Assembly: GCA_011364965.1 (NCBI GenBank)
Contig: RDOB01000003.1
Location: 1 to 64,000, forward strand
DNA length: 64,000 bases
From: Candidatus Heimdallarchaeota archaeon
GTDB lineage: Archaea; Asgardarchaeota; Heimdallarchaeia; Hodarchaeales; Hodarchaeaceae
Direction of reading: 5' to 3'
Position numbers and translations under genes: made by a program. Under the pieces are notes generated by a model. The model saw nothing but the letters and a program-made list of their open reading frames with translations. It made no database searches and had not been told where the DNA came from. Below are positions 1-64,000 of the stretch, piece after piece. Position 1 is the stretch's first letter; the number at the start of each line of letters is the position of its first letter.

Positions 1-1
1 A

Positions 2-460
2 GCATCGCGATATGGACATAAGATGGTCTATAACTCTAAGAATAATATAGTAGTCTTATTTGGGGGGAATGGAATGGGATCAGGTCATGAAGAAGACACT
101 TGGGTCTTTTTTTCAAATAATAACACATGGAAAAATCTGAATCCTTCGCAAAAACCTACAGAGAGATACTGGCATTCCATGGCATATGATAGTACTCTTG
201 AACAGGTAGTCCTCTTCGGAGGCAGCAGTTTAAATATTGATAAAAATGATATCTGGGTCTACAGTTATTCTAATAACAGCTGGAGCCTCAACTATGTTCC
301 CAATTCTCCCTCACCTCGCCATTTCGCAGCTTTGGCTTATGATTCTACCCATTGTAAAGTCATTCTTTATGGAGGCAACAATGAAGCCCATAATCCTATG
401 AATGACACTTGGATATATGACTTTATTCTTAATCGTTGGGAAAAATTTAGTAATTCTTAG
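2..460 (+). CDS. Kelch-repeat beta-propeller protein, 5'-truncated by window edge
   Basis: The frame is open from position 2 (ASRYGHKMVY...). Repeats of R-x-x-H-x-[ML]-x-Y...[VI][VI]L[FY]GG...D[TI]W-x-[FY]...W are typical Kelch blades. Confidence 0.85.
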   Translation, partial: ASRYGHKMVYNSKNNIVVLFGGNGMGSGHEEDTWVFFSNNNTWKNLNPSQKPTERYWHSMAYDSTLEQVVLFGGSSLNIDKNDIWVYSYSNNSWSLNYVPNSPSPRHFAALAYDSTHCKVILYGGNNEAHNPMNDTWIYDFILNRWEKFSNS

Positions 461-651
461 TTAGATAGATATTCCATGTATAAAATTGATAATAATGAAA
501 GAGGTGATTCTCTTCCCTCCTGTTATCCTGTGCTTCCTCAAGTATATCCTTTTCTACAAAGTTGGAATTTAGAATTCTTGGTTTTTTTGTAAACTCCAAG
601 TTTCCTCGCTACTCTTTTTGATTCTGAAGAAAACCTATGCGGAAGAATAAT

Positions 652-1014
652 TTAATCTTCATTCTTTTCTGATAATTCAATGATTCGCTTTTCTAAGTGT
701 TCTATTTCATTTTTCATATTTTTTATCAAATCTTGTAGGTATTCAGCCTCTTTTTCTGGTGCAAAAGGAGCTGGCCATGGATGAACATTATCTAGGTAGA
801 AAGGAGGTGGATCTATGGGATAATAACCACGACCTCTGCCCCAGCCACCGCCTCCAGCCCATCCCCGTCCATAACCTCTTCCTCGACCCCATCCCATACC
901 CATTCCTTTTGTATAACCAGGAGTTGAATAGCCAGCACAATACCCTAATCCCCGTCCAGTTCTTGATCCCCATCCTTGGGGGCCTGATCGATCTCCTCGC
1001 GGCATTTTTATCAT
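652..1014 (-). CDS. DUF5320-family Gly/Arg-rich protein with C-terminal coiled coil
   Basis: MPRGDRSGPQGWGSRTGRGLGYCAG N-terminus, GRG repeats and a coiled-coil end (EAEYLQDLIKNMKNEIEHLEKRIIEL). This family is a typical neighbour of DUF134/NifX operons. Confidence 0.85.
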   Translation of the reverse strand: MIKMPRGDRSGPQGWGSRTGRGLGYCAGYSTPGYTKGMGMGWGRGRGYGRGWAGGGGWGRGRGYYPIDPPPFYLDNVHPWPAPFAPEKEAEYLQDLIKNMKNEIEHLEKRIIELSEKNED

Positions 1015-1038
1015 CTAAATAGCTATCGCCCAAAACCC

Positions 1039-1046
1039 TATATAAA
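1039..1046 (-). promoter_or_regulatory. Putative archaeal TATA box for the DUF5320 gene
   Basis: TTTATATA on the minus strand, ~25 nt upstream of the ATG at 1014. Confidence 0.45.
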
Positions 1047-1316
1047 GTTTTTGGAACTTATAACACGTTTTCCTTGATTAAAAGTGAAAAATATCATATT
1101 CTAAGAGATAATTTCTTTCTTAATTTTGATATAAGCGATTAAAGGAGAGAATAACGCAATATAGATATGCTTTAATTTTACCTTTCTGGGCCAATGCACA
1201 TATTGCTAAATGAAATAAAGATTGAGAATTGATTTGAATAATAATGCACAATGTTTATTATGCATTATAATTCATAATTATATAGTTTCATTCAATACCT
1301 TTAGGAGAGAAAAAAT

Positions 1317-1757
1317 ATTCCTCGAGGAAGAAATCCTAGAACAATTCGCTGTGATCCAACATTTAACTATTTTAAGCCCCGTGGTATCCCATTGTCCGAT
1401 ATTAAGGACGAAGTCATTATTACATTAGAAGAATTAGAAGCAATTCGCTTAACTGATCTTGAGGGAAAAACTCAGCAGGAAGCAGGTGAAAAAATGAATA
1501 TTTCTCAGTCATCTGTATCAAGGCACCTTGACTCCGCTCATCATAAAATCGCAAAAGCTCTAGTATTAGGATTTGCCATCCAAATTGCTAATACATCTGA
1601 TTTCTTCCACTGTGATCAATGTGGTCATACTTGGTATGTATCAGAAACGATCTCTATAACTAAGGAGTGTGAAAAATGCGGATCACATGACTTTCATGTT
1701 CATAGTTCTTCGAAAGGTCAAATGAGTGAAATCAAAACACAAATATTGGAGAAATGA
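1317..1757 (+). CDS. DUF134-family DNA-binding regulator with C-terminal Zn ribbon; probable ATT start
   Basis: LEELEAIRLTDLEG..QQEAG..MNISQSSVSR HTH, plus CxxC...CxxC. The frame extends upstream to (M)PRGRNPRTIRCDPTFNYFKPRGIP, the usual family N-terminus, starting at ATT 1317 after AGGAGA. Confidence 0.85.
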   Translation: MPRGRNPRTIRCDPTFNYFKPRGIPLSDIKDEVIITLEELEAIRLTDLEGKTQQEAGEKMNISQSSVSRHLDSAHHKIAKALVLGFAIQIANTSDFFHCDQCGHTWYVSETISITKECEKCGSHDFHVHSSSKGQMSEIKTQILEK

Positions 1758-2155
1758 ATAATATGATAATCGGAATACCTTCGACAGGAAAAGCTTTGTC
1801 TTCTTCTTTTGCACAGAATTTTGGGCGATGTCCTTTTTTTATTATTTATGACACAGATACTCAGGAAATTAAAATGTCCTATGCCAATGATGCTCAAAGT
1901 GCTGCAGGTGGTGCAGGTATTCAAGCATCCCAGTCTTTAATAAATAACAAAGTGGAGGTTGTTATTGTACCTCAGGTTGGGCCAAACGCGTGGAATGTAT
2001 TAAAAGGAGCAAATGTTAGGATTTTTTCTGGCATTAGAGGATCAGTGCAAGATAATATCATAGCTTTTGAAACTGGAGAATTGACTGAAACTAGCCATGC
2101 TGATAGTTCAGGTAGAGGACGCGGAGGAAGAGGGCAAGGAAGAGGAAGATTTTAG
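1754..2155 (+). CDS. NifB/NifX-family (dinitrogenase Fe-Mo cofactor-like) protein with RGG tail
   Basis: FGRCPFFIIYD, GGAGIQA and VGPNA motifs. ATGA overlap with the DUF134 gene. Confidence 0.88.
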   Translation: MNNMIIGIPSTGKALSSSFAQNFGRCPFFIIYDTDTQEIKMSYANDAQSAAGGAGIQASQSLINNKVEVVIVPQVGPNAWNVLKGANVRIFSGIRGSVQDNIIAFETGELTETSHADSSGRGRGGRGQGRGRF

Positions 2156-2177
2156 CCTAAATGCGGAGTGATTATGT

Positions 2178-2576
2178 TTGCGATTATGTATTCCATCTAA
2201 TACAAAAGGGGGGCTCGAGGATCAAGTAGGATATCATTTTGGTCGTGTAGATAACTACACCATTTTTGATGATGACAAAAATGAGGTTGAAATAATTAAA
2301 AATACTTCTACTCATCGAGGAGGTACAAAGTTACCCGCAGAGCTTTTAAGAGAACATAAAGTAGATATAATGATCTGTGGCGGAATTGGAAGCCGTGCAA
2401 TTCAATTATTTGAACAGTTTGGTGTTGAAATTTATGTTGATGCCCAAGGAACAGTGAAAGAAGCTATTGAACAATATAAAAACGACCAGTTGCGTATGGC
2501 TACTGATAAAGAGGCCTGTCAACAACATAAATATCGAGGAGAAGGGCAAGGATCAAATCACGAACACCACCATTAG
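2178..2576 (+). CDS. NifB/NifX-family protein with His-rich tail
   Basis: HFGR, ICGGIGSRA motifs and C-terminal HEHHH. TTG start after GGAGTGA. Confidence 0.88.
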   Translation: MRLCIPSNTKGGLEDQVGYHFGRVDNYTIFDDDKNEVEIIKNTSTHRGGTKLPAELLREHKVDIMICGGIGSRAIQLFEQFGVEIYVDAQGTVKEAIEQYKNDQLRMATDKEACQQHKYRGEGQGSNHEHHH

Positions 2577-2588
2577 GGGGCATTTGAA

Positions 2589-3446
2589 ACGATCATTAGT
2601 GTCGCTTCGGGGAAGGGAGGAACAGGAAAAACTACTATTGCTGTGAATCTAGCCTTATATCTTTCATTATCCCTTTCGGTTGCACTATTCGATTTAGATG
2701 TAGAAGAACCAAACGATAATCACTTTCTTCAACTTGAATTATCCCATTTTCAGGATGTGACAATACTAAGGCCTGTTATTGACGAATCGATCTGTACACA
2801 TTGCGGAATTTGTGCAGATTTATGTGAATTCAATGCACTAGCTGTTCTTCCCTCCAACGTAATGGTTTTTAATGAATTATGCCATGGTTGCGGTTTATGT
2901 ACTCTGGCCTGCCCCGTTAAAGCGATTAAAGAAGAAAAACATGGATTAGGCGGAATTTACGTTTCCTCTGGGAGTAGTTTAAATCTAGCTTTTTATGAGG
3001 GAATATTAAATGTTGGGGAAGCAATTGCTACCCCAATAATCCACGAAATGAAAAAGATCGCATTTAAAGAAGAAAGAGAGATTATTATTCTCGATTTACC
3101 TCCTGGATCGGCATGTCCAGTAATTAAAGGCCTTTCTCAATCGGATTATGTTATATTAGTGACAGAACCAACCCCTGCAGGAGAACATGACCTTGAAATA
3201 GCTATAGAAGTAGTAAAAGAGCTTGGAATACCTTTTGGTATAGTAAACAATAGAGCAGATGTAGGAAATGACTGTATCTCTCAGCTAGCGGAGAAAAATG
3301 GATATACTATATTACTCGAAATACCTCATGATACTGAAATCTTGAAGCTATATTCTCAAGGACATGCACTTATAGGAAGAAATAAGCGTTTTGATGATAT
3401 TTTTGCAAATCTCTGGCATGAAATCAGGAGGCGAAAAATTGAGTAA
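2589..3446 (+). CDS. MinD/CobQ-like P-loop ATPase with inserted 2x[4Fe-4S] ferredoxin domain; start non-canonical (ACG) or frameshifted
   Basis: The deviant Walker A (IISVASGKGGTGKTT) lies upstream of the ORF-track start at 2643. Also DLDVEEPN, two CxxCxxCxxxC motifs and DLPPGSACP. Confidence 0.88.
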   Translation, partial: TIISVASGKGGTGKTTIAVNLALYLSLSLSVALFDLDVEEPNDNHFLQLELSHFQDVTILRPVIDESICTHCGICADLCEFNALAVLPSNVMVFNELCHGCGLCTLACPVKAIKEEKHGLGGIYVSSGSSLNLAFYEGILNVGEAIATPIIHEMKKIAFKEEREIIILDLPPGSACPVIKGLSQSDYVILVTEPTPAGEHDLEIAIEVVKELGIPFGIVNNRADVGNDCISQLAEKNGYTILLEIPHDTEILKLYSQGHALIGRNKRFDDIFANLWHEIRRRKIE

Positions 3447-4338
3447 TAATCTTGTAAAACAGATAACAGTACTCTCAGGCAAAGGAGGAACAGGAAAAAC
3501 TACTTTTACAGCTGCTTTGGCTCAAATGTCAGCCTCTACATCAATACTAGCAGACTGTGATGTAGATGCGCCTAATCTTCACCTCTTATTAAATCCAGAA
3601 AATATCTCTTCTGAGGAATTTAGAAGTGGAAAAATTGCTATTAGAGACGCTGAAAAATGTATCAACTGTGGTAAATGTCTAGATGTGTGCAGATTCAATG
3701 CCATCTCCTCAACTTTCGATATTAATACATTAGATTGTGAGGGATGTGGAGCATGCGCTTGGATTTGTCCCACTAAAGCGATTACGATGGATTTACAATC
3801 ATCTGGTACTATTTATGTAGCAAATACTCGTTTCAGTCCTTTCATTCATGCAAGATTAAATATCGGAGCAGAGAATTCAGGTAAATTAGTTAGTGCGGTA
3901 GTTAACAGAGCAAATGACAGAGCTATAGAACTAGGTAAAGGATTGGTAATTGTTGATGGAAGTCCAGGAATTGGTTGTCCAGTAATAGCAGCTTTAACGA
4001 ATGCATATTTAGCAATCATAGTAGTTGAACCAACATCTACTGCTATCCACGATATGAAGAGAGTGATCGAATTAGTCCAATTTTTTAAATTAAAAGTAGC
4101 TGTTATTATAAATAAAGTCGATATCAGCGAGGAACAGCGTAAACGCATTGTAGATTACTGTATTGAAAGTGATATTCCAATAGTAGGAGAATTTCCCTAT
4201 AATATGCATTTTTACAAGGCAATGGTTCAAAAAGAGACAATTTTGGAACATAAAAATTTAAATTTGTCAGAAACAATGGATAAAGTTTGGATAAAAATTA
4301 AGGAGATTTTAGATCGATCGGAGATTATGAGTACTTAA
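3439..4338 (+). CDS. Second MinD/CobQ-like P-loop ATPase with 2x[4Fe-4S] domain
   Basis: SGKGGTGKT, DCDVDAPN, CINCGKC, CEGCGAC and DGSPGIGCP motifs. TTG 3439 follows AGGAGG. Confidence 0.9.
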   Translation: MSNNLVKQITVLSGKGGTGKTTFTAALAQMSASTSILADCDVDAPNLHLLLNPENISSEEFRSGKIAIRDAEKCINCGKCLDVCRFNAISSTFDINTLDCEGCGACAWICPTKAITMDLQSSGTIYVANTRFSPFIHARLNIGAENSGKLVSAVVNRANDRAIELGKGLVIVDGSPGIGCPVIAALTNAYLAIIVVEPTSTAIHDMKRVIELVQFFKLKVAVIINKVDISEEQRKRIVDYCIESDIPIVGEFPYNMHFYKAMVQKETILEHKNLNLSETMDKVWIKIKEILDRSEIMST

Positions 4339-4339
4339 T

Positions 4340-4687
4340 TTAGTGTAGGATTTGAAGAATCGAAGAAAAGTTAATAGGTTTTTCAAAAAAACTGATCGCC
4401 CCTAATTTTAAGACTTTTTCTCTTATACTAAAATCAGCACTTATAAAAATTACTTTAGCTAACGGATTTATCCGTAAAATCTCTTCTAGAACCTCCAGTC
4501 CATCTTTTCGGGGCATTCGTTGATCAAGAAGAATATAATCTATTTTATTTTCTAATTCTCGAAACAATTGAATAGCTTCATCTCCATTAAAGGCCTTAGC
4601 TATCACTTCATGCCCTTCTAAGGTAAGAAATGTCTCTATAATCTCTACAATATCTTTATCGTCATCAACAATTAATATTCGGGAAAT
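4340..4687 (-). CDS. Single-domain CheY-like response regulator; probable ATT start
   Basis: The frame extends upstream to (M)SRILIVDDDKDIVEII, which supplies the essential acidic pocket. Also LLDQRMP phosphoacceptor, ISAD and KP. ATT at 4687 lies 6 nt after GGTGA. Confidence 0.9.
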   Translation of the reverse strand: MSRILIVDDDKDIVEIIETFLTLEGHEVIAKAFNGDEAIQLFRELENKIDYILLDQRMPRKDGLEVLEEILRINPLAKVIFISADFSIREKVLKLGAISFFEKPINFSSILQILH

Positions 4688-4713
4688 TCTGATTCACCAT
4701 TTTTATATATCGT

Positions 4714-5559
4714 TTAGAGCTTTCTAATCTCTCGAATTATATCTGATGCTTCAATACACCTTTTTTTAATAGTTTCAAGTTTTTTCATGGTACTTTCAGG
4801 AAGATTTTTTTCCATTAATAACAATGTTGTATTTCCATAGACTACCTGAGCCATATTACCTAAATCGTGGGAATACTTATCCTTAAGTTCGTTTTTATCT
4901 CTTCTTATGAGGCTATTCTCTAATTGAATAATGAAGACGACTATTATGATATGCGTTAAGATTGAAGGAGAATAATTAAGTATAATCAATATCTCATTAT
5001 TTGATTCGAATAATCCATATCCCTCTCCGATAGAGGAAGAAAAAACCACCACCAAAAATGTAATCACTGTAACTAGAAGAACGAGATAATACCACCTTAA
5101 ACTTTCTTTTAAACACTCTTTTGCTAAATCCTTTTTAATCAAGGGTATACCAAATATAACAACCATACTAGATATAAACAAAAAGAGATTTATTCCAATA
5201 GAAAGGTTGTAATCAACTATTGAGGCAATAATAGTAACAAATATAATCGAAATAGGATAGAAAAAGATGGTTTTTCTAGAGAATGAAAAAAATTCTGTTA
5301 TCAATCCAATGAGGGAAAAGTAAAACCCTAAAACATCGAGTAACACATTCAAAATTAAGAATATGATTTTTAATTCGAACAGGATCATTGCATTAGCGAT
5401 TATAGGAGAAATACTCGAAAGAATTAATAAAAACCATCCAAATGTCATGTAACCATAGCGAGGTTTTTTCAATTCAAGAAAAAAGCTGAGAGCAACTAAG
5501 AATCCAGCTAATCTTGCTAAAGAGAGCAAGATTAGACTATAAAAGACAAGTGAGTTCAT
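4714..5559 (-). CDS. 7TM membrane protein with C-terminal HisKA/DHp helix pair but no HATPase domain
   Basis: About 7 hydrophobic segments, then an H-box (KYSHDLGNMAQVVYG). The protein ends ~50 aa later with no N/G1/F/G2 boxes. Confidence 0.75.
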   Translation of the reverse strand: MNSLVFYSLILLSLARLAGFLVALSFFLELKKPRYGYMTFGWFLLILSSISPIIANAMILFELKIIFLILNVLLDVLGFYFSLIGLITEFFSFSRKTIFFYPISIIFVTIIASIVDYNLSIGINLFLFISSMVVIFGIPLIKKDLAKECLKESLRWYYLVLLVTVITFLVVVFSSSIGEGYGLFESNNEILIILNYSPSILTHIIIVVFIIQLENSLIRRDKNELKDKYSHDLGNMAQVVYGNTTLLLMEKNLPESTMKKLETIKKRCIEASDIIREIRKL

Positions 5560-5811
5560 ACAAATTCACTTTTACATGGTTTAGACGCTGATTTCATTTA
5601 TTTATTCTTAGGTGATGTATATACCGAATTCTCGTAATTGGTTGATTACTATTCATTCAATATTATAATTTAAAAACTATGTGAATAGTTGAATAATTTT
5701 TATAAAACCCTTCTTGAGGCGTGATATCACTTTTCGATGAGTAATAGAATTCTCAACTTGTGAAACTTTATAACTGATAATTGTGAGGTATATGCAGATT
5801 TGGTGAATTAA

Positions 5812-6678
5812 ATGTCAAGCTCTGAAGGTAATTGTTTGGATCAAGCATGTCAAAATTGTACTCAAGCGGTCTGTACTCGTTTTACTGAATCATGTACTGA
5901 GCAGTGTGAAACATCATGCCAAGAAAATTGTCAGGAAGCTTGTAATCAAGCATGCCAAAATGCCTGTAATCAAGCATGCCAAAACGCTTGTGCTAATGCT
6001 ACCTGTACTTGCGGTTCTTCCTCATCCCAAGTAATTTTTCCATTATTCAGCACTGTCATAATTCCTTTCCTCGGATTACTAATTTTAGGCTTTATTCAAG
6101 CCTTTGATCCAAGTGGACCTCTCTATTTAACTCTCTTTGGCTCTGGAGTCTTAGCTTTAAGTTTAACTGGATTTACAATTTATCCCCTTAGAACCTCAAC
6201 AACGTGCGCAAATCGATTATCAGAATATAAAACGCAATTTGGTTTTATTGGCTTCAATCATTCCCATCATTCCCCTGATTTAATCAGTATGGGTCATGAA
6301 TTCAAGTTTAAGGGAAAATACTTCTGTACAGGCTGTTATGGCATTTTGATGGGTATATGCATTTCAATAATTATAGCTATTATTTACATTACAGGTTATT
6401 TTTCCTCTGATTGGTTAAGCATCAGTTCCTTCGTAAGTGTTTCATGTTTCATACCAATAATTCTTCGTTACAAAAGCAATCATCATTTTGGATCATTATT
6501 CAGATTTCTTTCTAACAGCTTACTACCTCTTGGATGTTGCCTTGCCTTGTTATCTGCAGATCTAGCTTTTCATAGCTGGGGTTTCAATGTACTCATAGTG
6601 ATTTTAATACTAATTGCTGCTTACTTTCGCAGTATTGTAGGAAGAAATGAGAATCAAAGATCTGTAAATGACCGTTAA
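5812..6678 (+). CDS. Membrane protein with Cys-rich (CX3)n N-terminus and DUF2085-like His/Cys motif
   Basis: 15 Cys in the first 67 aa, a HSHH...FCTGCYG motif and ~6 TM segments. Confidence 0.7.
   Translation: MSSSEGNCLDQACQNCTQAVCTRFTESCTEQCETSCQENCQEACNQACQNACNQACQNACANATCTCGSSSSQVIFPLFSTVIIPFLGLLILGFIQAFDPSGPLYLTLFGSGVLALSLTGFTIYPLRTSTTCANRLSEYKTQFGFIGFNHSHHSPDLISMGHEFKFKGKYFCTGCYGILMGICISIIIAIIYITGYFSSDWLSISSFVSVSCFIPIILRYKSNHHFGSLFRFLSNSLLPLGCCLALLSADLAFHSWGFNVLIVILILIAAYFRSIVGRNENQRSVNDR
5941..5991 (+). repeat. 24-bp tandem repeat encoding CNQACQNA
   Basis: tgtaatcaagcatgccaaaatgcc / tgtaatcaagcatgccaaaacgct / tgt. Confidence 0.9.
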
Positions 6679-6680
6679 AT

Positions 6681-7721
6681 TCATCTTTTTCTCTTTAACA
6701 ATAAACTCATTCCCCCAATCGGTAGGAATACTAAACCAAAAAAAGGTTCAGCTGGTAATGAAAGAGAACTTCGCAAAGATTCCGAATATGCCAATTGATA
6801 AGACTTGTATTCGGACTGCGCTTGTTCCTGTATCTCTTCAGAAAATAATGACTTTAGAAAATAACTATGACTACCCAATGATAATTCTGTAGTAAGATTT
6901 AGTAGCACTATCTCAGTATATTGATGCCAATAGGTTAAGTAAATAATCCGATTCTTTAAATCAAACACATTTGAGTAAAGAGTGTTTACAAAAGCTGTTT
7001 CAGCATGTGTTGCGTTCAATACATCAAAACATTGCTTAATGTCTAAGCTATGATTGTTAGTAAGCGCATTACTTAAAAGTTGAATGGCAGTATCGTATCT
7101 TTGGCAAGGCCAACTACCTTCCTGACTTCCCAAGTTAAAATTTGTTGATATTAAATAATTCCTAGCAGAATCTAATCTGGTAATGTTAAGTTCCTTGTTT
7201 ATACCAGGATGGACAACAACCGCGTTTCCTGTTGAATCCGCAAAATGGACTTGATATCCCATCTCGGACCCCCAGTAAAGTTTTGGAATTGTTTCAATAA
7301 CCTCACAAACATTTGAACAATACTTCATTATGTATAAAACCGCCCATTCATTTTGTTCTACTTGAGGATAACGGGGGGTGATCGGACATGATGGAATGGA
7401 ATTTGTATCAAAGGCAAGTCCCATTTCATTCAAACCACCTTGTGGAATAAAATTATCGAAACCTAAGTAACACACTCCAATTTCTGAATTATTTGACGGT
7501 TGAAACCAGATATAGGTGTTAGGATTGGTAGAATCCTCGTTATTTCCAAAAAATATATTATTTTGATCTATTATAGTGAAGATGGTGCATGCTGAAGCAC
7601 TATTCATCGATACCATGAAACTTAGAATGAGAATTACTCCTGTTTCTAGTAAAAAATTACGATTCAATATTTTCATCTCTGATTTTATGAAATGATAGAG
7701 CTGTTGCTTGTAGGAGGACAC
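6681..7721 (-). CDS. Secreted Ntn-hydrolase (choloylglycine hydrolase/C45-like) with C-terminal membrane anchor
   Basis: Signal peptide ending ASA|CTIF (N-terminal nucleophile Cys), GNNED, GGLNEMGL, TNF and TLYSNVFD motifs, then TM + KRKR. The true start is probably the later ATG (MKILNR). Confidence 0.8.
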   Translation of the reverse strand: MSSYKQQLYHFIKSEMKILNRNFLLETGVILILSFMVSMNSASACTIFTIIDQNNIFFGNNEDSTNPNTYIWFQPSNNSEIGVCYLGFDNFIPQGGLNEMGLAFDTNSIPSCPITPRYPQVEQNEWAVLYIMKYCSNVCEVIETIPKLYWGSEMGYQVHFADSTGNAVVVHPGINKELNITRLDSARNYLISTNFNLGSQEGSWPCQRYDTAIQLLSNALTNNHSLDIKQCFDVLNATHAETAFVNTLYSNVFDLKNRIIYLTYWHQYTEIVLLNLTTELSLGSHSYFLKSLFSEEIQEQAQSEYKSYQLAYSESLRSSLSLPAEPFFGLVFLPIGGMSLLLKRKR

Positions 7722-7820
7722 ACTAATTTCCTTTGTTATAAGAACTAAGTTTAAGGCACGGAAAAATTTTATAGATGCTTAGAAAATATTCCTATTAACA
7801 CTTAGTAGCTCTAATTGCAG

Positions 7821-8147
7821 TTAGGAAACGATAGTTGTAGTCTCTTTAGGTGGGAGTTCTGTTCGAATGATTTTCAGAACCAATCCTGCAGAAGTGGGAT
7901 CGGGGCATCGTACAAACTCTGTTGTTACCCCATTTTTGTTGATAACCTTTTCAAAAGGAGTTCCTGAATAAGTCCAAGGAAGTGTTCCATCGCACTCTAA
8001 TATTCGGATCATTGAATTCGCACTGTCTAAAAGCCAAGGACAAATCTTTGCTTTGTCAGCAGGATAAGCCAATTTTTCCCCTTTTTGATGATACGGGCAT
8101 CCACTCTCAAAAATTTCTAATTCAATTGAATATTGTTTTCTTGTCAT
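7821..8147 (-). CDS. TIGR04076-like small Cys-containing protein
   Basis: GCPYH..G, ICPW and RCPDP...LVLKI pattern. ATG 8147 follows GGTG. Confidence 0.6.
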   Translation of the reverse strand: MTRKQYSIELEIFESGCPYHQKGEKLAYPADKAKICPWLLDSANSMIRILECDGTLPWTYSGTPFEKVINKNGVTTEFVRCPDPTSAGLVLKIIRTELPPKETTTIVS

Positions 8148-8287
8148 AATTTCGACACCAGTACTACTTTGGTTTTGCATTCAGCTGGAGACTTTATTAT
8201 TACTTTCTATAATGGCAAACTGAATTCAGACTAGAGTAAAAAAGAATTTGGAGAAGAAGGATCTACTCCACTCTAGTTCTTTGATAT

Positions 8288-10705
8288 CTATTTACGTTTT
8301 CTAACCAAAAAAAAGATTATACCTAAAGCTCCAATTAAACTAAAGAATATTAAAAAGGGTAATACTTGATATTCATAATAGATTTCAGCGCCTAATTGAC
8401 TCACACGATTCCCTGCACTATCAATTACCTCTACTTTATATAATACATAAGTTCCAGATGATTGTCCAGGGATGATAGCAGTATAAAGATGATTTGATTG
8501 GCTTAATGTCATTGAGAAGGTCACCCAAGTAGTACCATTATCAATTGAATAAGAAAGATTTACATTTTCAACCCCACTGAGAGAATCACTTGCATTTACT
8601 GTAACTTTAACATCTAAACCTGGAAGTACCTCCCCTTTAGGTTGATGAGTTAGCTTATTAATTACGGGTTTAGATTCATCCACTTGAATTCCTGTGATTA
8701 TATTATGTGGTAATTCTTCATTTCCTGCTTTATCTACGCTCCAGTATTCCAATTTATTATTTTTTCCTTCTGTTAAAATCCGGGGTTGTCCATCCTGTGA
8801 GGTGCTTTTTATTAAACCATCATTTATACGGTAGTAAATACGAGCGACACCACATAAATCATCAGACGCAGTTAGATTGATCATTGGATCTTGGGTATAC
8901 CAGTCTGCTATATGATCAGTTTGCGTTACAGGGCTTTCTGTATCATAAGAAACTAGCATACTATCAACAACTACTCCATCGATAAGAAGTTGATTATTTT
9001 CAATCGTTAGCGTACCATTCGCAGGAGTCAAAACTGCAAGAATAGCTGTATCGGCAGGTATTGTTATATTAGTAAGCCCTGACACATCCTCTAATATATA
9101 ATCATCGATGGTAGCATCATAGATATCTTTGGTTTCCAAACCAATGTTTATCTCTATTGTTTTCTCAGTATCATACGGATTAAAATATAAATAAGTAGGA
9201 TAGGCTGCATCACGGAAATAATCGGTTTTTAGGCAATCTAGCTGCAATATTCTCTCCTCAGTAGTGGGAGATATTATTCCTCCGAAAATACCTACATGAG
9301 AACTACCATAAAGTCCTAAATTAGTAATACTTTCAGGATTTTGAGTCAAATACCTATCTTGATCAATATCACCAGTAGCTAAAGGGCTGATGCTTCCTCT
9401 TACTTTCCTCAATGCCTCATACGCAATCGAAGCATTTAGATCATAGATGAATGCCCAATCTTCACTATCCTGATGCAAGGCATCCAAGGCATTTGAGTAG
9501 AATAATCGAGCAGCATTAGCAGCATTCAACACATATTTTCCAATATCATGAGCAAATCGATCATCATATCTCACCAATGGCATTAAAGCCCCAACATTCT
9601 CAAAAGTGCCCATTGCGAAAGCATATCCTCCTCCATCTGTTGTAGAACCGTGTAACCCATAACAATCATATCCTCCCCAGTTCTCTGCTATTACTCCCCA
9701 ACCTGGCCGAATATTGCTTGGTTCGAATGCCCAATTGATGAGCTTGTCCACATCATAATTCAAACCCAATTCTGCATTCATTCGTGCTGCAGTAGTGACT
9801 CCATAAGGAAAAAGAACCTCATAGTAAGGATTAAAGCTGATTTTTTGTAGATAATCCATACACCATTTCGCAGCGGTGAGATACTTTGTTTGTCCCCATT
9901 TCAGATACGCAATATATTCAATCCACCCGATTGCAGCAGCAGCATCAGGTTCGTACCACCTCCCATTATTAACGGGTTCCATTTCACTAAAATCAAATGC
10001 AGTATGCAGAAAATTTGGTATAACCCAAGGATCTATTTGACCACCCATAGCAACACATGCATCATATAATCTGTCAGCTACTATTTGCATTTCATCTTGA
10101 AATTCTCCTGTATTGGGATAGAAATCTGCTAATTGATAAAATAAGATATTGGGGAACAATTCATACCAAAAGCTTCCCCCAGTCAGTGTTCTTCGATTAT
10201 TGAGGTATAAATATTCTCCTGAGTCAACATTAAACCATGGTTCACAGAATTCAGCCCAGTTATAGCCGTTTTGGTTGCTTTTGTTGATTCCAACTAGTGA
10301 TGCACTGATAACAGCAGCAATACAATTAATTGCTTCATCAGCGGGAGGTCTACCGACATATGAGGGTATACTGAAGCTATCACGGTTGAAACCATTCGGT
10401 TGTAGAGTATTCCAACTAATTAGAGGAAGATGAGTACCAGTTTTATTAAAATCAAAGATAAACGCGTCATAATCCTTGGCAACCTGACTCCAATTTCGCA
10501 TGGTATATGGAGTAGGGAGATTTGGCATCAATTGTACGCGACTAATTTGTCCTAGCAGAGTTAATTCCTGCTGAATTTGCTTTTTGGGAACTGTTTCAAA
10601 GACTTCAATTGGATTTTGGAAATCCATGGTAGCTCTAGATAAAAAAATACTGGAGAAAATTAGTAAAATCACAACTGGGATGAAATTTTGAATAGCAATT
10701 CGCAT
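8288..10705 (-). CDS. Large secreted, surface-anchored putative glycoside-hydrolase-like protein with C-terminal Ig-like domains
   Basis: Signal peptide, then an aromatic/acidic helical core (FWYELFPN, EPDAAA, GSTTDGGGYAFAM), Ig-like repeats (YWSVDKAGN, DSAGN), and TM + RKRK. Confidence 0.6.
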   Translation of the reverse strand: MRIAIQNFIPVVILLIFSSIFLSRATMDFQNPIEVFETVPKKQIQQELTLLGQISRVQLMPNLPTPYTMRNWSQVAKDYDAFIFDFNKTGTHLPLISWNTLQPNGFNRDSFSIPSYVGRPPADEAINCIAAVISASLVGINKSNQNGYNWAEFCEPWFNVDSGEYLYLNNRRTLTGGSFWYELFPNILFYQLADFYPNTGEFQDEMQIVADRLYDACVAMGGQIDPWVIPNFLHTAFDFSEMEPVNNGRWYEPDAAAAIGWIEYIAYLKWGQTKYLTAAKWCMDYLQKISFNPYYEVLFPYGVTTAARMNAELGLNYDVDKLINWAFEPSNIRPGWGVIAENWGGYDCYGLHGSTTDGGGYAFAMGTFENVGALMPLVRYDDRFAHDIGKYVLNAANAARLFYSNALDALHQDSEDWAFIYDLNASIAYEALRKVRGSISPLATGDIDQDRYLTQNPESITNLGLYGSSHVGIFGGIISPTTEERILQLDCLKTDYFRDAAYPTYLYFNPYDTEKTIEINIGLETKDIYDATIDDYILEDVSGLTNITIPADTAILAVLTPANGTLTIENNQLLIDGVVVDSMLVSYDTESPVTQTDHIADWYTQDPMINLTASDDLCGVARIYYRINDGLIKSTSQDGQPRILTEGKNNKLEYWSVDKAGNEELPHNIITGIQVDESKPVINKLTHQPKGEVLPGLDVKVTVNASDSLSGVENVNLSYSIDNGTTWVTFSMTLSQSNHLYTAIIPGQSSGTYVLYKVEVIDSAGNRVSQLGAEIYYEYQVLPFLIFFSLIGALGIIFFLVRKRK

Positions 10706-11181
10706 TTTCTAATCAATCCTTGGACAATGAATTCAGTAAAGGCATTACTCCAGCATTGGTATTTTGTTTTAATTTTTTGACCACTTAAATTCAGAGTTAA
10801 TTACCTCAAAAATCTCCGAAATGTGAAGATAAATAAGAGAATGTCCTTCATTAGGAAAAAATGCTTATAGAAATTCTTTAATTTCGGACACAGCTCTTGT
10901 GTAAGATTTATTGGTATATTCTGATCTTTATCTCCCTGTTATAGATGAATGAGAATTTGGGAAGAAATATTTTTCGGTAAAAATCCCCAATTTCTTGTTA
11001 ATAATTTGAACTTTTTCACTACTTAGTTCCAAAATTGTTTTTCCAAACTCCAAATCTATTTCCTACGATATTGTATTATTTTCGGAACTTTATATAAAGC
11101 CACTTCAAACTTGAATGAAATTTTATTATTAATTTGAAATTCGATTTGTATTTATTCTGATTATTTTTCTCCTTTTAATCG

Positions 11182-12078
11182 GTGTCAATGGCTTTTAGAG
11201 ATTTTAAAGACTCAGATAAGGCAACTTTACAAGTTTTACTCTCGAACATTAACCTTTCAGCTCTTGAAACATGGAACACCCATTATCCAAGTGCGGTTAT
11301 AAAGAAATGCTTGATTTATGAAAGTGAAACTAATGCAGGGCAGATTACAGCGATCGAGCTTGATGATCAAATCACAATTTACCTTTCATTTTTAAAAGTT
11401 GTAAAAGAAAAAGAGATTTTGGATCAGATAAAAATAGAAATAATGGAAATAATTTCAAGAAGTGATCCAAACAATAATATTATCATCAGTGTTTGGGGAA
11501 AGAACGAAAACATTCTTTCTCTTTTTGATGATAAAAATTTTCAGGTTATCTCATCTGCTATCCTTTTTCGGTATACAGGTCAATGGCCAATTGAATATCC
11601 AGATAATATGCTTAAAGAGTTAGATTTATGTATTAAACCATTTTCTGAAAATGCTTTTGACCAATACATCAATCTATTAGATGATGCATTTGAAGAACTC
11701 CTACTTCGTAATAACCGTCCATTAAGACCTCATAGCATTCATAGAAAACGAATTTTAGAGGGTTTCAAAGTTTCCAATGAGCTTAAGAACTTCTATACCC
11801 TCTGGAATCACAATGAGCTAATAGGATTATATATTCTAGAAAATAACCATATTGATATGTTGGCAATTCATCCAAGATTTCAAAATATGAAATATGGAAC
11901 TCTCCTACTTAAGCATTCTTTAAATCTTTTAATAACAGATCGAAAGAACGGTGAAGTATATCTCTATATCCAAAAGATGAACACAAAGGCTCAAAAATTT
12001 TATCAAAACAGAGGATTTGAAGAAATCAGTGAATTTATGGATTTTCTATATCAGGAAAAAGAAGAAGAAGAAAGCTAA
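11182..12078 (+). CDS. GNAT-family N-acetyltransferase
   Basis: LAIHPRFQNMKYGTLLL motif A and NTKAQKFYQNRGF motif B. Confidence 0.85.
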   Translation: MSMAFRDFKDSDKATLQVLLSNINLSALETWNTHYPSAVIKKCLIYESETNAGQITAIELDDQITIYLSFLKVVKEKEILDQIKIEIMEIISRSDPNNNIIISVWGKNENILSLFDDKNFQVISSAILFRYTGQWPIEYPDNMLKELDLCIKPFSENAFDQYINLLDDAFEELLLRNNRPLRPHSIHRKRILEGFKVSNELKNFYTLWNHNELIGLYILENNHIDMLAIHPRFQNMKYGTLLLKHSLNLLITDRKNGEVYLYIQKMNTKAQKFYQNRGFEEISEFMDFLYQEKEEEES

Positions 12079-12141
12079 AAAAATCTCCAATTTAGAAATA
12101 TTCAAAATTCTTAATTAATATCAAACTCTAAGGGAGTTATT

Positions 12142-13350
12142 ATGGAAATAACAGCTACAAAATCATCACAAAATAGATTCTATATTATTACTACTGATTT
12201 GATACAAGGTATATTTCTATTTTTCTTTGTTATCGGACATACAGGATTATGGTGGGATTCCACATTGGATGTACGATGGCCGAATATTCCAATCCTAGGG
12301 TCACTTCTTGTAACTTTCGCTTTAGTGATTCCACCAGGTTTTCTTTTCCTATATGCTTTTAATACAGTAAACTCCCTTCTGCGTCGTGAAACAAAGGAGG
12401 AAAGACTCAAAAGCCGTATACGCGTCTTAAAGCGAGGAATATTATTCCTGGCTATTGCAGAAATTGCAGAAGCATCTTCAGCTCTAGTGGTTTCTCCTGA
12501 GCATTTATTTAACTTTTTATTGACATGGGAACTGTTTCACATGTTTGGGCTGGCTAGTTTTGTAATTATTATAATTTTTGAACTAGCATGGAGAATCGAG
12601 GAGAAGTTTGGATGGAATTATAAAAAAAATGCCATGATGCTTATGCTAGGAACGGCTATTATTACTTTATGTCTCTATCTCATTTTTCATGACTACTCCC
12701 TGAGTACAAGAATTAAAGGATTGTACGTGGAACTCACTTGGCAATCTATTCTAGAAAGAGCTGTTTTCGAACTCGGTCAAGCGCCAATTATTCCATTTCT
12801 CACTTTCCCGATGGTTGGGGGCCTTGTATCTACGTTTTTGGATCTTCCATATAACTCTAAAGAGATCATCCGCCAACGAATGGGATATATTACTGGAATT
12901 GGGATAGTAGCTATGATCGTAGGATTTCTTTTATTAAGGATAGAACCTTATGTAGGGCCTCCTGTATTTTATCCTGCGTCTTCTCCGTTAGTATTCTTTT
13001 CAATTGGTAGTAACATTTTAATGAGTATGCTAGGAATTTATTTTCTTGATCTTGACTCTTTATACGGCAGGAAGCAGCCAAATAAAATACTTCTCCCAAT
13101 TGTTTTAGTAAGTAAGATAACTTTTACTGTTTACATTGTCCATAACTTTGCATATGTCATCCCCTCGGATCTTCCAATCATTCAAACACTCATTCCTAAT
13201 CTCAATATAGTTATTCTTGCTGGTTTCCTATATGCGTGTTTTTTTATCGCGATTGCAGCAATTTGGCAGAAATGGCGATTTAAGTTTAGCTTAGAATGGT
13301 GGATCGTGACTTTACAGAACAAATCATGGCTATGGTGGCTCAAAAATTAA
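12142..13350 (+). CDS. Multi-pass membrane protein, DUF1624/HGSNAT-like acyltransferase
   Basis: N-terminal D-x-x-x-G...H (DLIQGIFLFFFVIGH), about 10 TMs, and TFTVYIVH and SLEW near the C-terminus. Confidence 0.6.
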   Translation: MEITATKSSQNRFYIITTDLIQGIFLFFFVIGHTGLWWDSTLDVRWPNIPILGSLLVTFALVIPPGFLFLYAFNTVNSLLRRETKEERLKSRIRVLKRGILFLAIAEIAEASSALVVSPEHLFNFLLTWELFHMFGLASFVIIIIFELAWRIEEKFGWNYKKNAMMLMLGTAIITLCLYLIFHDYSLSTRIKGLYVELTWQSILERAVFELGQAPIIPFLTFPMVGGLVSTFLDLPYNSKEIIRQRMGYITGIGIVAMIVGFLLLRIEPYVGPPVFYPASSPLVFFSIGSNILMSMLGIYFLDLDSLYGRKQPNKILLPIVLVSKITFTVYIVHNFAYVIPSDLPIIQTLIPNLNIVILAGFLYACFFIAIAAIWQKWRFKFSLEWWIVTLQNKSWLWWLKN

Positions 13351-13368
13351 AATTAAAGTTAACAACCA

Positions 13369-14250
13369 TCATTTCTTATGAATCTTGAAGGTACAAACAT
13401 TATCTCCAGAAGCTTTACATGTTTCCTCGATCACATATAATCGGGGATTATCAAAGCATCCCTCAATAAATCCAGCGAAAAAATGGCACATCGGTTTGGT
13501 CGATTGTTTTCCTCTGCAAACAGGACAAATAGTAAAAGTATACAACTGATAAGTTGAATTGAATTTCGTAATAGAAATTTCGTTTAACAGGTTCAATACT
13601 TCCTTTTGGCTAAGGCCTATACGCTGCTTGTATTTAAAATTGGAAATTTCAATTCCAAGATAAATACCGAGAGAAAACATAATTTGATCTTTATTTTCAA
13701 CCGTATATTTCTCATCTAGCAACCTGATCATGCGTATCGTATCATTTGGAAAGCCAGAGATCAGAGTTTCCCCTTCATTCACCAAATCTTCTATAATTTT
13801 TAGGGAGATCTCTCTCGGAAGAAAATTGAATAGGTTAGTGTGTGATTCATATAATTTGATGAGGGTTTGGTAAATCTCCATAACTACTTTTTCAAACGCA
13901 GAGAATAAGCTACTTTCGACGAGGGAATTTGGATTGGCTTCAATTAGACTTAAATATGAATCTAAAAATGCCTGCTTAATTTGCTGATTTAAAAATCCTC
14001 CAAGTTGGTTCCCTCGAGAACCACTACTGTGAACAGCAAATATGAGGTCATTATAAAGGCTAAATTGAAGCATACCGTCCTCAATATTAATAGATTCCAG
14101 ATCAGCCTGAGTAACTTCTTTAATAAACATATTAATTGCACTTGATATTCCAGCAAACAAGATTTGATTCATTCGTTCTTCTGAAACATCAAAAGTCATG
14201 CTAAAGATCGGTAAGCCTGTTTTCAGAAAAATATATGCCCCATTAATCAC
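13369..14250 (-). CDS. Longin-like domain fused to V4R (Bet3/TRAPP-clan) domain
   Basis: The N-terminus (AYIFLKTGLPIFS...LFAGISSAINMFIKEV...LESINIEDG...LIFAV) fits a longin pattern. The C-terminus (CPVC..MCHFFAGFIEG..VIEETCKASGDNVCTF) fits V4R. Confidence 0.75.
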   Translation of the reverse strand: MINGAYIFLKTGLPIFSMTFDVSEERMNQILFAGISSAINMFIKEVTQADLESINIEDGMLQFSLYNDLIFAVHSSGSRGNQLGGFLNQQIKQAFLDSYLSLIEANPNSLVESSLFSAFEKVVMEIYQTLIKLYESHTNLFNFLPREISLKIIEDLVNEGETLISGFPNDTIRMIRLLDEKYTVENKDQIMFSLGIYLGIEISNFKYKQRIGLSQKEVLNLLNEISITKFNSTYQLYTFTICPVCRGKQSTKPMCHFFAGFIEGCFDNPRLYVIEETCKASGDNVCTFKIHKK

Positions 14251-14272
14251 ACTGGTTCACAGATCCATCAGT

Positions 14273-14656
14273 CTATCTTTCGTCTCCAAATAATCTATCA
14301 GAAAATTGATAGAAGTGATAAAAACTGATGATGAGAAGGAATATCGCCCCCAAAAACAAGAATAATCGACTTGGTTTCCAAAGAACATCATAAAACTCTT
14401 TTGGAGAGAACCAGAAAAACTCATCAAAAGCATCCATTGCCATTGAAATAATCCCAAGAAGGGAAAATCCCATAAGAGGCCGAAAAGTTTTTTTCCGTTC
14501 AATGACGGGATATTTCTTTGCAGCAAGAATTACTAAATATAATAAGGCAATGAAAGCGAAAACAGTCATAACATCCAGTAATGCCTTAATTATTGTTAAT
14601 GGTTCATTGGGGGGATGATATGTAATAGCTTCGGGTATTAAATCAAGTGTAATCAT
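14273..14656 (-). CDS. Small 3-TM membrane protein, paralog of the upstream gene
   Basis: Three hydrophobic segments with KKYP, DAFDEFFW and EFYD motifs. Confidence 0.75.
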   Translation of the reverse strand: MITLDLIPEAITYHPPNEPLTIIKALLDVMTVFAFIALLYLVILAAKKYPVIERKKTFRPLMGFSLLGIISMAMDAFDEFFWFSPKEFYDVLWKPSRLFLFLGAIFLLIISFYHFYQFSDRLFGDER

Positions 14657-14662
14657 AATCTC

Positions 14663-14995
14663 TTACTCCCAAGCACTAGCTCCATAATTAGCTATCTTCC
14701 AGATTCCTATACCGATTAAAATAATTCCGAGGACGAAGAAAGATCCATCAAACAAGTTTAACCAATCTGTAAATTCTGAAATATCCCATTTTAAAGTATC
14801 AAGGGCATCAAAAACAGCATGTAGTGAAATCCCGAGTAATCCGAAGCAAATTTCATTCCAACCGTGGACAGTTAATTTGGGAAAACGTATACGGACTCTA
14901 TAACCAATAATAAGGGCAATAAACAGTCCTAATACAATTAAGACCTCAATGACTATAAGAAACAGATCTGCTGGATCTAAATAAACTAATACCAT
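14663..14995 (-). CDS. Small 3-TM membrane protein
   Basis: ATG 14995 follows GGTGA. RFP, DALDTLKW and EFTD motifs parallel those of the neighbour. Confidence 0.75.
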   Translation of the reverse strand: MVLVYLDPADLFLIVIEVLIVLGLFIALIIGYRVRIRFPKLTVHGWNEICFGLLGISLHAVFDALDTLKWDISEFTDWLNLFDGSFFVLGIILIGIGIWKIANYGASAWE

Positions 14996-15215
14996 GTTTT
15001 CACCAAGGAGGAATCTTTTATTGAATAGATTCACTCTCTTTATTTAAAATCTTTAGAATGCTAGTTTGGTAAAAATTCTTTTGTTATATGCATTTTACCC
15101 AAGTAAAAGATTGAAATGTAATAATTGGAGATTATCTGACTTTAAGATAGTCCTTTATTATTGAATAACCTTAAAGGTGGAAATAGAGAATCTATTCAAG
15201 AATCTTTAGCTCGTT

Positions 15216-16097
15216 TTATTCAGGATATAAAGGTATAAATCCAGCACTTGTTGCTTGTTTAACTAATTGCAGTTGTTCTTCTTCATGAAGGATTTTAAAT
15301 CTTTCAAGAGCATTAAAAATATTGGGCCATAAAGAAACGTCACAAGGTATTGAATAGGTAGTCACACCTGGCTGGGAGAGGGTGTAATATAGTAATGCAT
15401 CAATCCATTCTTGCTTTGTCATTGGTTCATACCATGTTCCCAAATTTGGCTTTCCTACCCATCTGCGTTGAGATATCGCCTTAATCGCGGTTACACCTAT
15501 ATCAAGCTCTATAGCTTTTTGGAGAACAGGCCGAAAATCATTACTTGGGTCTATATGTGTTAAAGCTGCGATATAAACAGGTAGAAGAATCGTACTAAAG
15601 CCATCAAATTTCTCCAATGCTTCGAGTATGATACGCATATCATTATGACAAGTAATTCCAATATGATTGATAAGACCAGTTTCTTGTGCTTCTTTAAATG
15701 CTTCCAGGGCTCCCTCCTTTCCCAGAATTTGGTTCAGTTCCTCCAATGACGAAACAGCGTGAAATTGATAGGAATCAAAAAATTCCACTCCTAATCGTTT
15801 TAAAGACGCGTGTAACTCGATTTCAGCCCCCTTTTTAGTTCTTTCCATAGTTTTCTCTGCAAGGAAGATTTTATGCCTATTTTTTTTGGCCCAAGAGCTA
15901 AAACGCAGTTCAGCTTCTCCATATGTAGGAGCAATGTCAACAATATTTATCCCCAGCTCAAATGCTCTTTGTATAGCTTGATCAGCTATTTTTTGATAAT
16001 TTTGAGGGCCTTTTTCATGCAACCAACCCAATCCACATCCCCCTAGCGTAAGAATTGAGGCATTAAAACCAGTTTTCCCAAATCGACGAGTTTCCAT
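15216..16097 (-). CDS. Aldo/keto reductase
   Basis: RRFGKTG, GINIVDIAPTYGEAE, SLKRLG..FD.YQFH and IGITCH motifs. Confidence 0.92.
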   Translation of the reverse strand: METRRFGKTGFNASILTLGGCGLGWLHEKGPQNYQKIADQAIQRAFELGINIVDIAPTYGEAELRFSSWAKKNRHKIFLAEKTMERTKKGAEIELHASLKRLGVEFFDSYQFHAVSSLEELNQILGKEGALEAFKEAQETGLINHIGITCHNDMRIILEALEKFDGFSTILLPVYIAALTHIDPSNDFRPVLQKAIELDIGVTAIKAISQRRWVGKPNLGTWYEPMTKQEWIDALLYYTLSQPGVTTYSIPCDVSLWPNIFNALERFKILHEEEQLQLVKQATSAGFIPLYPE

Positions 16098-16206
16098 TAA
16101 AATTTCAACCTATAGAATGACTCAAATACTTCTACGAAATTCTGCTATAATAATATTCTCAAGTTTTCTTATTTCTCGAAAAAAATTAGAGATCGTGTCA
16201 TTATCA

Positions 16207-18789
16207 ATGTCTCCAAAACAACCTACAAAGCAGGTAGAACACTCTAAAGTCATGAATAATATTATAAAAACCCTTGATGGCATAACAAAAAATATAAAAG
16301 AACTGATTTCCGAAGAACTCACGAATGCAATCAAAGAAAGCATGTTTACTTCAATCAGGAATCAAATCAATTTGAACTATGACTCAAAACTTACCTGTGA
16401 ACAATTCTCCGACCAATTTGCTCAATTAATATCACTCAGTTGCTTATATCTATATCAATCGACCAAAAAAAGAACTTATGAACAACATACCCTCATTGAT
16501 ACTCTTCAATCTAAAATAACCCTATTTTTAAAGACCTATAAGTATCTTAATGAAGATATGGTGTTACCTGCATCCATTAGAGGTGAGTTAGGAAAGTTAG
16601 TCAACAATGATTCTGTTAAAGACTTTAAAAATCTCCCAAATAAAGATTTCAATTTGCTAGTTGAACTATTTCTTTCAATATATGATCCTAATTTAAAATT
16701 CACAAAAGGATTGTTTTATACTCCAGTCTCAGTTGTGAATTTCATTATTTATTCCATTGATGAAATTTTAAAGGATATATTCGGACTTAAACAGGGATTA
16801 CGATCAAAAAATATTCAAATTTTTGATCCAGCTTTAGGAAATGGTCTTTTTCTAGATAAATTATTCGCTTTCCTTCAGGAAAACCTTCCTACTCAAGAAA
16901 AACCTCAAGAATTTCCTTCAATCTGGGGATTCGAACTTCTCCTTGTCCCATTCTTTCTTGCAGATTTCCATTTAAGACTCTCAAACACAAAATTTAGTAA
17001 CGTTTGGAACTTAATTCTAGGAAACACACTCACAAAAAAAGATAAATTAGAAGATATTTTAAAAAATCAACATACAGAAGAAAAGAAACCCGTAGCGGTT
17101 ATCTTCGGAAACCCTCCATACTCAGGCCATTCTTCAAGTGAAACTCCCTGGATTTCAGACTTAATCCATGGCCGAGTTGAAAGGGAAAAGAGTTACTTTC
17201 ATGTAAATGGAAATCCGCTAATGGAGAAGAATCCTAAGTGGTTAAATGATGATTATGTGAAATTCATTCGCCTAGGCCAGTGGATGATATCCAAAGCAGG
17301 TGTAGGTTTACTTGCTTTTATTACTAATCATAGTTTTCTTGATAATCCTACGTTTCGTGGGATGAGAGAATCACTACTTAGAGAGTTTTCTGAAATTTAT
17401 ATCATCGATCTCCATGGAAATACCAGACGGAAAGAAAAAGCACCAACAAGAATTAGGGATGAAAATATTTTTGATATCCAACAGGGAGTATGTATTACTT
17501 TTTTTATCAAAAGATTAGTATATTCTCATAAATGTAAAGTATATAGATTTGATCTATGGGGCACAAAGGAATATAAATTCAATTATTTTCAGAACACGAG
17601 CTTTTCCTCCATTGAATGGAAGGAAGTAACTCCTTTTGCTCCTTGGTATATGTTTTATAACCAACACTTAGATAGATGGCTAGAATATTCTCAATGGATG
17701 AAAATAACAGAGATTTTTTCTCTTTATTCAGTAGGCATTATGACTGGTCAAGATAAACTTACAATTCAAAAAACACCTGACAGAGTAAATCAAGCGGTCA
17801 ATGATGTTTTAAATTGCGATAAGGAGGAAATTGAAAGAAAGTACAACATAAAACCTGTGAAAAGACAATGGACGCTTGATAAAGCTCGATCTGATTTAAT
17901 AGTAACTTTAAAAGATAATGTAGACTTTCCGATGAGAAATATTGTGCCAATTCTCTATCGACCATTCGATATTCGTTATACTTTTTTTACAGGTCAGTCA
18001 AGAGGGTTCCATGAGCGCCCAAGGGGAAATATAATGCAACATATGATCAAAGGATCAAATTTAGGGTTGATAGTATCACGAAATTCCAAACCAGCCCCTT
18101 GGAGAGATGTCTTGGTAACTAAATGGATAATTGAACTTGGAGTGATAGCCACACGCCCAGGTAATAATGCGCCGTTATTTCCTCTCTATTTATATAATCA
18201 AGGAGAAAAGGAGTTAAATTTCACTCCAACTATGAAGCGATTTATCTTTCTGAATTACCAAATTGATGAAAACTTAATCTCTCCCATATTCTATTATATC
18301 TATGCACTCCTCCACTCGGGAGGATATCGGAAGAGATATGAAGAATTTTTAAAAATTGATTTTCCTCATATTCCTTTTCCATCATCAACTCATCTACTTA
18401 ACTCTTTAATTAGACTTGGCAAAGAACTTACTGACTTACATTTAAGGGAAAAAAAGGAAGATGGAACCTCAGGTGTTTCATTTAGTAGCGATATTAGTAC
18501 AGAGCCTCTTGAGGTTAAACGATTGCAATATCATGACAGAAAGTTGTATATTTCAAAAAACCATTATATCACTGGAATTCCTAAAAGAGTACTTGATTTT
18601 CATATAGGAACTTATCGTCTGTGTTATAAATGGTTAAAATCAACAAGAAAAACACAATTAACGCAAGATCAAATTATCCAGTTTAAACAACTGGTTAAAA
18701 TCATCCAAGGGACAATTGTATGTATGGATAGAATTGATCAGGAGATTCAAAAATTTGGTGGATGGCCATGTGCATTTATCAGCAAATAA
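16207..18789 (+). CDS. N6-adenine DNA methyltransferase with type ISP/IIG-like C-terminal specificity domain; no nuclease domain seen
   Basis: GLFYTP, FDPALGNG (motif I), GFEL, GNPPYS (motif IV), DDYVKFIR, TFRGMR, DLHGN, YRPFD and DFPHIP motifs. The start may be as early as 16117. Confidence 0.9.
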   Translation: MSPKQPTKQVEHSKVMNNIIKTLDGITKNIKELISEELTNAIKESMFTSIRNQINLNYDSKLTCEQFSDQFAQLISLSCLYLYQSTKKRTYEQHTLIDTLQSKITLFLKTYKYLNEDMVLPASIRGELGKLVNNDSVKDFKNLPNKDFNLLVELFLSIYDPNLKFTKGLFYTPVSVVNFIIYSIDEILKDIFGLKQGLRSKNIQIFDPALGNGLFLDKLFAFLQENLPTQEKPQEFPSIWGFELLLVPFFLADFHLRLSNTKFSNVWNLILGNTLTKKDKLEDILKNQHTEEKKPVAVIFGNPPYSGHSSSETPWISDLIHGRVEREKSYFHVNGNPLMEKNPKWLNDDYVKFIRLGQWMISKAGVGLLAFITNHSFLDNPTFRGMRESLLREFSEIYIIDLHGNTRRKEKAPTRIRDENIFDIQQGVCITFFIKRLVYSHKCKVYRFDLWGTKEYKFNYFQNTSFSSIEWKEVTPFAPWYMFYNQHLDRWLEYSQWMKITEIFSLYSVGIMTGQDKLTIQKTPDRVNQAVNDVLNCDKEEIERKYNIKPVKRQWTLDKARSDLIVTLKDNVDFPMRNIVPILYRPFDIRYTFFTGQSRGFHERPRGNIMQHMIKGSNLGLIVSRNSKPAPWRDVLVTKWIIELGVIATRPGNNAPLFPLYLYNQGEKELNFTPTMKRFIFLNYQIDENLISPIFYYIYALLHSGGYRKRYEEFLKIDFPHIPFPSSTHLLNSLIRLGKELTDLHLREKKEDGTSGVSFSSDISTEPLEVKRLQYHDRKLYISKNHYITGIPKRVLDFHIGTYRLCYKWLKSTRKTQLTQDQIIQFKQLVKIIQGTIVCMDRIDQEIQKFGGWPCAFISK

Positions 18790-18801
18790 TTTCTTCTGAA
18801 A

Positions 18802-21513
18802 CTACTTTATAGGAAAACCCCCATGTGAAAGAATGATTTGATCAATTTCGTGGGATATTGATTGAGACGAAAGTATGATAAAAATGATATTTTTGAGTTT
18901 CATGATGAATTTCTTGTCTAAAGCATGATTGTTATTATCTCGTATCCACTTCTTTATTATCGGATACCCTCCAATATAATAATTCATAATTTGAGATGGC
19001 AAGCCTTGAATGTAAGAACTTTTGTTTAAAAAAAGAGTAGAATCATAAAAACTAGCCTTTTCAAGATTTCTGAGGCGAGATTGAGGCTTTATATTAAATT
19101 TTATACCATTCTCTCTCAAATATACTTCAGAAATCGTATCATCATTATCAACGTCAAATATGTGAAGATCCCGTAGTTTTGCTCCTTGGATGATCAATTT
19201 GCGAATTAATTTTGGGTTTGTTGAAATAGGAATTCGTGGAAAATCTGATTTTAAGAAATGGACATATCTTTCTTTAAAACTTGGAGAATGAAGAATGGCA
19301 TAAATATAGCATATTATGGAGTTGGAACTCAGACTCTCTTCCAAACAAGCTTCCTGATCCTTGAATATCATACTCCATGCTTTTGAGAGATATTCAATGA
19401 AGTTAGAAGTGAAATTTGGATAATATCTTTGTGTATTCTTTCCTATACTGTCTAACCTGTATGTTGGGAAGATGTAAGCACTATTGGAAGTTTTTGAAGA
19501 AAGAAAGATCTGTTCAATAGGTAGATTTGTTAAAAATACATGATTAAATAATTCTCCCTTCGTAAGTCGTGTGGTTACTAATGAAGTATTCTCAGGAATA
19601 AGCTCAGTTGTCAGATTCCTCATGATATGGAAAACGGGTCTAGCAAGAAAGCCATTAGATAGCCCCGTATAGATTGTATAGCGTTTTACAAAAGGTCGAT
19701 ATTGAATGAGTTTAATATATTGTTTATAGAAATCCTTTAGCTCAGAGGATTTTGTCACACCAATTCTACGTAAATCAGCTTGAGCTTGGGCTATACTCCA
19801 GCTTTCTGTATCTCTCGGTAAGGAAAATTTTCTTCGGGCCTCTGATTCATCAAGATCTACAAACTCTGTGACAGTTTTCCAAAGGGATTCAACATTTTTA
19901 TGTAATGTTAGTTTATCTCGTGCAGTAACAATCCCCACTCCATAATCTTGAAAAATATTGGTAATCTGCCAATATTCTTCATATTCTTCAATAAATTTTG
20001 TTATTTCTGGGCGAAATAGAAAGTTGGGAGATCTGGGAGATAAGTTACTCCATTGAATAGATGGTATTTGATTATTGTCTAAGAAATGATATTTCTCATC
20101 TCTAGTTCCCCATAGATCAAACTGAAATATCCCAGTATTCTCCGAGGTCTTCTTCTTAGTTTTAATTAGAAAAATGATACAAATCCCTTGTTTTATATTA
20201 AAAACATTTTCATCAGTAGAACCGTTAGGACTTTTTTCTCCTTTTAAGACATTCCCATGTAGATCGAGGATGTAAATATAATCGAATGAAACAAGAAGCT
20301 GCTCCCTCATACCCCGAAAACTGACATTTGTTAAGAACCCATGAGGGGTAACAAAACTTACTATTCCATATCCTGTTCTCTCAATTCTCCATTGAGCAAA
20401 ACGGAGGAATTTAACATAATCATCAGAGAGATGAACCTTTCGTTCTCCAAGAGGTTTTCCTTCAGCCTCATAATAACTACTTCTTCGCGCACCTTCAGAA
20501 ATTCTCCCTCTTAATAAATTTTCAATCCATTCACATTCTTTGTTAGCGGAATATTTGGAATAAGGAGGATTTCCAATTACAACATTAAAATTGGTATTGT
20601 ATTTGATATTAGTAGCCAATTCTTCTGTCTCTGTCCGATGAGATTCGGGAGGTACGAACGTATTGACTAGTAGGCTTTTAATTACCCCATCCAAATCTAC
20701 TGGCGAGAAATTGACCCCTAAAGCTTCTAATTTCAGCTGAATATTCATTCTACTAAGAATAAATGGTGTTGGTAATAATTCAAATCCATAAAACCTATCT
20801 TTGATTATCGACTCGAAATGAACATCCTTTAGTTCATCAAGAGATTTCTTAAATTCTAATTTTTCCTTTAAATATTCTAGAATTGCACAGATGAATGTGC
20901 CAGTACCCGCAGCAGGATCTAGGATCTTTACTGTCTCATTCAAGAGTCCTGCATCAATATTTAATAGCGATTCTAGAAAAAAATCTGTTCCACGGATTAA
21001 AAATGAAACTATAGAATCTGGAGTAAAGAATACTCCCCTATTATACCTTTTCTTAGGATTTAATTTAGCTAAAAAGTACTCATAAAAATGAAACAGAATA
21101 TTATTTTGATTCAGATATTCCTTTGCAGATTGAAGAAAATGATCTAAATTAAGTGAATTTAAATGTAAGATTAGACGGTTCATTTCTGAAGTTTTAAATC
21201 CCTGAATAAGATAAATCTCATGATAGAGTTTTCTAAACACATTTCTTAACCTAAAATCTAACGATTGTAGGACTAAAGGTACTTCCTTCAACGATAAAGG
21301 AACATTGGATAAAAAACGTGCACAAAACAGACTATAGGTAACTATTGTTGCATAGCTTTCTACAAAGTCCACAAAATCTAAGGAAACTACATCTCTTTGA
21401 AAGTCATAATAAATGCTTTTAATTATGCGATTCGATTGATATTTTACCAATTGTGTTTCTAGTTCAATACATGAAGCAACCATGCTAGAAATTATGTTTG
21501 AGACGACCGTCAA
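18802..21513 (-). CDS. Second N6-adenine DNA methyltransferase of the same family, convergent with the first
   Basis: GVFFTP, LDPAAGTGTF, GFEL, GNPPYS, DDYVKFLR, SFRGMR, DLHGN, YRPF and DFPRIP motifs. Confidence 0.9.
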   Translation of the reverse strand: MTVVSNIISSMVASCIELETQLVKYQSNRIIKSIYYDFQRDVVSLDFVDFVESYATIVTYSLFCARFLSNVPLSLKEVPLVLQSLDFRLRNVFRKLYHEIYLIQGFKTSEMNRLILHLNSLNLDHFLQSAKEYLNQNNILFHFYEYFLAKLNPKKRYNRGVFFTPDSIVSFLIRGTDFFLESLLNIDAGLLNETVKILDPAAGTGTFICAILEYLKEKLEFKKSLDELKDVHFESIIKDRFYGFELLPTPFILSRMNIQLKLEALGVNFSPVDLDGVIKSLLVNTFVPPESHRTETEELATNIKYNTNFNVVIGNPPYSKYSANKECEWIENLLRGRISEGARRSSYYEAEGKPLGERKVHLSDDYVKFLRFAQWRIERTGYGIVSFVTPHGFLTNVSFRGMREQLLVSFDYIYILDLHGNVLKGEKSPNGSTDENVFNIKQGICIIFLIKTKKKTSENTGIFQFDLWGTRDEKYHFLDNNQIPSIQWSNLSPRSPNFLFRPEITKFIEEYEEYWQITNIFQDYGVGIVTARDKLTLHKNVESLWKTVTEFVDLDESEARRKFSLPRDTESWSIAQAQADLRRIGVTKSSELKDFYKQYIKLIQYRPFVKRYTIYTGLSNGFLARPVFHIMRNLTTELIPENTSLVTTRLTKGELFNHVFLTNLPIEQIFLSSKTSNSAYIFPTYRLDSIGKNTQRYYPNFTSNFIEYLSKAWSMIFKDQEACLEESLSSNSIICYIYAILHSPSFKERYVHFLKSDFPRIPISTNPKLIRKLIIQGAKLRDLHIFDVDNDDTISEVYLRENGIKFNIKPQSRLRNLEKASFYDSTLFLNKSSYIQGLPSQIMNYYIGGYPIIKKWIRDNNNHALDKKFIMKLKNIIFIILSSQSISHEIDQIILSHGGFPIK

Positions 21514-21869
21514 GGTGAAGAAATCCTACTCAAGGAATTTAGTATACATTTTTAAAGAATTATGTTAAAAACAACTCCACTAATCGATTTTTGGGTATTT
21601 CATTTTTTTTCGCATATTACTCTTTAAAGACTATTTAGGCCTCAAGTATAGATTATGGACATTTTATCGTTTTCCTAATTGATATGGTAGCTCCTCTTCG
21701 CATGTCATTAATGTTTATAATAACTACAATACCTACGCTTATACTATAGGACATGAATAAAAATCGGGGAATTCTATATATTAGAAATTTAGCCAAAAAA
21801 GATTGAGTATCATTGATCAAGAAAAAGTTTAATTTAAAAAGACAGGTTAAGGGAGGAGAAGGGAGAAAA

Positions 21870-23888
21870 TTACTCCCCTGATGATTGCATCTTCTGCATG
21901 AATTCCTTTCGCTCTTCAGGACTCAAATTTTGTATCAATTGATGTACTTTTTCGCGTTGTTCTGGAGACATTTCTTTAGGATTCATTCCTGCGTGCATCC
22001 CCGACATTGCATGACCAATTTCCATCCCGAGGGAAAGCTGGCGTATTTCAGTAACCTCTTTCTTTTTAGGAGCTAAGTGAACTTCAGTCAGCTCTTCTAT
22101 TCCTTGATGTTGATAATATGTGTAATAAAGCTCAGCATAATCACCCTTCTTCGCTAATAACTCACTATGAGTTCCAAGTTCAACTAATTTCCCCTTTTTG
22201 AACACAGCTATTCGATCTACATCACGAATGGTTGTTAATCGATGAGCTATAACAAAAGTGGTTCTTCCTTTAAATAGAGCTTTTTGAGCCAATTGTACAA
22301 GACTTTCTGAATATGCATCAAGTCGAGATGTAGCCTCATCAAGAACAAGAATTTTAGGATCAGCTAACATTGTTCTAGCAATAGTTATCATCTGCCTTTG
22401 ACCTGAACTAAGTCCCTTTCCACTTTCTAATAGCTTTGTATTGTAGCCATCTGGAAGAGCTTCAATAAAATCCTCAGCTCCAATCAATTTGCATAATTCA
22501 AAGATCTCTCCATTAGTGATCTCAGGATTCCCATACCGTATATTTTCAATAACAGTATCTGCGAAAAGATAAGGTTCTTGGGGAATCAAACCAACAGTGG
22601 CATGTAAGCTCTCTAGTGTTACTTTTCTGAGATCTTGGTTACCAATCAAAATCCTACCAGAAGTTGGGTCATAAAAACGCGCAATTAATGCAGCTAATGT
22701 TGTTTTTCCCGCGCCAGTATGACCGACTATTGCAATTTTCTCCCCAGCAGCCACTTTAAACGATACATGATCTAAAACAGGTGTTTCCTTGATATACTCG
22801 AATGTTAGATCCTCAAAAGTAACCGAAGTGTCATCTAAGGATAGAGGAGTAGCATTCTCTGAATTGAATACCTGAGGTTTCTGTTCAAGAACATCTGCAA
22901 CACGATCCATTGCAGCGAGGCTGCTTTGAATTTGAGGATAATACATTGTTAAATGCATTATAGGTCCTAAAAACCTTTGAACAAGTATTGTTCCTAAATA
23001 TATTGAACCAATAGATATGGCTGAGGCGGGAAGCCATCCACCCACTAATAAGGCCATACCAACAAGAATAGTAGAAATCATTGATACCGCAGGAAACATA
23101 AAATTAAAGAGAGCACCCATCTGTTTCATAAATTGGTATGTTTTCATATTTAAATCGTAAAGGATATTGGATGACCATTCCTCTCTATTAAACGACTTTG
23201 CTATTACAACTCCCGCCAAACTTTCAGCCATTTGACCTGAAACATCACCATAGGCTCGTCGTAATCGATACATGATTTTTCGGCCTAATTTTCCAAGGAA
23301 ATTTGCCAGAATACCTGCGATAGGGATGGCTAATAAGGCTACACCTGTAATTATAACATCTGTTGCAAGTAAAATGAAGAATGTTCCCAAAGTAAGGAGA
23401 ATTTGGGAACTTGCAGTGGTAACAACAGATATTCCGGTTGCTAATTCATTCGTATCAGAAGTGACTCTACTTGTTACATTTCCACTTTGCTCAGCTTTAT
23501 GAAAGGTTATATCAGCTTTCACTAAACGCTTAAAAATATCTACACGCACATCATGCAACATATCTGCGGTAACCTTGGCGAGTATGTAAGTATTCAGAGC
23601 ATTTAATAACCAAATAAGTAGTGATAAAATTAAAAAGATAATAAATAATAACAGGAGAAAATTAGTGTTAGGAGAAGTAGGAATAACAGCAGCGTCGAGA
23701 CCTTCACTTATTATAATAGGTGAAACCATTGAACCAATTGTATAAATAAAGATCAATAATGCAGAAACGGCTAAAAATATTCTATAATGAGCAAGATAAT
23801 TCCATAGCATCTTGATTAATGGTATAGCAGGACGATTTCTATGGCTTTTTTCTCCGAACATTCGTCCTGGCCCTCTTCGATGTGCCAT
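21870..23888 (-). CDS. ABC exporter subunit (TMD+NBD), consensus catalytic residues
   Basis: 6 TMs, GHTGAGKT, LSSGQRQ, LVLDEATS and IAHRL motifs, plus a Met/His-rich C-terminal tail. Confidence 0.93.
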   Translation of the reverse strand: MAHRRGPGRMFGEKSHRNRPAIPLIKMLWNYLAHYRIFLAVSALLIFIYTIGSMVSPIIISEGLDAAVIPTSPNTNFLLLLFIIFLILSLLIWLLNALNTYILAKVTADMLHDVRVDIFKRLVKADITFHKAEQSGNVTSRVTSDTNELATGISVVTTASSQILLTLGTFFILLATDVIITGVALLAIPIAGILANFLGKLGRKIMYRLRRAYGDVSGQMAESLAGVVIAKSFNREEWSSNILYDLNMKTYQFMKQMGALFNFMFPAVSMISTILVGMALLVGGWLPASAISIGSIYLGTILVQRFLGPIMHLTMYYPQIQSSLAAMDRVADVLEQKPQVFNSENATPLSLDDTSVTFEDLTFEYIKETPVLDHVSFKVAAGEKIAIVGHTGAGKTTLAALIARFYDPTSGRILIGNQDLRKVTLESLHATVGLIPQEPYLFADTVIENIRYGNPEITNGEIFELCKLIGAEDFIEALPDGYNTKLLESGKGLSSGQRQMITIARTMLADPKILVLDEATSRLDAYSESLVQLAQKALFKGRTTFVIAHRLTTIRDVDRIAVFKKGKLVELGTHSELLAKKGDYAELYYTYYQHQGIEELTEVHLAPKKKEVTEIRQLSLGMEIGHAMSGMHAGMNPKEMSPEQREKVHQLIQNLSPEERKEFMQKMQSSGE

Positions 23889-25723
23889 TAGAATTGACCT
23901 CCTATAACTTCAGGTAGATTTTTAAAAATTATTTGATACTGGGGACAGGTTTTCAAAAGTTCGGTATGCGTACCGAAAGCACAAATCGTCCCCTTGTCAA
24001 ATAAGACAATAAAATCAGATTCAATTAAGGTTCGCAATCGTTGGGTAACTACAATGGATGTTCTGTTCTCCATAAGCTTATCCAACGCTTGGCGTAGCAG
24101 AAGCTCAGTTTTCGAGTCAATTGCAGAGGCAGAATCATCTAATAATAGAATCTTTGGATCGGCAAGGATTGCACGAGCGATAGCGATTCGCTGACGCTGT
24201 CCACCTGATAATTTAGAACCCCGTTCACCTATTTTGGTATCAAAACCTTTAGGTAGTTTTTCAATAAATTTAGCTTGAGCTAGTTCTGCGGCCTTTCTTA
24301 TTTCTTCATCGGACGCGTGGGGTTTCGCAAATGCAATATTCTCTTTTACAGAAGCAGAAAAAAGGAAAACTTCTTGCTCAACGCCAGCAACACCCTTTCT
24401 TACTTCTTTTGCGGGAATATCTGTGAGTTGGGTCTGGCCAACCAAGATTTTTCCATCAGTAGGATCGTATAAACGCAATAAAAGTTTTAAAAAAGTAGAT
24501 TTTCCACTTCCTGGACCTCCAATTACTGCAACACGTGATCCAGCAGGAATAGTTAAGTTAATATCTTTTAACGCATATTTAGAGTTTGATCCATATTGAA
24601 ATGACACATGATCAAATGTGATATCCTGTTTCCAATCAGGGGTGACACCTTCTTGAGAAAGATCAGGAATTGGATCTTTCCAACTCATTTTTTCCCATAT
24701 TCGATCTGCATTTGCCTTGCCTGCGCGAATGTTCAAAATTGACATTGGTAGCATAAAGTTTACAAATTGCAATGACAATAGAATAGATACGGATGAAGCA
24801 AAAACAGCTATTGTCGAAGGATCTGTTCCTAAATTTATTAATCCCAAACCAAAGATAATACCTGTAATAACAATTAGGATGATAGCTGGCCAGAAGAAAG
24901 CGGATAATCTTCCTTCTTTAATCACCATTTCAGCATATCTTTTACTTCCCAAAATGAAACGCTTATTCTCTTTATCTTCTTGATTGAAACTTCTAACAAC
25001 CTCAATTCCGCGGAAAATTTCTTGGGAATCGCGAGTTACAATACCCAATCGTGTAGCGAGCTCCTCACGAATAGGACCGATTATCGAAGCATACCGAATA
25101 ACCATGATAAGGTAAATAGGAAACCCTATTAGAACAATTAGAAAATAATATTGGTTAAATGCATAGAATGAAACCATTGTTAACATCATGGTCATCATCG
25201 AATTCACTAGCATCCTTAAAGATGGATTAATCCCCATACGCATCTGTGAAATCTCATTCATCGCCATGGACAATAAAACTGAGCTATCAATCTCATCAAA
25301 AAATGTCATTGATTTATCTTGAATTGTATCAAAGAATTCTTGACGTGCATCACGTTCAAACTTAAATGCAGCTATTGTCCAAGAATAATTAACTACAAAC
25401 GTGAAAATAAACCCTAGAATTGCTACAATGATAATCCCCAAAATAACCAAGATAAAGGAGTTTGAGAACCCTTCTAATGTTAAAATCTCGAAAGCTACTC
25501 CTATAAGAATACTAGGAGCTAAAGTTAGTCCTGAACTAATTATCGATAATATTAAACTAAGTGAAACTAATCCAGGACTGCGCCAGAAGAAACTCAAATA
25601 CCATCGAGTAGCTGATTTATACCGTTCTACTGGAAGCGATGTCACTCTCATTTTTGGTTTGAAAGAAGCGTCTTCTACTGAATTCTGTGTCACATGCATG
25701 ATTAAACCAATCCTAAATGGCAA
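23888..25723 (-). CDS. ABC exporter subunit (TMD+NBD), degenerate catalytic residues; heterodimer partner
   Basis: GGPGSGKS, LSGGQRQR, Walker B LLLDDS (Glu to Asp) and H-loop TQR (His to Gln). Overlaps the next gene by 1 bp. Start uncertain (ATG at 25699 is likely). Confidence 0.93.
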   Translation of the reverse strand: MPFRIGLIMHVTQNSVEDASFKPKMRVTSLPVERYKSATRWYLSFFWRSPGLVSLSLILSIISSGLTLAPSILIGVAFEILTLEGFSNSFILVILGIIIVAILGFIFTFVVNYSWTIAAFKFERDARQEFFDTIQDKSMTFFDEIDSSVLLSMAMNEISQMRMGINPSLRMLVNSMMTMMLTMVSFYAFNQYYFLIVLIGFPIYLIMVIRYASIIGPIREELATRLGIVTRDSQEIFRGIEVVRSFNQEDKENKRFILGSKRYAEMVIKEGRLSAFFWPAIILIVITGIIFGLGLINLGTDPSTIAVFASSVSILLSLQFVNFMLPMSILNIRAGKANADRIWEKMSWKDPIPDLSQEGVTPDWKQDITFDHVSFQYGSNSKYALKDINLTIPAGSRVAVIGGPGSGKSTFLKLLLRLYDPTDGKILVGQTQLTDIPAKEVRKGVAGVEQEVFLFSASVKENIAFAKPHASDEEIRKAAELAQAKFIEKLPKGFDTKIGERGSKLSGGQRQRIAIARAILADPKILLLDDSASAIDSKTELLLRQALDKLMENRTSIVVTQRLRTLIESDFIVLFDKGTICAFGTHTELLKTCPQYQIIFKNLPEVIGGQF

Positions 25724-25752
25724 ATTCTTTGTTTAAAGAATATTATTAAGTT

Positions 25753-25895
25753 ATGTTGAACATGATGAACATTAAAAAAGAATATATTTAAGCATTTTGA
25801 TATGAATATTTCGAATAACGGAGATTTATAAACCAAATTGAAGAGAAGAGAAATATATTTAAAAGCTAAGAAGAACAAGTTGAACAAAATGTACG
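25753..25895. promoter_or_regulatory. Candidate operator arrays (GAACA at 9-bp period) in the divergent promoter region
   Basis: GAACA at 25758 and 25767, and again at 25873 and 25882. ATGTT-G-AACAT palindrome at 25753-25763. Confidence 0.55.
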
Positions 25896-25896
25896 A

Positions 25897-26787
25897 ATGG
25901 ATGCACTAATGTTTATTCCACCTGATGAAGAAAATATGGGTGAGTATATCCTTAAACGCGTTACTCTCCGAGGAATTGATTCAGATCTATATGATCAAGC
26001 TGCTAGCATCGCAAAACGCTTAGGTTTTTCAATGGGAGAATTTTTTAGTTTTATATTTAGGTTTATTTCTCAAGGTGAACGCTTCCCTCCCTTCATACGT
26101 TTTTTGAATCCTTTTCACCATCTAAAGCATCAGCCAAAAACTGCTATTATTGAAAATCGTGATACTTTGGATATAACAAAAGAGGATTTAATTGCAGTAG
26201 GTAATACCCGCTTTGCTTTTTTCAATATTACAAATTTGTCATTTGGGCCAGATGTAGACAGTGAAACGCTGCTAAATCATGTTATACACATTGCTAGGTG
26301 TAAAAATGTTACATTTTTTAATGAAAACATACCTAAATTAATTAAATATGGTTTGGTACGACAAAAAGTTACATATGACCCAAACAGTGCTGAATTGAGA
26401 GATATAACAATAAGAAATGTATCGAGAAAAGATTACCACGATTTTCTAGGTGAAGTTAAAAAGGAGAATATTACTGTGGGGGAGAAATTAAATCCCTATC
26501 TTGCTAATATCATTCCTCGTTTTGAAATTCATTCAATTCTAGTTGATCTGAATGAACCAGAAGCTTTGGTTCTTTTAAATCTTGATGTATTAAATGTAAC
26601 TAGAAAAGGACTTGAAGAATTAGGAAGGAGGAAGGTTCTTTTTTATGGGGTTAAAAAATTAACATTCGATTACGATATCCCTCCCGAACTTTTCCAGGAT
26701 AAGGTGATTCAAATTCGGAATTGTAAAAATGTTACAAAACCAGCTAATCTTCCTCGTTTAATCTGGTATGCACTTTTAAAAAATTGA
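25897..26787 (+). CDS. Putative regulator with two tandem RHH-like + unknown domain units
   Basis: KRVTLRGIDSDLYDQAASIAKRLG.SMGE and RDITIRNVSRKDYHDFLGEVKKENITVGE, each followed by a repeated unit ending CKNVT...P[KR]LI.Y.L. Confidence 0.7.
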   Translation: MDALMFIPPDEENMGEYILKRVTLRGIDSDLYDQAASIAKRLGFSMGEFFSFIFRFISQGERFPPFIRFLNPFHHLKHQPKTAIIENRDTLDITKEDLIAVGNTRFAFFNITNLSFGPDVDSETLLNHVIHIARCKNVTFFNENIPKLIKYGLVRQKVTYDPNSAELRDITIRNVSRKDYHDFLGEVKKENITVGEKLNPYLANIIPRFEIHSILVDLNEPEALVLLNLDVLNVTRKGLEELGRRKVLFYGVKKLTFDYDIPPELFQDKVIQIRNCKNVTKPANLPRLIWYALLKN

Positions 26788-26811
26788 ATATTAAAGAGGA
26801 ATTATGCTGAA

Positions 26812-27057
26812 TTAAGTTCTTTTATTTTTTAATGCTATTAATATTATTAATAGAAGTATGGATGAAAGCGTGAGTCCAGGAATGATCATTGGAGATTTTG
26901 AATCAGTTATGCCTTCTGTAGTTGAACCAGAAGAGCTTGAATTATTAAATTTAATCAGATATTTCAATCTAATTTGATTTCTGTATACATCAGTCATTTT
27001 TATTATTACAGTAATTCCATCACTGATTATTGCAGTAACAAAGGTTATTTTAAAAGA
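26812..27057 (-). pseudogene. Orphan C-terminal fragment of a surface protein (linker + PG-TM-basic anchor)
   Basis: Ends SSSSGSTTEG...IPGLTLSSILLLIILIALKNKRT. No signal peptide, and the frame is closed by TGA ~80 codons upstream. Confidence 0.5.
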
Positions 27058-27195
27058 TCAACTGATCTGAATTATTGATTAAGTATAAATTTTTACCAGT
27101 TCTAAAGATATATAACTTTGTGATACAAAAACAGAAGCAATTGAATTCTCATCAGTTTTTCTTAAAAAAATGAAACAAGCGTTTTTTAAACTCCT

Positions 27196-28920
27196 CTACA
27201 ATGTTTTCTTTTTAGATTTCTGAAAAATGACAATTAATGGTATCATTAAAAGGAAGTATGTAAAATCAAACTTAATACTCTGTTCATGAAACATATTTTC
27301 CTTTATTTCAATAGTATAATACCCTACATAAGCATTACCAATTTTCAGAACGATTTTATCCCCAATCTCCAGATCATTTTCTAATGTGTAGAAGAAGGAA
27401 GGTTTAGAGGTTTCCTCAGCTAATATTTCCCCTATTGAAACGCTTTCTCCGTTATACAGAAGAGGGTTAAATGATTCATCCAAGACTTCTATCGAATCAA
27501 TGGTGTCAATGAGTGGACTTAAATTCTTAATTTCTAATTTGATTGTGATATTATTGCCTATTGACATATTACCACTTACTGAGGTTACTTTAATATCTAA
27601 ACGGGGAGTAAGTCCAAGCCAGTACGGAAATGTAGTCTGAATGTCCTCATATACTGACTGGATCGCAGGACCTTCATACGGTGCGAAGTATTCATAAATA
27701 ACATCCCACTGTAATATTAATTCATTCCCTTCATCAATATAGAACACTGTACCGTACGTATCTGCAGAAGTATTGTGATAGATTTCAAATGTAAGGGGAA
27801 CTAAGCATCCTTCGCGAGCATACATCCAGTCAGCCCAGTCTCCAGCTGTTGTATAACTAGGTAATGTTCGAGAACTACTGTAACCTTCCCCACTTAAATA
27901 TCCTTTAGGAAGAAGTTCAATGAAATCTCGATAGATTTGATAATACAGAGAGGATTCGGCCCAATAACCCATGGAACTCCAAGGGAAATATGTAGCATTT
28001 ATTCCAGAGTGTAAAGACATAGCAGTAGCAAAAGATTTGTTTGATAAAAAATCTCGATATGCAATGGTCTCAGGTTCAGAGAATGGAGCTAATCCAGGAT
28101 ATACCTCTGAAAGGGAATCACTTCCCCATCCGCTATCAAGAGTACTGTCATTCCATCGATAATCATAGTTTCTATTCAAATCTACTCCTCCCAGTTGATC
28201 TTCATTTACTAATCCATCCTCATCATTATCAATTCCCTCAAACCAATATTCAATAAACTCCCAATCGTTGTTTATCCATTCATAACGATCATATTCCGAG
28301 ATTATCCCATCTCCATTGACATCTTCAATCGGATCCTCATCAAAAAAAGAATCATTATCATCATCAAATTTTTTCATATTTTTTCGGAGCCAGGGGTTCC
28401 CATCCACCGTTTCGTTCCCCACAACATAATACAATCCATCAGGATTAAGAGCAGGAATAAAATAAATATCTTGGTTATCAATAAAATTGGTTAATTCTGG
28501 ATCAGTACCGTAATTATTCACTAAATCAAGAATAAAACGTAAGCTAACTTCTGTTGTTATCTGTTCTCTTGCATGATGTTCTGCAACAAATAATGCCCCT
28601 GCTTTGGGATTAGAATTTTCTTTATTCGTTATATGCATACAATAAATCTCTCGTCCCTCATAACTCTCTCCGAGTGAGAAAAGTCTAGTTATAGCTGGTG
28701 CTGTGTTCGCTACTTGTACAAGTTCTTCATAAACTTCTTCAGGAGTATGATAATGATCAGGATAGAGTAGAGAGACGGATTTCCAACTCCTCACCACCGA
28801 TGGGGTTTTAATCACTTGAAATTCATATATTGGAGTTAAATTTTCAGTCTGCACCTGTGATATCATCAAAATTGATAATAAAAAAAGAAGAATAGCTACT
28901 AAAAGTCGATTTCTTGACAT
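27196..28920 (-). CDS. Secreted M14 zinc carboxypeptidase with Asp-rich Ca-binding loops and C-terminal anchor
   Basis: HHAREQ, NPDG, RKN, GVDLNRNY, FSEPET, SLHS and TFEI motifs, DxNxDG loops, and TM + KSKKK. Confidence 0.92.
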   Translation of the reverse strand: MSRNRLLVAILLFLLSILMISQVQTENLTPIYEFQVIKTPSVVRSWKSVSLLYPDHYHTPEEVYEELVQVANTAPAITRLFSLGESYEGREIYCMHITNKENSNPKAGALFVAEHHAREQITTEVSLRFILDLVNNYGTDPELTNFIDNQDIYFIPALNPDGLYYVVGNETVDGNPWLRKNMKKFDDDNDSFFDEDPIEDVNGDGIISEYDRYEWINNDWEFIEYWFEGIDNDEDGLVNEDQLGGVDLNRNYDYRWNDSTLDSGWGSDSLSEVYPGLAPFSEPETIAYRDFLSNKSFATAMSLHSGINATYFPWSSMGYWAESSLYYQIYRDFIELLPKGYLSGEGYSSSRTLPSYTTAGDWADWMYAREGCLVPLTFEIYHNTSADTYGTVFYIDEGNELILQWDVIYEYFAPYEGPAIQSVYEDIQTTFPYWLGLTPRLDIKVTSVSGNMSIGNNITIKLEIKNLSPLIDTIDSIEVLDESFNPLLYNGESVSIGEILAEETSKPSFFYTLENDLEIGDKIVLKIGNAYVGYYTIEIKENMFHEQSIKFDFTYFLLMIPLIVIFQKSKKKTL

Positions 28921-28971
28921 ATATTAATACCTTGTATTTATAGAAATTAATGAAATTAAATATCCCTAGGA

Positions 28972-30051
28972 TTACTGCAATTTGTTTTTATATAAGGCAA
29001 ATAATCTATGAAATTCAACTGGGAGACCTGAATGATCTACTTTGTCAGCAATTGGGGTCATATCTACAGCATTATAGGTATTCCAGAATAACAGATTCCC
29101 AGACCTTTGATACATCTTGGTGTAAGCTAGCATACCAGCCATCGCTTTACCTGTATAAGTGGTTTCTAGTTTGATATTTTCTGATTGGCCAAGGAGATCT
29201 ACAGCTTGGCTCCCCTCTGGCGTAACTCGTCCATAAGCTCCTCCATAGAAGGTTGTGGATAGTATAAACCGTGGTGAGTACTGAAAATTCTTCAGTTTAC
29301 TATCTTGTTTCAATAGTTGTAGCGTCTGATTCACTAATTTCTTGACTTTTCCTTTGCTAGCAGCAAACCTATCTGTTACTTGGATTCCATGAATTTGAGA
29401 CTTGAGTCCTGCCAACTGAACCCCTAGCTCTAATCCTGCCATAGTTCCCACGGTTCCAGCAGCAACAAAAATATGATCCGGTTCTTCTATTAAACCTTCT
29501 TTAACTTGATTTCTTAATTCAAACGCTGCATTTACGTAACCTAGTACCCCAAGAGGAGTTGAACCACCCGCAGGAAGCCAGTAAATATGGTGAAAGCGGA
29601 TTGGGTCAAGAATATAGAAATACAATCCAACTCCAAGATAGTTCTTAACAAATTTTAGCTCTGCTCCAAAATGAAAATCCAACTTGAGATTATCTAACAC
29701 ATGTTTAGTAATAGGTTGATTAATTAAATATAAAATTGTTTTAAGTCCTTTCTCTCTCCCAAATATGGTGGTTGCAAGCCCATGATTTGTTCCCAACCCT
29801 CCTATTGTCGCTACGGTTGTTTTATCTTTTTCAATTGCATCTGCTAGAATGAATTCTAATTTTCTTACTTTATTTCCTCCATAAATCGTTGATGTCAGAC
29901 TGTCTTGCTTAATCCACAAAAAATTCTTGCTTTGTACCTTCTGTTCAACATTTGCAAGAGATTTTATTGGAGTTGGTCCTTCAAGAAGATTTAACCATGG
30001 AATATGGCCTTCTAGATCTGGATACTCTTCAAATAACAATGGATTCGTCAT
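28972..30051 (-). CDS. PLP-dependent D-cysteine desulfhydrase / ACC deaminase family
   Basis: YGGNKVRKLEF (PLP Lys), TNHG, PAGGS, AGTVGTMAG and YTGKAMAG motifs. Confidence 0.9.
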   Translation of the reverse strand: MTNPLLFEEYPDLEGHIPWLNLLEGPTPIKSLANVEQKVQSKNFLWIKQDSLTSTIYGGNKVRKLEFILADAIEKDKTTVATIGGLGTNHGLATTIFGREKGLKTILYLINQPITKHVLDNLKLDFHFGAELKFVKNYLGVGLYFYILDPIRFHHIYWLPAGGSTPLGVLGYVNAAFELRNQVKEGLIEEPDHIFVAAGTVGTMAGLELGVQLAGLKSQIHGIQVTDRFAASKGKVKKLVNQTLQLLKQDSKLKNFQYSPRFILSTTFYGGAYGRVTPEGSQAVDLLGQSENIKLETTYTGKAMAGMLAYTKMYQRSGNLLFWNTYNAVDMTPIADKVDHSGLPVEFHRLFALYKNKLQ

Positions 30052-30359
30052 AATACATCCCAGAACTTTCTTAAGACTTCAAAATTAACATTCGGGGTTA
30101 TAGAAGTCAATTAAATTCAATCGATTCAAATCTATTTCGGCTGTGTTGTGTGGAAATCCTCAGAAAATGTACTCTAATTGATGCAAACAATTATAATTTG
30201 AACATACACAAGATATAGAAAATCAAGCTAGAGAGTTTTTCATTCTGTAAAGATACTCTTACATGCCATATGAAAGTTAGAATTCGTGAGGTTGGCTATA
30301 AAGAGCAAGCTCATTTTTAAATGGTCAATGTTACGATTTCTTATTGATGAATATAACGA

Positions 30360-31559
30360 TTGATAAATATTTTGCCAGAGGGACGCAAACCAGTGACTAT
30401 TCAAACTAGAGAAACAGTATTGAAGCGTATCAGATCATACTTACGTAAAAATCCCAAAGAATTAAAAGGAGTTCGCAGTTTAGAGAAACATCGGCTTAAT
30501 GCTCTAATCCAGAGATTAAATGAATACTCCCCGATTGAAACATTACGCTGGAATGTGCCAGATCGGCAATTGTTTCGTGAAATAGCGCTAGCTGCAGGAA
30601 TACAATTTGTTAGGCAATACCCTTTCTTGTATCATACTCCCAATTCATTACGTGCATGCTTTGGTATGCCTACGAGAAGTGATAGAAAAAAAGGCCGGTT
30701 TTCATCTATTTTCTATCGCAATGAGGCAGTAGAACGTCAATTAAGACCCAAATTTGAGGATTTAGACGATTTGGAGGTAAAATTACAAGAATACTCAAAT
30801 TCAGCATATAAAGAGGATATTGTTTTATTAGTCAAGTACATAAACATTGCACGAAATAGACGGGTTATTGATGATCTACTGGAAACACCAGAGAGCGATC
30901 ACTCTGAAGAGAGTATTGAAAAACTTAAAGATTTTTTAAAGGTTAATAATTTTATTAATATTAAAGAAGCGAAAGATATCTCGGAAGATCATCTCGAAGA
31001 CCTTGATGGAGTAATTTTAGCACCTGACATGATTGCATACTGGCACAATATTGAATGTTGGATAGAACTAAAAGAATATAAAGAATTAAAATTTAACTCT
31101 AAAGTTGTATATCAAGTTTTTCGATATCTACTACAAAATCCTTTCGTTTTGTTATTAAGTATTTCTCCTCTTCCGAGCTTTTTAGAACTACTAGAAAATC
31201 CACACTGGAATGCACAATCTTTACGAAATTGGGGTTATAAACATCAAGATAGACTTAATGAAACAATTGAAAACTGGCATCATTCACGAAACACATACAT
31301 GAATTTAGGTTTAGAATTAAATTTATCCCCACGATTTGAAGCATTGTATCTTGCTCTTACAAATGAGATCGTCACGCGTGAGATTGGATTAGCAGGAACG
31401 GAATTAAGGGGGATTGAAAAGTTCCTAAATATTCTCCCTAATTTTGGAGAAGAGGATATTACTATAAGCGAGTTTGATTCTTTTATAAATGCAAACCAGG
31501 CACCCGTGAAATATTGTTTGCTTCTTAAAATGGATTATGAAACAAAACAGGTTACTTGA
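30360..31559 (+). CDS. Uncharacterised protein with a PD-(D/E)XK nuclease-like motif
   Basis: APDMIAYW..IECWIELKE...VVYQVFRY, preceded by a basic helical N-terminal region. Confidence 0.6.
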   Translation: MINILPEGRKPVTIQTRETVLKRIRSYLRKNPKELKGVRSLEKHRLNALIQRLNEYSPIETLRWNVPDRQLFREIALAAGIQFVRQYPFLYHTPNSLRACFGMPTRSDRKKGRFSSIFYRNEAVERQLRPKFEDLDDLEVKLQEYSNSAYKEDIVLLVKYINIARNRRVIDDLLETPESDHSEESIEKLKDFLKVNNFINIKEAKDISEDHLEDLDGVILAPDMIAYWHNIECWIELKEYKELKFNSKVVYQVFRYLLQNPFVLLLSISPLPSFLELLENPHWNAQSLRNWGYKHQDRLNETIENWHHSRNTYMNLGLELNLSPRFEALYLALTNEIVTREIGLAGTELRGIEKFLNILPNFGEEDITISEFDSFINANQAPVKYCLLLKMDYETKQVT

Positions 31560-31565
31560 TATTTC

Positions 31566-32318
31566 CTATAATATATATTTCCCAGTAAAGGTCGGGAGAA
31601 TAAAAAGTAAGCCAAAAATAATTACTAATAATGCTGTAATAATTTCAATGACTCTGAAACGCTCTGCAAACCTTTGAGCTACCACAGTCCGAGCCTCTGT
31701 AGTCACTAATACAAGTGCAAAATATGGTAAAAAGAGTCCACCTGAGAATAATAACAATCCAAAAAGAAAGGCAAATGAACCCCCGATTGTGGGGATGAGA
31801 GAAAGTAGGATAGTGAACACTGGAAAAGCACAAGGTAAAGCAACAAACGAATATCCTAACCCTATGATAAAGAGATCTAGGTAATTAAACTCCTCCCGAT
31901 CAAATAAATTTGCTATACGCTCTGGTATCGGAATACGAGCAAAGGTTTTTTCCCCTAATATTGGAAAGAGGAGAAAAAGTCCCATTGTTACTAGAATTAC
32001 TCCAAGAATAAATGTTAAGGGTTGATAGGTTTGAATAAGGAACAGTCCTAAATAACTCCAGATATAAGCACCAACAATCATTGCTGTAAGAAAGGACGCA
32101 AGTACACCCCCAGTGAGAGCAGATACCCACTTCAATATCATGGGGCGTGTAGCATATATTTCCTGCCCATTTTCGCCTTGGGTGCTCTTATTCATTATGC
32201 GAAAGACGGTAAGTGGCATTACTGGAAATAAGCATGGGGAAAGGGCAATATATAATCCAGCGAAAAAGAATAACGGTAAACCGATAGAGTTATCGATCTC
32301 TATTCCATAGAATTGCAT
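31566..32318 (-). CDS. ccdA: CcdA/DsbD-type transmembrane electron transporter
   Basis: Two PC motifs (LSPCLFP, LPCAFP) and ~6-7 TMs. Adjacent to a thioredoxin-like gene. Confidence 0.8.
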   Translation of the reverse strand: MQFYGIEIDNSIGLPLFFFAGLYIALSPCLFPVMPLTVFRIMNKSTQGENGQEIYATRPMILKWVSALTGGVLASFLTAMIVGAYIWSYLGLFLIQTYQPLTFILGVILVTMGLFLLFPILGEKTFARIPIPERIANLFDREEFNYLDLFIIGLGYSFVALPCAFPVFTILLSLIPTIGGSFAFLFGLLLFSGGLFLPYFALVLVTTEARTVVAQRFAERFRVIEIITALLVIIFGLLFILPTFTGKYIL

Positions 32319-32410
32319 AAGAAATCAACTTAAAACTGTTTGGAACGTAAATAAATCAAATGAGTGATTTTTCCTTTACCTTCAAATCATTTGGGATCAA
32401 AACTTACAAA

Positions 32411-33070
32411 TTAACCGTCAGAAATCCATTGAGCTAAGGTCTCATAATAAACGACACCCTGATAATATTGTGTTAATTCTCCGTCTGAATTGATAAATGC
32501 CACTGTAGGTATACTTGTAGCAGAGAAAAGTTGTCCTCCTCTCTGTGTGATATCACGCCCTACAACCCAGTTCATGCCATTTGTATCCTTATAGGCTATA
32601 AGAGAAGGAATATTATCATTAAGGTCAACTGAAACTGATATGATTCTCACAGAGGGAAAAGAGGCCTTGATAGATTGCAATTCTGCGATTTGTGTTTTAC
32701 ATGGAGTGCACCATGTTGCGAATAAATCTAAGATAATTGGATTTCCTTCATAATCAGATAACCACACTTCACTTTCGTCTAGTAGCTGTATTTTAAAATC
32801 TAAGTCACTTAAATTTGAATTATCGATAGAAGTAGGTCCCAATAAAGGAATATTCCCTAATACAATAGCTGCAAATCCAATAACTGTGATAATTACTATC
32901 ATACCGAAAATCTTAGCCAATGGAAAGGCTGAGTAAGACTTTGGGTTTGATTCGTGCCTTTTCTTTTGAAGAGAGTCAATTGATGCCAAGATATCTTCAA
33001 TACCCTCATTTTTCCCTTCTCCTGCATCAGGGATTTCTTTTACTTGTATTCTTCTTGGACGACGAGACAT
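32411..33070 (-). CDS. Membrane-anchored TlpA/ResA-like thioredoxin
   Basis: A TM followed by LDLFATWCTPCK and cis-Pro SIPT. Confidence 0.9.
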   Translation of the reverse strand: MSRRPRRIQVKEIPDAGEGKNEGIEDILASIDSLQKKRHESNPKSYSAFPLAKIFGMIVIITVIGFAAIVLGNIPLLGPTSIDNSNLSDLDFKIQLLDESEVWLSDYEGNPIILDLFATWCTPCKTQIAELQSIKASFPSVRIISVSVDLNDNIPSLIAYKDTNGMNWVVGRDITQRGGQLFSATSIPTVAFINSDGELTQYYQGVVYYETLAQWISDG

Positions 33071-33181
33071 ACAGACACACCCTTAATTTGAAAAAAACGA
33101 GCTGAAAAAAATTTTTATCTTTGATTATACGAAATCCAGCATTTCTAATGAAAAAAATGAATGAATTTTAAGTTATTTTGT

Positions 33182-33433
33182 TCACTTTCTTTTGTTTTCG
33201 AATTCCTTGTGAATATTTTTCCAATACCTTGGCAATATGCTCATTTTAGGGAAGAATGCAGTGGAAAATGTAATATAAAAGAGGATTAATGTAGTATTAC
33301 CGATTATTGCACATAATCGTAAAGAGAGGTAGATCAAATCTCCTCCATGGGATTCTGAATGTATTAAGACGATGGTGAATATTTAAAATAATAGTGTACC
33401 AAGTATAATCCCAATTGCTTTGAATTTAACCCC
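33182..33433 (-). pseudogene. Degraded C-terminal remnant of a multi-pass membrane protein
   Basis: Translates as GVKFKAIGIILGTLLF*IFTIVLI...LCAIIGNTTLILFYITFSTAFFPKMSILPRYWKNIHKEFENKRK*. It has one in-frame TAA (33383-33385) and no start. Confidence 0.4.
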
Positions 33434-33719
33434 TTAAAAAGCTCCTTGCACAAGAAAAGATTTACTCCCGGTTATTTATAAGATTAAAAATGAATCTTTT
33501 CAAATTCATCTATAAAGGAAACTGAAAATAATATAAATATAGCTCGAATCAAAAAAAAGATTATACGTAGTAGTTCTGAAGGAAGGTTTAAACTTGGATT
33601 TAATATAACGATGAATTTTTTAATCCTCATCAATTTAAAGATATATTAAGATAGTTAACCAAAATACTCTAAGGATTGAATAAGCTTTCCTTCATGAAAC
33701 TAACAAGAGGATCTGTATT

Positions 33720-35084
33720 ATGAGTGCACTCATTTCCGAACCTAAGGCATTAAAAACTCCCAGTGAGAAAATTCAAAGACCATTCAAACACTTTATGAAA
33801 ACTGAGCAGTTCAGTGGAATCTTATTAATAATTTGTACACTTCTAGCCTTAATCTTTGCAAATTCTCCCTTATCTGAAAATTATTTTCTTATTTGGGAAA
33901 CCAATTTCTCTATATCACTAGGTGGCCTATCATTAAGCAAACCTATTCACTTATGGATCAACGATGGATTAATGGCAATTTTTTTCTTTGTTGTAGGGTT
34001 AGAGATAAAGCGTGAATTAATGGTAGGAGAACTAAATACTCTTAAAAAAGCAACACTCCCTGTTTCAGCTGCAATCGGAGGAATGCTCTTTCCTGCTTTT
34101 ATATACTTGATTATTAATATCAATAATCCAGCAGGGATGCGTGGATGGGGGATTCCCATGGCTACTGATATAGCATTCGTAATAGGGGTGTTAGCAATCT
34201 TGGGTCCAAAAGTACCCCTTTCACTAAAAGTTTTTCTCACCAGTCTTGCTATTGTTGATGATATTGGAGCAGTGTTAGTCATCGCTTTATTCTATTCCAA
34301 CAGTATTCGAGTAGAGTTTTTAATAGCTGCAGTGGTAGTATTAGCTATTTTAATTATCATTAATCGCTTAGATATCAATAATCCAATCCTTTTTGGAATA
34401 TTAGGAATTTTAACATGGTATTGTATATTTAATAGCGGAGTACATGCAACTATAGCAGGAATCTTGGTCGCATTCACAATCCCTGCGCGGATTAAAGTTG
34501 ATACAAAGGAATTTATTGAAAGGAGTGAGCTACTTATATCACGCTTTAAAGCTGCAGGAGAAAGAGACAAAGAGATATTACTTAATAGACAACAGTTGGC
34601 TGCATTAAAAACACTAGAACTAGCTTGTGTACAAGTAGAAACTCCTTTACAGCGTTTTGAGAGACTTCTTCATTCATGGGTAGCTTATCTAATCATGCCC
34701 CTTTTTGTTTTCGCAAATGCAGGCATAAAAATTGAGAATATCCAACTCGATGTTTTTTTTCACCCAGTAACGCTTGGGGTTATCCTTGGTCTTGCGATTG
34801 GAAAACAACTAGGAATATTCACTTTAAGTTATTTATCTGTGCATTTTCGATTAACGGAATTACCTTCGGGTGTAACTTGGAGACATATCTATGGTGGAGC
34901 ATTGCTAGGCGGAATAGGGTTTACTATGTCACTATTCATCTCAAGTCTTGCACTTATTAATCCAATAAATATCATTGCAGCAAAAACTGGAATAATTCTA
35001 GGATCATTGATTTCTGGATCAATAGGGTACTATTTACTTGATAAGAATTTCAAGGATAAACAAAAAGCTTACTCTGCGCCATAA
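33720..35084 (+). CDS. nhaA: Na+/H+ antiporter NhaA
   Basis: WINDGLMAIFFFVVGLEIKRE, GWGIPMATDIAF, LAIVDDIGA, SGVHATIAG, GKQLGI and GIGFTMSLFI motifs. Confidence 0.97.
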   Translation: MSALISEPKALKTPSEKIQRPFKHFMKTEQFSGILLIICTLLALIFANSPLSENYFLIWETNFSISLGGLSLSKPIHLWINDGLMAIFFFVVGLEIKRELMVGELNTLKKATLPVSAAIGGMLFPAFIYLIININNPAGMRGWGIPMATDIAFVIGVLAILGPKVPLSLKVFLTSLAIVDDIGAVLVIALFYSNSIRVEFLIAAVVVLAILIIINRLDINNPILFGILGILTWYCIFNSGVHATIAGILVAFTIPARIKVDTKEFIERSELLISRFKAAGERDKEILLNRQQLAALKTLELACVQVETPLQRFERLLHSWVAYLIMPLFVFANAGIKIENIQLDVFFHPVTLGVILGLAIGKQLGIFTLSYLSVHFRLTELPSGVTWRHIYGGALLGGIGFTMSLFISSLALINPINIIAAKTGIILGSLISGSIGYYLLDKNFKDKQKAYSAP

Positions 35085-35104
35085 AATCCCCTTTCGGATT
35101 TTCT

Positions 35105-35857
35105 TTACCAATAGAGATCTTTCGCAGAAACATACTCTTGCGTATAATTTTCTACTACTTCACCATCAGATAAACGGATAACACGATCTCCTAGGGGACA
35201 TATTGCTTCATTATGAGTCACTATTATGACAGTTCGGTTTTGTTCCTTACCCGTCATAGCTTCCATTATTTCAAGAATCTGACGACCTATTTTAAAGTCT
35301 AGATTCCCAGTGGGCTCATCAGCTAGAAGGATTTCGGGTTCTTTGGCTAATGCTCTTGCAATCGACACTCGTTGTTGCTCTCCACCAGATAACTGAGCAG
35401 GAAAATGATGAAGTCGATCTCCTAATCCTACTTTATCAAGATATTCGCTTGCTTTTTCTCGAATAATTTTGGACCTAAAAGACACAGAGCTCTCATCTCT
35501 AGGATTAGTTCTTACCCCCACAAGTTCTATTGCATACTCCACATTTTCTAATGCTGTTAGACGACTTATCAGGTTAAAAAATTGAAATACTACTCCAATC
35601 TTCTTTCTTCTATAAACTGTAAGCCATTTTGCTGATAAAGTAGATATAGGAATCTCACTAACTGTCACCTTCCCAGCTGTAGGAATATCGAGTCCCCCGA
35701 TCATATTCATAAGTGTTGTTTTCCCCGCTCCTGAAGGTCCATAAATAATTACTAGTTCTCCCTTCTCAATATCTAGACTTACTCCATTTAAGGCTTTTGT
35801 AATAGTTTCTCCAAGACGATATTCCTTTTGAACATCTCTTAGTGTTATAAGTGCCAT
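35105..35857 (-). CDS. LolD/MacB-type ABC ATPase
   Basis: [32 protein letters not shown] and VTHN motifs. Confidence 0.93.
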
Positions 35858-35870
35858 TCTTTTTAACCTC

Positions 35871-38423
35871 CTAGACTACTCGCTCCTTCGTTGCTTCTGC
35901 GAGATTTAGGTTAAGCGCTCTTCTAAGAGGGAAATACTCTGCAAATAACACACCTAATAAAGTAAGGAAGAAGCTAAAGAATCGAGTATTATCACTCATA
36001 AATATGATAATTCGGAAAAATTCCATATCTAAAACAACAGCCATAAAAAACCATAATAAAAACCATCCAAAGATTAAACCGAAAAAGGAACCAATTATTG
36101 TTATCACAGTATTTTCGATTGTAATATTTCGAATAATATGGCGATTGGGTGTTCCAATAGTGAGAAGTGTCGCTAATTCTCTTTCTTGTTCCTGAAGATT
36201 AATATATACCGTATTATATACCATAGCAACGGCAAGAAGAACAGCGAATAATGCAATGACATACATTACCCAATATAACGCCTCTAATAATCCTAATAAA
36301 TCGGAACTTTGTTCTGCTTTTGTATAAATATTTCTAATATTATAGTTATATCGTGTGTATATTTCAGACCTTACATATTCTAAATTTGTGTCTGTTGGAT
36401 CATCCAGTTGGATTAATATTGTGTTTGCAGGAGATCCTGGGAAATTGCTAACTTCTACTAATCGGTTCAACCCTATATAGGTAACTAATCCATTAAATTC
36501 GTCAACAAGACCTGAAACTCGAAAAGAGACATTAATCATTTCGAAATGCGCTCTCAGAGGCGCTGTGCTTACCAAACTTGTCAATCTTGGAATCTCAAGT
36601 TGGACTTCATCCCCTACTTTAACTCTTAATTTTTCTGCAATGGGTACAGTAAGAACAACACCTTCAGGGTCAAATTCACCTCTTGGTTTGGTATTAATAA
36701 ATCTAAAAGTATGACCCAAATATCCATCTGACTCATTGATGCCAATTAGCTGTGTTGTTTTACTCACCGATGATTTTGCTGAAGTTAATGTAGCTCCAGA
36801 TAAAAGATGATATGTAGAATTCGAGACACCATCGATATTATTCCTTATTGCTTGCGAAATAACTGAAGTATTAGTAGGCACTTCACTAAAATCAAGTTTC
36901 AAATCCCAATCTTCAACTATTGTATATTGTACTCTAAGGCCATAATCCATTGATTCCATCATGCCCCATGCCATACTGATAATAGAAACAGAGATTATAA
37001 CAGCGAAAACAGATGAAAATGTTCTACGCTTGCTTCTAAAAAAGTTCCTCAATGGAAGACGAAATCCTGTCACACGAAAACGAATATGGAATTTATTGAG
37101 AAATTTCTCTGCAAAAGAAATTCTTCCAGCTATTATATGACGTGATGGATCAAAACGTAAACTTTCCGCGGGTAAAGCTTGAATAGCACTTTTAACTGGA
37201 AAGTAACCCCCAATAAATCCCGTGATCAGACCAAGGAAAATACCAACAATTACTAATTCCCATTCAAAAGTAACTACGGCAGGAAATTGGATCGAAATAA
37301 CTTTAACATAAGTAGGACTGAAAACACCGGAAAGAGCAACACCAAATATGGTGCCAATCAATGTTCCCACAATCGAAACAACAATAGCAATTCCTAGGTA
37401 TTGTTTAATTATGGCGTTTCTACTATAACCAAGTGCTTGCGATACACCGATATCTTTTCTTTCAGCAACAACCATTCGCCCTAAAAGAATATATAATCCT
37501 CCACAAGCCATACCTAGAAGAAGTATGGGAAGCATTATTCCCATTTCTCTCGCTTCTTCGATATCTAATTTTAGCAAGTAATAGGATACTTGATCATCAA
37601 AATCAATAGGTTCACCCATTTTAAGTCCTTTTTCATCTTCAAGGAATTTTTTCAAGTCACTCGCAACTTGTTCCCGCTGTGACTTGGATAATATGTCGTT
37701 TAATTTTACAGATATTTCGTTTACCTTGCCTTCTACATTTAAAACGCCTTGAGCAGTTCTTAAAGGCATGAATATTACTCCGAACCGTCGGGGACTAGGT
37801 AAGATATCAGCATAGGATCCCATGTTCATTAAGTATTCAGGTGAAGCAATTGTACCAAGTATTTGAAAAGAAATATAATTATCTCCAACTTCAATAAACT
37901 CATTGGGTTCAAGTTTCCAATATTCAGCAAGATGACCTTCAACCATACAAACATTCCGGTATTCACTTGTTTGAGAGAACCCATTGCCACTTAAAAGTCT
38001 ATAACCATTTACAGAGGGCTGAGAACGAAATGTACCCGTCTTATCTGTCGTATTAAATGCAACAATCCTACCATTCTGTTGATTACCACGAACTCGAAAA
38101 GCTGTATCGTAAACTATTCTTACTTCGAAGTCCTCTACATCTGAACCAGCCTCTGTATTACTAAATTCATTCATTATCCTTGTTAGGTTGGAATAATCAA
38201 TCCAAGCATCGCTTCCTGACCCAGAGGGATTTGCAGTCTGTAAAGTAAAGCTAGCCATTGCATGCTTTTTGAAAGCTCCAGTGTATGTACTATCCAAATG
38301 GACAAATGCAGAGATCATTACATGTGCAGCCATTACGCCTGTAGCAATTACAAGAGCAATCATTAAGAATCTTAATTTATGAGCCATAATAGCTCTGTAT
38401 ATGTTTTTAGTTGTTTTTGCCAT
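35871..38423 (-). CDS. FtsX/MacB-like permease (two fused halves)
   Basis: Two large extracytoplasmic domains, with [12 protein letters not shown] and [11 protein letters not shown] motifs. Confidence 0.9.
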
Positions 38424-38429
38424 TTACTT

Positions 38430-39146
38430 TCACCATGTAATTTCCATTGCATCTACTGGTTTTTGGGGAGTAATAGAGTCAATTGTTCCAGATCGAAGAG
38501 AAATAACTAAATCTGCGATTTCTGAGATCTTTCTATTATGCGTAACCAGTACTGTTAGTGTATCCGGCCTCGTACGTACTAATTTTTGGATAGTAGCTAA
38601 TACTAATCTCCCCTCTTTCACTGAGAGTTCCCCAGTTGGTTCATCACAGAGAAGGAGTTTGGGTTCTTTTGCTAACGCACGAGCTGCTGCTACTCGCTGT
38701 TGTTCCCCCCCGGATAATTGTGATGGAAACATATCTTTTTTTTCATATAATCCAACTGCTTTCAGATATTCCTCCGCTTTTAATCGAGTTTCATTTCGTG
38801 ATCGTTTTTGGGAAAGTTCCACAGCATATTCCACATTTTCTAATGCGGAATAGACGGGTAGGAGGTTAAAAAATTGGAAGATGAACCCCACATGTTTACG
38901 ACGAAATCTGGAAAGTTTTCTTTTGCCAAATCTGGTAATTTCTTTACCTGCTATGCATATTTTTCCCTCACATTTATCAATACCACCTAATACATTTAAT
39001 AAAGTGGTTTTACCAGACCCTGATGGGCCTAAACATACTACTAAGTTACCAGATTCTAGCTTCAGTGAGATATTTTTGAGTGCATAGATTTTAGAATGCC
39101 CCATTTGGTAAACTCGTTGTACATTTTCCAGTTCGACTAAACTCAT
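38430..39146 (-). CDS. LolD/MacB-type ABC ATPase with variant D-loop
   Basis: [26 protein letters not shown] and VTHN motifs. Start at 39146 or 39155. Confidence 0.92.
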
Positions 39147-39173
39147 GAGGTTCACCCAATATTTCTTATGTTT

Positions 39174-39593
39174 TCACAATCCTGAGACTCCAGGATCCAC
39201 CTCTTTAACTACTTTGGTGCCAGCCTTCATGAAAAAGAATCTACGTAGATGCAATCGAAATTTGCGCCTTGTAGACTCATTTTCAGTTGTTACAACTTTC
39301 ATTCCAAAAAACATTTTTCCTACTGTCTGTCCATCGGTTAAAGCAGACATTAAGAAATGATAGATCGGAAAAAAGATAATGAACCACACGATAATTAAGT
39401 AGTCAAGAAATGGTTCAAGTTCGGCAGCATTTGGCAAAATAGCAGTCCATAAGATATCCCATTCAAGCAGTGCACCAAATTGTATTAAAATTGCTAAGAA
39501 AATTCCAACAATTATGTCGATAATCAATGCTGCAAATCGTAGAACTATTGATACTTCTTTGTATGAAATTCTTTCTTTTGACATAAAATACAT
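39174..39593 (-). CDS. RDD-family membrane protein
   Basis: RFAALIID, GQTVGKMFFGMKVV and AGTKVV motifs. Confidence 0.88.
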   Translation of the reverse strand: MYFMSKERISYKEVSIVLRFAALIIDIIVGIFLAILIQFGALLEWDILWTAILPNAAELEPFLDYLIIVWFIIFFPIYHFLMSALTDGQTVGKMFFGMKVVTTENESTRRKFRLHLRRFFFMKAGTKVVKEVDPGVSGL

Positions 39594-39602
39594 ACCTCCA
39601 TT

Positions 39603-41648
39603 TTATATTATCTTTCTAGATAGTAATTTTCCTTTTTTAGTTCCAATTAAAGACAATATAGCCAATGAGATTACAACAAAAGGAAATTCAAATGAGGATA
39701 TCTGTCCTCCGCTTGGAACTACCTCTTTTGTTTTTGTTAATTCACCTGTATCTATCAAAACGAAATATGGAGCATATCCTTCATAAGTAGCCTCCCAAAC
39801 AAACTCTACTTCATTAAAATAGGTTTCCATATCTTTCCAACTAGCTTGGTCTTCACTCCAATAAATCCAGTGGTATACAGGAAAATTTGAAGTAGATCCA
39901 TTGATTGGGAGAGCTAAAGTCATAAAGATAATTGCATCTGGTTGTTGACAGCGAAATCTTACTGCATAAGATAAATTAATAACACTTTGGGGTAAGAACT
40001 CTTCGTGAACAATCGTGAAATTAAATGTTTGATCAATTTTTGAAGCTATAGTCAGATAAAACCATACTTCTCCCTGGTGATCTACAAAAGCAATTGAACG
40101 GGGAGTAAAAGCATTTAATTCCCAGTTCCAATTAAAAGAACTAGTATAGATTGAAAATAAATAAATGGATATGATAGTATTATTTGCTTCATCAATCAGA
40201 GTTAGATTTAATGAATAACTGCCATTTATTAATCCAAGATATTGTATTGTACGATTTATCCCCATATTAATAATATATTCTCTGGAATCGTTTGTTTCAA
40301 TTAATAGGGATTTTAACCTCGTTTTCTCGTCAACACTTATTTGGAAGATCACTTTTCCTTTTAAAACGCTATTATTTTGAAACCCATATATTTGGAAGGA
40401 AGGGGGAGTATTATCAACAATGAATACAAAAAGAGTGGAAACTTTTACTTGACTTACACTTTGTACAGAGACATTGAGTACATGAAGTCCTTCATTCATG
40501 GGAGCGGCAATGGTAGTGCCTTCTGGAACCGTTAAAGGTTCGTTACTATCCCAATTATATGTGAATGTACCATTTCCAGATTTGATATCTAATTCAACCC
40601 CTTTATTGCCTTGTATTTTGCTATTATTCTCAAGTTTAATTAATTCAATTGCTGGATAAGTATCATCAGTTATGAAAGTTAAATGAATTGTATTGGTAAT
40701 CGAAAGAGTATCAGTTGCAAAAATCATTAGATGGTGATCTGTTTCGCCAACAGGGAAAGTAGTAGTTATTAAGGAAGTAGAAGTTATGTTCTCTCCTTCA
40801 TCCCAGCTATATTTAACTTCGTTAACTTTGAATGGAGAATCCAACTCTATTTGAATAGTAGTTCCATTTGGACGTATTGTATTGTTACCCGGAGTCAAAC
40901 TAATCATACTAGGACCGATATAATCTTGAGGAAGGGAGGCAAATTCAGCAAGAGTTAGATTATACCAGAATGGGGTTACGTATGTAAAGTTTTGAGACAA
41001 AAATAACCCATCGGTTGAATATCTTGATATAATATCCCCAATATCAGGAACTGTAACGCTAATCTTCCATGCATCGAAACTTCCAATATTTTCTAGTTCA
41101 AAATTCTCATAGGAAACATAAAAGGTTGACTCCTCAATAATAAAAGAATATCCATCGTAGAAATCTGAAGGATTGATCCAAAAATCGAAAGTATTATATC
41201 TCATTCCCCACCACATGAAATACGGAGAAGCATGATAAAAATGTGAGACAGATGATCGATTCACAGAGGGATAAAAAGGAGATTCGTATTCAGGCGCAAC
41301 AGGAGGCCCTGCATCATTAGGTATTGAATAATCACACCTTACATCCCAATGAGTCTTGTTAAGAGATAAAATCGTTGTATTGAATATATTTCCATTCTCC
41401 CATTTCAGATTATATGGATTCCATATGTATTCTTGAACTGTTAAATTTGTATGAGGAAGGAATACAGTATTACTTTCAACTTCTCCGATAGAGTATGTTA
41501 ACCTGGATGAATCATATTCACCATCTATTGCTGAATTATAATTTGATTCTTCAGTGATAGAATATTGTAAATTAGTAAATGCTATTGATGCGATAAGTAT
41601 TCCTATAATAAGGTTGAATTTTATCTCCGATTGTCGAATTAGACCCAT
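39603..41648 (-). CDS. Secreted surface glycoprotein with Ig-like repeats and C-terminal anchor
   Basis: Signal peptide, repeated Y[SN]WD and D-x-T-x-P linkers, many N-x-S/T sequons, and ISSFEF + TM + KKGK. Confidence 0.75.
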   Translation of the reverse strand: MGLIRQSEIKFNLIIGILIASIAFTNLQYSITEESNYNSAIDGEYDSSRLTYSIGEVESNTVFLPHTNLTVQEYIWNPYNLKWENGNIFNTTILSLNKTHWDVRCDYSIPNDAGPPVAPEYESPFYPSVNRSSVSHFYHASPYFMWWGMRYNTFDFWINPSDFYDGYSFIIEESTFYVSYENFELENIGSFDAWKISVTVPDIGDIISRYSTDGLFLSQNFTYVTPFWYNLTLAEFASLPQDYIGPSMISLTPGNNTIRPNGTTIQIELDSPFKVNEVKYSWDEGENITSTSLITTTFPVGETDHHLMIFATDTLSITNTIHLTFITDDTYPAIELIKLENNSKIQGNKGVELDIKSGNGTFTYNWDSNEPLTVPEGTTIAAPMNEGLHVLNVSVQSVSQVKVSTLFVFIVDNTPPSFQIYGFQNNSVLKGKVIFQISVDEKTRLKSLLIETNDSREYIINMGINRTIQYLGLINGSYSLNLTLIDEANNTIISIYLFSIYTSSFNWNWELNAFTPRSIAFVDHQGEVWFYLTIASKIDQTFNFTIVHEEFLPQSVINLSYAVRFRCQQPDAIIFMTLALPINGSTSNFPVYHWIYWSEDQASWKDMETYFNEVEFVWEATYEGYAPYFVLIDTGELTKTKEVVPSGGQISSFEFPFVVISLAILSLIGTKKGKLLSRKII

Positions 41649-41791
41649 TTGATCACCTTTAATAGCAGATTAGATGACATAGTGAATGTATCTTTTCCAA
41701 CTAGGTTTGAAGTAAGAAAAATTAAGAGCTAAAAAAAGGCTTCGTGTACAGTGTGTTTTTTGTGCACATCTATTTTTATAGGGACTAGAAT

Positions 41792-41968
41792 ATGAAGACA
41801 TCAACGATAACAATAAGATTACCTTTAGAGACAATAAAGGAAATCGAGCGTATGTCTAAAGTAACTAGACTTCGTCCATCTGTTCTTTGTGCATTCGTTC
41901 TCCAAGAGAAATTACATGAATGGGTTCAGGAATACTCAGAAGATCTTGCACGAGAATTAGGTGATTAA
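41792..41968 (+). CDS. Small ribbon-helix-helix (CopG/Arc-like) protein, 58 aa, absent from the ORF track
   Basis: MKTSTITIRLPLETIKEIERMSKVTRLRPSVLCAFVLQEKLHEWVQEYSEDLARELGD. The stop lies 2 nt before the next ATG and overlaps that gene's GGTGA RBS. Confidence 0.75.
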   Translation: MKTSTITIRLPLETIKEIERMSKVTRLRPSVLCAFVLQEKLHEWVQEYSEDLARELGD

Positions 41969-41970
41969 CC

Positions 41971-42720
41971 ATGGTAGACCTACTAATCCGATTTAGTGCG
42001 ATATTTTCGTTGATTGCAATGGGTCTTGTTTCAGCATATGGGTCAGTTCATTTTTTGAGATTATGGCAGAAATTTAAAGAAGAAGCGCTTTTCCATCTGG
42101 GAATCTTAGGTTTTGGTTTAATTTTTTATCTTTTATTCGTCGCTGGATTAATATATTTAAATCCAAACAAAGATACTATCTTAATTCTTATAAAGAGGAC
42201 GATTGGAATTATTTATTCGTTTCTATGTCTTGAGTTGAGTCTTTTCTATCTAACAGCCTTTGTTAATCGAAGAAGTATGTTCGAAAAATACATTCCATTT
42301 ATTGTTGGTATTACATCGGGAATGGCTATAGCTTTGGTGGGAATGCAAGAAACTAATCCATGGTTTGAGATTATTCTGTTTGTAGAATATTTTTTACCGT
42401 TTATATTTTTAGTGGGACTTGTTATACGGATATCACGTGGAGCAGTGGAAATACTGGGAGATAAAAGAATTTCTCCACAGGATAGACGGTTCATTAAAGC
42501 ATTGCTCATTACAGCTATAGTAATGTTTATTTCAGCCATTGGAGATCTTGTTTTCTTCGGAATTTTTATATTTATTACCATCAATATCTGGGATTTTGTC
42601 ATTACCTTTAGCGCGGTGATAGGACCATTCGTAGCAATTCTTTTCCTTAGCTTAGTAAGAAGGGTATTTATAGATATAGAAGAAGCTGATGTTGTGCACC
42701 TGATGAATTTAATAAGTTAA
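41971..42720 (+). CDS. Stand-alone 7TM membrane protein
   Basis: Seven hydrophobic segments and no soluble output domain. Confidence 0.7.
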   Translation: MVDLLIRFSAIFSLIAMGLVSAYGSVHFLRLWQKFKEEALFHLGILGFGLIFYLLFVAGLIYLNPNKDTILILIKRTIGIIYSFLCLELSLFYLTAFVNRRSMFEKYIPFIVGITSGMAIALVGMQETNPWFEIILFVEYFLPFIFLVGLVIRISRGAVEILGDKRISPQDRRFIKALLITAIVMFISAIGDLVFFGIFIFITINIWDFVITFSAVIGPFVAILFLSLVRRVFIDIEEADVVHLMNLIS

Positions 42721-43947
42721 ATTATTAATAAAATCTTCAAGATATTGCATTCTTTCTTCAATCGGAGGATGGGATAAGAAAAAATATTTTTCCCACCAGG
42801 GGGGACAAAGATCAGCAAGATTTTGATCGGCCATTTTTATAAAAAGACTTTTAATGACATTAAAATCTGAAACAATGGTAGAGGCAAATTTATCTGTCGC
42901 TTTTTCCAGTTTACGTGAGTACCATAAACTAGGTACATTAAAAATAAACGAATTCAACAACCAGAAACTTAAACCAAGAATAGGTATGTTACTAACATCA
43001 CTAATATCGGAGGAATATCCAAAAAAGCTCACGAGATATGGAAACATTAAATGAGAGAGAAAAAACAAAAGAAATGTAGTTAACAATGCGAGTAGAATAT
43101 TTTTTCTTAAATCATGGTGCCTGTGATGCCCAAATTCATGAGCAAGGATCCATTTGATTTCATCTTTCGTATACTGAGAAAGCATGGTATCAGCAATTAT
43201 GATACGTCTTGTTGGGCCTATCCCCATTAACCCAGCATTTCCAGTAGTTGCTACCTCCCCTAAATGCCAATTAAAGGCATTCGTTACTTTTACACCTGTC
43301 TGGTCTGCCATCTGAAGCAGCTCAGTGACAAATTCAGGGTGAGTTTTCTCCAAAGGATCAAATTTGTAGAATAAAGGAAGAATGAAAATTGGTACTAATA
43401 CTGAAAAAAGGAGCGATAAAAGAAACAAGGCCATTGTAGCCCAGATCCACCAACTATCGGGATAGTATCTAAGTAAGAAATAGAAGCCTTGAAAAATGGG
43501 AAGGCCAATGAGAAAGGTTAAAAATTCACCTTTGAAATATCTTCTAATCCATTGAATGTTGGTTAATTTTGATAAACCATATTTTCTTGAGAGATTCGCA
43601 TGAATATAGAAGGATAAGGGTAATTCCCAAAAACTAATAAGAATAAAACCTGTTATAAAAAACACACCAATTATTAGTATAGGTTCATTGGTAATATATT
43701 CAACGATTAGATCTCGATACCAGATTGTTAATCGGGAGAGTAAAAACACTAATGATAGAAGTAATGAAACGATCATTAGGATAAAATTATATTTTTTAGA
43801 AGTTCGAGTATACTCGATAGCTAATTTTCTTCGTTCAACGTTGAAATCAAAAACAAGATGAGGAATATCGTTAGCATCCTTAGAATTGGGGGCTAATGGC
43901 TGAGATAAGACTGTTTCACTATTATCTTCGATCACTAAAAACACCAA
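42709..43947 (-). CDS. M48 Ste24-like membrane zinc metalloprotease
   Basis: Ste24-like N-terminal TMs (KYGLS), GNAG.MG.G.TRRI, LAHEFGH, E..TD and SHPP..ER motifs. Confidence 0.92.
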   Translation of the reverse strand: MVFLVIEDNSETVLSQPLAPNSKDANDIPHLVFDFNVERRKLAIEYTRTSKKYNFILMIVSLLLSLVFLLSRLTIWYRDLIVEYITNEPILIIGVFFITGFILISFWELPLSFYIHANLSRKYGLSKLTNIQWIRRYFKGEFLTFLIGLPIFQGFYFLLRYYPDSWWIWATMALFLLSLLFSVLVPIFILPLFYKFDPLEKTHPEFVTELLQMADQTGVKVTNAFNWHLGEVATTGNAGLMGIGPTRRIIIADTMLSQYTKDEIKWILAHEFGHHRHHDLRKNILLALLTTFLLFFLSHLMFPYLVSFFGYSSDISDVSNIPILGLSFWLLNSFIFNVPSLWYSRKLEKATDKFASTIVSDFNVIKSLFIKMADQNLADLCPPWWEKYFFLSHPPIEERMQYLEDFINNLTY

Positions 43948-44083
43948 AACTTAATTTTTTAACAAAAATATCAACCCTTATTTCTTGATTGTGATACTAT
44001 TACTGTGAATAATACTAAAATCTTAGCTCGGGATTGATCCATGTGTTCTAGAACTCTTCCATTTAATTCGAGGTTACCATAAG

Positions 44084-44794
44084 ATGTCACTTCAACGTTT
44101 ATTTACCAAATTCAGTAAATCACTTGAGGATAAAGACTCAAATGAGGATTATAAAAAAGAAGATATTACTTTACATGTTATGAGGGTATTAGCGAATCCT
44201 ATAGTACAACTCTTAAATCCGTACGGATTTATTACTCCTAATCGTATAACATGGTTTGGATTTTTTTGTGTAATCTTTGGAGCTTTAGTCTTAATTATTT
44301 CAGGAGACAATTTAATACTCTTAGGGATTGTTGCGGTTTCTTACTGGCTTTCATCATATTTTGACACCGTGGATGGAATGTTAGCACGTAAACGAGGAAT
44401 TGCTAGCAAAAATGGCGCCTGGTTGGATAGCATATTAGAAGAAGGAAAAGGATATTTCTTTTTCTTTGCCCTAGCTCTTCATATTCAAGACTCAAATGGA
44501 TTATTCACATTAAATTTCGGAGCAACTCCTATTATAACTCTTAATGTATGGATGGTTTTATTTATTATGTATGGAGCAGAGAGATGGCTTGCTTTAATGG
44601 CACTATGGGGAAATATGATATTAGAAGAGCCACGTGTGGTCTCTATGGGACATATATATATTGTTGGTATCTTTTTACTCCTAAATATCTTAGATTGGTT
44701 CCTTGTTATCTATACTATTTTAGTGATAATCGGTGTGGTTTACACACTTGTCGAAAAAACTTTCTTTTTTACCCCATTCAAGAAAAGTGAGTAG
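44084..44794 (+). CDS. CDP-alcohol phosphatidyltransferase family
   Basis: ITPNRIT and DTVDGMLAR....S..GAWLD motifs. Confidence 0.88.
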   Translation: MSLQRLFTKFSKSLEDKDSNEDYKKEDITLHVMRVLANPIVQLLNPYGFITPNRITWFGFFCVIFGALVLIISGDNLILLGIVAVSYWLSSYFDTVDGMLARKRGIASKNGAWLDSILEEGKGYFFFFALALHIQDSNGLFTLNFGATPIITLNVWMVLFIMYGAERWLALMALWGNMILEEPRVVSMGHIYIVGIFLLLNILDWFLVIYTILVIIGVVYTLVEKTFFFTPFKKSE

Positions 44795-44813
44795 AGATCG
44801 CCCAATTGAGGAA

Positions 44814-45599
44814 TCACATTGTAAAAATGGACACCTTGGAGTATGCCGGGGCTTCAACTTCCTCACTTGGATCTAAACATAATTCCTGCAACTCAATGAA
44901 CGTCTCAGATATAGCTTTTTTATAGAGTGATTCAGGAATCCCTCGCTGGTGCGAAAATACTCGTTCCCGTAAAAACCACACAAGATCAGTGATAGACAGT
45001 CTCCTTATACTTAAATGCTCAAATTCAGCATTCTTCCATCCCTGATTCTTTAAAAAGATCTTTACACCTTTTCTTATCAAATCCCATTTAAAATAGTATT
45101 TATAACCCATGTCTTCCAATTTCTGGTAAAAAATTCGAAATGGTAAAGTTTCTTGATAATCTACGAAAATCTCGCAATTAATATAACTTCCTTCAGCTTG
45201 TAAATATTCTAAAATCTTATTTAATAGGGTGTAAGGATTAGAAACCAGATGTAAGAGATGAGAGGTTATTATGGTATTAAATTTTATGGAAAAAGGAAGA
45301 AAAGAACCATCAGCGACTATTAGACTCAACGATTTATCGTTTAAAGCCTTTTTACAACAGTATTGAATCATTTTCTCTGAAATATCGATACCTATAAACG
45401 AAGAAGAGGTTATTTTTTGAAGAGGAATTGCTAAACGTCCCGTACCAACCCCTATCTCTAGGATTCGAGCCCTAGAATCCAGAGAGAGCTGACTTTCTAT
45501 TGTTTCTATAGTGCTATACAATAAATCGACAGGAATAGCACGAGTGTAGTCATAGAAGGACACAGCCCAGTCAAATGAATTTATATTTTCGTTCTTCAT
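44814..45599 (-). CDS. Class I SAM-dependent methyltransferase
   Basis: ILEIGVGTGR, GIDISEKM and ADGSFLPF motifs. Confidence 0.9.
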   Translation of the reverse strand: MKNENINSFDWAVSFYDYTRAIPVDLLYSTIETIESQLSLDSRARILEIGVGTGRLAIPLQKITSSSFIGIDISEKMIQYCCKKALNDKSLSLIVADGSFLPFSIKFNTIITSHLLHLVSNPYTLLNKILEYLQAEGSYINCEIFVDYQETLPFRIFYQKLEDMGYKYYFKWDLIRKGVKIFLKNQGWKNAEFEHLSIRRLSITDLVWFLRERVFSHQRGIPESLYKKAISETFIELQELCLDPSEEVEAPAYSKVSIFTM

Positions 45600-45757
45600 A
45601 ATTTTATTTCATATAGCTCATTTTATATCCCCTTAAGATGTTTTGTGCATACTTAGCTTTGTGTGCCTCAATTGAAAACATTATTAGAAGCATTTTAGAT
45701 TTTCAAGAATTGCTAGTAGAAGCAAATTATTGAGTCTACACGGAAGTTTCGATATCG

Positions 45758-47173
45758 ATGCAACTTTATAATTCACTCACACGAGTAAAAGAAGAACTCA
45801 TCCCAATTGAGGATAAGAAAATCAGGTTTTATTCTTGCGGGCAAACAGTTTATGAAGATGCTCATATAGGAAATGCAAGAACATATTCTTACTGGGATGT
45901 TTTAGTTAGGTATCTTCGTTGGAGAGGTTACGATGTTTTTTGGGTTCAAAACTTTACAGATGTGGGTCATTTGACTGATGATGCCGATGCAGGTGAAGAT
46001 AAAATAATCAAAACTGCGTTAGCGAAAGATATTCAACCAATGGTTCTTGTGGAGAAACAGATTCGCAAATTCTATGAAGATATGGACAAATTGAATATAC
46101 AAAGAGCTGATCTCTACCCTCGAGCTACAGGAGAAATCCCAGAAATGATTGAATTTGTAAGGGATCTCTTAACAAAAGGATATGCTTATGAGGTTAATGG
46201 GTCAATTTACTTCGATATAACTAAATTTGAAAAATATGGTGAACTTAGTCCATCCGATTATTCTGAAGAAACAGCTGGAGTCCGTATAGCGGTTAATCCT
46301 GAGAAAAGAAACCCACGAGACTTCGCTCTATGGATAAAAGCGCCTGAGACTCATTTAATGAAATGGCCCTCCCCCTGGGGAATGGGTTATCCGGGTTGGC
46401 ATCTCGAATGCTCAGTAATGAGTCAGAAATATCTAGGAACGACACTAGATATTCACGCAGGCGGGATTGATCATTTACATCTTCACCACCCAAACGAAAT
46501 TGCGCAAAGTGAATCCCGAACAGGGGAAAAATTCGTTAATTATTGGATTCACGCGGCTTTTCTAACCGTGGATGGAGAAAGAATGGGAAAATCTAAAGGA
46601 AATTATATTTTAATTCGGGATCTCTATAAGGAATTTGATCCCACGCTTATTCGGTTATTCTTAGTGAATTCACACTACCGTAAAAGCGTAGATTTCAATA
46701 AAGATGCTATAAATCAGACTCAAATACTCTTAGATCGCTTTCGAACGACAGTTGCAGCATTAAATCAAGCTCCTGGAGGGAAAAAAAAGGATCTTCTTAA
46801 AAGTATAAATCAAGTGACATCTGATTTTATCACTGCGATGGATGATGACCTCAATACAGTAGGAGCGATACAAGCCATTATGCAATTTATCAAAACGGTT
46901 AATAATTCATTAGATAATACAAAAGAACTTCTTTTAGAAGCAAAAAATACTATAATCACACTTTTAGGGATATTAGGAGTAAATTTGGATATGAGTGAAA
47001 CCCAAGGCCCTGTAGCTCTCCCAGCTCTTGTTAACCTGATAGTAAAATTACGCACTGATCTTCGAAACGTAAAACAATTTCAATTAGCAGATGAAATTCG
47101 CGCAAAACTTCTAAACTTGGGTATCCAACTAGAAGATAAACCCGAAGGTACAATCTGGAAATTTAAAAGCTAA
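45758..47173 (+). CDS. cysS: Cysteinyl-tRNA synthetase
   Basis: YSCGQTVY, HIGNAR, DFALW, GWHLECS, DIHAGGID, HHPNEIAQ, RMGKSKGN and ADEIR motifs. Confidence 0.98.
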   Translation: MQLYNSLTRVKEELIPIEDKKIRFYSCGQTVYEDAHIGNARTYSYWDVLVRYLRWRGYDVFWVQNFTDVGHLTDDADAGEDKIIKTALAKDIQPMVLVEKQIRKFYEDMDKLNIQRADLYPRATGEIPEMIEFVRDLLTKGYAYEVNGSIYFDITKFEKYGELSPSDYSEETAGVRIAVNPEKRNPRDFALWIKAPETHLMKWPSPWGMGYPGWHLECSVMSQKYLGTTLDIHAGGIDHLHLHHPNEIAQSESRTGEKFVNYWIHAAFLTVDGERMGKSKGNYILIRDLYKEFDPTLIRLFLVNSHYRKSVDFNKDAINQTQILLDRFRTTVAALNQAPGGKKKDLLKSINQVTSDFITAMDDDLNTVGAIQAIMQFIKTVNNSLDNTKELLLEAKNTIITLLGILGVNLDMSETQGPVALPALVNLIVKLRTDLRNVKQFQLADEIRAKLLNLGIQLEDKPEGTIWKFKS

Positions 47174-47394
47174 TAATGTATATAAAATTCAAAACTAAGA
47201 AGAGAGATATTTCTTCCTTATTTTGATTATAATCCAAGGACTGCATTTTTTTTAATTTTTATCAGTTAAACTAGGAAGGAATTCACATAATTGCACTAGA
47301 ATTCTATATTTTCTCCTCATCAAACGAAAAGTTTTTCTAAATTGTTCAAATTACCATCAATTATTATAGACTAATCTAACTTGATTTCCAGATA

Positions 47395-48108
47395 ATGAGG
47401 TATCAATCTGTGACAAATCAGAAATTAACTGTATTAACTTTGATCGTAATGATCTTTATAATTGTTTGCAATATATCAACTGCCCAAGCTGATTACGTGG
47501 TTATCGATTGGGGAGATGTAGTAAATATCAAAAGCACTCTTAATTATCGAAAACCAGGTGAACAAACCCCAGCTTTTTATAGTGAAACTCACATTGAATT
47601 ATTTCTAGGTGATATTCCATCCCCATACTTAAACCTTACATATGATAGACTCTTAACCATGTTCCAAGCTTTTCGAGAACATTTAATTGGGATGAGAGAA
47701 GGACAAACGCGAAAATTTACAGTTAGTTATGTAGAAGCGGGGATTACTAACCAATCTGATGTTTTATATAATGCTGAACTTATCTATACAGTTTTATTTA
47801 TCGAAATGCTCTATGACGCTCACTATGATCCGAAAGTTGATATCACATTTACTCATCCGTTGATTCTATTCCCATTATTAGGTTTGTTGTTTGGAACTGT
47901 GTATCTAGTTGCAAATGGATACCATAAACCTCTATTCGAGAAAATCAGGCATGTTGGTGTAGCAAAATGTATAAATTGTCAAAAACCCACTAATTTAATG
48001 TGTGCTAATCCAAGATGTAGAAAACTGATATGTAGTACCTGTTTTTCAAAACATGGATGTCCCATTTGTCACGGAACCAAGCTAATAGAACGTACAAAAA
48101 GGTTCTAA
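47395..48108 (+). CDS. Single-pass protein: signal peptide, FKBP-like ectodomain, TM, cytoplasmic 8-Cys RING-like Zn finger
   Basis: AQA|D cleavage site, GDVV and LIGMREGQTRKFTV...EAG...L.Y.V (FKBP-like), a TM, then CxxC-x7-C-x4-C-x4-CxxC-x5-CPIC. Confidence 0.65.
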   Translation: MRYQSVTNQKLTVLTLIVMIFIIVCNISTAQADYVVIDWGDVVNIKSTLNYRKPGEQTPAFYSETHIELFLGDIPSPYLNLTYDRLLTMFQAFREHLIGMREGQTRKFTVSYVEAGITNQSDVLYNAELIYTVLFIEMLYDAHYDPKVDITFTHPLILFPLLGLLFGTVYLVANGYHKPLFEKIRHVGVAKCINCQKPTNLMCANPRCRKLICSTCFSKHGCPICHGTKLIERTKRF

Positions 48109-48405
48109 ATTAGATTATAGAGTAGAACTTTTAATAAAAAAGGGTCTTATATTCCAATCTAAGGATTTTTAAAAAATTTAACATATAGAAATAAGATTTG
48201 ATGAATTCTTTATTTTACCCCAATTCAATTTGGTATTCAAGTCAGTTATTGATCTTAAATGCCATTTAACGTTAAAAAAATACAAAATCTGAATGCACTC
48301 TTGATAAAGCTTAAAAATTAGAATGATATTACAGAGAAAGTGTAGGACGGGCTAAAGATATATTTTAGCTTCCTATTATTGAAAATAATTTAGAGGTATC
48401 ATGCT

Positions 48406-50532
48406 ATGAAAAAGAAAAACTTGCTTTTTGCTCTGGTTTTCGTAGCGTTCTTCCTTCCATTATATAGCAGTGCTGTACAATCAGTACCTGCTGCTGTTGA
48501 ACCTCTTATTTCAGTGCATGCAATTGCCCCAACAAATAACCCACAACGAGCAATGTATGCCCAGTTAATGGAACAAGAGCTACCAAAAATCGGAATTGAA
48601 GTAGAATTGGATCTTATCAGCTGGCCTGCACTTCTCACCCGCGCTGCAACTAGTGAGGTTGGTGTTTATTCAGAAGGTGGATATGATATTGCACACTTTG
48701 GAATGTCATTAGGATCACCAGCAGGACATCCAGGTGATTCTATGCTTGGAGTATACCATAGTGGCGCAGTTCCGCCAAATGGATTTAACTGTATGTATTG
48801 GTCAGTAAATCCAGGACACAACAACCTTCGTGCTGCTGAATCAGATGCTTTGATTGAAGCTATCAACAGTGAGTTGAATCAGACCTTATCTCGAGAAATG
48901 CTGTTAGAATGGCAGGAGGTCTACTACGACGTTCTTCCAAACATTATGGTTTATAATCTATTAGAAGTTCATGCTGTTTCAAAAGGTATTAGTGGTTATG
49001 ATCCTGTCAATCCCGCGTTATATTCAATTGAAGACATTCGAATGGATCCTGCTACTTATACTGGTACTATGGGAACAGTAGTGTTAGCTTCCTCTGCTCC
49101 TCCAACTAATTTCCTTCAAATGATCATAAATGATGTATATTCACAATATTGCGCTAATCCAGCAATGGATGCCCTAGTAGGTTTAACTCCTTCTAGAACC
49201 GTTGTTCTACCAACAGGCACAACTTATGAAGATTGGATGATGGCTAATTATGGCGTAGATCTTCCACTCCAAAACTATCCTCGTATTGCCCAAGACCTTG
49301 GATTTTACAGTGAGGATGGTCTTAACTTCACTGTTTCCCTAAGAGATGACGCTTATTGGCACGATGGTGAACAAGTAGACGCTTGGGATGTAGCGTTTAC
49401 CTATCAAGCAGTTCTTACACCTGATGTAGGTTCAGATGAATATAGCAACTTAAGACTTGCCCTTGGAGATGATGATAAAGAAAATCTTCACGGTAATTAT
49501 TCTTTCCAGGTTAAAGATCTTGATGATAATGGCCACTTTGAAACCATTAGCATCATCTTTGATATTACATATGCACCATTCCTTACTGACTACTTCGGTT
49601 ATGCACTTCATCCAGAACATATTCTTGGAGATCCTGTAGATCATGGATTCCTAGTTGATGGCACTTTTGATCCTAATACAAAATGGCAAGTTGCCCCAGC
49701 TGAATGGAGTTCCCACTCATATAATACAGCTGATCCAAGTGATCCTGGTGGTCTAGAAGGACCTATTGGTTGCGGTTCATTAGTTTTCTACGACTTTGAT
49801 CAAACCAGCAGAGTCTTAGAACTTCGCAAATTCGAGAACATTAAATGGGATCACGGTACTGGCACTTGGTTAGAAGGAGAGACAGCTTCTGGAGGTTTGT
49901 CTCACTACCTAGTTGCGGATGGTGAATTAGATGACATGGCAGATGTTGCTAAAGTTATCCCAGCTAGCTTAGATGCAGCCCTAGCTGAAATGAAGGCCGG
50001 AGATGTAAATATACTTGACCATCAATTCAGTATGGGAAATATCTTTGACGAGCTCCAAGCAGAACCAACTATTGTCACTGCTCAAACCCCAGCAACTGGT
50101 TGGCAATGCATTTATCCAAACCCAAAGCAACCTGATCTTGCTAAGAAAGGTGTCCGTCACGCAATTTCTCATGTAGTACCACGTGATGATATTGTAAACT
50201 ATCTTTTTGATGGACTCGCATTCCATGGCTACACACCGGTACCTATCACTGGCTGGGGAGCTATGTCCACAACCGATTGGTTAGCAATGAAGAAAAACAT
50301 TGAAGCATCAAACGGAACAAAACTCCTTACGGGTGAAACTACATTCTATGACTCCTACGATGTTGAACTGGCATTAGACTGGCTCGAGACCGAAGATTAT
50401 GATGTTGGCCCATGGAGAGACGGTGGCGCTGGATTAACAGAACCAGGTGGTGCTATCCCCGGTTATGAATTCAGTGTTGCGCTTCTCGCAATATTGGGAT
50501 CAATTTTCATTATTAAGAAACGAAGAAGATAA
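48406..50532 (+). CDS. Peptide/nickel ABC substrate-binding protein (family 5), circularly permuted, C-terminally anchored
   Basis: SEDGLNFTVSLR...WHDG...DVAFTY, PIGCG and VRHAIS..PRDDIV motifs. The canonical C-lobe motifs are at the N-terminus. Ends IPGYEF + TM + KKRRR. Confidence 0.88.
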   Translation: MKKKNLLFALVFVAFFLPLYSSAVQSVPAAVEPLISVHAIAPTNNPQRAMYAQLMEQELPKIGIEVELDLISWPALLTRAATSEVGVYSEGGYDIAHFGMSLGSPAGHPGDSMLGVYHSGAVPPNGFNCMYWSVNPGHNNLRAAESDALIEAINSELNQTLSREMLLEWQEVYYDVLPNIMVYNLLEVHAVSKGISGYDPVNPALYSIEDIRMDPATYTGTMGTVVLASSAPPTNFLQMIINDVYSQYCANPAMDALVGLTPSRTVVLPTGTTYEDWMMANYGVDLPLQNYPRIAQDLGFYSEDGLNFTVSLRDDAYWHDGEQVDAWDVAFTYQAVLTPDVGSDEYSNLRLALGDDDKENLHGNYSFQVKDLDDNGHFETISIIFDITYAPFLTDYFGYALHPEHILGDPVDHGFLVDGTFDPNTKWQVAPAEWSSHSYNTADPSDPGGLEGPIGCGSLVFYDFDQTSRVLELRKFENIKWDHGTGTWLEGETASGGLSHYLVADGELDDMADVAKVIPASLDAALAEMKAGDVNILDHQFSMGNIFDELQAEPTIVTAQTPATGWQCIYPNPKQPDLAKKGVRHAISHVVPRDDIVNYLFDGLAFHGYTPVPITGWGAMSTTDWLAMKKNIEASNGTKLLTGETTFYDSYDVELALDWLETEDYDVGPWRDGGAGLTEPGGAIPGYEFSVALLAILGSIFIIKKRRR

Positions 50533-50580
50533 AACGGATTAACCCCGTTTCTTTCTTCCTCCCTTTTTTTTATTTTGTTT
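50532..50580 (+). terminator. Hairpin plus pyrimidine/T tract after the binding-protein gene
   Basis: aaacgg-attaacc-ccgttt followed by CT-rich and T8 tracts. Confidence 0.6.
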
Positions 50581-50916
50581 TGATTCTAGAGAAGTATTTT
50601 ATCTCTTCTTTTGAAATATCTTCTTTTTTCATATTGAAGTATTGAAATATCCCTATTGAGGAACTCTAGAATTAGAATATGGTCGAAGATTTTAATGGAT
50701 ATTCATATGAATTCGAAAATCAATATGTTGAGATCAGGACAAATTTAAAGAATGAAAAAGCAGATCAATTTTTCTATATTATTGTACTAAAAGAAAGGTT
50801 CAAAAGGGGTAAGAAATCTATGAACAAAACGTGAAAAGGATATTATGGAAAACCATCTCTTCTATAATTGCCTTTTTCATTAAGATTCTATATATAGAAT
50901 TGGAGGATAATTAAAA

Positions 50917-51795
50917 ATGAATAAAAAGATTCTATTTGGAGTCGGCATTCTGACTCTTATCATTCTTTTACAAAGTATGCCTGCCTCCAGTGCTGTCACA
51001 GTCGAGTCTGTTAAATGGCACCCAGCAGTCAAAGAAGATGCCGTTTATTCTTGGTCGATTGACACAATCAACGCTTCTGGTGAAACCTCATGGGATTGGG
51101 GTTGGGCCAATAATGTCACTCTGAAACAGGGTGAAAAAATTACTCTAGAGTGGACCGCGGACCCCGATGAGGAAACTGCAATAGCAACCCTTGGACCAAT
51201 TATCTACACAGGCATTGTAACAAAAGTTGGATCTCATACTATGAACTTCACCGCTGGTGAGACTACTTTCAATTTCCTTCAGGTACCTGTTTATATTCGA
51301 AATGATCCGACTGGTTTAAATGCTCTTGAAGCAGGTTTAAACTCTCTTGAACGATTATGGATTAATAGCTTTGGTTTACCAACTGGAGCATCATCCGCTG
51401 ATCGTCGCTGGAGCATTGGGATGCATGGCGCAACTCTTCTAAACACAGGGGAAAATGGAACTAAAGGGGAAACCATTATAGGCGAAATTAGCGGTGGTAC
51501 ACCCGCACAACATTATGTGTTCGACATCGAATATGATTCAGTCACTGGATTTGTAACATCATTAAAATACCCCTCAGCAGGTAATCCTGATGATCCAACA
51601 ATTCCAATTGCTAATAGCACATTTGGTATTGTCTCGGGTCTTGATGAACTTGTCATCACATTTGATGGTGAAATGAAAGATGTTTATGCGGAAGCAGAGT
51701 GGGGTAAGGCCAAAGCTGCTCCAGGTTTTGAAGCTCCTATAGCAATTATTACACTAGTTATGTTTGGAGCACTTATTCGAAAACGCAAGAAATAA
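50917..51795 (+). CDS. Secreted surface protein of unknown function with PGF-CTERM-like anchor
   Basis: GGAGG RBS, signal peptide, and C-terminus APGFEAPIAIITLVMFGALIRKRKK. Confidence 0.8.
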   Translation: MNKKILFGVGILTLIILLQSMPASSAVTVESVKWHPAVKEDAVYSWSIDTINASGETSWDWGWANNVTLKQGEKITLEWTADPDEETAIATLGPIIYTGIVTKVGSHTMNFTAGETTFNFLQVPVYIRNDPTGLNALEAGLNSLERLWINSFGLPTGASSADRRWSIGMHGATLLNTGENGTKGETIIGEISGGTPAQHYVFDIEYDSVTGFVTSLKYPSAGNPDDPTIPIANSTFGIVSGLDELVITFDGEMKDVYAEAEWGKAKAAPGFEAPIAIITLVMFGALIRKRKK

Positions 51796-51816
51796 GCATC
51801 TATCTGATTGAATGAA

Positions 51817-51862
51817 AATAAAATCCTTAGAAATTAAGGATTTTATTCCTCTATTTTTTTTT
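51817..51862 (+). terminator. 13-bp perfect hairpin plus T tract
   Basis: aataaaatcctta-gaaat-taaggattttatt, then T9 a few nt downstream. Confidence 0.7.
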
Positions 51863-51882
51863 GGTTTAAGGTATAATATAAA

Positions 51883-52497
51883 ATGTGTTCATTTATGGCT
51901 TCTAATGATAAATCATCATTATTGAAAGTAATTCTTTCTGATCTAGAATGTTTTAGGACACAGGAAAACAATTATGTATGGCACGGTTCAGAGGAACCTT
52001 TTTTTTTGGAGGATGAAAATGTAATTTTCTATACTACTGAAATTTTTGCAATGTATGAAGATAAAAAAATCATTAGCGCTAAATTGATTTGGACCACTGC
52101 TCGTGCGCTATTGTATGGAACTGAAGTGCGGGGGACTATTGTAGCTGATATGGTCTCAAGAGAGTATGAAACAATACGAGGATTGACGAAATCGGATAAA
52201 CTGGAAGCCCCTAGTATTCTAGGATGGTCAATCCCTCATACCATTATTACTAAATTAGAGATTATTAAATTAGGGGAGCGATATTCAATTTACTTCTTTG
52301 AAAATGAAAATAGAAAGTTTGTCGTTAATGATTTACTTTCATCGGAAATGGAAGAAATAAGTAACTTTATGAAAAATAAACCTGTAGAAATAGTTTATGG
52401 TCAATTTAATTTGCCTTGGAGAGATATTTTCCTTTTCTTTTGCGGAGGGATTTTTATTTTTATTATTGGATTAATTCTGATAGCTCTTATATTTTAA
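51883..52497 (+). CDS. Tail-anchored protein with possible PH/GRAM-like domain
   Basis: LEDENV...AKLIWTTARALL...SIPHTIITKLEI pattern, one C-terminal TM and no signal peptide. Confidence 0.5.
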   Translation: MCSFMASNDKSSLLKVILSDLECFRTQENNYVWHGSEEPFFLEDENVIFYTTEIFAMYEDKKIISAKLIWTTARALLYGTEVRGTIVADMVSREYETIRGLTKSDKLEAPSILGWSIPHTIITKLEIIKLGERYSIYFFENENRKFVVNDLLSSEMEEISNFMKNKPVEIVYGQFNLPWRDIFLFFCGGIFIFIIGLILIALIF

Positions 52498-52500
52498 GAT

Positions 52501-52851
52501 TTAAAACAATACTGTTAGGAATGAGAACAGAATTAGAAAAGCTCCAGCTACAATATCTTCTCCTGCCTTTCCAAAACCATAAAAATAATCTCTTTGAGGA
52601 GAACTCAAGTATTCGTTTATATCCTGTCCCCGAACCTTTCGAATAACAATCGATTCTAGAAAATCTCTGAGCCCTCCCACCACGAGAAACAACCCCCCAA
52701 TTAAGAATAATACTAATCCTAGTTCGCTAAACGAGAATTCTTTTTGATTCAACAGGATATTAATTACCAAAATAAAAAAAGACGCGAGTATCCCAAATCC
52801 TACTTTTTTAGCAATCTCAAATCGAGGATCACGTTTGAAAATAACTTCCAA
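52501..52851 (-). CDS. Small 3-TM hypothetical membrane protein
   Basis: Three hydrophobic segments. TTG start after GGTG. Confidence 0.65.
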   Translation of the reverse strand: MEVIFKRDPRFEIAKKVGFGILASFFILVINILLNQKEFSFSELGLVLFLIGGLFLVVGGLRDFLESIVIRKVRGQDINEYLSSPQRDYFYGFGKAGEDIVAGAFLILFSFLTVLF

Positions 52852-52898
52852 AATAGAACACCAAGTGACCTTTGTAATTGTAAAAAAATACGTCGGGA

Positions 52899-53240
52899 TT
52901 ATTTCGGGTGTTTTAATCCAGCCATAGATGATTTCAGCTTTTCTGTGGAATATCTTTCAAATTTGGTTTCATCTTGAATGGGTCTTGATATAAGATTTAA
53001 TTTGTATTCAGCGACTCTCATATTCTTTAAATTGATATGCTTTTGGATAATGCCTTCCTCTAAAAGAGTTCTCAGAGAGTATCGAATAGTTCGAGTGGAG
53101 TATCCTGTGAGATCCTTTAACTCATTAGTTGTGATAGTTTGGCCTTGTTTAAAAGCTTTAAGGATTGCAATAGTTGCAGGAGGCATAGATTTGAGTTTGG
53201 ATTGTTTTACTTCAATTGGAAATTCAGATGCAAACTTCAT
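52899..53240 (-). CDS. Winged-HTH transcriptional regulator
   Basis: MPPATIAIL...ITTNELKDLTGYSTRTIRYSLRTLLEEGII...N..NMR...Y. Confidence 0.85.
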   Translation of the reverse strand: MKFASEFPIEVKQSKLKSMPPATIAILKAFKQGQTITTNELKDLTGYSTRTIRYSLRTLLEEGIIQKHINLKNMRVAEYKLNLISRPIQDETKFERYSTEKLKSSMAGLKHPK

Positions 53241-53393
53241 TTTCTATTGATCTTCCTAATTCTTTTTGACTTATCTGTATATTAAAAGTCTTTCCAAGAA
53301 TGTAAGAAACTAATAATGTGATTGCACGTATATGCCACAAACTAGATTTTCTTCTTGAATACTCTGGGATAGAGGAAATTTCTTTGTGCAAAA

Positions 53394-53858
53394 CTAGGTT
53401 AATTCATATCTTTGCTCTAAAAAGGGATTTTCATCTGTTCCTGCATAATGATATAGAATGATCAAAGACAATAAATACAGTGAAGAAACTACTCCTAAAC
53501 CAAAAAAGGATCCTATAATTAGAAAGGTTCCAATAATAGTAGTTATCCAAATGAAAATGATCACAATATTCTTCCTCATTTGAATTCGAATCCATGCTTT
53601 TTCTGGTTCTGTTAAAGTATCAGGGAAGAATTTTGCCAACATTAATGAAGCAGTATTATAAAGGAGAAATATTGAACCAATTAGAACTTCCACAATAATT
53701 GTGGCTATAATAAGAGTCATATATATCCCCTCTCTAAAATTAAAAAAGAATCCACTTATAAATAAAAAAATCACTCCGATTAAACCGTAGAAACTCAGAG
53801 GATATTGAGACTTAAATTGTGTTATTGACAGTTTTTTTCCAGAGATCAAAGATATCAC
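53394..53858 (-). CDS. 4-TM hypothetical membrane protein
   Basis: Four hydrophobic segments. Confidence 0.6.
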   Translation of the reverse strand: MISLISGKKLSITQFKSQYPLSFYGLIGVIFLFISGFFFNFREGIYMTLIIATIIVEVLIGSIFLLYNTASLMLAKFFPDTLTEPEKAWIRIQMRKNIVIIFIWITTIIGTFLIIGSFFGLGVVSSLYLLSLIILYHYAGTDENPFLEQRYELT

Positions 53859-53890
53859 CTACATGAGGATTCATGAGGAACTAATAAAAT

Positions 53891-54424
53891 TTATGCAATG
53901 ATGGAATATAATAATCCCCCAATAATTGAGGCCATTCCCAATAATACACTAATATATCCCAGCATAGGAATAATTTGATATCCAAGAAAGTTTAAGGTCT
54001 GTAGGGTAATAAAATCGGAATAACGATCACCTAATCCAGGTAGAAATATTGGATTTCCAATCACGGAAAGAATGAAGAAAACTAAAAACACATTCCCATA
54101 TTCTAATAATCGTATATCTCTGATTTTGGTATTTTTGGTCTTTAATACCCGAATGATAATAATCCCTGAGAAAATAATTGAAAGCAATAAAAACGCTAAA
54201 GCTTCTATTCTCATTTGCAAAGGTCCAGCATCAATAACTATTGAACCATAGGGACGGTAAAGCCTATACCAAGGCAAAAAAATTGCTAAACTGAATATAA
54301 GTATCTGAAAACCGTTCCTAAGAAGACTGATTCTCCAGTTGAGTTTATCATAATCTGTACCGGTGATTGAGGGTATGTTCGTCCTTTCTGAAAGCCAATC
54401 CCAAAAAGAATTTTTATTTTCCAT
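53891..54424 (-). CDS. 4-TM hypothetical membrane protein (tetraspan topology)
   Basis: TM1 ends FLPWY and TM4 reads LGYISVLLGMASIIGGLL. Confidence 0.65.
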   Translation of the reverse strand: MENKNSFWDWLSERTNIPSITGTDYDKLNWRISLLRNGFQILIFSLAIFLPWYRLYRPYGSIVIDAGPLQMRIEALAFLLLSIIFSGIIIIRVLKTKNTKIRDIRLLEYGNVFLVFFILSVIGNPIFLPGLGDRYSDFITLQTLNFLGYQIIPMLGYISVLLGMASIIGGLLYSIIA

Positions 54425-54583
54425 TAATATTCCACTGAATTAAAGGATTTGAGGATTTATTATGAATATTCATATTCGATAAACTGAATTATCTCACTAA
54501 TTCCTGAACCAAATGTCTCATTTATATGTTTATATAAGGGCAAAAAAAATATCCACACCAGAAAGAACAATTTCTCAAGTCTG

Positions 54584-55321
54584 TTATAACGTAACATTCA
54601 AAATTGTGAAGTAAAGATTAAATGAAAGATGTAGAAAAATTGCAGGAATTATTGATCGTGATCTCAAGGTAATGAAGGTATTAAATAAACCTAATAGAAA
54701 AACTAGAACATATAATACAAAATTTCCTACAAGAAAATACTTTAAGTGATAAATTGGGCCAAACCATAATGAAACAAACAATAAACTTTGAAGTTGAGCC
54801 TCCTTATAAGAGGATGGATTCCTTTTTAATAAAAAGAATAGAATTTGAACTAGGAAGATTGACCGAAATTCAAGTTCTTCGATTAAACCTAAAAATAGAG
54901 GGAAAAAAAGACGTTCAGGCCAAGCATCAACAGGAAATAGAATTACTGTATTGATTTTATCAATGGAATATAAAAGAATAGCGAATAAAATAACAATGCT
55001 CCCAATAATCATAACTAGGATATAATACGGAGCAATTTTATTTAAAATGAAATATTGTTTGAAATAAGATCGATTACACCAAAAGAAAAGCATGACAGGA
55101 ACTGCCCCGATCAATAATCCAAGCTCTGTACCTGCTTTATCTGCAAGCATATGTTCTTCTTGAGGATATAATAAGAAGAACACTTGACGAGTGATCCAAT
55201 AATATACTTTAAAAGTTCTTAATATGATTAAGATAAGGATAATTTTTATTTTCAGAGGCCAAGAGTCAAAAAGCGGAGGAATTTCCGATTCATATTGAGC
55301 CAGCAAAAAATGTAACTCCAA
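54584..55321 (-). CDS. CPBP (type II CAAX/Abi) intramembrane metalloprotease
   Basis: EELEFR, FGPIYH and SIIPAIFLHLSFN motifs. Confidence 0.88.
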   Translation of the reverse strand: MELHFLLAQYESEIPPLFDSWPLKIKIILILIILRTFKVYYWITRQVFFLLYPQEEHMLADKAGTELGLLIGAVPVMLFFWCNRSYFKQYFILNKIAPYYILVMIIGSIVILFAILLYSIDKINTVILFPVDAWPERLFFPLFLGLIEELEFRSIFLVQILFFLLKRNPSSYKEAQLQSLLFVSLWFGPIYHLKYFLVGNFVLYVLVFLLGLFNTFITLRSRSIIPAIFLHLSFNLYFTILNVTL

Positions 55322-55357
55322 AAGAGATTTTTATTTAAAATTGAAAAAAGAGGAGAA

Positions 55358-56938
55358 TTAAGAAGCTTCTCCTCTACTAGAATAAATTTCCTTCGAGAAC
55401 CAACACGCTACTTGATGTCCTGGAAAAACTTCGTCAAGAGTAGGTTCCTGATTGCATTTGTCCTTTGCATAATTGCAGCGATCTTTAAATCGACAACCAG
55501 GTTGAGGATTAATTGGCGTGGGGACATCTCCTCGTAAAATGATTCTTTCTTTCCTCGTTTTGGGATCAGGGATTGGGACAGCAGACATTAGGGCTTCAGT
55601 ATAGGGATGTAGAGGGCGAAGAAATAGTTCATCAGTGTCAGCTATTTCCATCATCTTTCCTACATACATCACTGCAACACGATCTGAAACATGACGGATG
55701 ACACTTAAATCGTGAGCTACTACGATATATGTTAAACCTAAGGTATTTTGAAGATCATCTAAAAGATTTAATATCTGTGCACGAATCGAGACATCCAAAG
55801 CTGACACAGGCTCATCTGCAACAATTATTTGTGGATTCACGGACAGAGCACGAGCAATCCCAATTCTCTGGCGTTGACCTCCGGAAAATTCATGAGGATA
55901 TCGATAAATATGGAATGGGGCCAAACCAACGAGATCCATAAGCTCAAGTACTTTCTGTTCTTTTTCCTTTTGATTATAAGCTAGACCATACAGATCTAGT
56001 CCTTCACTAATGATGTCATATACGGTCATTCGGGGATTTAATGAGGAATATGGATCTTGAAATATTAATTGAATATATTTTCTAAATGCACGCATTTTTT
56101 TGTCTAATGGTTCGTTTTTGTCAATTCTTTGCCAAACCACTCCTCCAATGATTAGTATAGCTGATCCAAGTAAGGTAATTATTAGCGTTGGTATATCAGG
56201 AAAGTACGGACGTCCACCAATGATTATAACCAAGAACATTAAAACCCATTCGCTTAGAACCCCGAAGACGGCAATAATAACCCCAGTTTTAGTGGTTGGA
56301 AAATCTGGTGGTCTTTTGTTCAATAAATGATATAACGGGGAAGCTAAAAACATACCTGTTCCTATGAAAGTTGTTATAGTGAAAGTAAATATCCAGATAA
56401 ATAGTAATGCTACGATGAAGGAAAGATTAGGCCAATTTCGCGTTAAACTAGCAAAGCTAATTAGCTCTAATTCCGAAGTAGCATCATTGAATATGTAAGC
56501 ACCAGAGATAATAACGGAGCCCTCATCAACGAGGGAGTTTAAGAAGGTTCCATTAATACCTGGAATGAATCTTGCAGGAATGAGAAAAGTAAGAAATAAA
56601 AAAGCGAGTCCAGTTAAAATCATAAGAATACTATAAACAAAATTTGTCCGAACAAATTCCTTACCCATTCGGGTGACATCACGATCGTTGATAATGACAC
56701 TTCCGGACGTAGGTTCTAGTAGATGAAGAAGCATTCGTCCGGTCGTAGTTTTCCCACAACCACTTTCACCCACGAGTCCAAATGTTTCTCCTTTGAATAC
56801 ATCAAATGTAATATCATCAACGGCATGAACATTTCCAACAACTGATTGTCTAATTATTCCCTCTCTAATTGGGAAAAGTTTCACAAGGTTCTTAACACTA
56901 ATGATAGGGGTTTTTGTTAAATTTGCCATTTTTTTCAC
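55358..56938 (-). CDS. OppF/DppF-type ABC ATPase with a 4-TM insertion
   Basis: [49 protein letters not shown] and a C-terminal Cys cluster. A hydrophobic insert occupies ~aa 92-278. Confidence 0.92.
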   Translation of the reverse strand: MKKMANLTKTPIISVKNLVKLFPIREGIIRQSVVGNVHAVDDITFDVFKGETFGLVGESGCGKTTTGRMLLHLLEPTSGSVIINDRDVTRMGKEFVRTNFVYSILMILTGLAFLFLTFLIPARFIPGINGTFLNSLVDEGSVIISGAYIFNDATSELELISFASLTRNWPNLSFIVALLFIWIFTFTITTFIGTGMFLASPLYHLLNKRPPDFPTTKTGVIIAVFGVLSEWVLMFLVIIIGGRPYFPDIPTLIITLLGSAILIIGGVVWQRIDKNEPLDKKMRAFRKYIQLIFQDPYSSLNPRMTVYDIISEGLDLYGLAYNQKEKEQKVLELMDLVGLAPFHIYRYPHEFSGGQRQRIGIARALSVNPQIIVADEPVSALDVSIRAQILNLLDDLQNTLGLTYIVVAHDLSVIRHVSDRVAVMYVGKMMEIADTDELFLRPLHPYTEALMSAVPIPDPKTRKERIILRGDVPTPINPQPGCRFKDRCNYAKDKCNQEPTLDEVFPGHQVACWFSKEIYSSRGEAS

Positions 56939-56942
56939 CTTT

Positions 56943-57929
56943 TTACAATGTTGCTGCGTAGTGACAAAATGAAAAATGTGAAGGTTCGATTTCTACATAA
57001 GGAGGTACTTGAGTAGAGCACTTCTCTGTCGCATAAGGACATCGTGGATGAAAACGACATCCACTTGGTGGAGTTATAAGGTTGGGTACAGTACCTCTGA
57101 TGACTCCAAGTCGCGAAATTTTCTTATCCATACGTGGAATAGAACTAAGCAACGCTCTGGTGTAAGGATGGTCAGGTTTGTCATAGATAGTATTAACATC
57201 TGTATATTCAACTATATTACCTGCATACATCACTGCTACATTATCAGCAATCTCTGCTATGACGCCAAGGTTATGTGTAATATAAAGAACAGCCATATTT
57301 AAATCTTCTTGAAGATCTTTAATTAAATCCAATACTTGTGCTTGAATAGTGACATCAAGAGCTGTTGTAGGTTCATCTGCTATAAGCATCTGTGGATTAC
57401 AAGACAATGCCATTGCAATCATCACCCTTTGTCTCATTCCACCAGAAAATAGATGTGGATAGTCATTAATTCTACGTCTAGCTTCAGGGATACCGACCAT
57501 TTGCATTAATTCTATCCCTTTTTCTAGAGCTTCATCTTCTGAGACATCTTGATGGAGTTTGATATTCTCAAGAATTTGATTTTTTACTGTAAAAACTGGA
57601 TTTAATGAAGTCATTGGATCTTGGAAGATCATTGAAATCTCATTTCCTCTAATTTGCCTCATTCTTTCTTCTGAAAGTTCCAGCAAATCCTCTCCATTAA
57701 ACATCACCTTACCTCCAACAATTTTCCCTGGTGGAGTAGGTACTAGTTTTAAAATCGACAAGGAAGTGATAGTTTTTCCGCATCCACTTTCCCCCACCAA
57801 GCCCAAGACTTCTCCACGATGTAGCTTGAAACTAACATCATCAACTGCCTTTACCACACCATCCTCGGTGAAGAATTGCGTTTTTAAATGTTCTAACTCT
57901 AATAATGGTTCTTCTGCAAATGTCATCAA
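56943..57929 (-). CDS. oppD: OppD/DppD-type ABC ATPase
   Basis: [38 protein letters not shown] and GCRFHPRC motifs. Confidence 0.93.
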
Positions 57930-57942
57930 TGTTTATCTCCTA

Positions 57943-59646
57943 TTAATTCTTCAGTCGTGGGTCTAACGCGTCTCTTAGCGCATCACCCATTAGATTAAAT
58001 CCTAATACAACAACAAATATGGCTAACCCAGGGATGGTCGCAACCCATGGAGCAAATCGTAAGGTGTTACCCGTCATCCCCCATTGAATTGCTGTACCCC
58101 ATGAAACCGCGAGAGGATCTCCAAAACCTAAGAATGATAATCCTGCTTCAATTAGGATGACTGTGGCAGTTCCTAGAGTCGTTTGAACGATTACTGGAGC
58201 AAGAGCATTGGGTAAGAGATGTTTGAACATAATTGTTACATTTGAAACTCCTAATGCTCTCGCAGCTTCAGTATATTCTAATTCTCGCAATGAAAGAAAC
58301 TGTGCTCGGACAACTCGCGCTATCCCTGCCCAACCCAGCACACCTATAATTATCGCCATGAAATATAGACTTATTTGTTCCCATAATGTAATAGCAATCA
58401 ATAATAAGAAGAAAAATGGAATGGCTAAGATAATATCTGTTAATCTCATAAGCACATTATCCCAAAATCCTCCATAATATCCCGCTATTGTACCAACGAT
58501 TATTCCAATCAATGTAGTAATTCCTTGAGCTAAAAATGCAACGGTTAGGGAGGAAGTAGCGCCCCAAATGGTTGCTGCAAGAATGTCGCGCCCTAAAGCA
58601 TCAGTCCCAAACACATGAAATTTGTTAGTGACATAAAAAACCGCTACATATGCCATCCAACCTTCATAAGTTGCAGTATCTTGATCATTCCACCCATCTA
58701 ATGCATTCCAATTCTGATTCGTGGTTCTAAGAGGATCCATCTCTGCAGGTCCAGACCGTGTAACAACATATTGATTAATTCCAGGGAATTCTATATCCAT
58801 AATTTCCGTATCCAAGACAACAGTGTAAGTTGATCCGGTTGTGATTTGGAGTCCTGCTACACTAAACCTAAAATCAATTAACCTTAGGCTAATACTGGGC
58901 CCAGTAGAGACCAAATAGCTTTGAACACTTGAAGATGCAAGATAATTTGCTGAATTCAAATCTGATTCTGCTTCATATAGATAAACCTTAAATTTGCCTC
59001 CCCATACTGATTCTGGAGAATCCACACGAACTGCTAAGAAAATAGATACGAAAGTTAACTTATTTTTAGAAGGATTTATTTGAAAGGCAATTTTTCCTCC
59101 AGTACGATAATCAATAAGAGCACTGCCATTAAATGAAGTTGGTAACCTGAGAGAACCATTTGCATTCAAATAGTCAGCTGGATCCAAAGAACTACTCCAT
59201 AATTCTTCTTCAGTAGTTTCATCAACAATACTATCAATTTTACTAAGTTGTAAATAGTGAGGAAGGGCTGTTGTTGACATACCATTTATGAAATTAAGTT
59301 TATAATTAGCATAAAAAGCAGCAACGGTTTTTTCTAAAGTACTTGCTTCTTGACTTGCAGCTGTATCTTTAGCAGATTCATAGGAAAATGGAGGTGTGAA
59401 TCGAGCTTGTACATTGGATTCTCTTGGCCCAAATGGAACCAATCTCCCCGGTCCTGCGAGGAAAGGGGCAAAAACTCCTACAAAAGTAACAAAGATTATG
59501 ATAAAAAGCCCGAAAACTCCCATTCTATGCCGACGGAATCTTCGCCAAAAAATCATAATTCGTCCTGCACGTCTTCTTTTCTCCTTTTCTTTTTCAAAGG
59601 CCTCTAATCTCTCATCGTCAATAACGATTTTTCCTTCTTTACTCAT
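57943..59646 (-). CDS. OppC/DppC-type permease with a large extracellular insertion
   Basis: WRRFRRH N-terminus, GTDALGRD, EAARALG, HLLPN, EAGLSFLG and GDALRDALDP motifs. Confidence 0.92.
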   Translation of the reverse strand: MSKEGKIVIDDERLEAFEKEKEKRRRAGRIMIFWRRFRRHRMGVFGLFIIIFVTFVGVFAPFLAGPGRLVPFGPRESNVQARFTPPFSYESAKDTAASQEASTLEKTVAAFYANYKLNFINGMSTTALPHYLQLSKIDSIVDETTEEELWSSSLDPADYLNANGSLRLPTSFNGSALIDYRTGGKIAFQINPSKNKLTFVSIFLAVRVDSPESVWGGKFKVYLYEAESDLNSANYLASSSVQSYLVSTGPSISLRLIDFRFSVAGLQITTGSTYTVVLDTEIMDIEFPGINQYVVTRSGPAEMDPLRTTNQNWNALDGWNDQDTATYEGWMAYVAVFYVTNKFHVFGTDALGRDILAATIWGATSSLTVAFLAQGITTLIGIIVGTIAGYYGGFWDNVLMRLTDIILAIPFFFLLLIAITLWEQISLYFMAIIIGVLGWAGIARVVRAQFLSLRELEYTEAARALGVSNVTIMFKHLLPNALAPVIVQTTLGTATVILIEAGLSFLGFGDPLAVSWGTAIQWGMTGNTLRFAPWVATIPGLAIFVVVLGFNLMGDALRDALDPRLKN

Positions 59647-59665
59647 AAGCTAAACCTCTGTTTCA

Positions 59666-60787
59666 CTAATAACGAATTCTAGGATCCAAAAATGCGTATG
59701 TTATATCAGTAACAAGATTTGAGACAATAACCATGATAGCGATTAACATATTTACTCCCATCATAAAATTATAATCTCTCAAATTAATACGTGCTACTGC
59801 TTCTCGTCCCAATCCAGGCCAAGAGAATACTGTTTCTGTCAAAGCTGCTCCAGCCAGCAAAAAACCGATTGAAAGTCCAACAACTGTAACAACAGGCAAT
59901 AAAGCATTCCTCAATGCGTGTTTATATATAACTAACCTTTCAGGAAGCCCTTTTGATCTTGCAGTCAGAATATAATCTTGTCTTAAAACTTCGAGCATGC
60001 TTGAACGTGTGAGGCGTAATACCAGAGCAGTTCCAGCTAATCCAAGGACTATTGTTGGCAAGATCATATGTGCTAGTTCATCAACTAGAAGTTCTATTGC
60101 TCCTTCATTCCCTGTCAAGGTATAACTTGTGGAACCAAGAGCTGGAAAGCGAATCCCGAAAAATATCTTATAATCAGAGAAAAGTAGAATGAACATAATT
60201 CCTGTCCAAAAAACAGGCATCGAAACACCAAATAAAGCCAAAGTTGTCCCTAAATTGTCTAATCTTGAGTAAGGTTTTCTTGCGGAAAATATTCCCAAAG
60301 GAATGCCAATCATTAGACTCATTAGCAACGATGCTAATTGTAATTTTATTGTTTCCCACGCAAGCGCTCCAATTATTGAATTAATGCTTGATCCTGTAAA
60401 GGATCGTCCCATATTCCCAAAAATGAACCCTGGTTCAAAATTAGAATCAGGAACTCCAAAATCAAGGACTCCTGTATCTTGAATAAACCTAAAAGGAATA
60501 AAAATAACAAAATTCGCAAATTCCTCAAAGAAATTCCCCCAATCCCCTACTTCGGAATTACGTCCTAAGAGCCAAAGGATATACTGTTCCATTGGTTCAC
60601 GATCTAAACCTAGATTATGTCTGATATTTGCAGCCTCTTCTGGAGACATAGTCGGATTTGTAAGCCTGAGGACGTCCACGTAGTCCGCTGGCGCGTTAAT
60701 CATTAAGGCAAATAGGATAATGGAAATTCCTAAGAATAATGGTATACTAAACAATAATCGTCTAATGACGTAATTTCTCAAACTCAT
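59666..60787 (-). CDS. OppB/DppB-type permease
   Basis: YVIRRLL, SMPVFW, RSSMLEVL.QDYI.TARSKGL, HALRNA, ETVFSWPGLG and LDPRIRY motifs. Confidence 0.95.
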   Translation of the reverse strand: MSLRNYVIRRLLFSIPLFLGISIILFALMINAPADYVDVLRLTNPTMSPEEAANIRHNLGLDREPMEQYILWLLGRNSEVGDWGNFFEEFANFVIFIPFRFIQDTGVLDFGVPDSNFEPGFIFGNMGRSFTGSSINSIIGALAWETIKLQLASLLMSLMIGIPLGIFSARKPYSRLDNLGTTLALFGVSMPVFWTGIMFILLFSDYKIFFGIRFPALGSTSYTLTGNEGAIELLVDELAHMILPTIVLGLAGTALVLRLTRSSMLEVLRQDYILTARSKGLPERLVIYKHALRNALLPVVTVVGLSIGFLLAGAALTETVFSWPGLGREAVARINLRDYNFMMGVNMLIAIMVIVSNLVTDITYAFLDPRIRY

Positions 60788-61110
60788 TTTTTATTCCACT
60801 CATTTACTCTGATTTCTAAATTAAAATCTTGATTAATTTTTAAATCGATTTGTTTAGATTTACGAAGATAGAATATTAATGCTTTTATAAATAAGTACCT
60901 ATCCCTGCAGGATTCTGCAAGTTCTTTATTCAATACCCTCAAACAATTATTAGCAAAGTAATTAACCATTGTAAATACTAATGAACCCATTAAATTGTTA
61001 ACAGAGATTTTATAATCAAGCCTCAACAAATCAAGCAGATATAATTAAAAGGATAGCAATCTGGTTTAATCATTTACTATTTTGCATTTCTCTTTAGAGA
61101 AAATCCTGTT

Positions 61111-61350
61111 CTAATCTTGAACTATAACCATTGTAAGAGTGGATCGCACACCTTTAGCTTGGCGTATCTGATTTATCACCATATCTTTAAGAATCTTCAT
61201 GGTATCCGCTGATACTTTAGCCACTAGATCATAAACGCCATATACAACATAGGCTTCATCAACTTTGATTTCTTCCTTTAAAAATCGCAGTACTTCGTCC
61301 TCTTCTCCAATTTCCGCATTCACCATGACAAAAGCTGTTGGTCGGCTCAT
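61111..61350 (-). CDS. Stand-alone Lrp/AsnC ligand-binding (RAM) domain protein
   Basis: AFVMVN, VYGVYDLVAKV and IR...GV.STLT motifs. No HTH. Confidence 0.9.
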   Translation of the reverse strand: MSRPTAFVMVNAEIGEEDEVLRFLKEEIKVDEAYVVYGVYDLVAKVSADTMKILKDMVINQIRQAKGVRSTLTMVIVQD

Positions 61351-61749
61351 TAACTTTTCACGTACCTTATTTCAGATTTCCTTTAGGAAAAATGATTTTC
61401 TATCATATTTTCCTTGATAGAGACCGAATGCAAATTTCTATATTAAAAATTCTTTGTGAATAGTAAAAAGAGAATTTTGATTTTTTATGAAATAAGTTGA
61501 GAAAGTTAATAAATAAATTATAAGAGTAAAGCTACCTATAATTTGAAAACAAAAGAATGTAAAGTCAATAAATGAGTAATAAGAATGTAATGATAGGTCG
61601 TATGCTTTATTAAAACACATCTAATTAAAAAAAGGTTACAACTAAATATAGTTTAGACTAAGTAACATTCCTCCAATATAGTAATCTTTTTCAGAAGAAT
61701 TTACATTATTAAGCTAGAATTCTTTTTCTTAAATTTATCGTGATGTAAT

Positions 61750-62262
61750 ATGGAATTTAATTTAGATGAGACAATAGAACTTTTATCTCGGACTCCGAAG
61801 GTCGTACGTGATTTGTTGGGTGGACTCAGCAATAACTGGGTTGATTTTCGGAAACACAAAACAGCATTTTCCCCTTCTGAGGTCATCGGCCACCTCATTG
61901 CTGGAGAGCAAACTGATTGGATTCCTAGAATGAAAATCATGTTATCAATAGAAGGATCCAAAAATTTCCCCCCTTTTATTCGTGAAAGCTTCGATAAGCA
62001 CCTAAGTCTTGAGGAACGATTGGATCAATTCGAAACTCTTCGCATGCAAAATCTCGAGACTTTAAAAAACTCTGTATCAACAAATGATCTCCAAAAAACT
62101 GGTTTTCATCCTGATTTTGGAGAAGTTACATTACAGCAGCATTTAGCTACTTGGGTTGTGCATGATTTGACACATATTTTCCAAATTACTGAATCCTTAG
62201 CTTTATGTTACAAAGATGCAGTAGGGCCTTGGATCAAATATTTAAGACTTCTTAATGTTTAA
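61750..62262 (+). CDS. DinB/YfiT-family metal-dependent protein
   Basis: LSRTP, EVIGHL..GE..DW..R, G.HP.FG.VTL and WVVHDLTH motifs. Confidence 0.88.
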   Translation: MEFNLDETIELLSRTPKVVRDLLGGLSNNWVDFRKHKTAFSPSEVIGHLIAGEQTDWIPRMKIMLSIEGSKNFPPFIRESFDKHLSLEERLDQFETLRMQNLETLKNSVSTNDLQKTGFHPDFGEVTLQQHLATWVVHDLTHIFQITESLALCYKDAVGPWIKYLRLLNV

Positions 62263-62578
62263 TAACAATTCAAATTATTATATATAGCAGGATTGGAAAA
62301 AATTAAAGGGTGTTTTTCTTTTCTAAAAATATTAACCCGCCTCTAATCACATATATTAATACATAAAGGTCTATTTTCGATTTTTATTAATTTTAATGAT
62401 TACTACAATCTTCTCAATATGAAAATTCTCATCGTACATAATTTCTATTCATACTATATCTATATAAATGATAAAAAAACCCATTTTCTCCATACATATT
62501 TTGGAGTTTTGCTACTTGAAATAGTGCAGAATCTACATTATCATTTTTTTTCTTTTTATTTGCTTTGGAGACGCGAGT

Positions 62579-63862
62579 ATGGACACTATAAGAGAGAAGT
62601 TGCAGATAACTGAAAAGAATTTATTGGAAATAAATAAATTCTTGTTAAACAAAAATAATCCTCTAATTAATGATTTATTTGAGGTCATTGACAAGTATGG
62701 AGGCATTAACGAGATTAACCGAAAAGCTAAAGAAGCTAGGCAGCTGGAAGGATTAATCGATCGGTTAGAAAGAAAGCAACCTGATTATGTTAAGGATCTT
62801 AATTGGTTAATAAATAAACGTGATCAAGAAGCCTTTATAAGTATAGATGAATATAGAAAAAAGGTTTTAGAAGAAAAATATGCATCGACTACATTTGATG
62901 ACTCATTCGCTGTCACATTAGAACTCTCTGCATGTCAATATTTCCCATTTCTCATCGTTGGAGCTCAGCAGGCTATTGAAAAAGCAGAACTGATGCCCGG
63001 TCGAATCATTCGTGTTCGTAGAATGAAAGAACAAGAGGAAGATGGGGATCTCCTAGCTATGGCGGCAGCAATGCAGATAATTGGAGCCTCTTATGTTGAA
63101 ACACTTGATACAAAAGGAACGAGTCCTGGTCCTGATGGTGCTCCTGTAAATATTCATCTTGGAGGCCCAGAAACTATTACAGGATATTTTGGGGGAGTAG
63201 GGCAACCAAATACATTTGCCTTGAAATGGATCGATGAATTCTTATATTATTATACTAATTATGGAGTTAAACAAGTCCTGAATATTAACCCAGGGACAGT
63301 TCTTTTGGGTTACATGCTTTATAAACTTGGAATCGATAATGAATTCAAAATCTCGGTTTATATGGGTAACGATAATCCTTATAGCTGCTTATGGACCTTA
63401 ATGACAGCAAAGCTCTTTTCTCGAGATGATGGAACAAGCCCTTTAATTGGATTTAATCTTTCAAACGCGGTAGATAACACCACACTAGAGCTTAGTGCTT
63501 ATATTCGAAAGGAGTTTGGATTTGAAGACGTCGTTCGCTTAGAACATCATATCATTGAAACAATCAAATCAATTGTTCGGCAACCTTATGACCGGACAGA
63601 GGAATTAATAGAGCTTGCAAAACGCGTGAAGAATATTTCAGCTAAGCATGAGGGTGGACCTGTAGAAATCGATAGTAAACGTGAACACCCTACAGATATT
63701 CTAGATTATTTCAGAGCAAAAGATGAAATTATCAAAGCAGGTCATTGGGAATATTTGAAGATTAATTATTTAGATCGACATGCAGCTGTAAATGCAACCG
63801 CAAAAGCTCTTACCGAGAATGGTATTAGTGTCATTTCTGCTCAGAAATTACACCACCATTAA
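62579..63862 (+). CDS. Conserved-looking hypothetical enzyme of unknown function
   Basis: A long, soluble 427 aa ORF with enzyme-like motifs (VETLDTKG, NIHLGG..TITGYFGG, RLEHH, SAKHEGG). I cannot name a family. Confidence 0.75.
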   Translation: MDTIREKLQITEKNLLEINKFLLNKNNPLINDLFEVIDKYGGINEINRKAKEARQLEGLIDRLERKQPDYVKDLNWLINKRDQEAFISIDEYRKKVLEEKYASTTFDDSFAVTLELSACQYFPFLIVGAQQAIEKAELMPGRIIRVRRMKEQEEDGDLLAMAAAMQIIGASYVETLDTKGTSPGPDGAPVNIHLGGPETITGYFGGVGQPNTFALKWIDEFLYYYTNYGVKQVLNINPGTVLLGYMLYKLGIDNEFKISVYMGNDNPYSCLWTLMTAKLFSRDDGTSPLIGFNLSNAVDNTTLELSAYIRKEFGFEDVVRLEHHIIETIKSIVRQPYDRTEELIELAKRVKNISAKHEGGPVEIDSKREHPTDILDYFRAKDEIIKAGHWEYLKINYLDRHAAVNATAKALTENGISVISAQKLHHH

Positions 63863-63878
63863 CTCTCAAGTGATTATA

Positions 63879-64000
63879 ATGGTTAATTATGAGGTTTTAA
63901 GAGAGACTGGTGCTGGAATTTTCAAAGTATTAGCAAAAGCCAAAGCTCTAGAAAGAGAAGGAAAGAAAATTCTACATTTCGAAATTGGCCAACCAGATCA
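63879..64000 (+). CDS. Class I/II PLP aminotransferase, 3'-truncated by window edge
   Basis: MVNYEVLRETGAGIFKVLAKAKALEREGKKILHFEIGQPD matches the aspartate aminotransferase N-terminus. Confidence 0.8.
   Translation, partial: MVNYEVLRETGAGIFKVLAKAKALEREGKKILHFEIGQPD

Follow-up and report, generated by a model that had tools for sequence, protein, structure and literature searches.

The 64,000-nucleotide stretch of a Candidatus Heimdallarchaeota archaeon contig analyzed here (the window) contains an ABC importer of the Opp/Dpp type. The initial annotation found non-canonical architecture in three of its five subunits, and took this as the coordinated remodelling of one importer. The locus raises the question of whether these changes form a single package, or were added separately to a working importer. 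The host belongs to the archaeal order closest to eukaryotes. The ATPases of ABC importers are soluble subunits, and we know of no solved ABC importer with a membrane-embedded ATPase subunit; to our knowledge, every solved OppA/DppA-type binding protein keeps to one chain order. Our results favour, as the probable answer, a conserved Hodarchaeales cluster that is a working Opp/Dpp-type (PepT, type I) importer, with unusual parts added in layers and not as one package.

A circularly permuted binding protein

The substrate-binding protein (708 aa; 48406..50532, forward strand) was assigned to family 5 (OppA/DppA type) by Pfam, profile search against PDB, AlphaFold modelling and structural alignment. 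The Pfam domain SBP_bac_5 covers just aa 291-633, equivalent to profile positions 3-267. Canonical family-5 proteins have the N-terminal lobe segments first and the motif "IGI.V ... P.IPL" last, and this protein departs from that order. A profile built from 35 family members was run against PDB sequences: residues 60-165 and 276-319 of B. subtilis AppA aligned to profile positions 288-411 and 579-622, and AppA 360-519 to positions 37-218, so that the order is swapped; Thermus 2d5w 402-563 and E. coli YliB 344-492 aligned to positions 34-202. The family-5 fold is kept in the AlphaFold model (pLDDT 88.6, pTM 0.82), which matches more than 40 solved family-5 proteins with Z 20-22; model residues 222-675 superimpose on AppA 21-352 with Z 22.1 over 330 aligned residues.

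The protein has the family-5 fold in circularly permuted form: the old termini are joined, and the break falls in the loop following the "YD..ALDWL" helix of lobe two. All its parts lie on the forward strand. A signal peptide (aa 1-24; 48406..48477), seen as a hydropathy peak at aa 6-24 and as a low-confidence N-terminal helix in the model, is followed by aa 30-218 (48493..49059), which correspond by profile to the C-terminal third of the canonical protein (AppA 360-519) placed first. The canonical N-terminal two-thirds (AppA 21-352) come second, as aa 222-675 (49069..50430; structural alignment and profile). The new C-terminus leads through a linker of ~16 residues to a putative Heimdall-CTERM anchor (50452..50529), made of PGYEF, a hydrophobic helix and KKRRR. 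The model for this 26-residue C-terminal motif, NF045529, has a curated cut-off of 24 bits; the binding protein scored 25.4 bits in a six-frame search of the genome versus 20.9 bits when the whole protein was searched with hmmscan. The permutation proposed from the sequence was borne out by profile, model and structural alignment. No EpsH-type sortase was found in the window's genome, which is 87% complete.

We found ~78 full-length relatives, the named ones being labelled Hodarchaeales/Hodarchaeota, Heimdall-, Hermod- or Promethearchaeota. FtsX/MacB-type mechanotransmission ABC systems, too, have permuted binding proteins linked to them. The idea that permutation is needed for C-terminal anchoring is weakened by a canonical, unpermuted binding protein of the window's genome (C14), which has the Heimdall-CTERM anchor too, on an equally short linker.

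A natural circular permutant is known among Cluster B sugar-binding proteins, the Treponema pallidum TpMglB-2 (Tp0684), whose authors linked the permuted topology to tethering (PMC4990184). Both are membrane-tethered ABC binding proteins that keep the bilobed fold. However, TpMglB-2 belongs to Cluster B and not to Cluster C/family 5, is cut at another point and has an N-terminal lipid anchor; the two permutations are non-homologous events.

The gene cluster and the partnership of its components

Two genes follow the binding protein on the forward strand. p292 (50917..51795) encodes a secreted surface protein with a putative Heimdall-CTERM, which scored 27.3 bits against NF045529 in the six-frame genome search versus 22.6 bits with hmmscan (cut-off 24). 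The gene is syntenic in the G073, G071 and G066 clusters, and rearranged but present in that of G059. A p292-like domain is also found as a C-terminal fusion on permuted binding proteins of ~1000 aa (L026, L029). p204 (51883..52497) is a tail-anchored protein conserved in the cluster (hydropathy, synteny).

The remaining genes lie on the reverse strand. p116 (52501..52851) is a small three-helix membrane protein, also cluster-conserved (hydropathy, synteny), and p113 (52899..53240) a winged helix-turn-helix protein (Pfam HTH_DeoR/HTH_24), kept in all orthologous clusters and likely the cluster's regulator. They are followed by two tetraspan membrane proteins recognized by hydropathy, p154 (53394..53858), present in all orthologous clusters, and the 177-aa p177 (53891..54424), and by a CPBP/Rce1-like intramembrane protease (54584..55321). 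The protease matches PF02517 with 36.3 bits (cut-off 22.4); its EELEFR and HLSFN fit EExxxR and HxxxN, and the match to the middle FxxxH motif is inexact. The protease and tetraspan genes stand downstream of oppF on the same strand, as originally described. p292, p204, p154 and p177 had no credible Pfam match at E up to 1.

The importer genes complete the locus: the ATPases OppF (526 aa; 55358..56938; Pfam, with a split ABC_tran match) and OppD (328 aa; 56943..57929; Pfam), and the permeases OppC (567 aa; 57943..59646) and OppB (373 aa; 59666..60787; PF00528 and PF19300). Both ATPases have the oligo_HPY C-terminal domain, four C-terminal cysteines and all ATPase motifs intact. With OppB- and OppC-type permeases, two oligo_HPY ATPases and a genetically linked family-5 (PF00496) binding protein, the locus has the make-up of PepT importers. 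Since every ATPase and permease motif is intact, transport itself would be canonical; the substrate class may be peptide or oligosaccharide.

The pairing of this binding protein with this permease set, at first based on family and proximity only, is supported by comparative sequence data. The arrangement SBP-p292-p204 / p116-p113-p154-OppF-D-C-B is syntenic in G000, G073, G071 and G066; in G059 (C314) the binding-protein gene immediately precedes oppB in the same orientation; and the other three Opp-type permease sets of the window's genome each adjoin their own canonical binding protein. In all, no fewer than five genomes from a single genus share the synteny, and the binding protein is 58% identical to that of G073 and 47-48% identical to those of G071, G066 and G059.

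An extracellular insert in OppC

OppC has PF00528 and PF12911 and is an OppC-type permease (OppC_N at aa 33-86, BPD_transp_1 at aa 381-566). The claim of a ~255-aa extracellular insert was upheld by alignment of eight orthologues, which places it in the TM1-TM2 loop at aa ~88-345 (58612..59385, reverse strand). A low-confidence model (pLDDT 46) depicts it as beta-rich; the structural matches of this model were dominated by jelly-roll and carbohydrate-binding (CBM) folds, the best at Z 8.2, which is the tool's stated noise level. The insert had no credible Pfam match at E up to 1, and relatedness to p292 was rejected (hhalign probability 0.4%). Open frames of at least 490 aa accounted for 26 of the 150 OppC frames among the matches listed from 83 Heimdallarchaeia genomes, and by frame length long OppC inserts appear to be common in the class.

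OppD and OppB had been called near canonical. This holds for OppD, but the first outer loop of OppB is longer by ~50 residues.

A four-helix membrane module within OppF

The four transmembrane segments claimed for OppF were recovered as four hydropathy peaks, at aa 104-122, 174-192, 221-239 and 251-269. Alignment with insert-less orthologues delimits a clean, in-frame insert of ~200 aa (aa 92-290; 56069..56665, reverse strand) between Walker A and the Q-loop, at a site which in canonical orthologues reads IKK followed directly by KDMPSFRKSIQ. The linker from the ATPase core to the first insert helix on the N-terminal side is ~8 residues long. The insert has a predicted N-in/C-in topology and a conserved cytoplasmic loop, YHLLNKRPPDFPTTK; the loop that follows its first helix has the motif G.FL.S..D. 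Around the insert Walker A, Q-loop, signature, Walker B, H-switch and the four-cysteine tail are all intact. Of the 38 ABC-like ORFs in the genome, no other than OppF has hydrophobic segments lying between its Walker A and signature motifs. In the public annotation the gene was called as a truncated 331-aa product, with its start inside the insert.

The insert is real coding sequence, since its dN/dS is ~0.12, indicating purifying selection, and it has 61 invariant positions across three orthologues and no stop codons. Three genomes and three metagenome protein clusters have it in frame, and this together with the purifying selection rules out an artefact or frameshift. The loop motif is strictly conserved despite 38% identity, and the insert evolves two to three times faster than the ATPase core. 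A copy of the downstream tetraspans was also considered as a source and rejected, similarity to p177 and p154 being absent (E > 1).

The module has no credible Pfam match at E up to 1, and neither it nor the OppC insert gave a usable match in the ESM Atlas. An HMM search of 1.84 billion representatives with the module returned just two credible matches: a further OppF with the insert (E 2.5e-25) and a "carbohydrate ABC transporter permease" with the module at aa 20-192 (E 2e-8), the latter confirmed by hhalign (97.3% probability, E 2e-11). In the 83 Heimdallarchaeia genomes the module is confined to the genus of this cluster. There it is fused N-terminally to a 487-aa MalG-type permease inside a MalF-MalG-MalK operon of G076 and to a 609-aa LivM-type permease of G064 (hhalign 94%, E 1e-7); further copies are free-standing proteins of 183-216 aa, and one form has a zinc ribbon fused to it. 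Assignment of the OppF insert to a genus-specific family of four-helix modules is new here. A metagenome scan with P0088 was swamped by generic OppD/F genes and showed the module at none of 80 loci. A profile that included the ATPase core matched nearly every genome, and turned up G076:C367 and OppFs of ~410 aa. Another Heimdallarchaeial family (f4) has a different hydrophobic hairpin in OppF, at another site; homology of this hairpin to the module was rejected (hhalign probability 0.9%).

Probable acquisition of the changes in layers

We counted the changes over 22 genomes of one genus, so that their joint occurrences are not independent events. The OppC insert is present in seven of the 22, all seven of which also have permuted binding proteins, and the OppF insert in three, all among these seven. 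All orthologous clusters of the genus combine a permuted binding protein with the OppC insert. The clusters of G071, G066 and G059 have a canonical OppF of 328-329 aa and lack the CPBP protease and p177, which are limited to the three loci with the OppF insert. In a tree of the ATPase core the five insert-bearing OppFs lie on one side of a branch with weak support (73/83); this tree is poorly resolved, and the history of the insert may be one gain and one loss.

Of the remodelling as first proposed, the joint occurrence of permuted binding protein and OppC insert therefore stands, but the OppF insert, the protease and p177 are features of a sub-lineage. The changes also occur separately elsewhere, with permuted paralogues beside canonical OppC and the module on other permeases, and because of this a single coordinated package is not supported; independent occurrence of the changes, which the initial annotation named as grounds for refutation, is seen in part. 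On the layered reading, a first layer common to the orthologous clusters of the genus would comprise the permuted cognate binding protein and the ~255-aa OppC outer domain. In a second, the oppF of one sub-lineage would have gained the in-frame ~200-aa module, and with it the genes for the CPBP protease and the 177-aa tetraspan would have appeared directly downstream.

The joint occurrence in every orthologous cluster also speaks for the reading first proposed, that of a co-adapted importer subtype whose OppC outer domain and OppF module evolved to dock a re-wired, C-anchored binding protein. In line with it, the divergent permuted binding protein of a third, paralogous cluster type goes with an OppC of ~490 aa and an OppB of 700-750 aa, and the OppC and OppF inserts would, by homology, sit on the same half of the translocator. 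We nevertheless consider this reading unlikely: of the seven genomes sharing this OppC insert and binding protein, four lack the OppF insert, permuted paralogues are found beside a canonical 314-aa OppC (G057:C8) and at the end of FtsX-type ABC operons, the module serves sugar-type and Liv-type permeases too, the unpermuted binding protein at C14 uses the same anchor and linker length, and long OppC frames recur among the Heimdallarchaeia matches listed above.

More doubtful still is that the inserts are optional, largely neutral decorations, the module being a mere anchor or promiscuous fusion partner with no specific role in transport, and the OppC domain one among many variable surface loops. 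Their narrow and patchy distribution, the faster evolution of the OppF insert and the unrelated f4 hairpin, which suggests that such inserts are easily tolerated, would all agree with this; but purifying selection on the insert and the strict conservation of its loop motif speak against it, two more membrane-protein genes arrived with the insert, and a mere anchor would be pointless on MalG- and LivM-type permeases, which are already integral membrane proteins. It is very improbable that sensing or surface processing is the main function of the cluster, with the protease and tetraspans acting on surface proteins and the ABC unit giving energy or a signal, since a complete, intact OppBCDF with binding protein is the standard make-up of an importer and most orthologous clusters lack the protease and p177, even if the protease, the small membrane proteins, the winged-helix regulator, the surface protein p292 and the FtsX/MacB-type links of permuted binding proteins would suit such a function.

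A candidate accessory subunit

Within the layered reading, the module could be an accessory membrane subunit of binding-protein-dependent importers, captured by fusion. In E. coli, DppC pairs with DppF (PMC12136057), and by homology the module would have entered an ATPase surface loop under OppC; for this reason it would be expected to lie against OppC within the membrane. Its attachment to three importer classes with different substrates makes a generic role probable. Our favoured guess is that it organises the membrane-anchored binding protein at the translocator or keeps it there; alternatively, it may stabilise the translocator. The sugar-type operon that bears the module has its own C-terminally anchored binding protein, and Heimdall-CTERM-anchored binding proteins also serve importers without the module, as in the C14 cluster. 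We raise only tentatively, as a possibility well below even chances, that the module is an unrecognised accessory membrane subunit of Hodarchaeales binding-protein-dependent ABC importers, whether free-standing, permease-fused or ATPase-spliced, that positions the Heimdall-CTERM-anchored binding protein at the translocator.

Comparison with known systems

The five-component make-up of the window's importer is that of E. coli DppABCDF/OppABCDF and M. tuberculosis OppABCD (PepT, TC 3.A.1.5), and they share oligo_HPY four-cysteine ATPases and a family-5 binding protein; in E. coli DppD/DppF the four C-terminal cysteines are an Fe-S site (PMC12136057). In contrast to these systems, the window's binding protein is chain-rotated and C-terminally anchored, its OppC has a 255-aa outer domain and its OppF has four helices within the ATPase.

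Mycoplasma OppD/OppF are described by longer ATPase models, NF043079 (561 positions) and NF043078 (649 positions). The window's OppD aa 88-320 match NF043079 positions 298-530, and from these coordinates the ~200 additional positions of the Mycoplasma model seem to fall in the corresponding loop, ahead of the Q-loop strand; we found no sequence relation between the Mycoplasma inserts and the four-helix module. Physical coupling of CPBP proteins to ABC transporters is known elsewhere from NF041647, an ABC permease subunit/CPBP fusion. The window's CPBP, however, is a separate gene after oppF and not a member of that family (E 0.001, 17.9 bits versus a cut-off of 435).

A limited literature search returned no description of a permuted family-5 binding protein, of an OppF with a membrane insert or of these transporters from Hodarchaeales.

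Implications

Two rules, that of the soluble ATPase and that of the fixed chain order of the binding protein, are both broken here in one conserved system under selection. That one module occurs inside an ATPase, alone, and attached to permeases of two further kinds shows that capture of a small membrane protein can give rise to such inserts. The module is a concrete candidate, open to testing, for a new accessory subunit, and a single genus offers series with and without the OppF insert and the OppC insert, so that the role of each piece can be tested. If the module is indeed an accessory subunit, and with the separate f4 hairpin taken into account, Asgard peptide-type importers would routinely have membrane-embedded ATPase subunits.

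A twelve-gene importer cluster

The cluster at 48406-60787 consists of twelve genes. The plus strand encodes the family-5 binding protein (708 aa), a surface protein of 292 aa (p292) and a tail-anchored protein of 204 aa (p204). Convergent with them, on the minus strand, are the transporter genes oppB (373 aa), oppC (567 aa), oppD (328 aa) and oppF (526 aa), together with genes for a CPBP/Rce1-like protease (245 aa), the tetraspans p177 and p154, a winged-helix protein (p113) and a three-helix protein (p116); protease and tetraspan genes share the strand of oppF, as initially annotated. We bound the cluster at these positions since its flanks carry unrelated genes of housekeeping function (CDP-alcohol phosphatidyltransferase, a methyltransferase, Cys-tRNA synthetase and a DinB-family protein). 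Among named sequences, the binding protein is closest to ones from Candidatus Hodarchaeum mangrovi (83%) and Hodarchaeales MAGs, indicating that the Asgard assignment is right. Overall, our analysis shows an importer with all five components intact and with a binding protein that is both permuted and tethered.

A circularly permuted binding protein

Alignments and structural modelling identify the binding protein as a circular permutant of family 5, consistent with the initial annotation. Its Pfam match covers only aa 291-633, within the first 267 of the profile's 368 positions. Using a profile of 35 family members, residues 60-165 and 276-319 of Bacillus subtilis AppA aligned to the later part of the protein, and AppA's final stretch (360-519) to aa 37-218; Thermus 2d5w and E. 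coli YliB gave the same swapped alignment. The AlphaFold model is confident (pLDDT 88.6, pTM 0.82), and its residues 222-675 superpose on AppA 21-352 (Z 22.1); they also match more than 40 other solved family-5 proteins (Z 19-21). Reading the sequence against the alignments places the cut in the loop after the YD..ALDWL helix, with the old termini fused near aa 203-222. About 16 residues separate the new C-terminus from a PGYEF-helix-KKRRR anchor, which matches the Heimdall-CTERM motif with a borderline score.

The permuted family comprises about 78 clusters at 90% identity, whose named members carry Hodarchaeales/Hodarchaeota, Heimdall-, Hermod- or Promethearchaeota labels. A distant permuted paralogue (25% identity) is likewise collinear over the junction. 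A natural permutant is known among Cluster B binding proteins (TpMglB-2; PMC4990184); we found no description of a permuted family-5 binding protein in the literature.

A canonical, unpermuted 542-aa family-5 protein of the same genome (contig C14, 184067-185449(-)) weakens the idea that C-terminal anchoring requires permutation. It ends in Heimdall-CTERM (27.2 bits) straight after its normal C-terminus, with an equally short linker. Twelve proteins of this genome (87% complete) pass the Heimdall-CTERM cut-off, and no EpsH-type sortase was found in it. In the window p292 is a separate surface protein, encoded after the binding-protein gene. Two other loci (L026, 7825-10782(-); L029, 333-3341(-)) encode permuted binding proteins of ~1000 aa with a p292-like C-terminal domain, a fusion which suggests that p292 works together with the binding protein.

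Inserts in OppC and OppF

The ~255-aa OppC insert of the initial annotation is present, as a beta-rich stretch that follows OppC_N (aa 33-86) and precedes the permease core (from aa ~345), and can be aligned across eight orthologues (29-71% identity). Only four clusters matched it in a set of 5.8 billion proteins. The model of this stretch by itself is poor (pLDDT 46); the core, modelled with moderate confidence, is similar to jelly-roll carbohydrate-binding modules at noise level (Z up to 8.2), a possible likeness that we take only as a lead. Long OppCs are no rarity among Heimdallarchaeia (26 frames of at least 490 aa among the 150 OppC_N matches listed from 83 genomes).

Compared with insert-less orthologues, OppF (55358-56938) contains ~200 additional residues, cleanly inserted in frame between "...GK" and "KKMRAFRKYIQLIFQDP", and keeps every catalytic motif and the 4-Cys tail. 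The insertion contains the four hydrophobic helices noted initially; basic residues lie on their cytoplasmic flanks and the first outer loop (~50 aa) is acidic, which predicts an N-in/C-in topology. The loop YHLLNKRPPDFPTTK is near-invariant among orthologues whose inserts are just 38% identical. The dN/dS ratio is about 0.12 for the insert versus about 0.06 for the ATPase core, both approximate, with dS near saturation. Among 38 ABC-like ORFs of the genome, this OppF alone has hydrophobic segments between Walker A and the signature motif. Annotation conceals the insert, since the public gene call is a 331-aa product that begins inside it; the half with Walker A, and half of the insert, are missing from that product.

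The four-helix module recurs in other hosts. It matched three clusters in a word-indexed protein set, and, of 1.84 billion representatives searched in full by HMM, just two matched credibly: a more divergent OppF with insert (P0088) and a 482-aa "carbohydrate ABC transporter permease" whose N-terminus carries the module (P0089; hhalign probability 97.3%, E 2e-11). Across 83 Heimdallarchaeia genomes, matches to a module-only profile were confined to the window's genus, in several contexts. These include a 487-aa MalG-type permease within a MalF-MalG-MalK operon, which adjoins a C-anchored binding protein and, by eye, a TrmB-like regulator and an amylase-like enzyme, and a 609-aa LivM-type permease (hhalign 94%, E 1e-7). 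Elsewhere in the genus there are free-standing copies of 183-216 aa and a 292-aa copy with a C-terminal double zinc ribbon (L057, 1414-2292(+); L062, 1465-2067(+); L060, 1483-2034(-)), with no ABC genes in the short stretches fetched around them. From its OppF, MalG-type, LivM-type and free-standing occurrences, the module is portable, repeatedly joined to subunits of three binding-protein-dependent importer classes. It has no relation to the downstream tetraspans.

OppF-like ATPases of another Heimdallarchaeial family (401-410 aa; L054, 6535-7767(-), and L152-L155) carry a conserved hydrophobic hairpin of ~43 aa (...TTWF.LAF...PPFNKRP...) in the loop that joins the first strand to the second, and an N-terminal extension of ~30 aa. 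The hairpin was seen in five genomes of three genera, in operons whose OppC is near-canonical, and bears no relation to the four-helix module. Hydrophobic insertions into importer ATPases look recurrent; we found no description of such OppF inserts in the literature.

Partnership and evolution of the cluster

That the permuted binding protein partners this permease set, initially proposed from family and proximity, is well supported by gene order. The entire cluster is syntenic in the Asgard genomes G073, G071 and G066 (binding-protein identity 58% to the first and 47-48% to the others), and in G059 oppB directly follows the end of the binding-protein gene, in the same orientation. In the window's genome, the other three Opp-type permease sets each adjoin their own canonical binding protein, and the sole other permuted binding protein (contig C1) has no Opp permease nearby.

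The "coordinate remodelling" of the initial annotation is only partly supported. In G071, G066 and G059 the cluster encodes a canonical OppF of 328-329 aa and lacks CPBP and p177, and permuted paralogues occur elsewhere. OppF insert, CPBP and p177 are all present in the window's genome, G057 and G073. Insert-bearing OppFs form one group in an ATPase-core tree, with weak support (73/83), consistent with a single, later gain. The three features differ in range among 400 Asgard genomes: the OppF insert is very narrowly distributed, found in three, the OppC insert (window's insert as query) in 7/22 genomes of the window's genus and nowhere else, and junction-spanning matches in 13/22 (up to six paralogues each), all in MAGs of this one genus, so that the counts are not independent; other genera matched the lobe alone, like canonical proteins. 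These sequences suggest innovations that are nested and can be separated, not a package whose parts must go together.

Permuted paralogues were also seen in other settings. One adjoins a canonical 314-aa OppC (G057, contig C8). A third type of Opp cluster (L150, contig C39 of G074, 7620-13940; L151, contig C315 of G075) has a distant, divergently transcribed permuted binding protein (616-642 aa; of the two, only that of G074 was checked for collinearity with the family), an OppB of 695-749 aa with ~350-400 extra N-terminal residues, an OppC of ~490 aa and, in G074 alone, a p116-like gene. A tandem pair (727 and 719 aa; L022, contig C75 of G062, 5829-10196) has no Opp permease on its 14-kb contig. 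In G074, G072, G075 and G067, permuted paralogues are the last gene of FtsX/MacB-type ABC operons (L021, contig C27 of G074, 2951-11732; also L023, L024 and L025), after a permease (~960 aa), ABC ATPases (345 and 253 aa) and a 647-aa protein; in G059 (L020), the same FtsX-type genes sit within the Opp cluster. It is unusual for a family-5 binding protein to be linked with an ABC system of type VII (mechanotransmission).

Proposed working of the importer

Transport itself would be canonical. The OppC domain would add outer surface beside the docking place of the binding protein, and the module would act as an accessory membrane subunit fixed to OppF, beside OppC. In E. coli, DppC has DppF as its specific partner (PMC12136057); by homology, both remodelled translocator subunits would lie in one half of the complex. 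A module that serves importers for differing classes of substrate probably has a generic role. It may alternatively stabilise the translocator; most plausibly, it positions the anchored binding protein.
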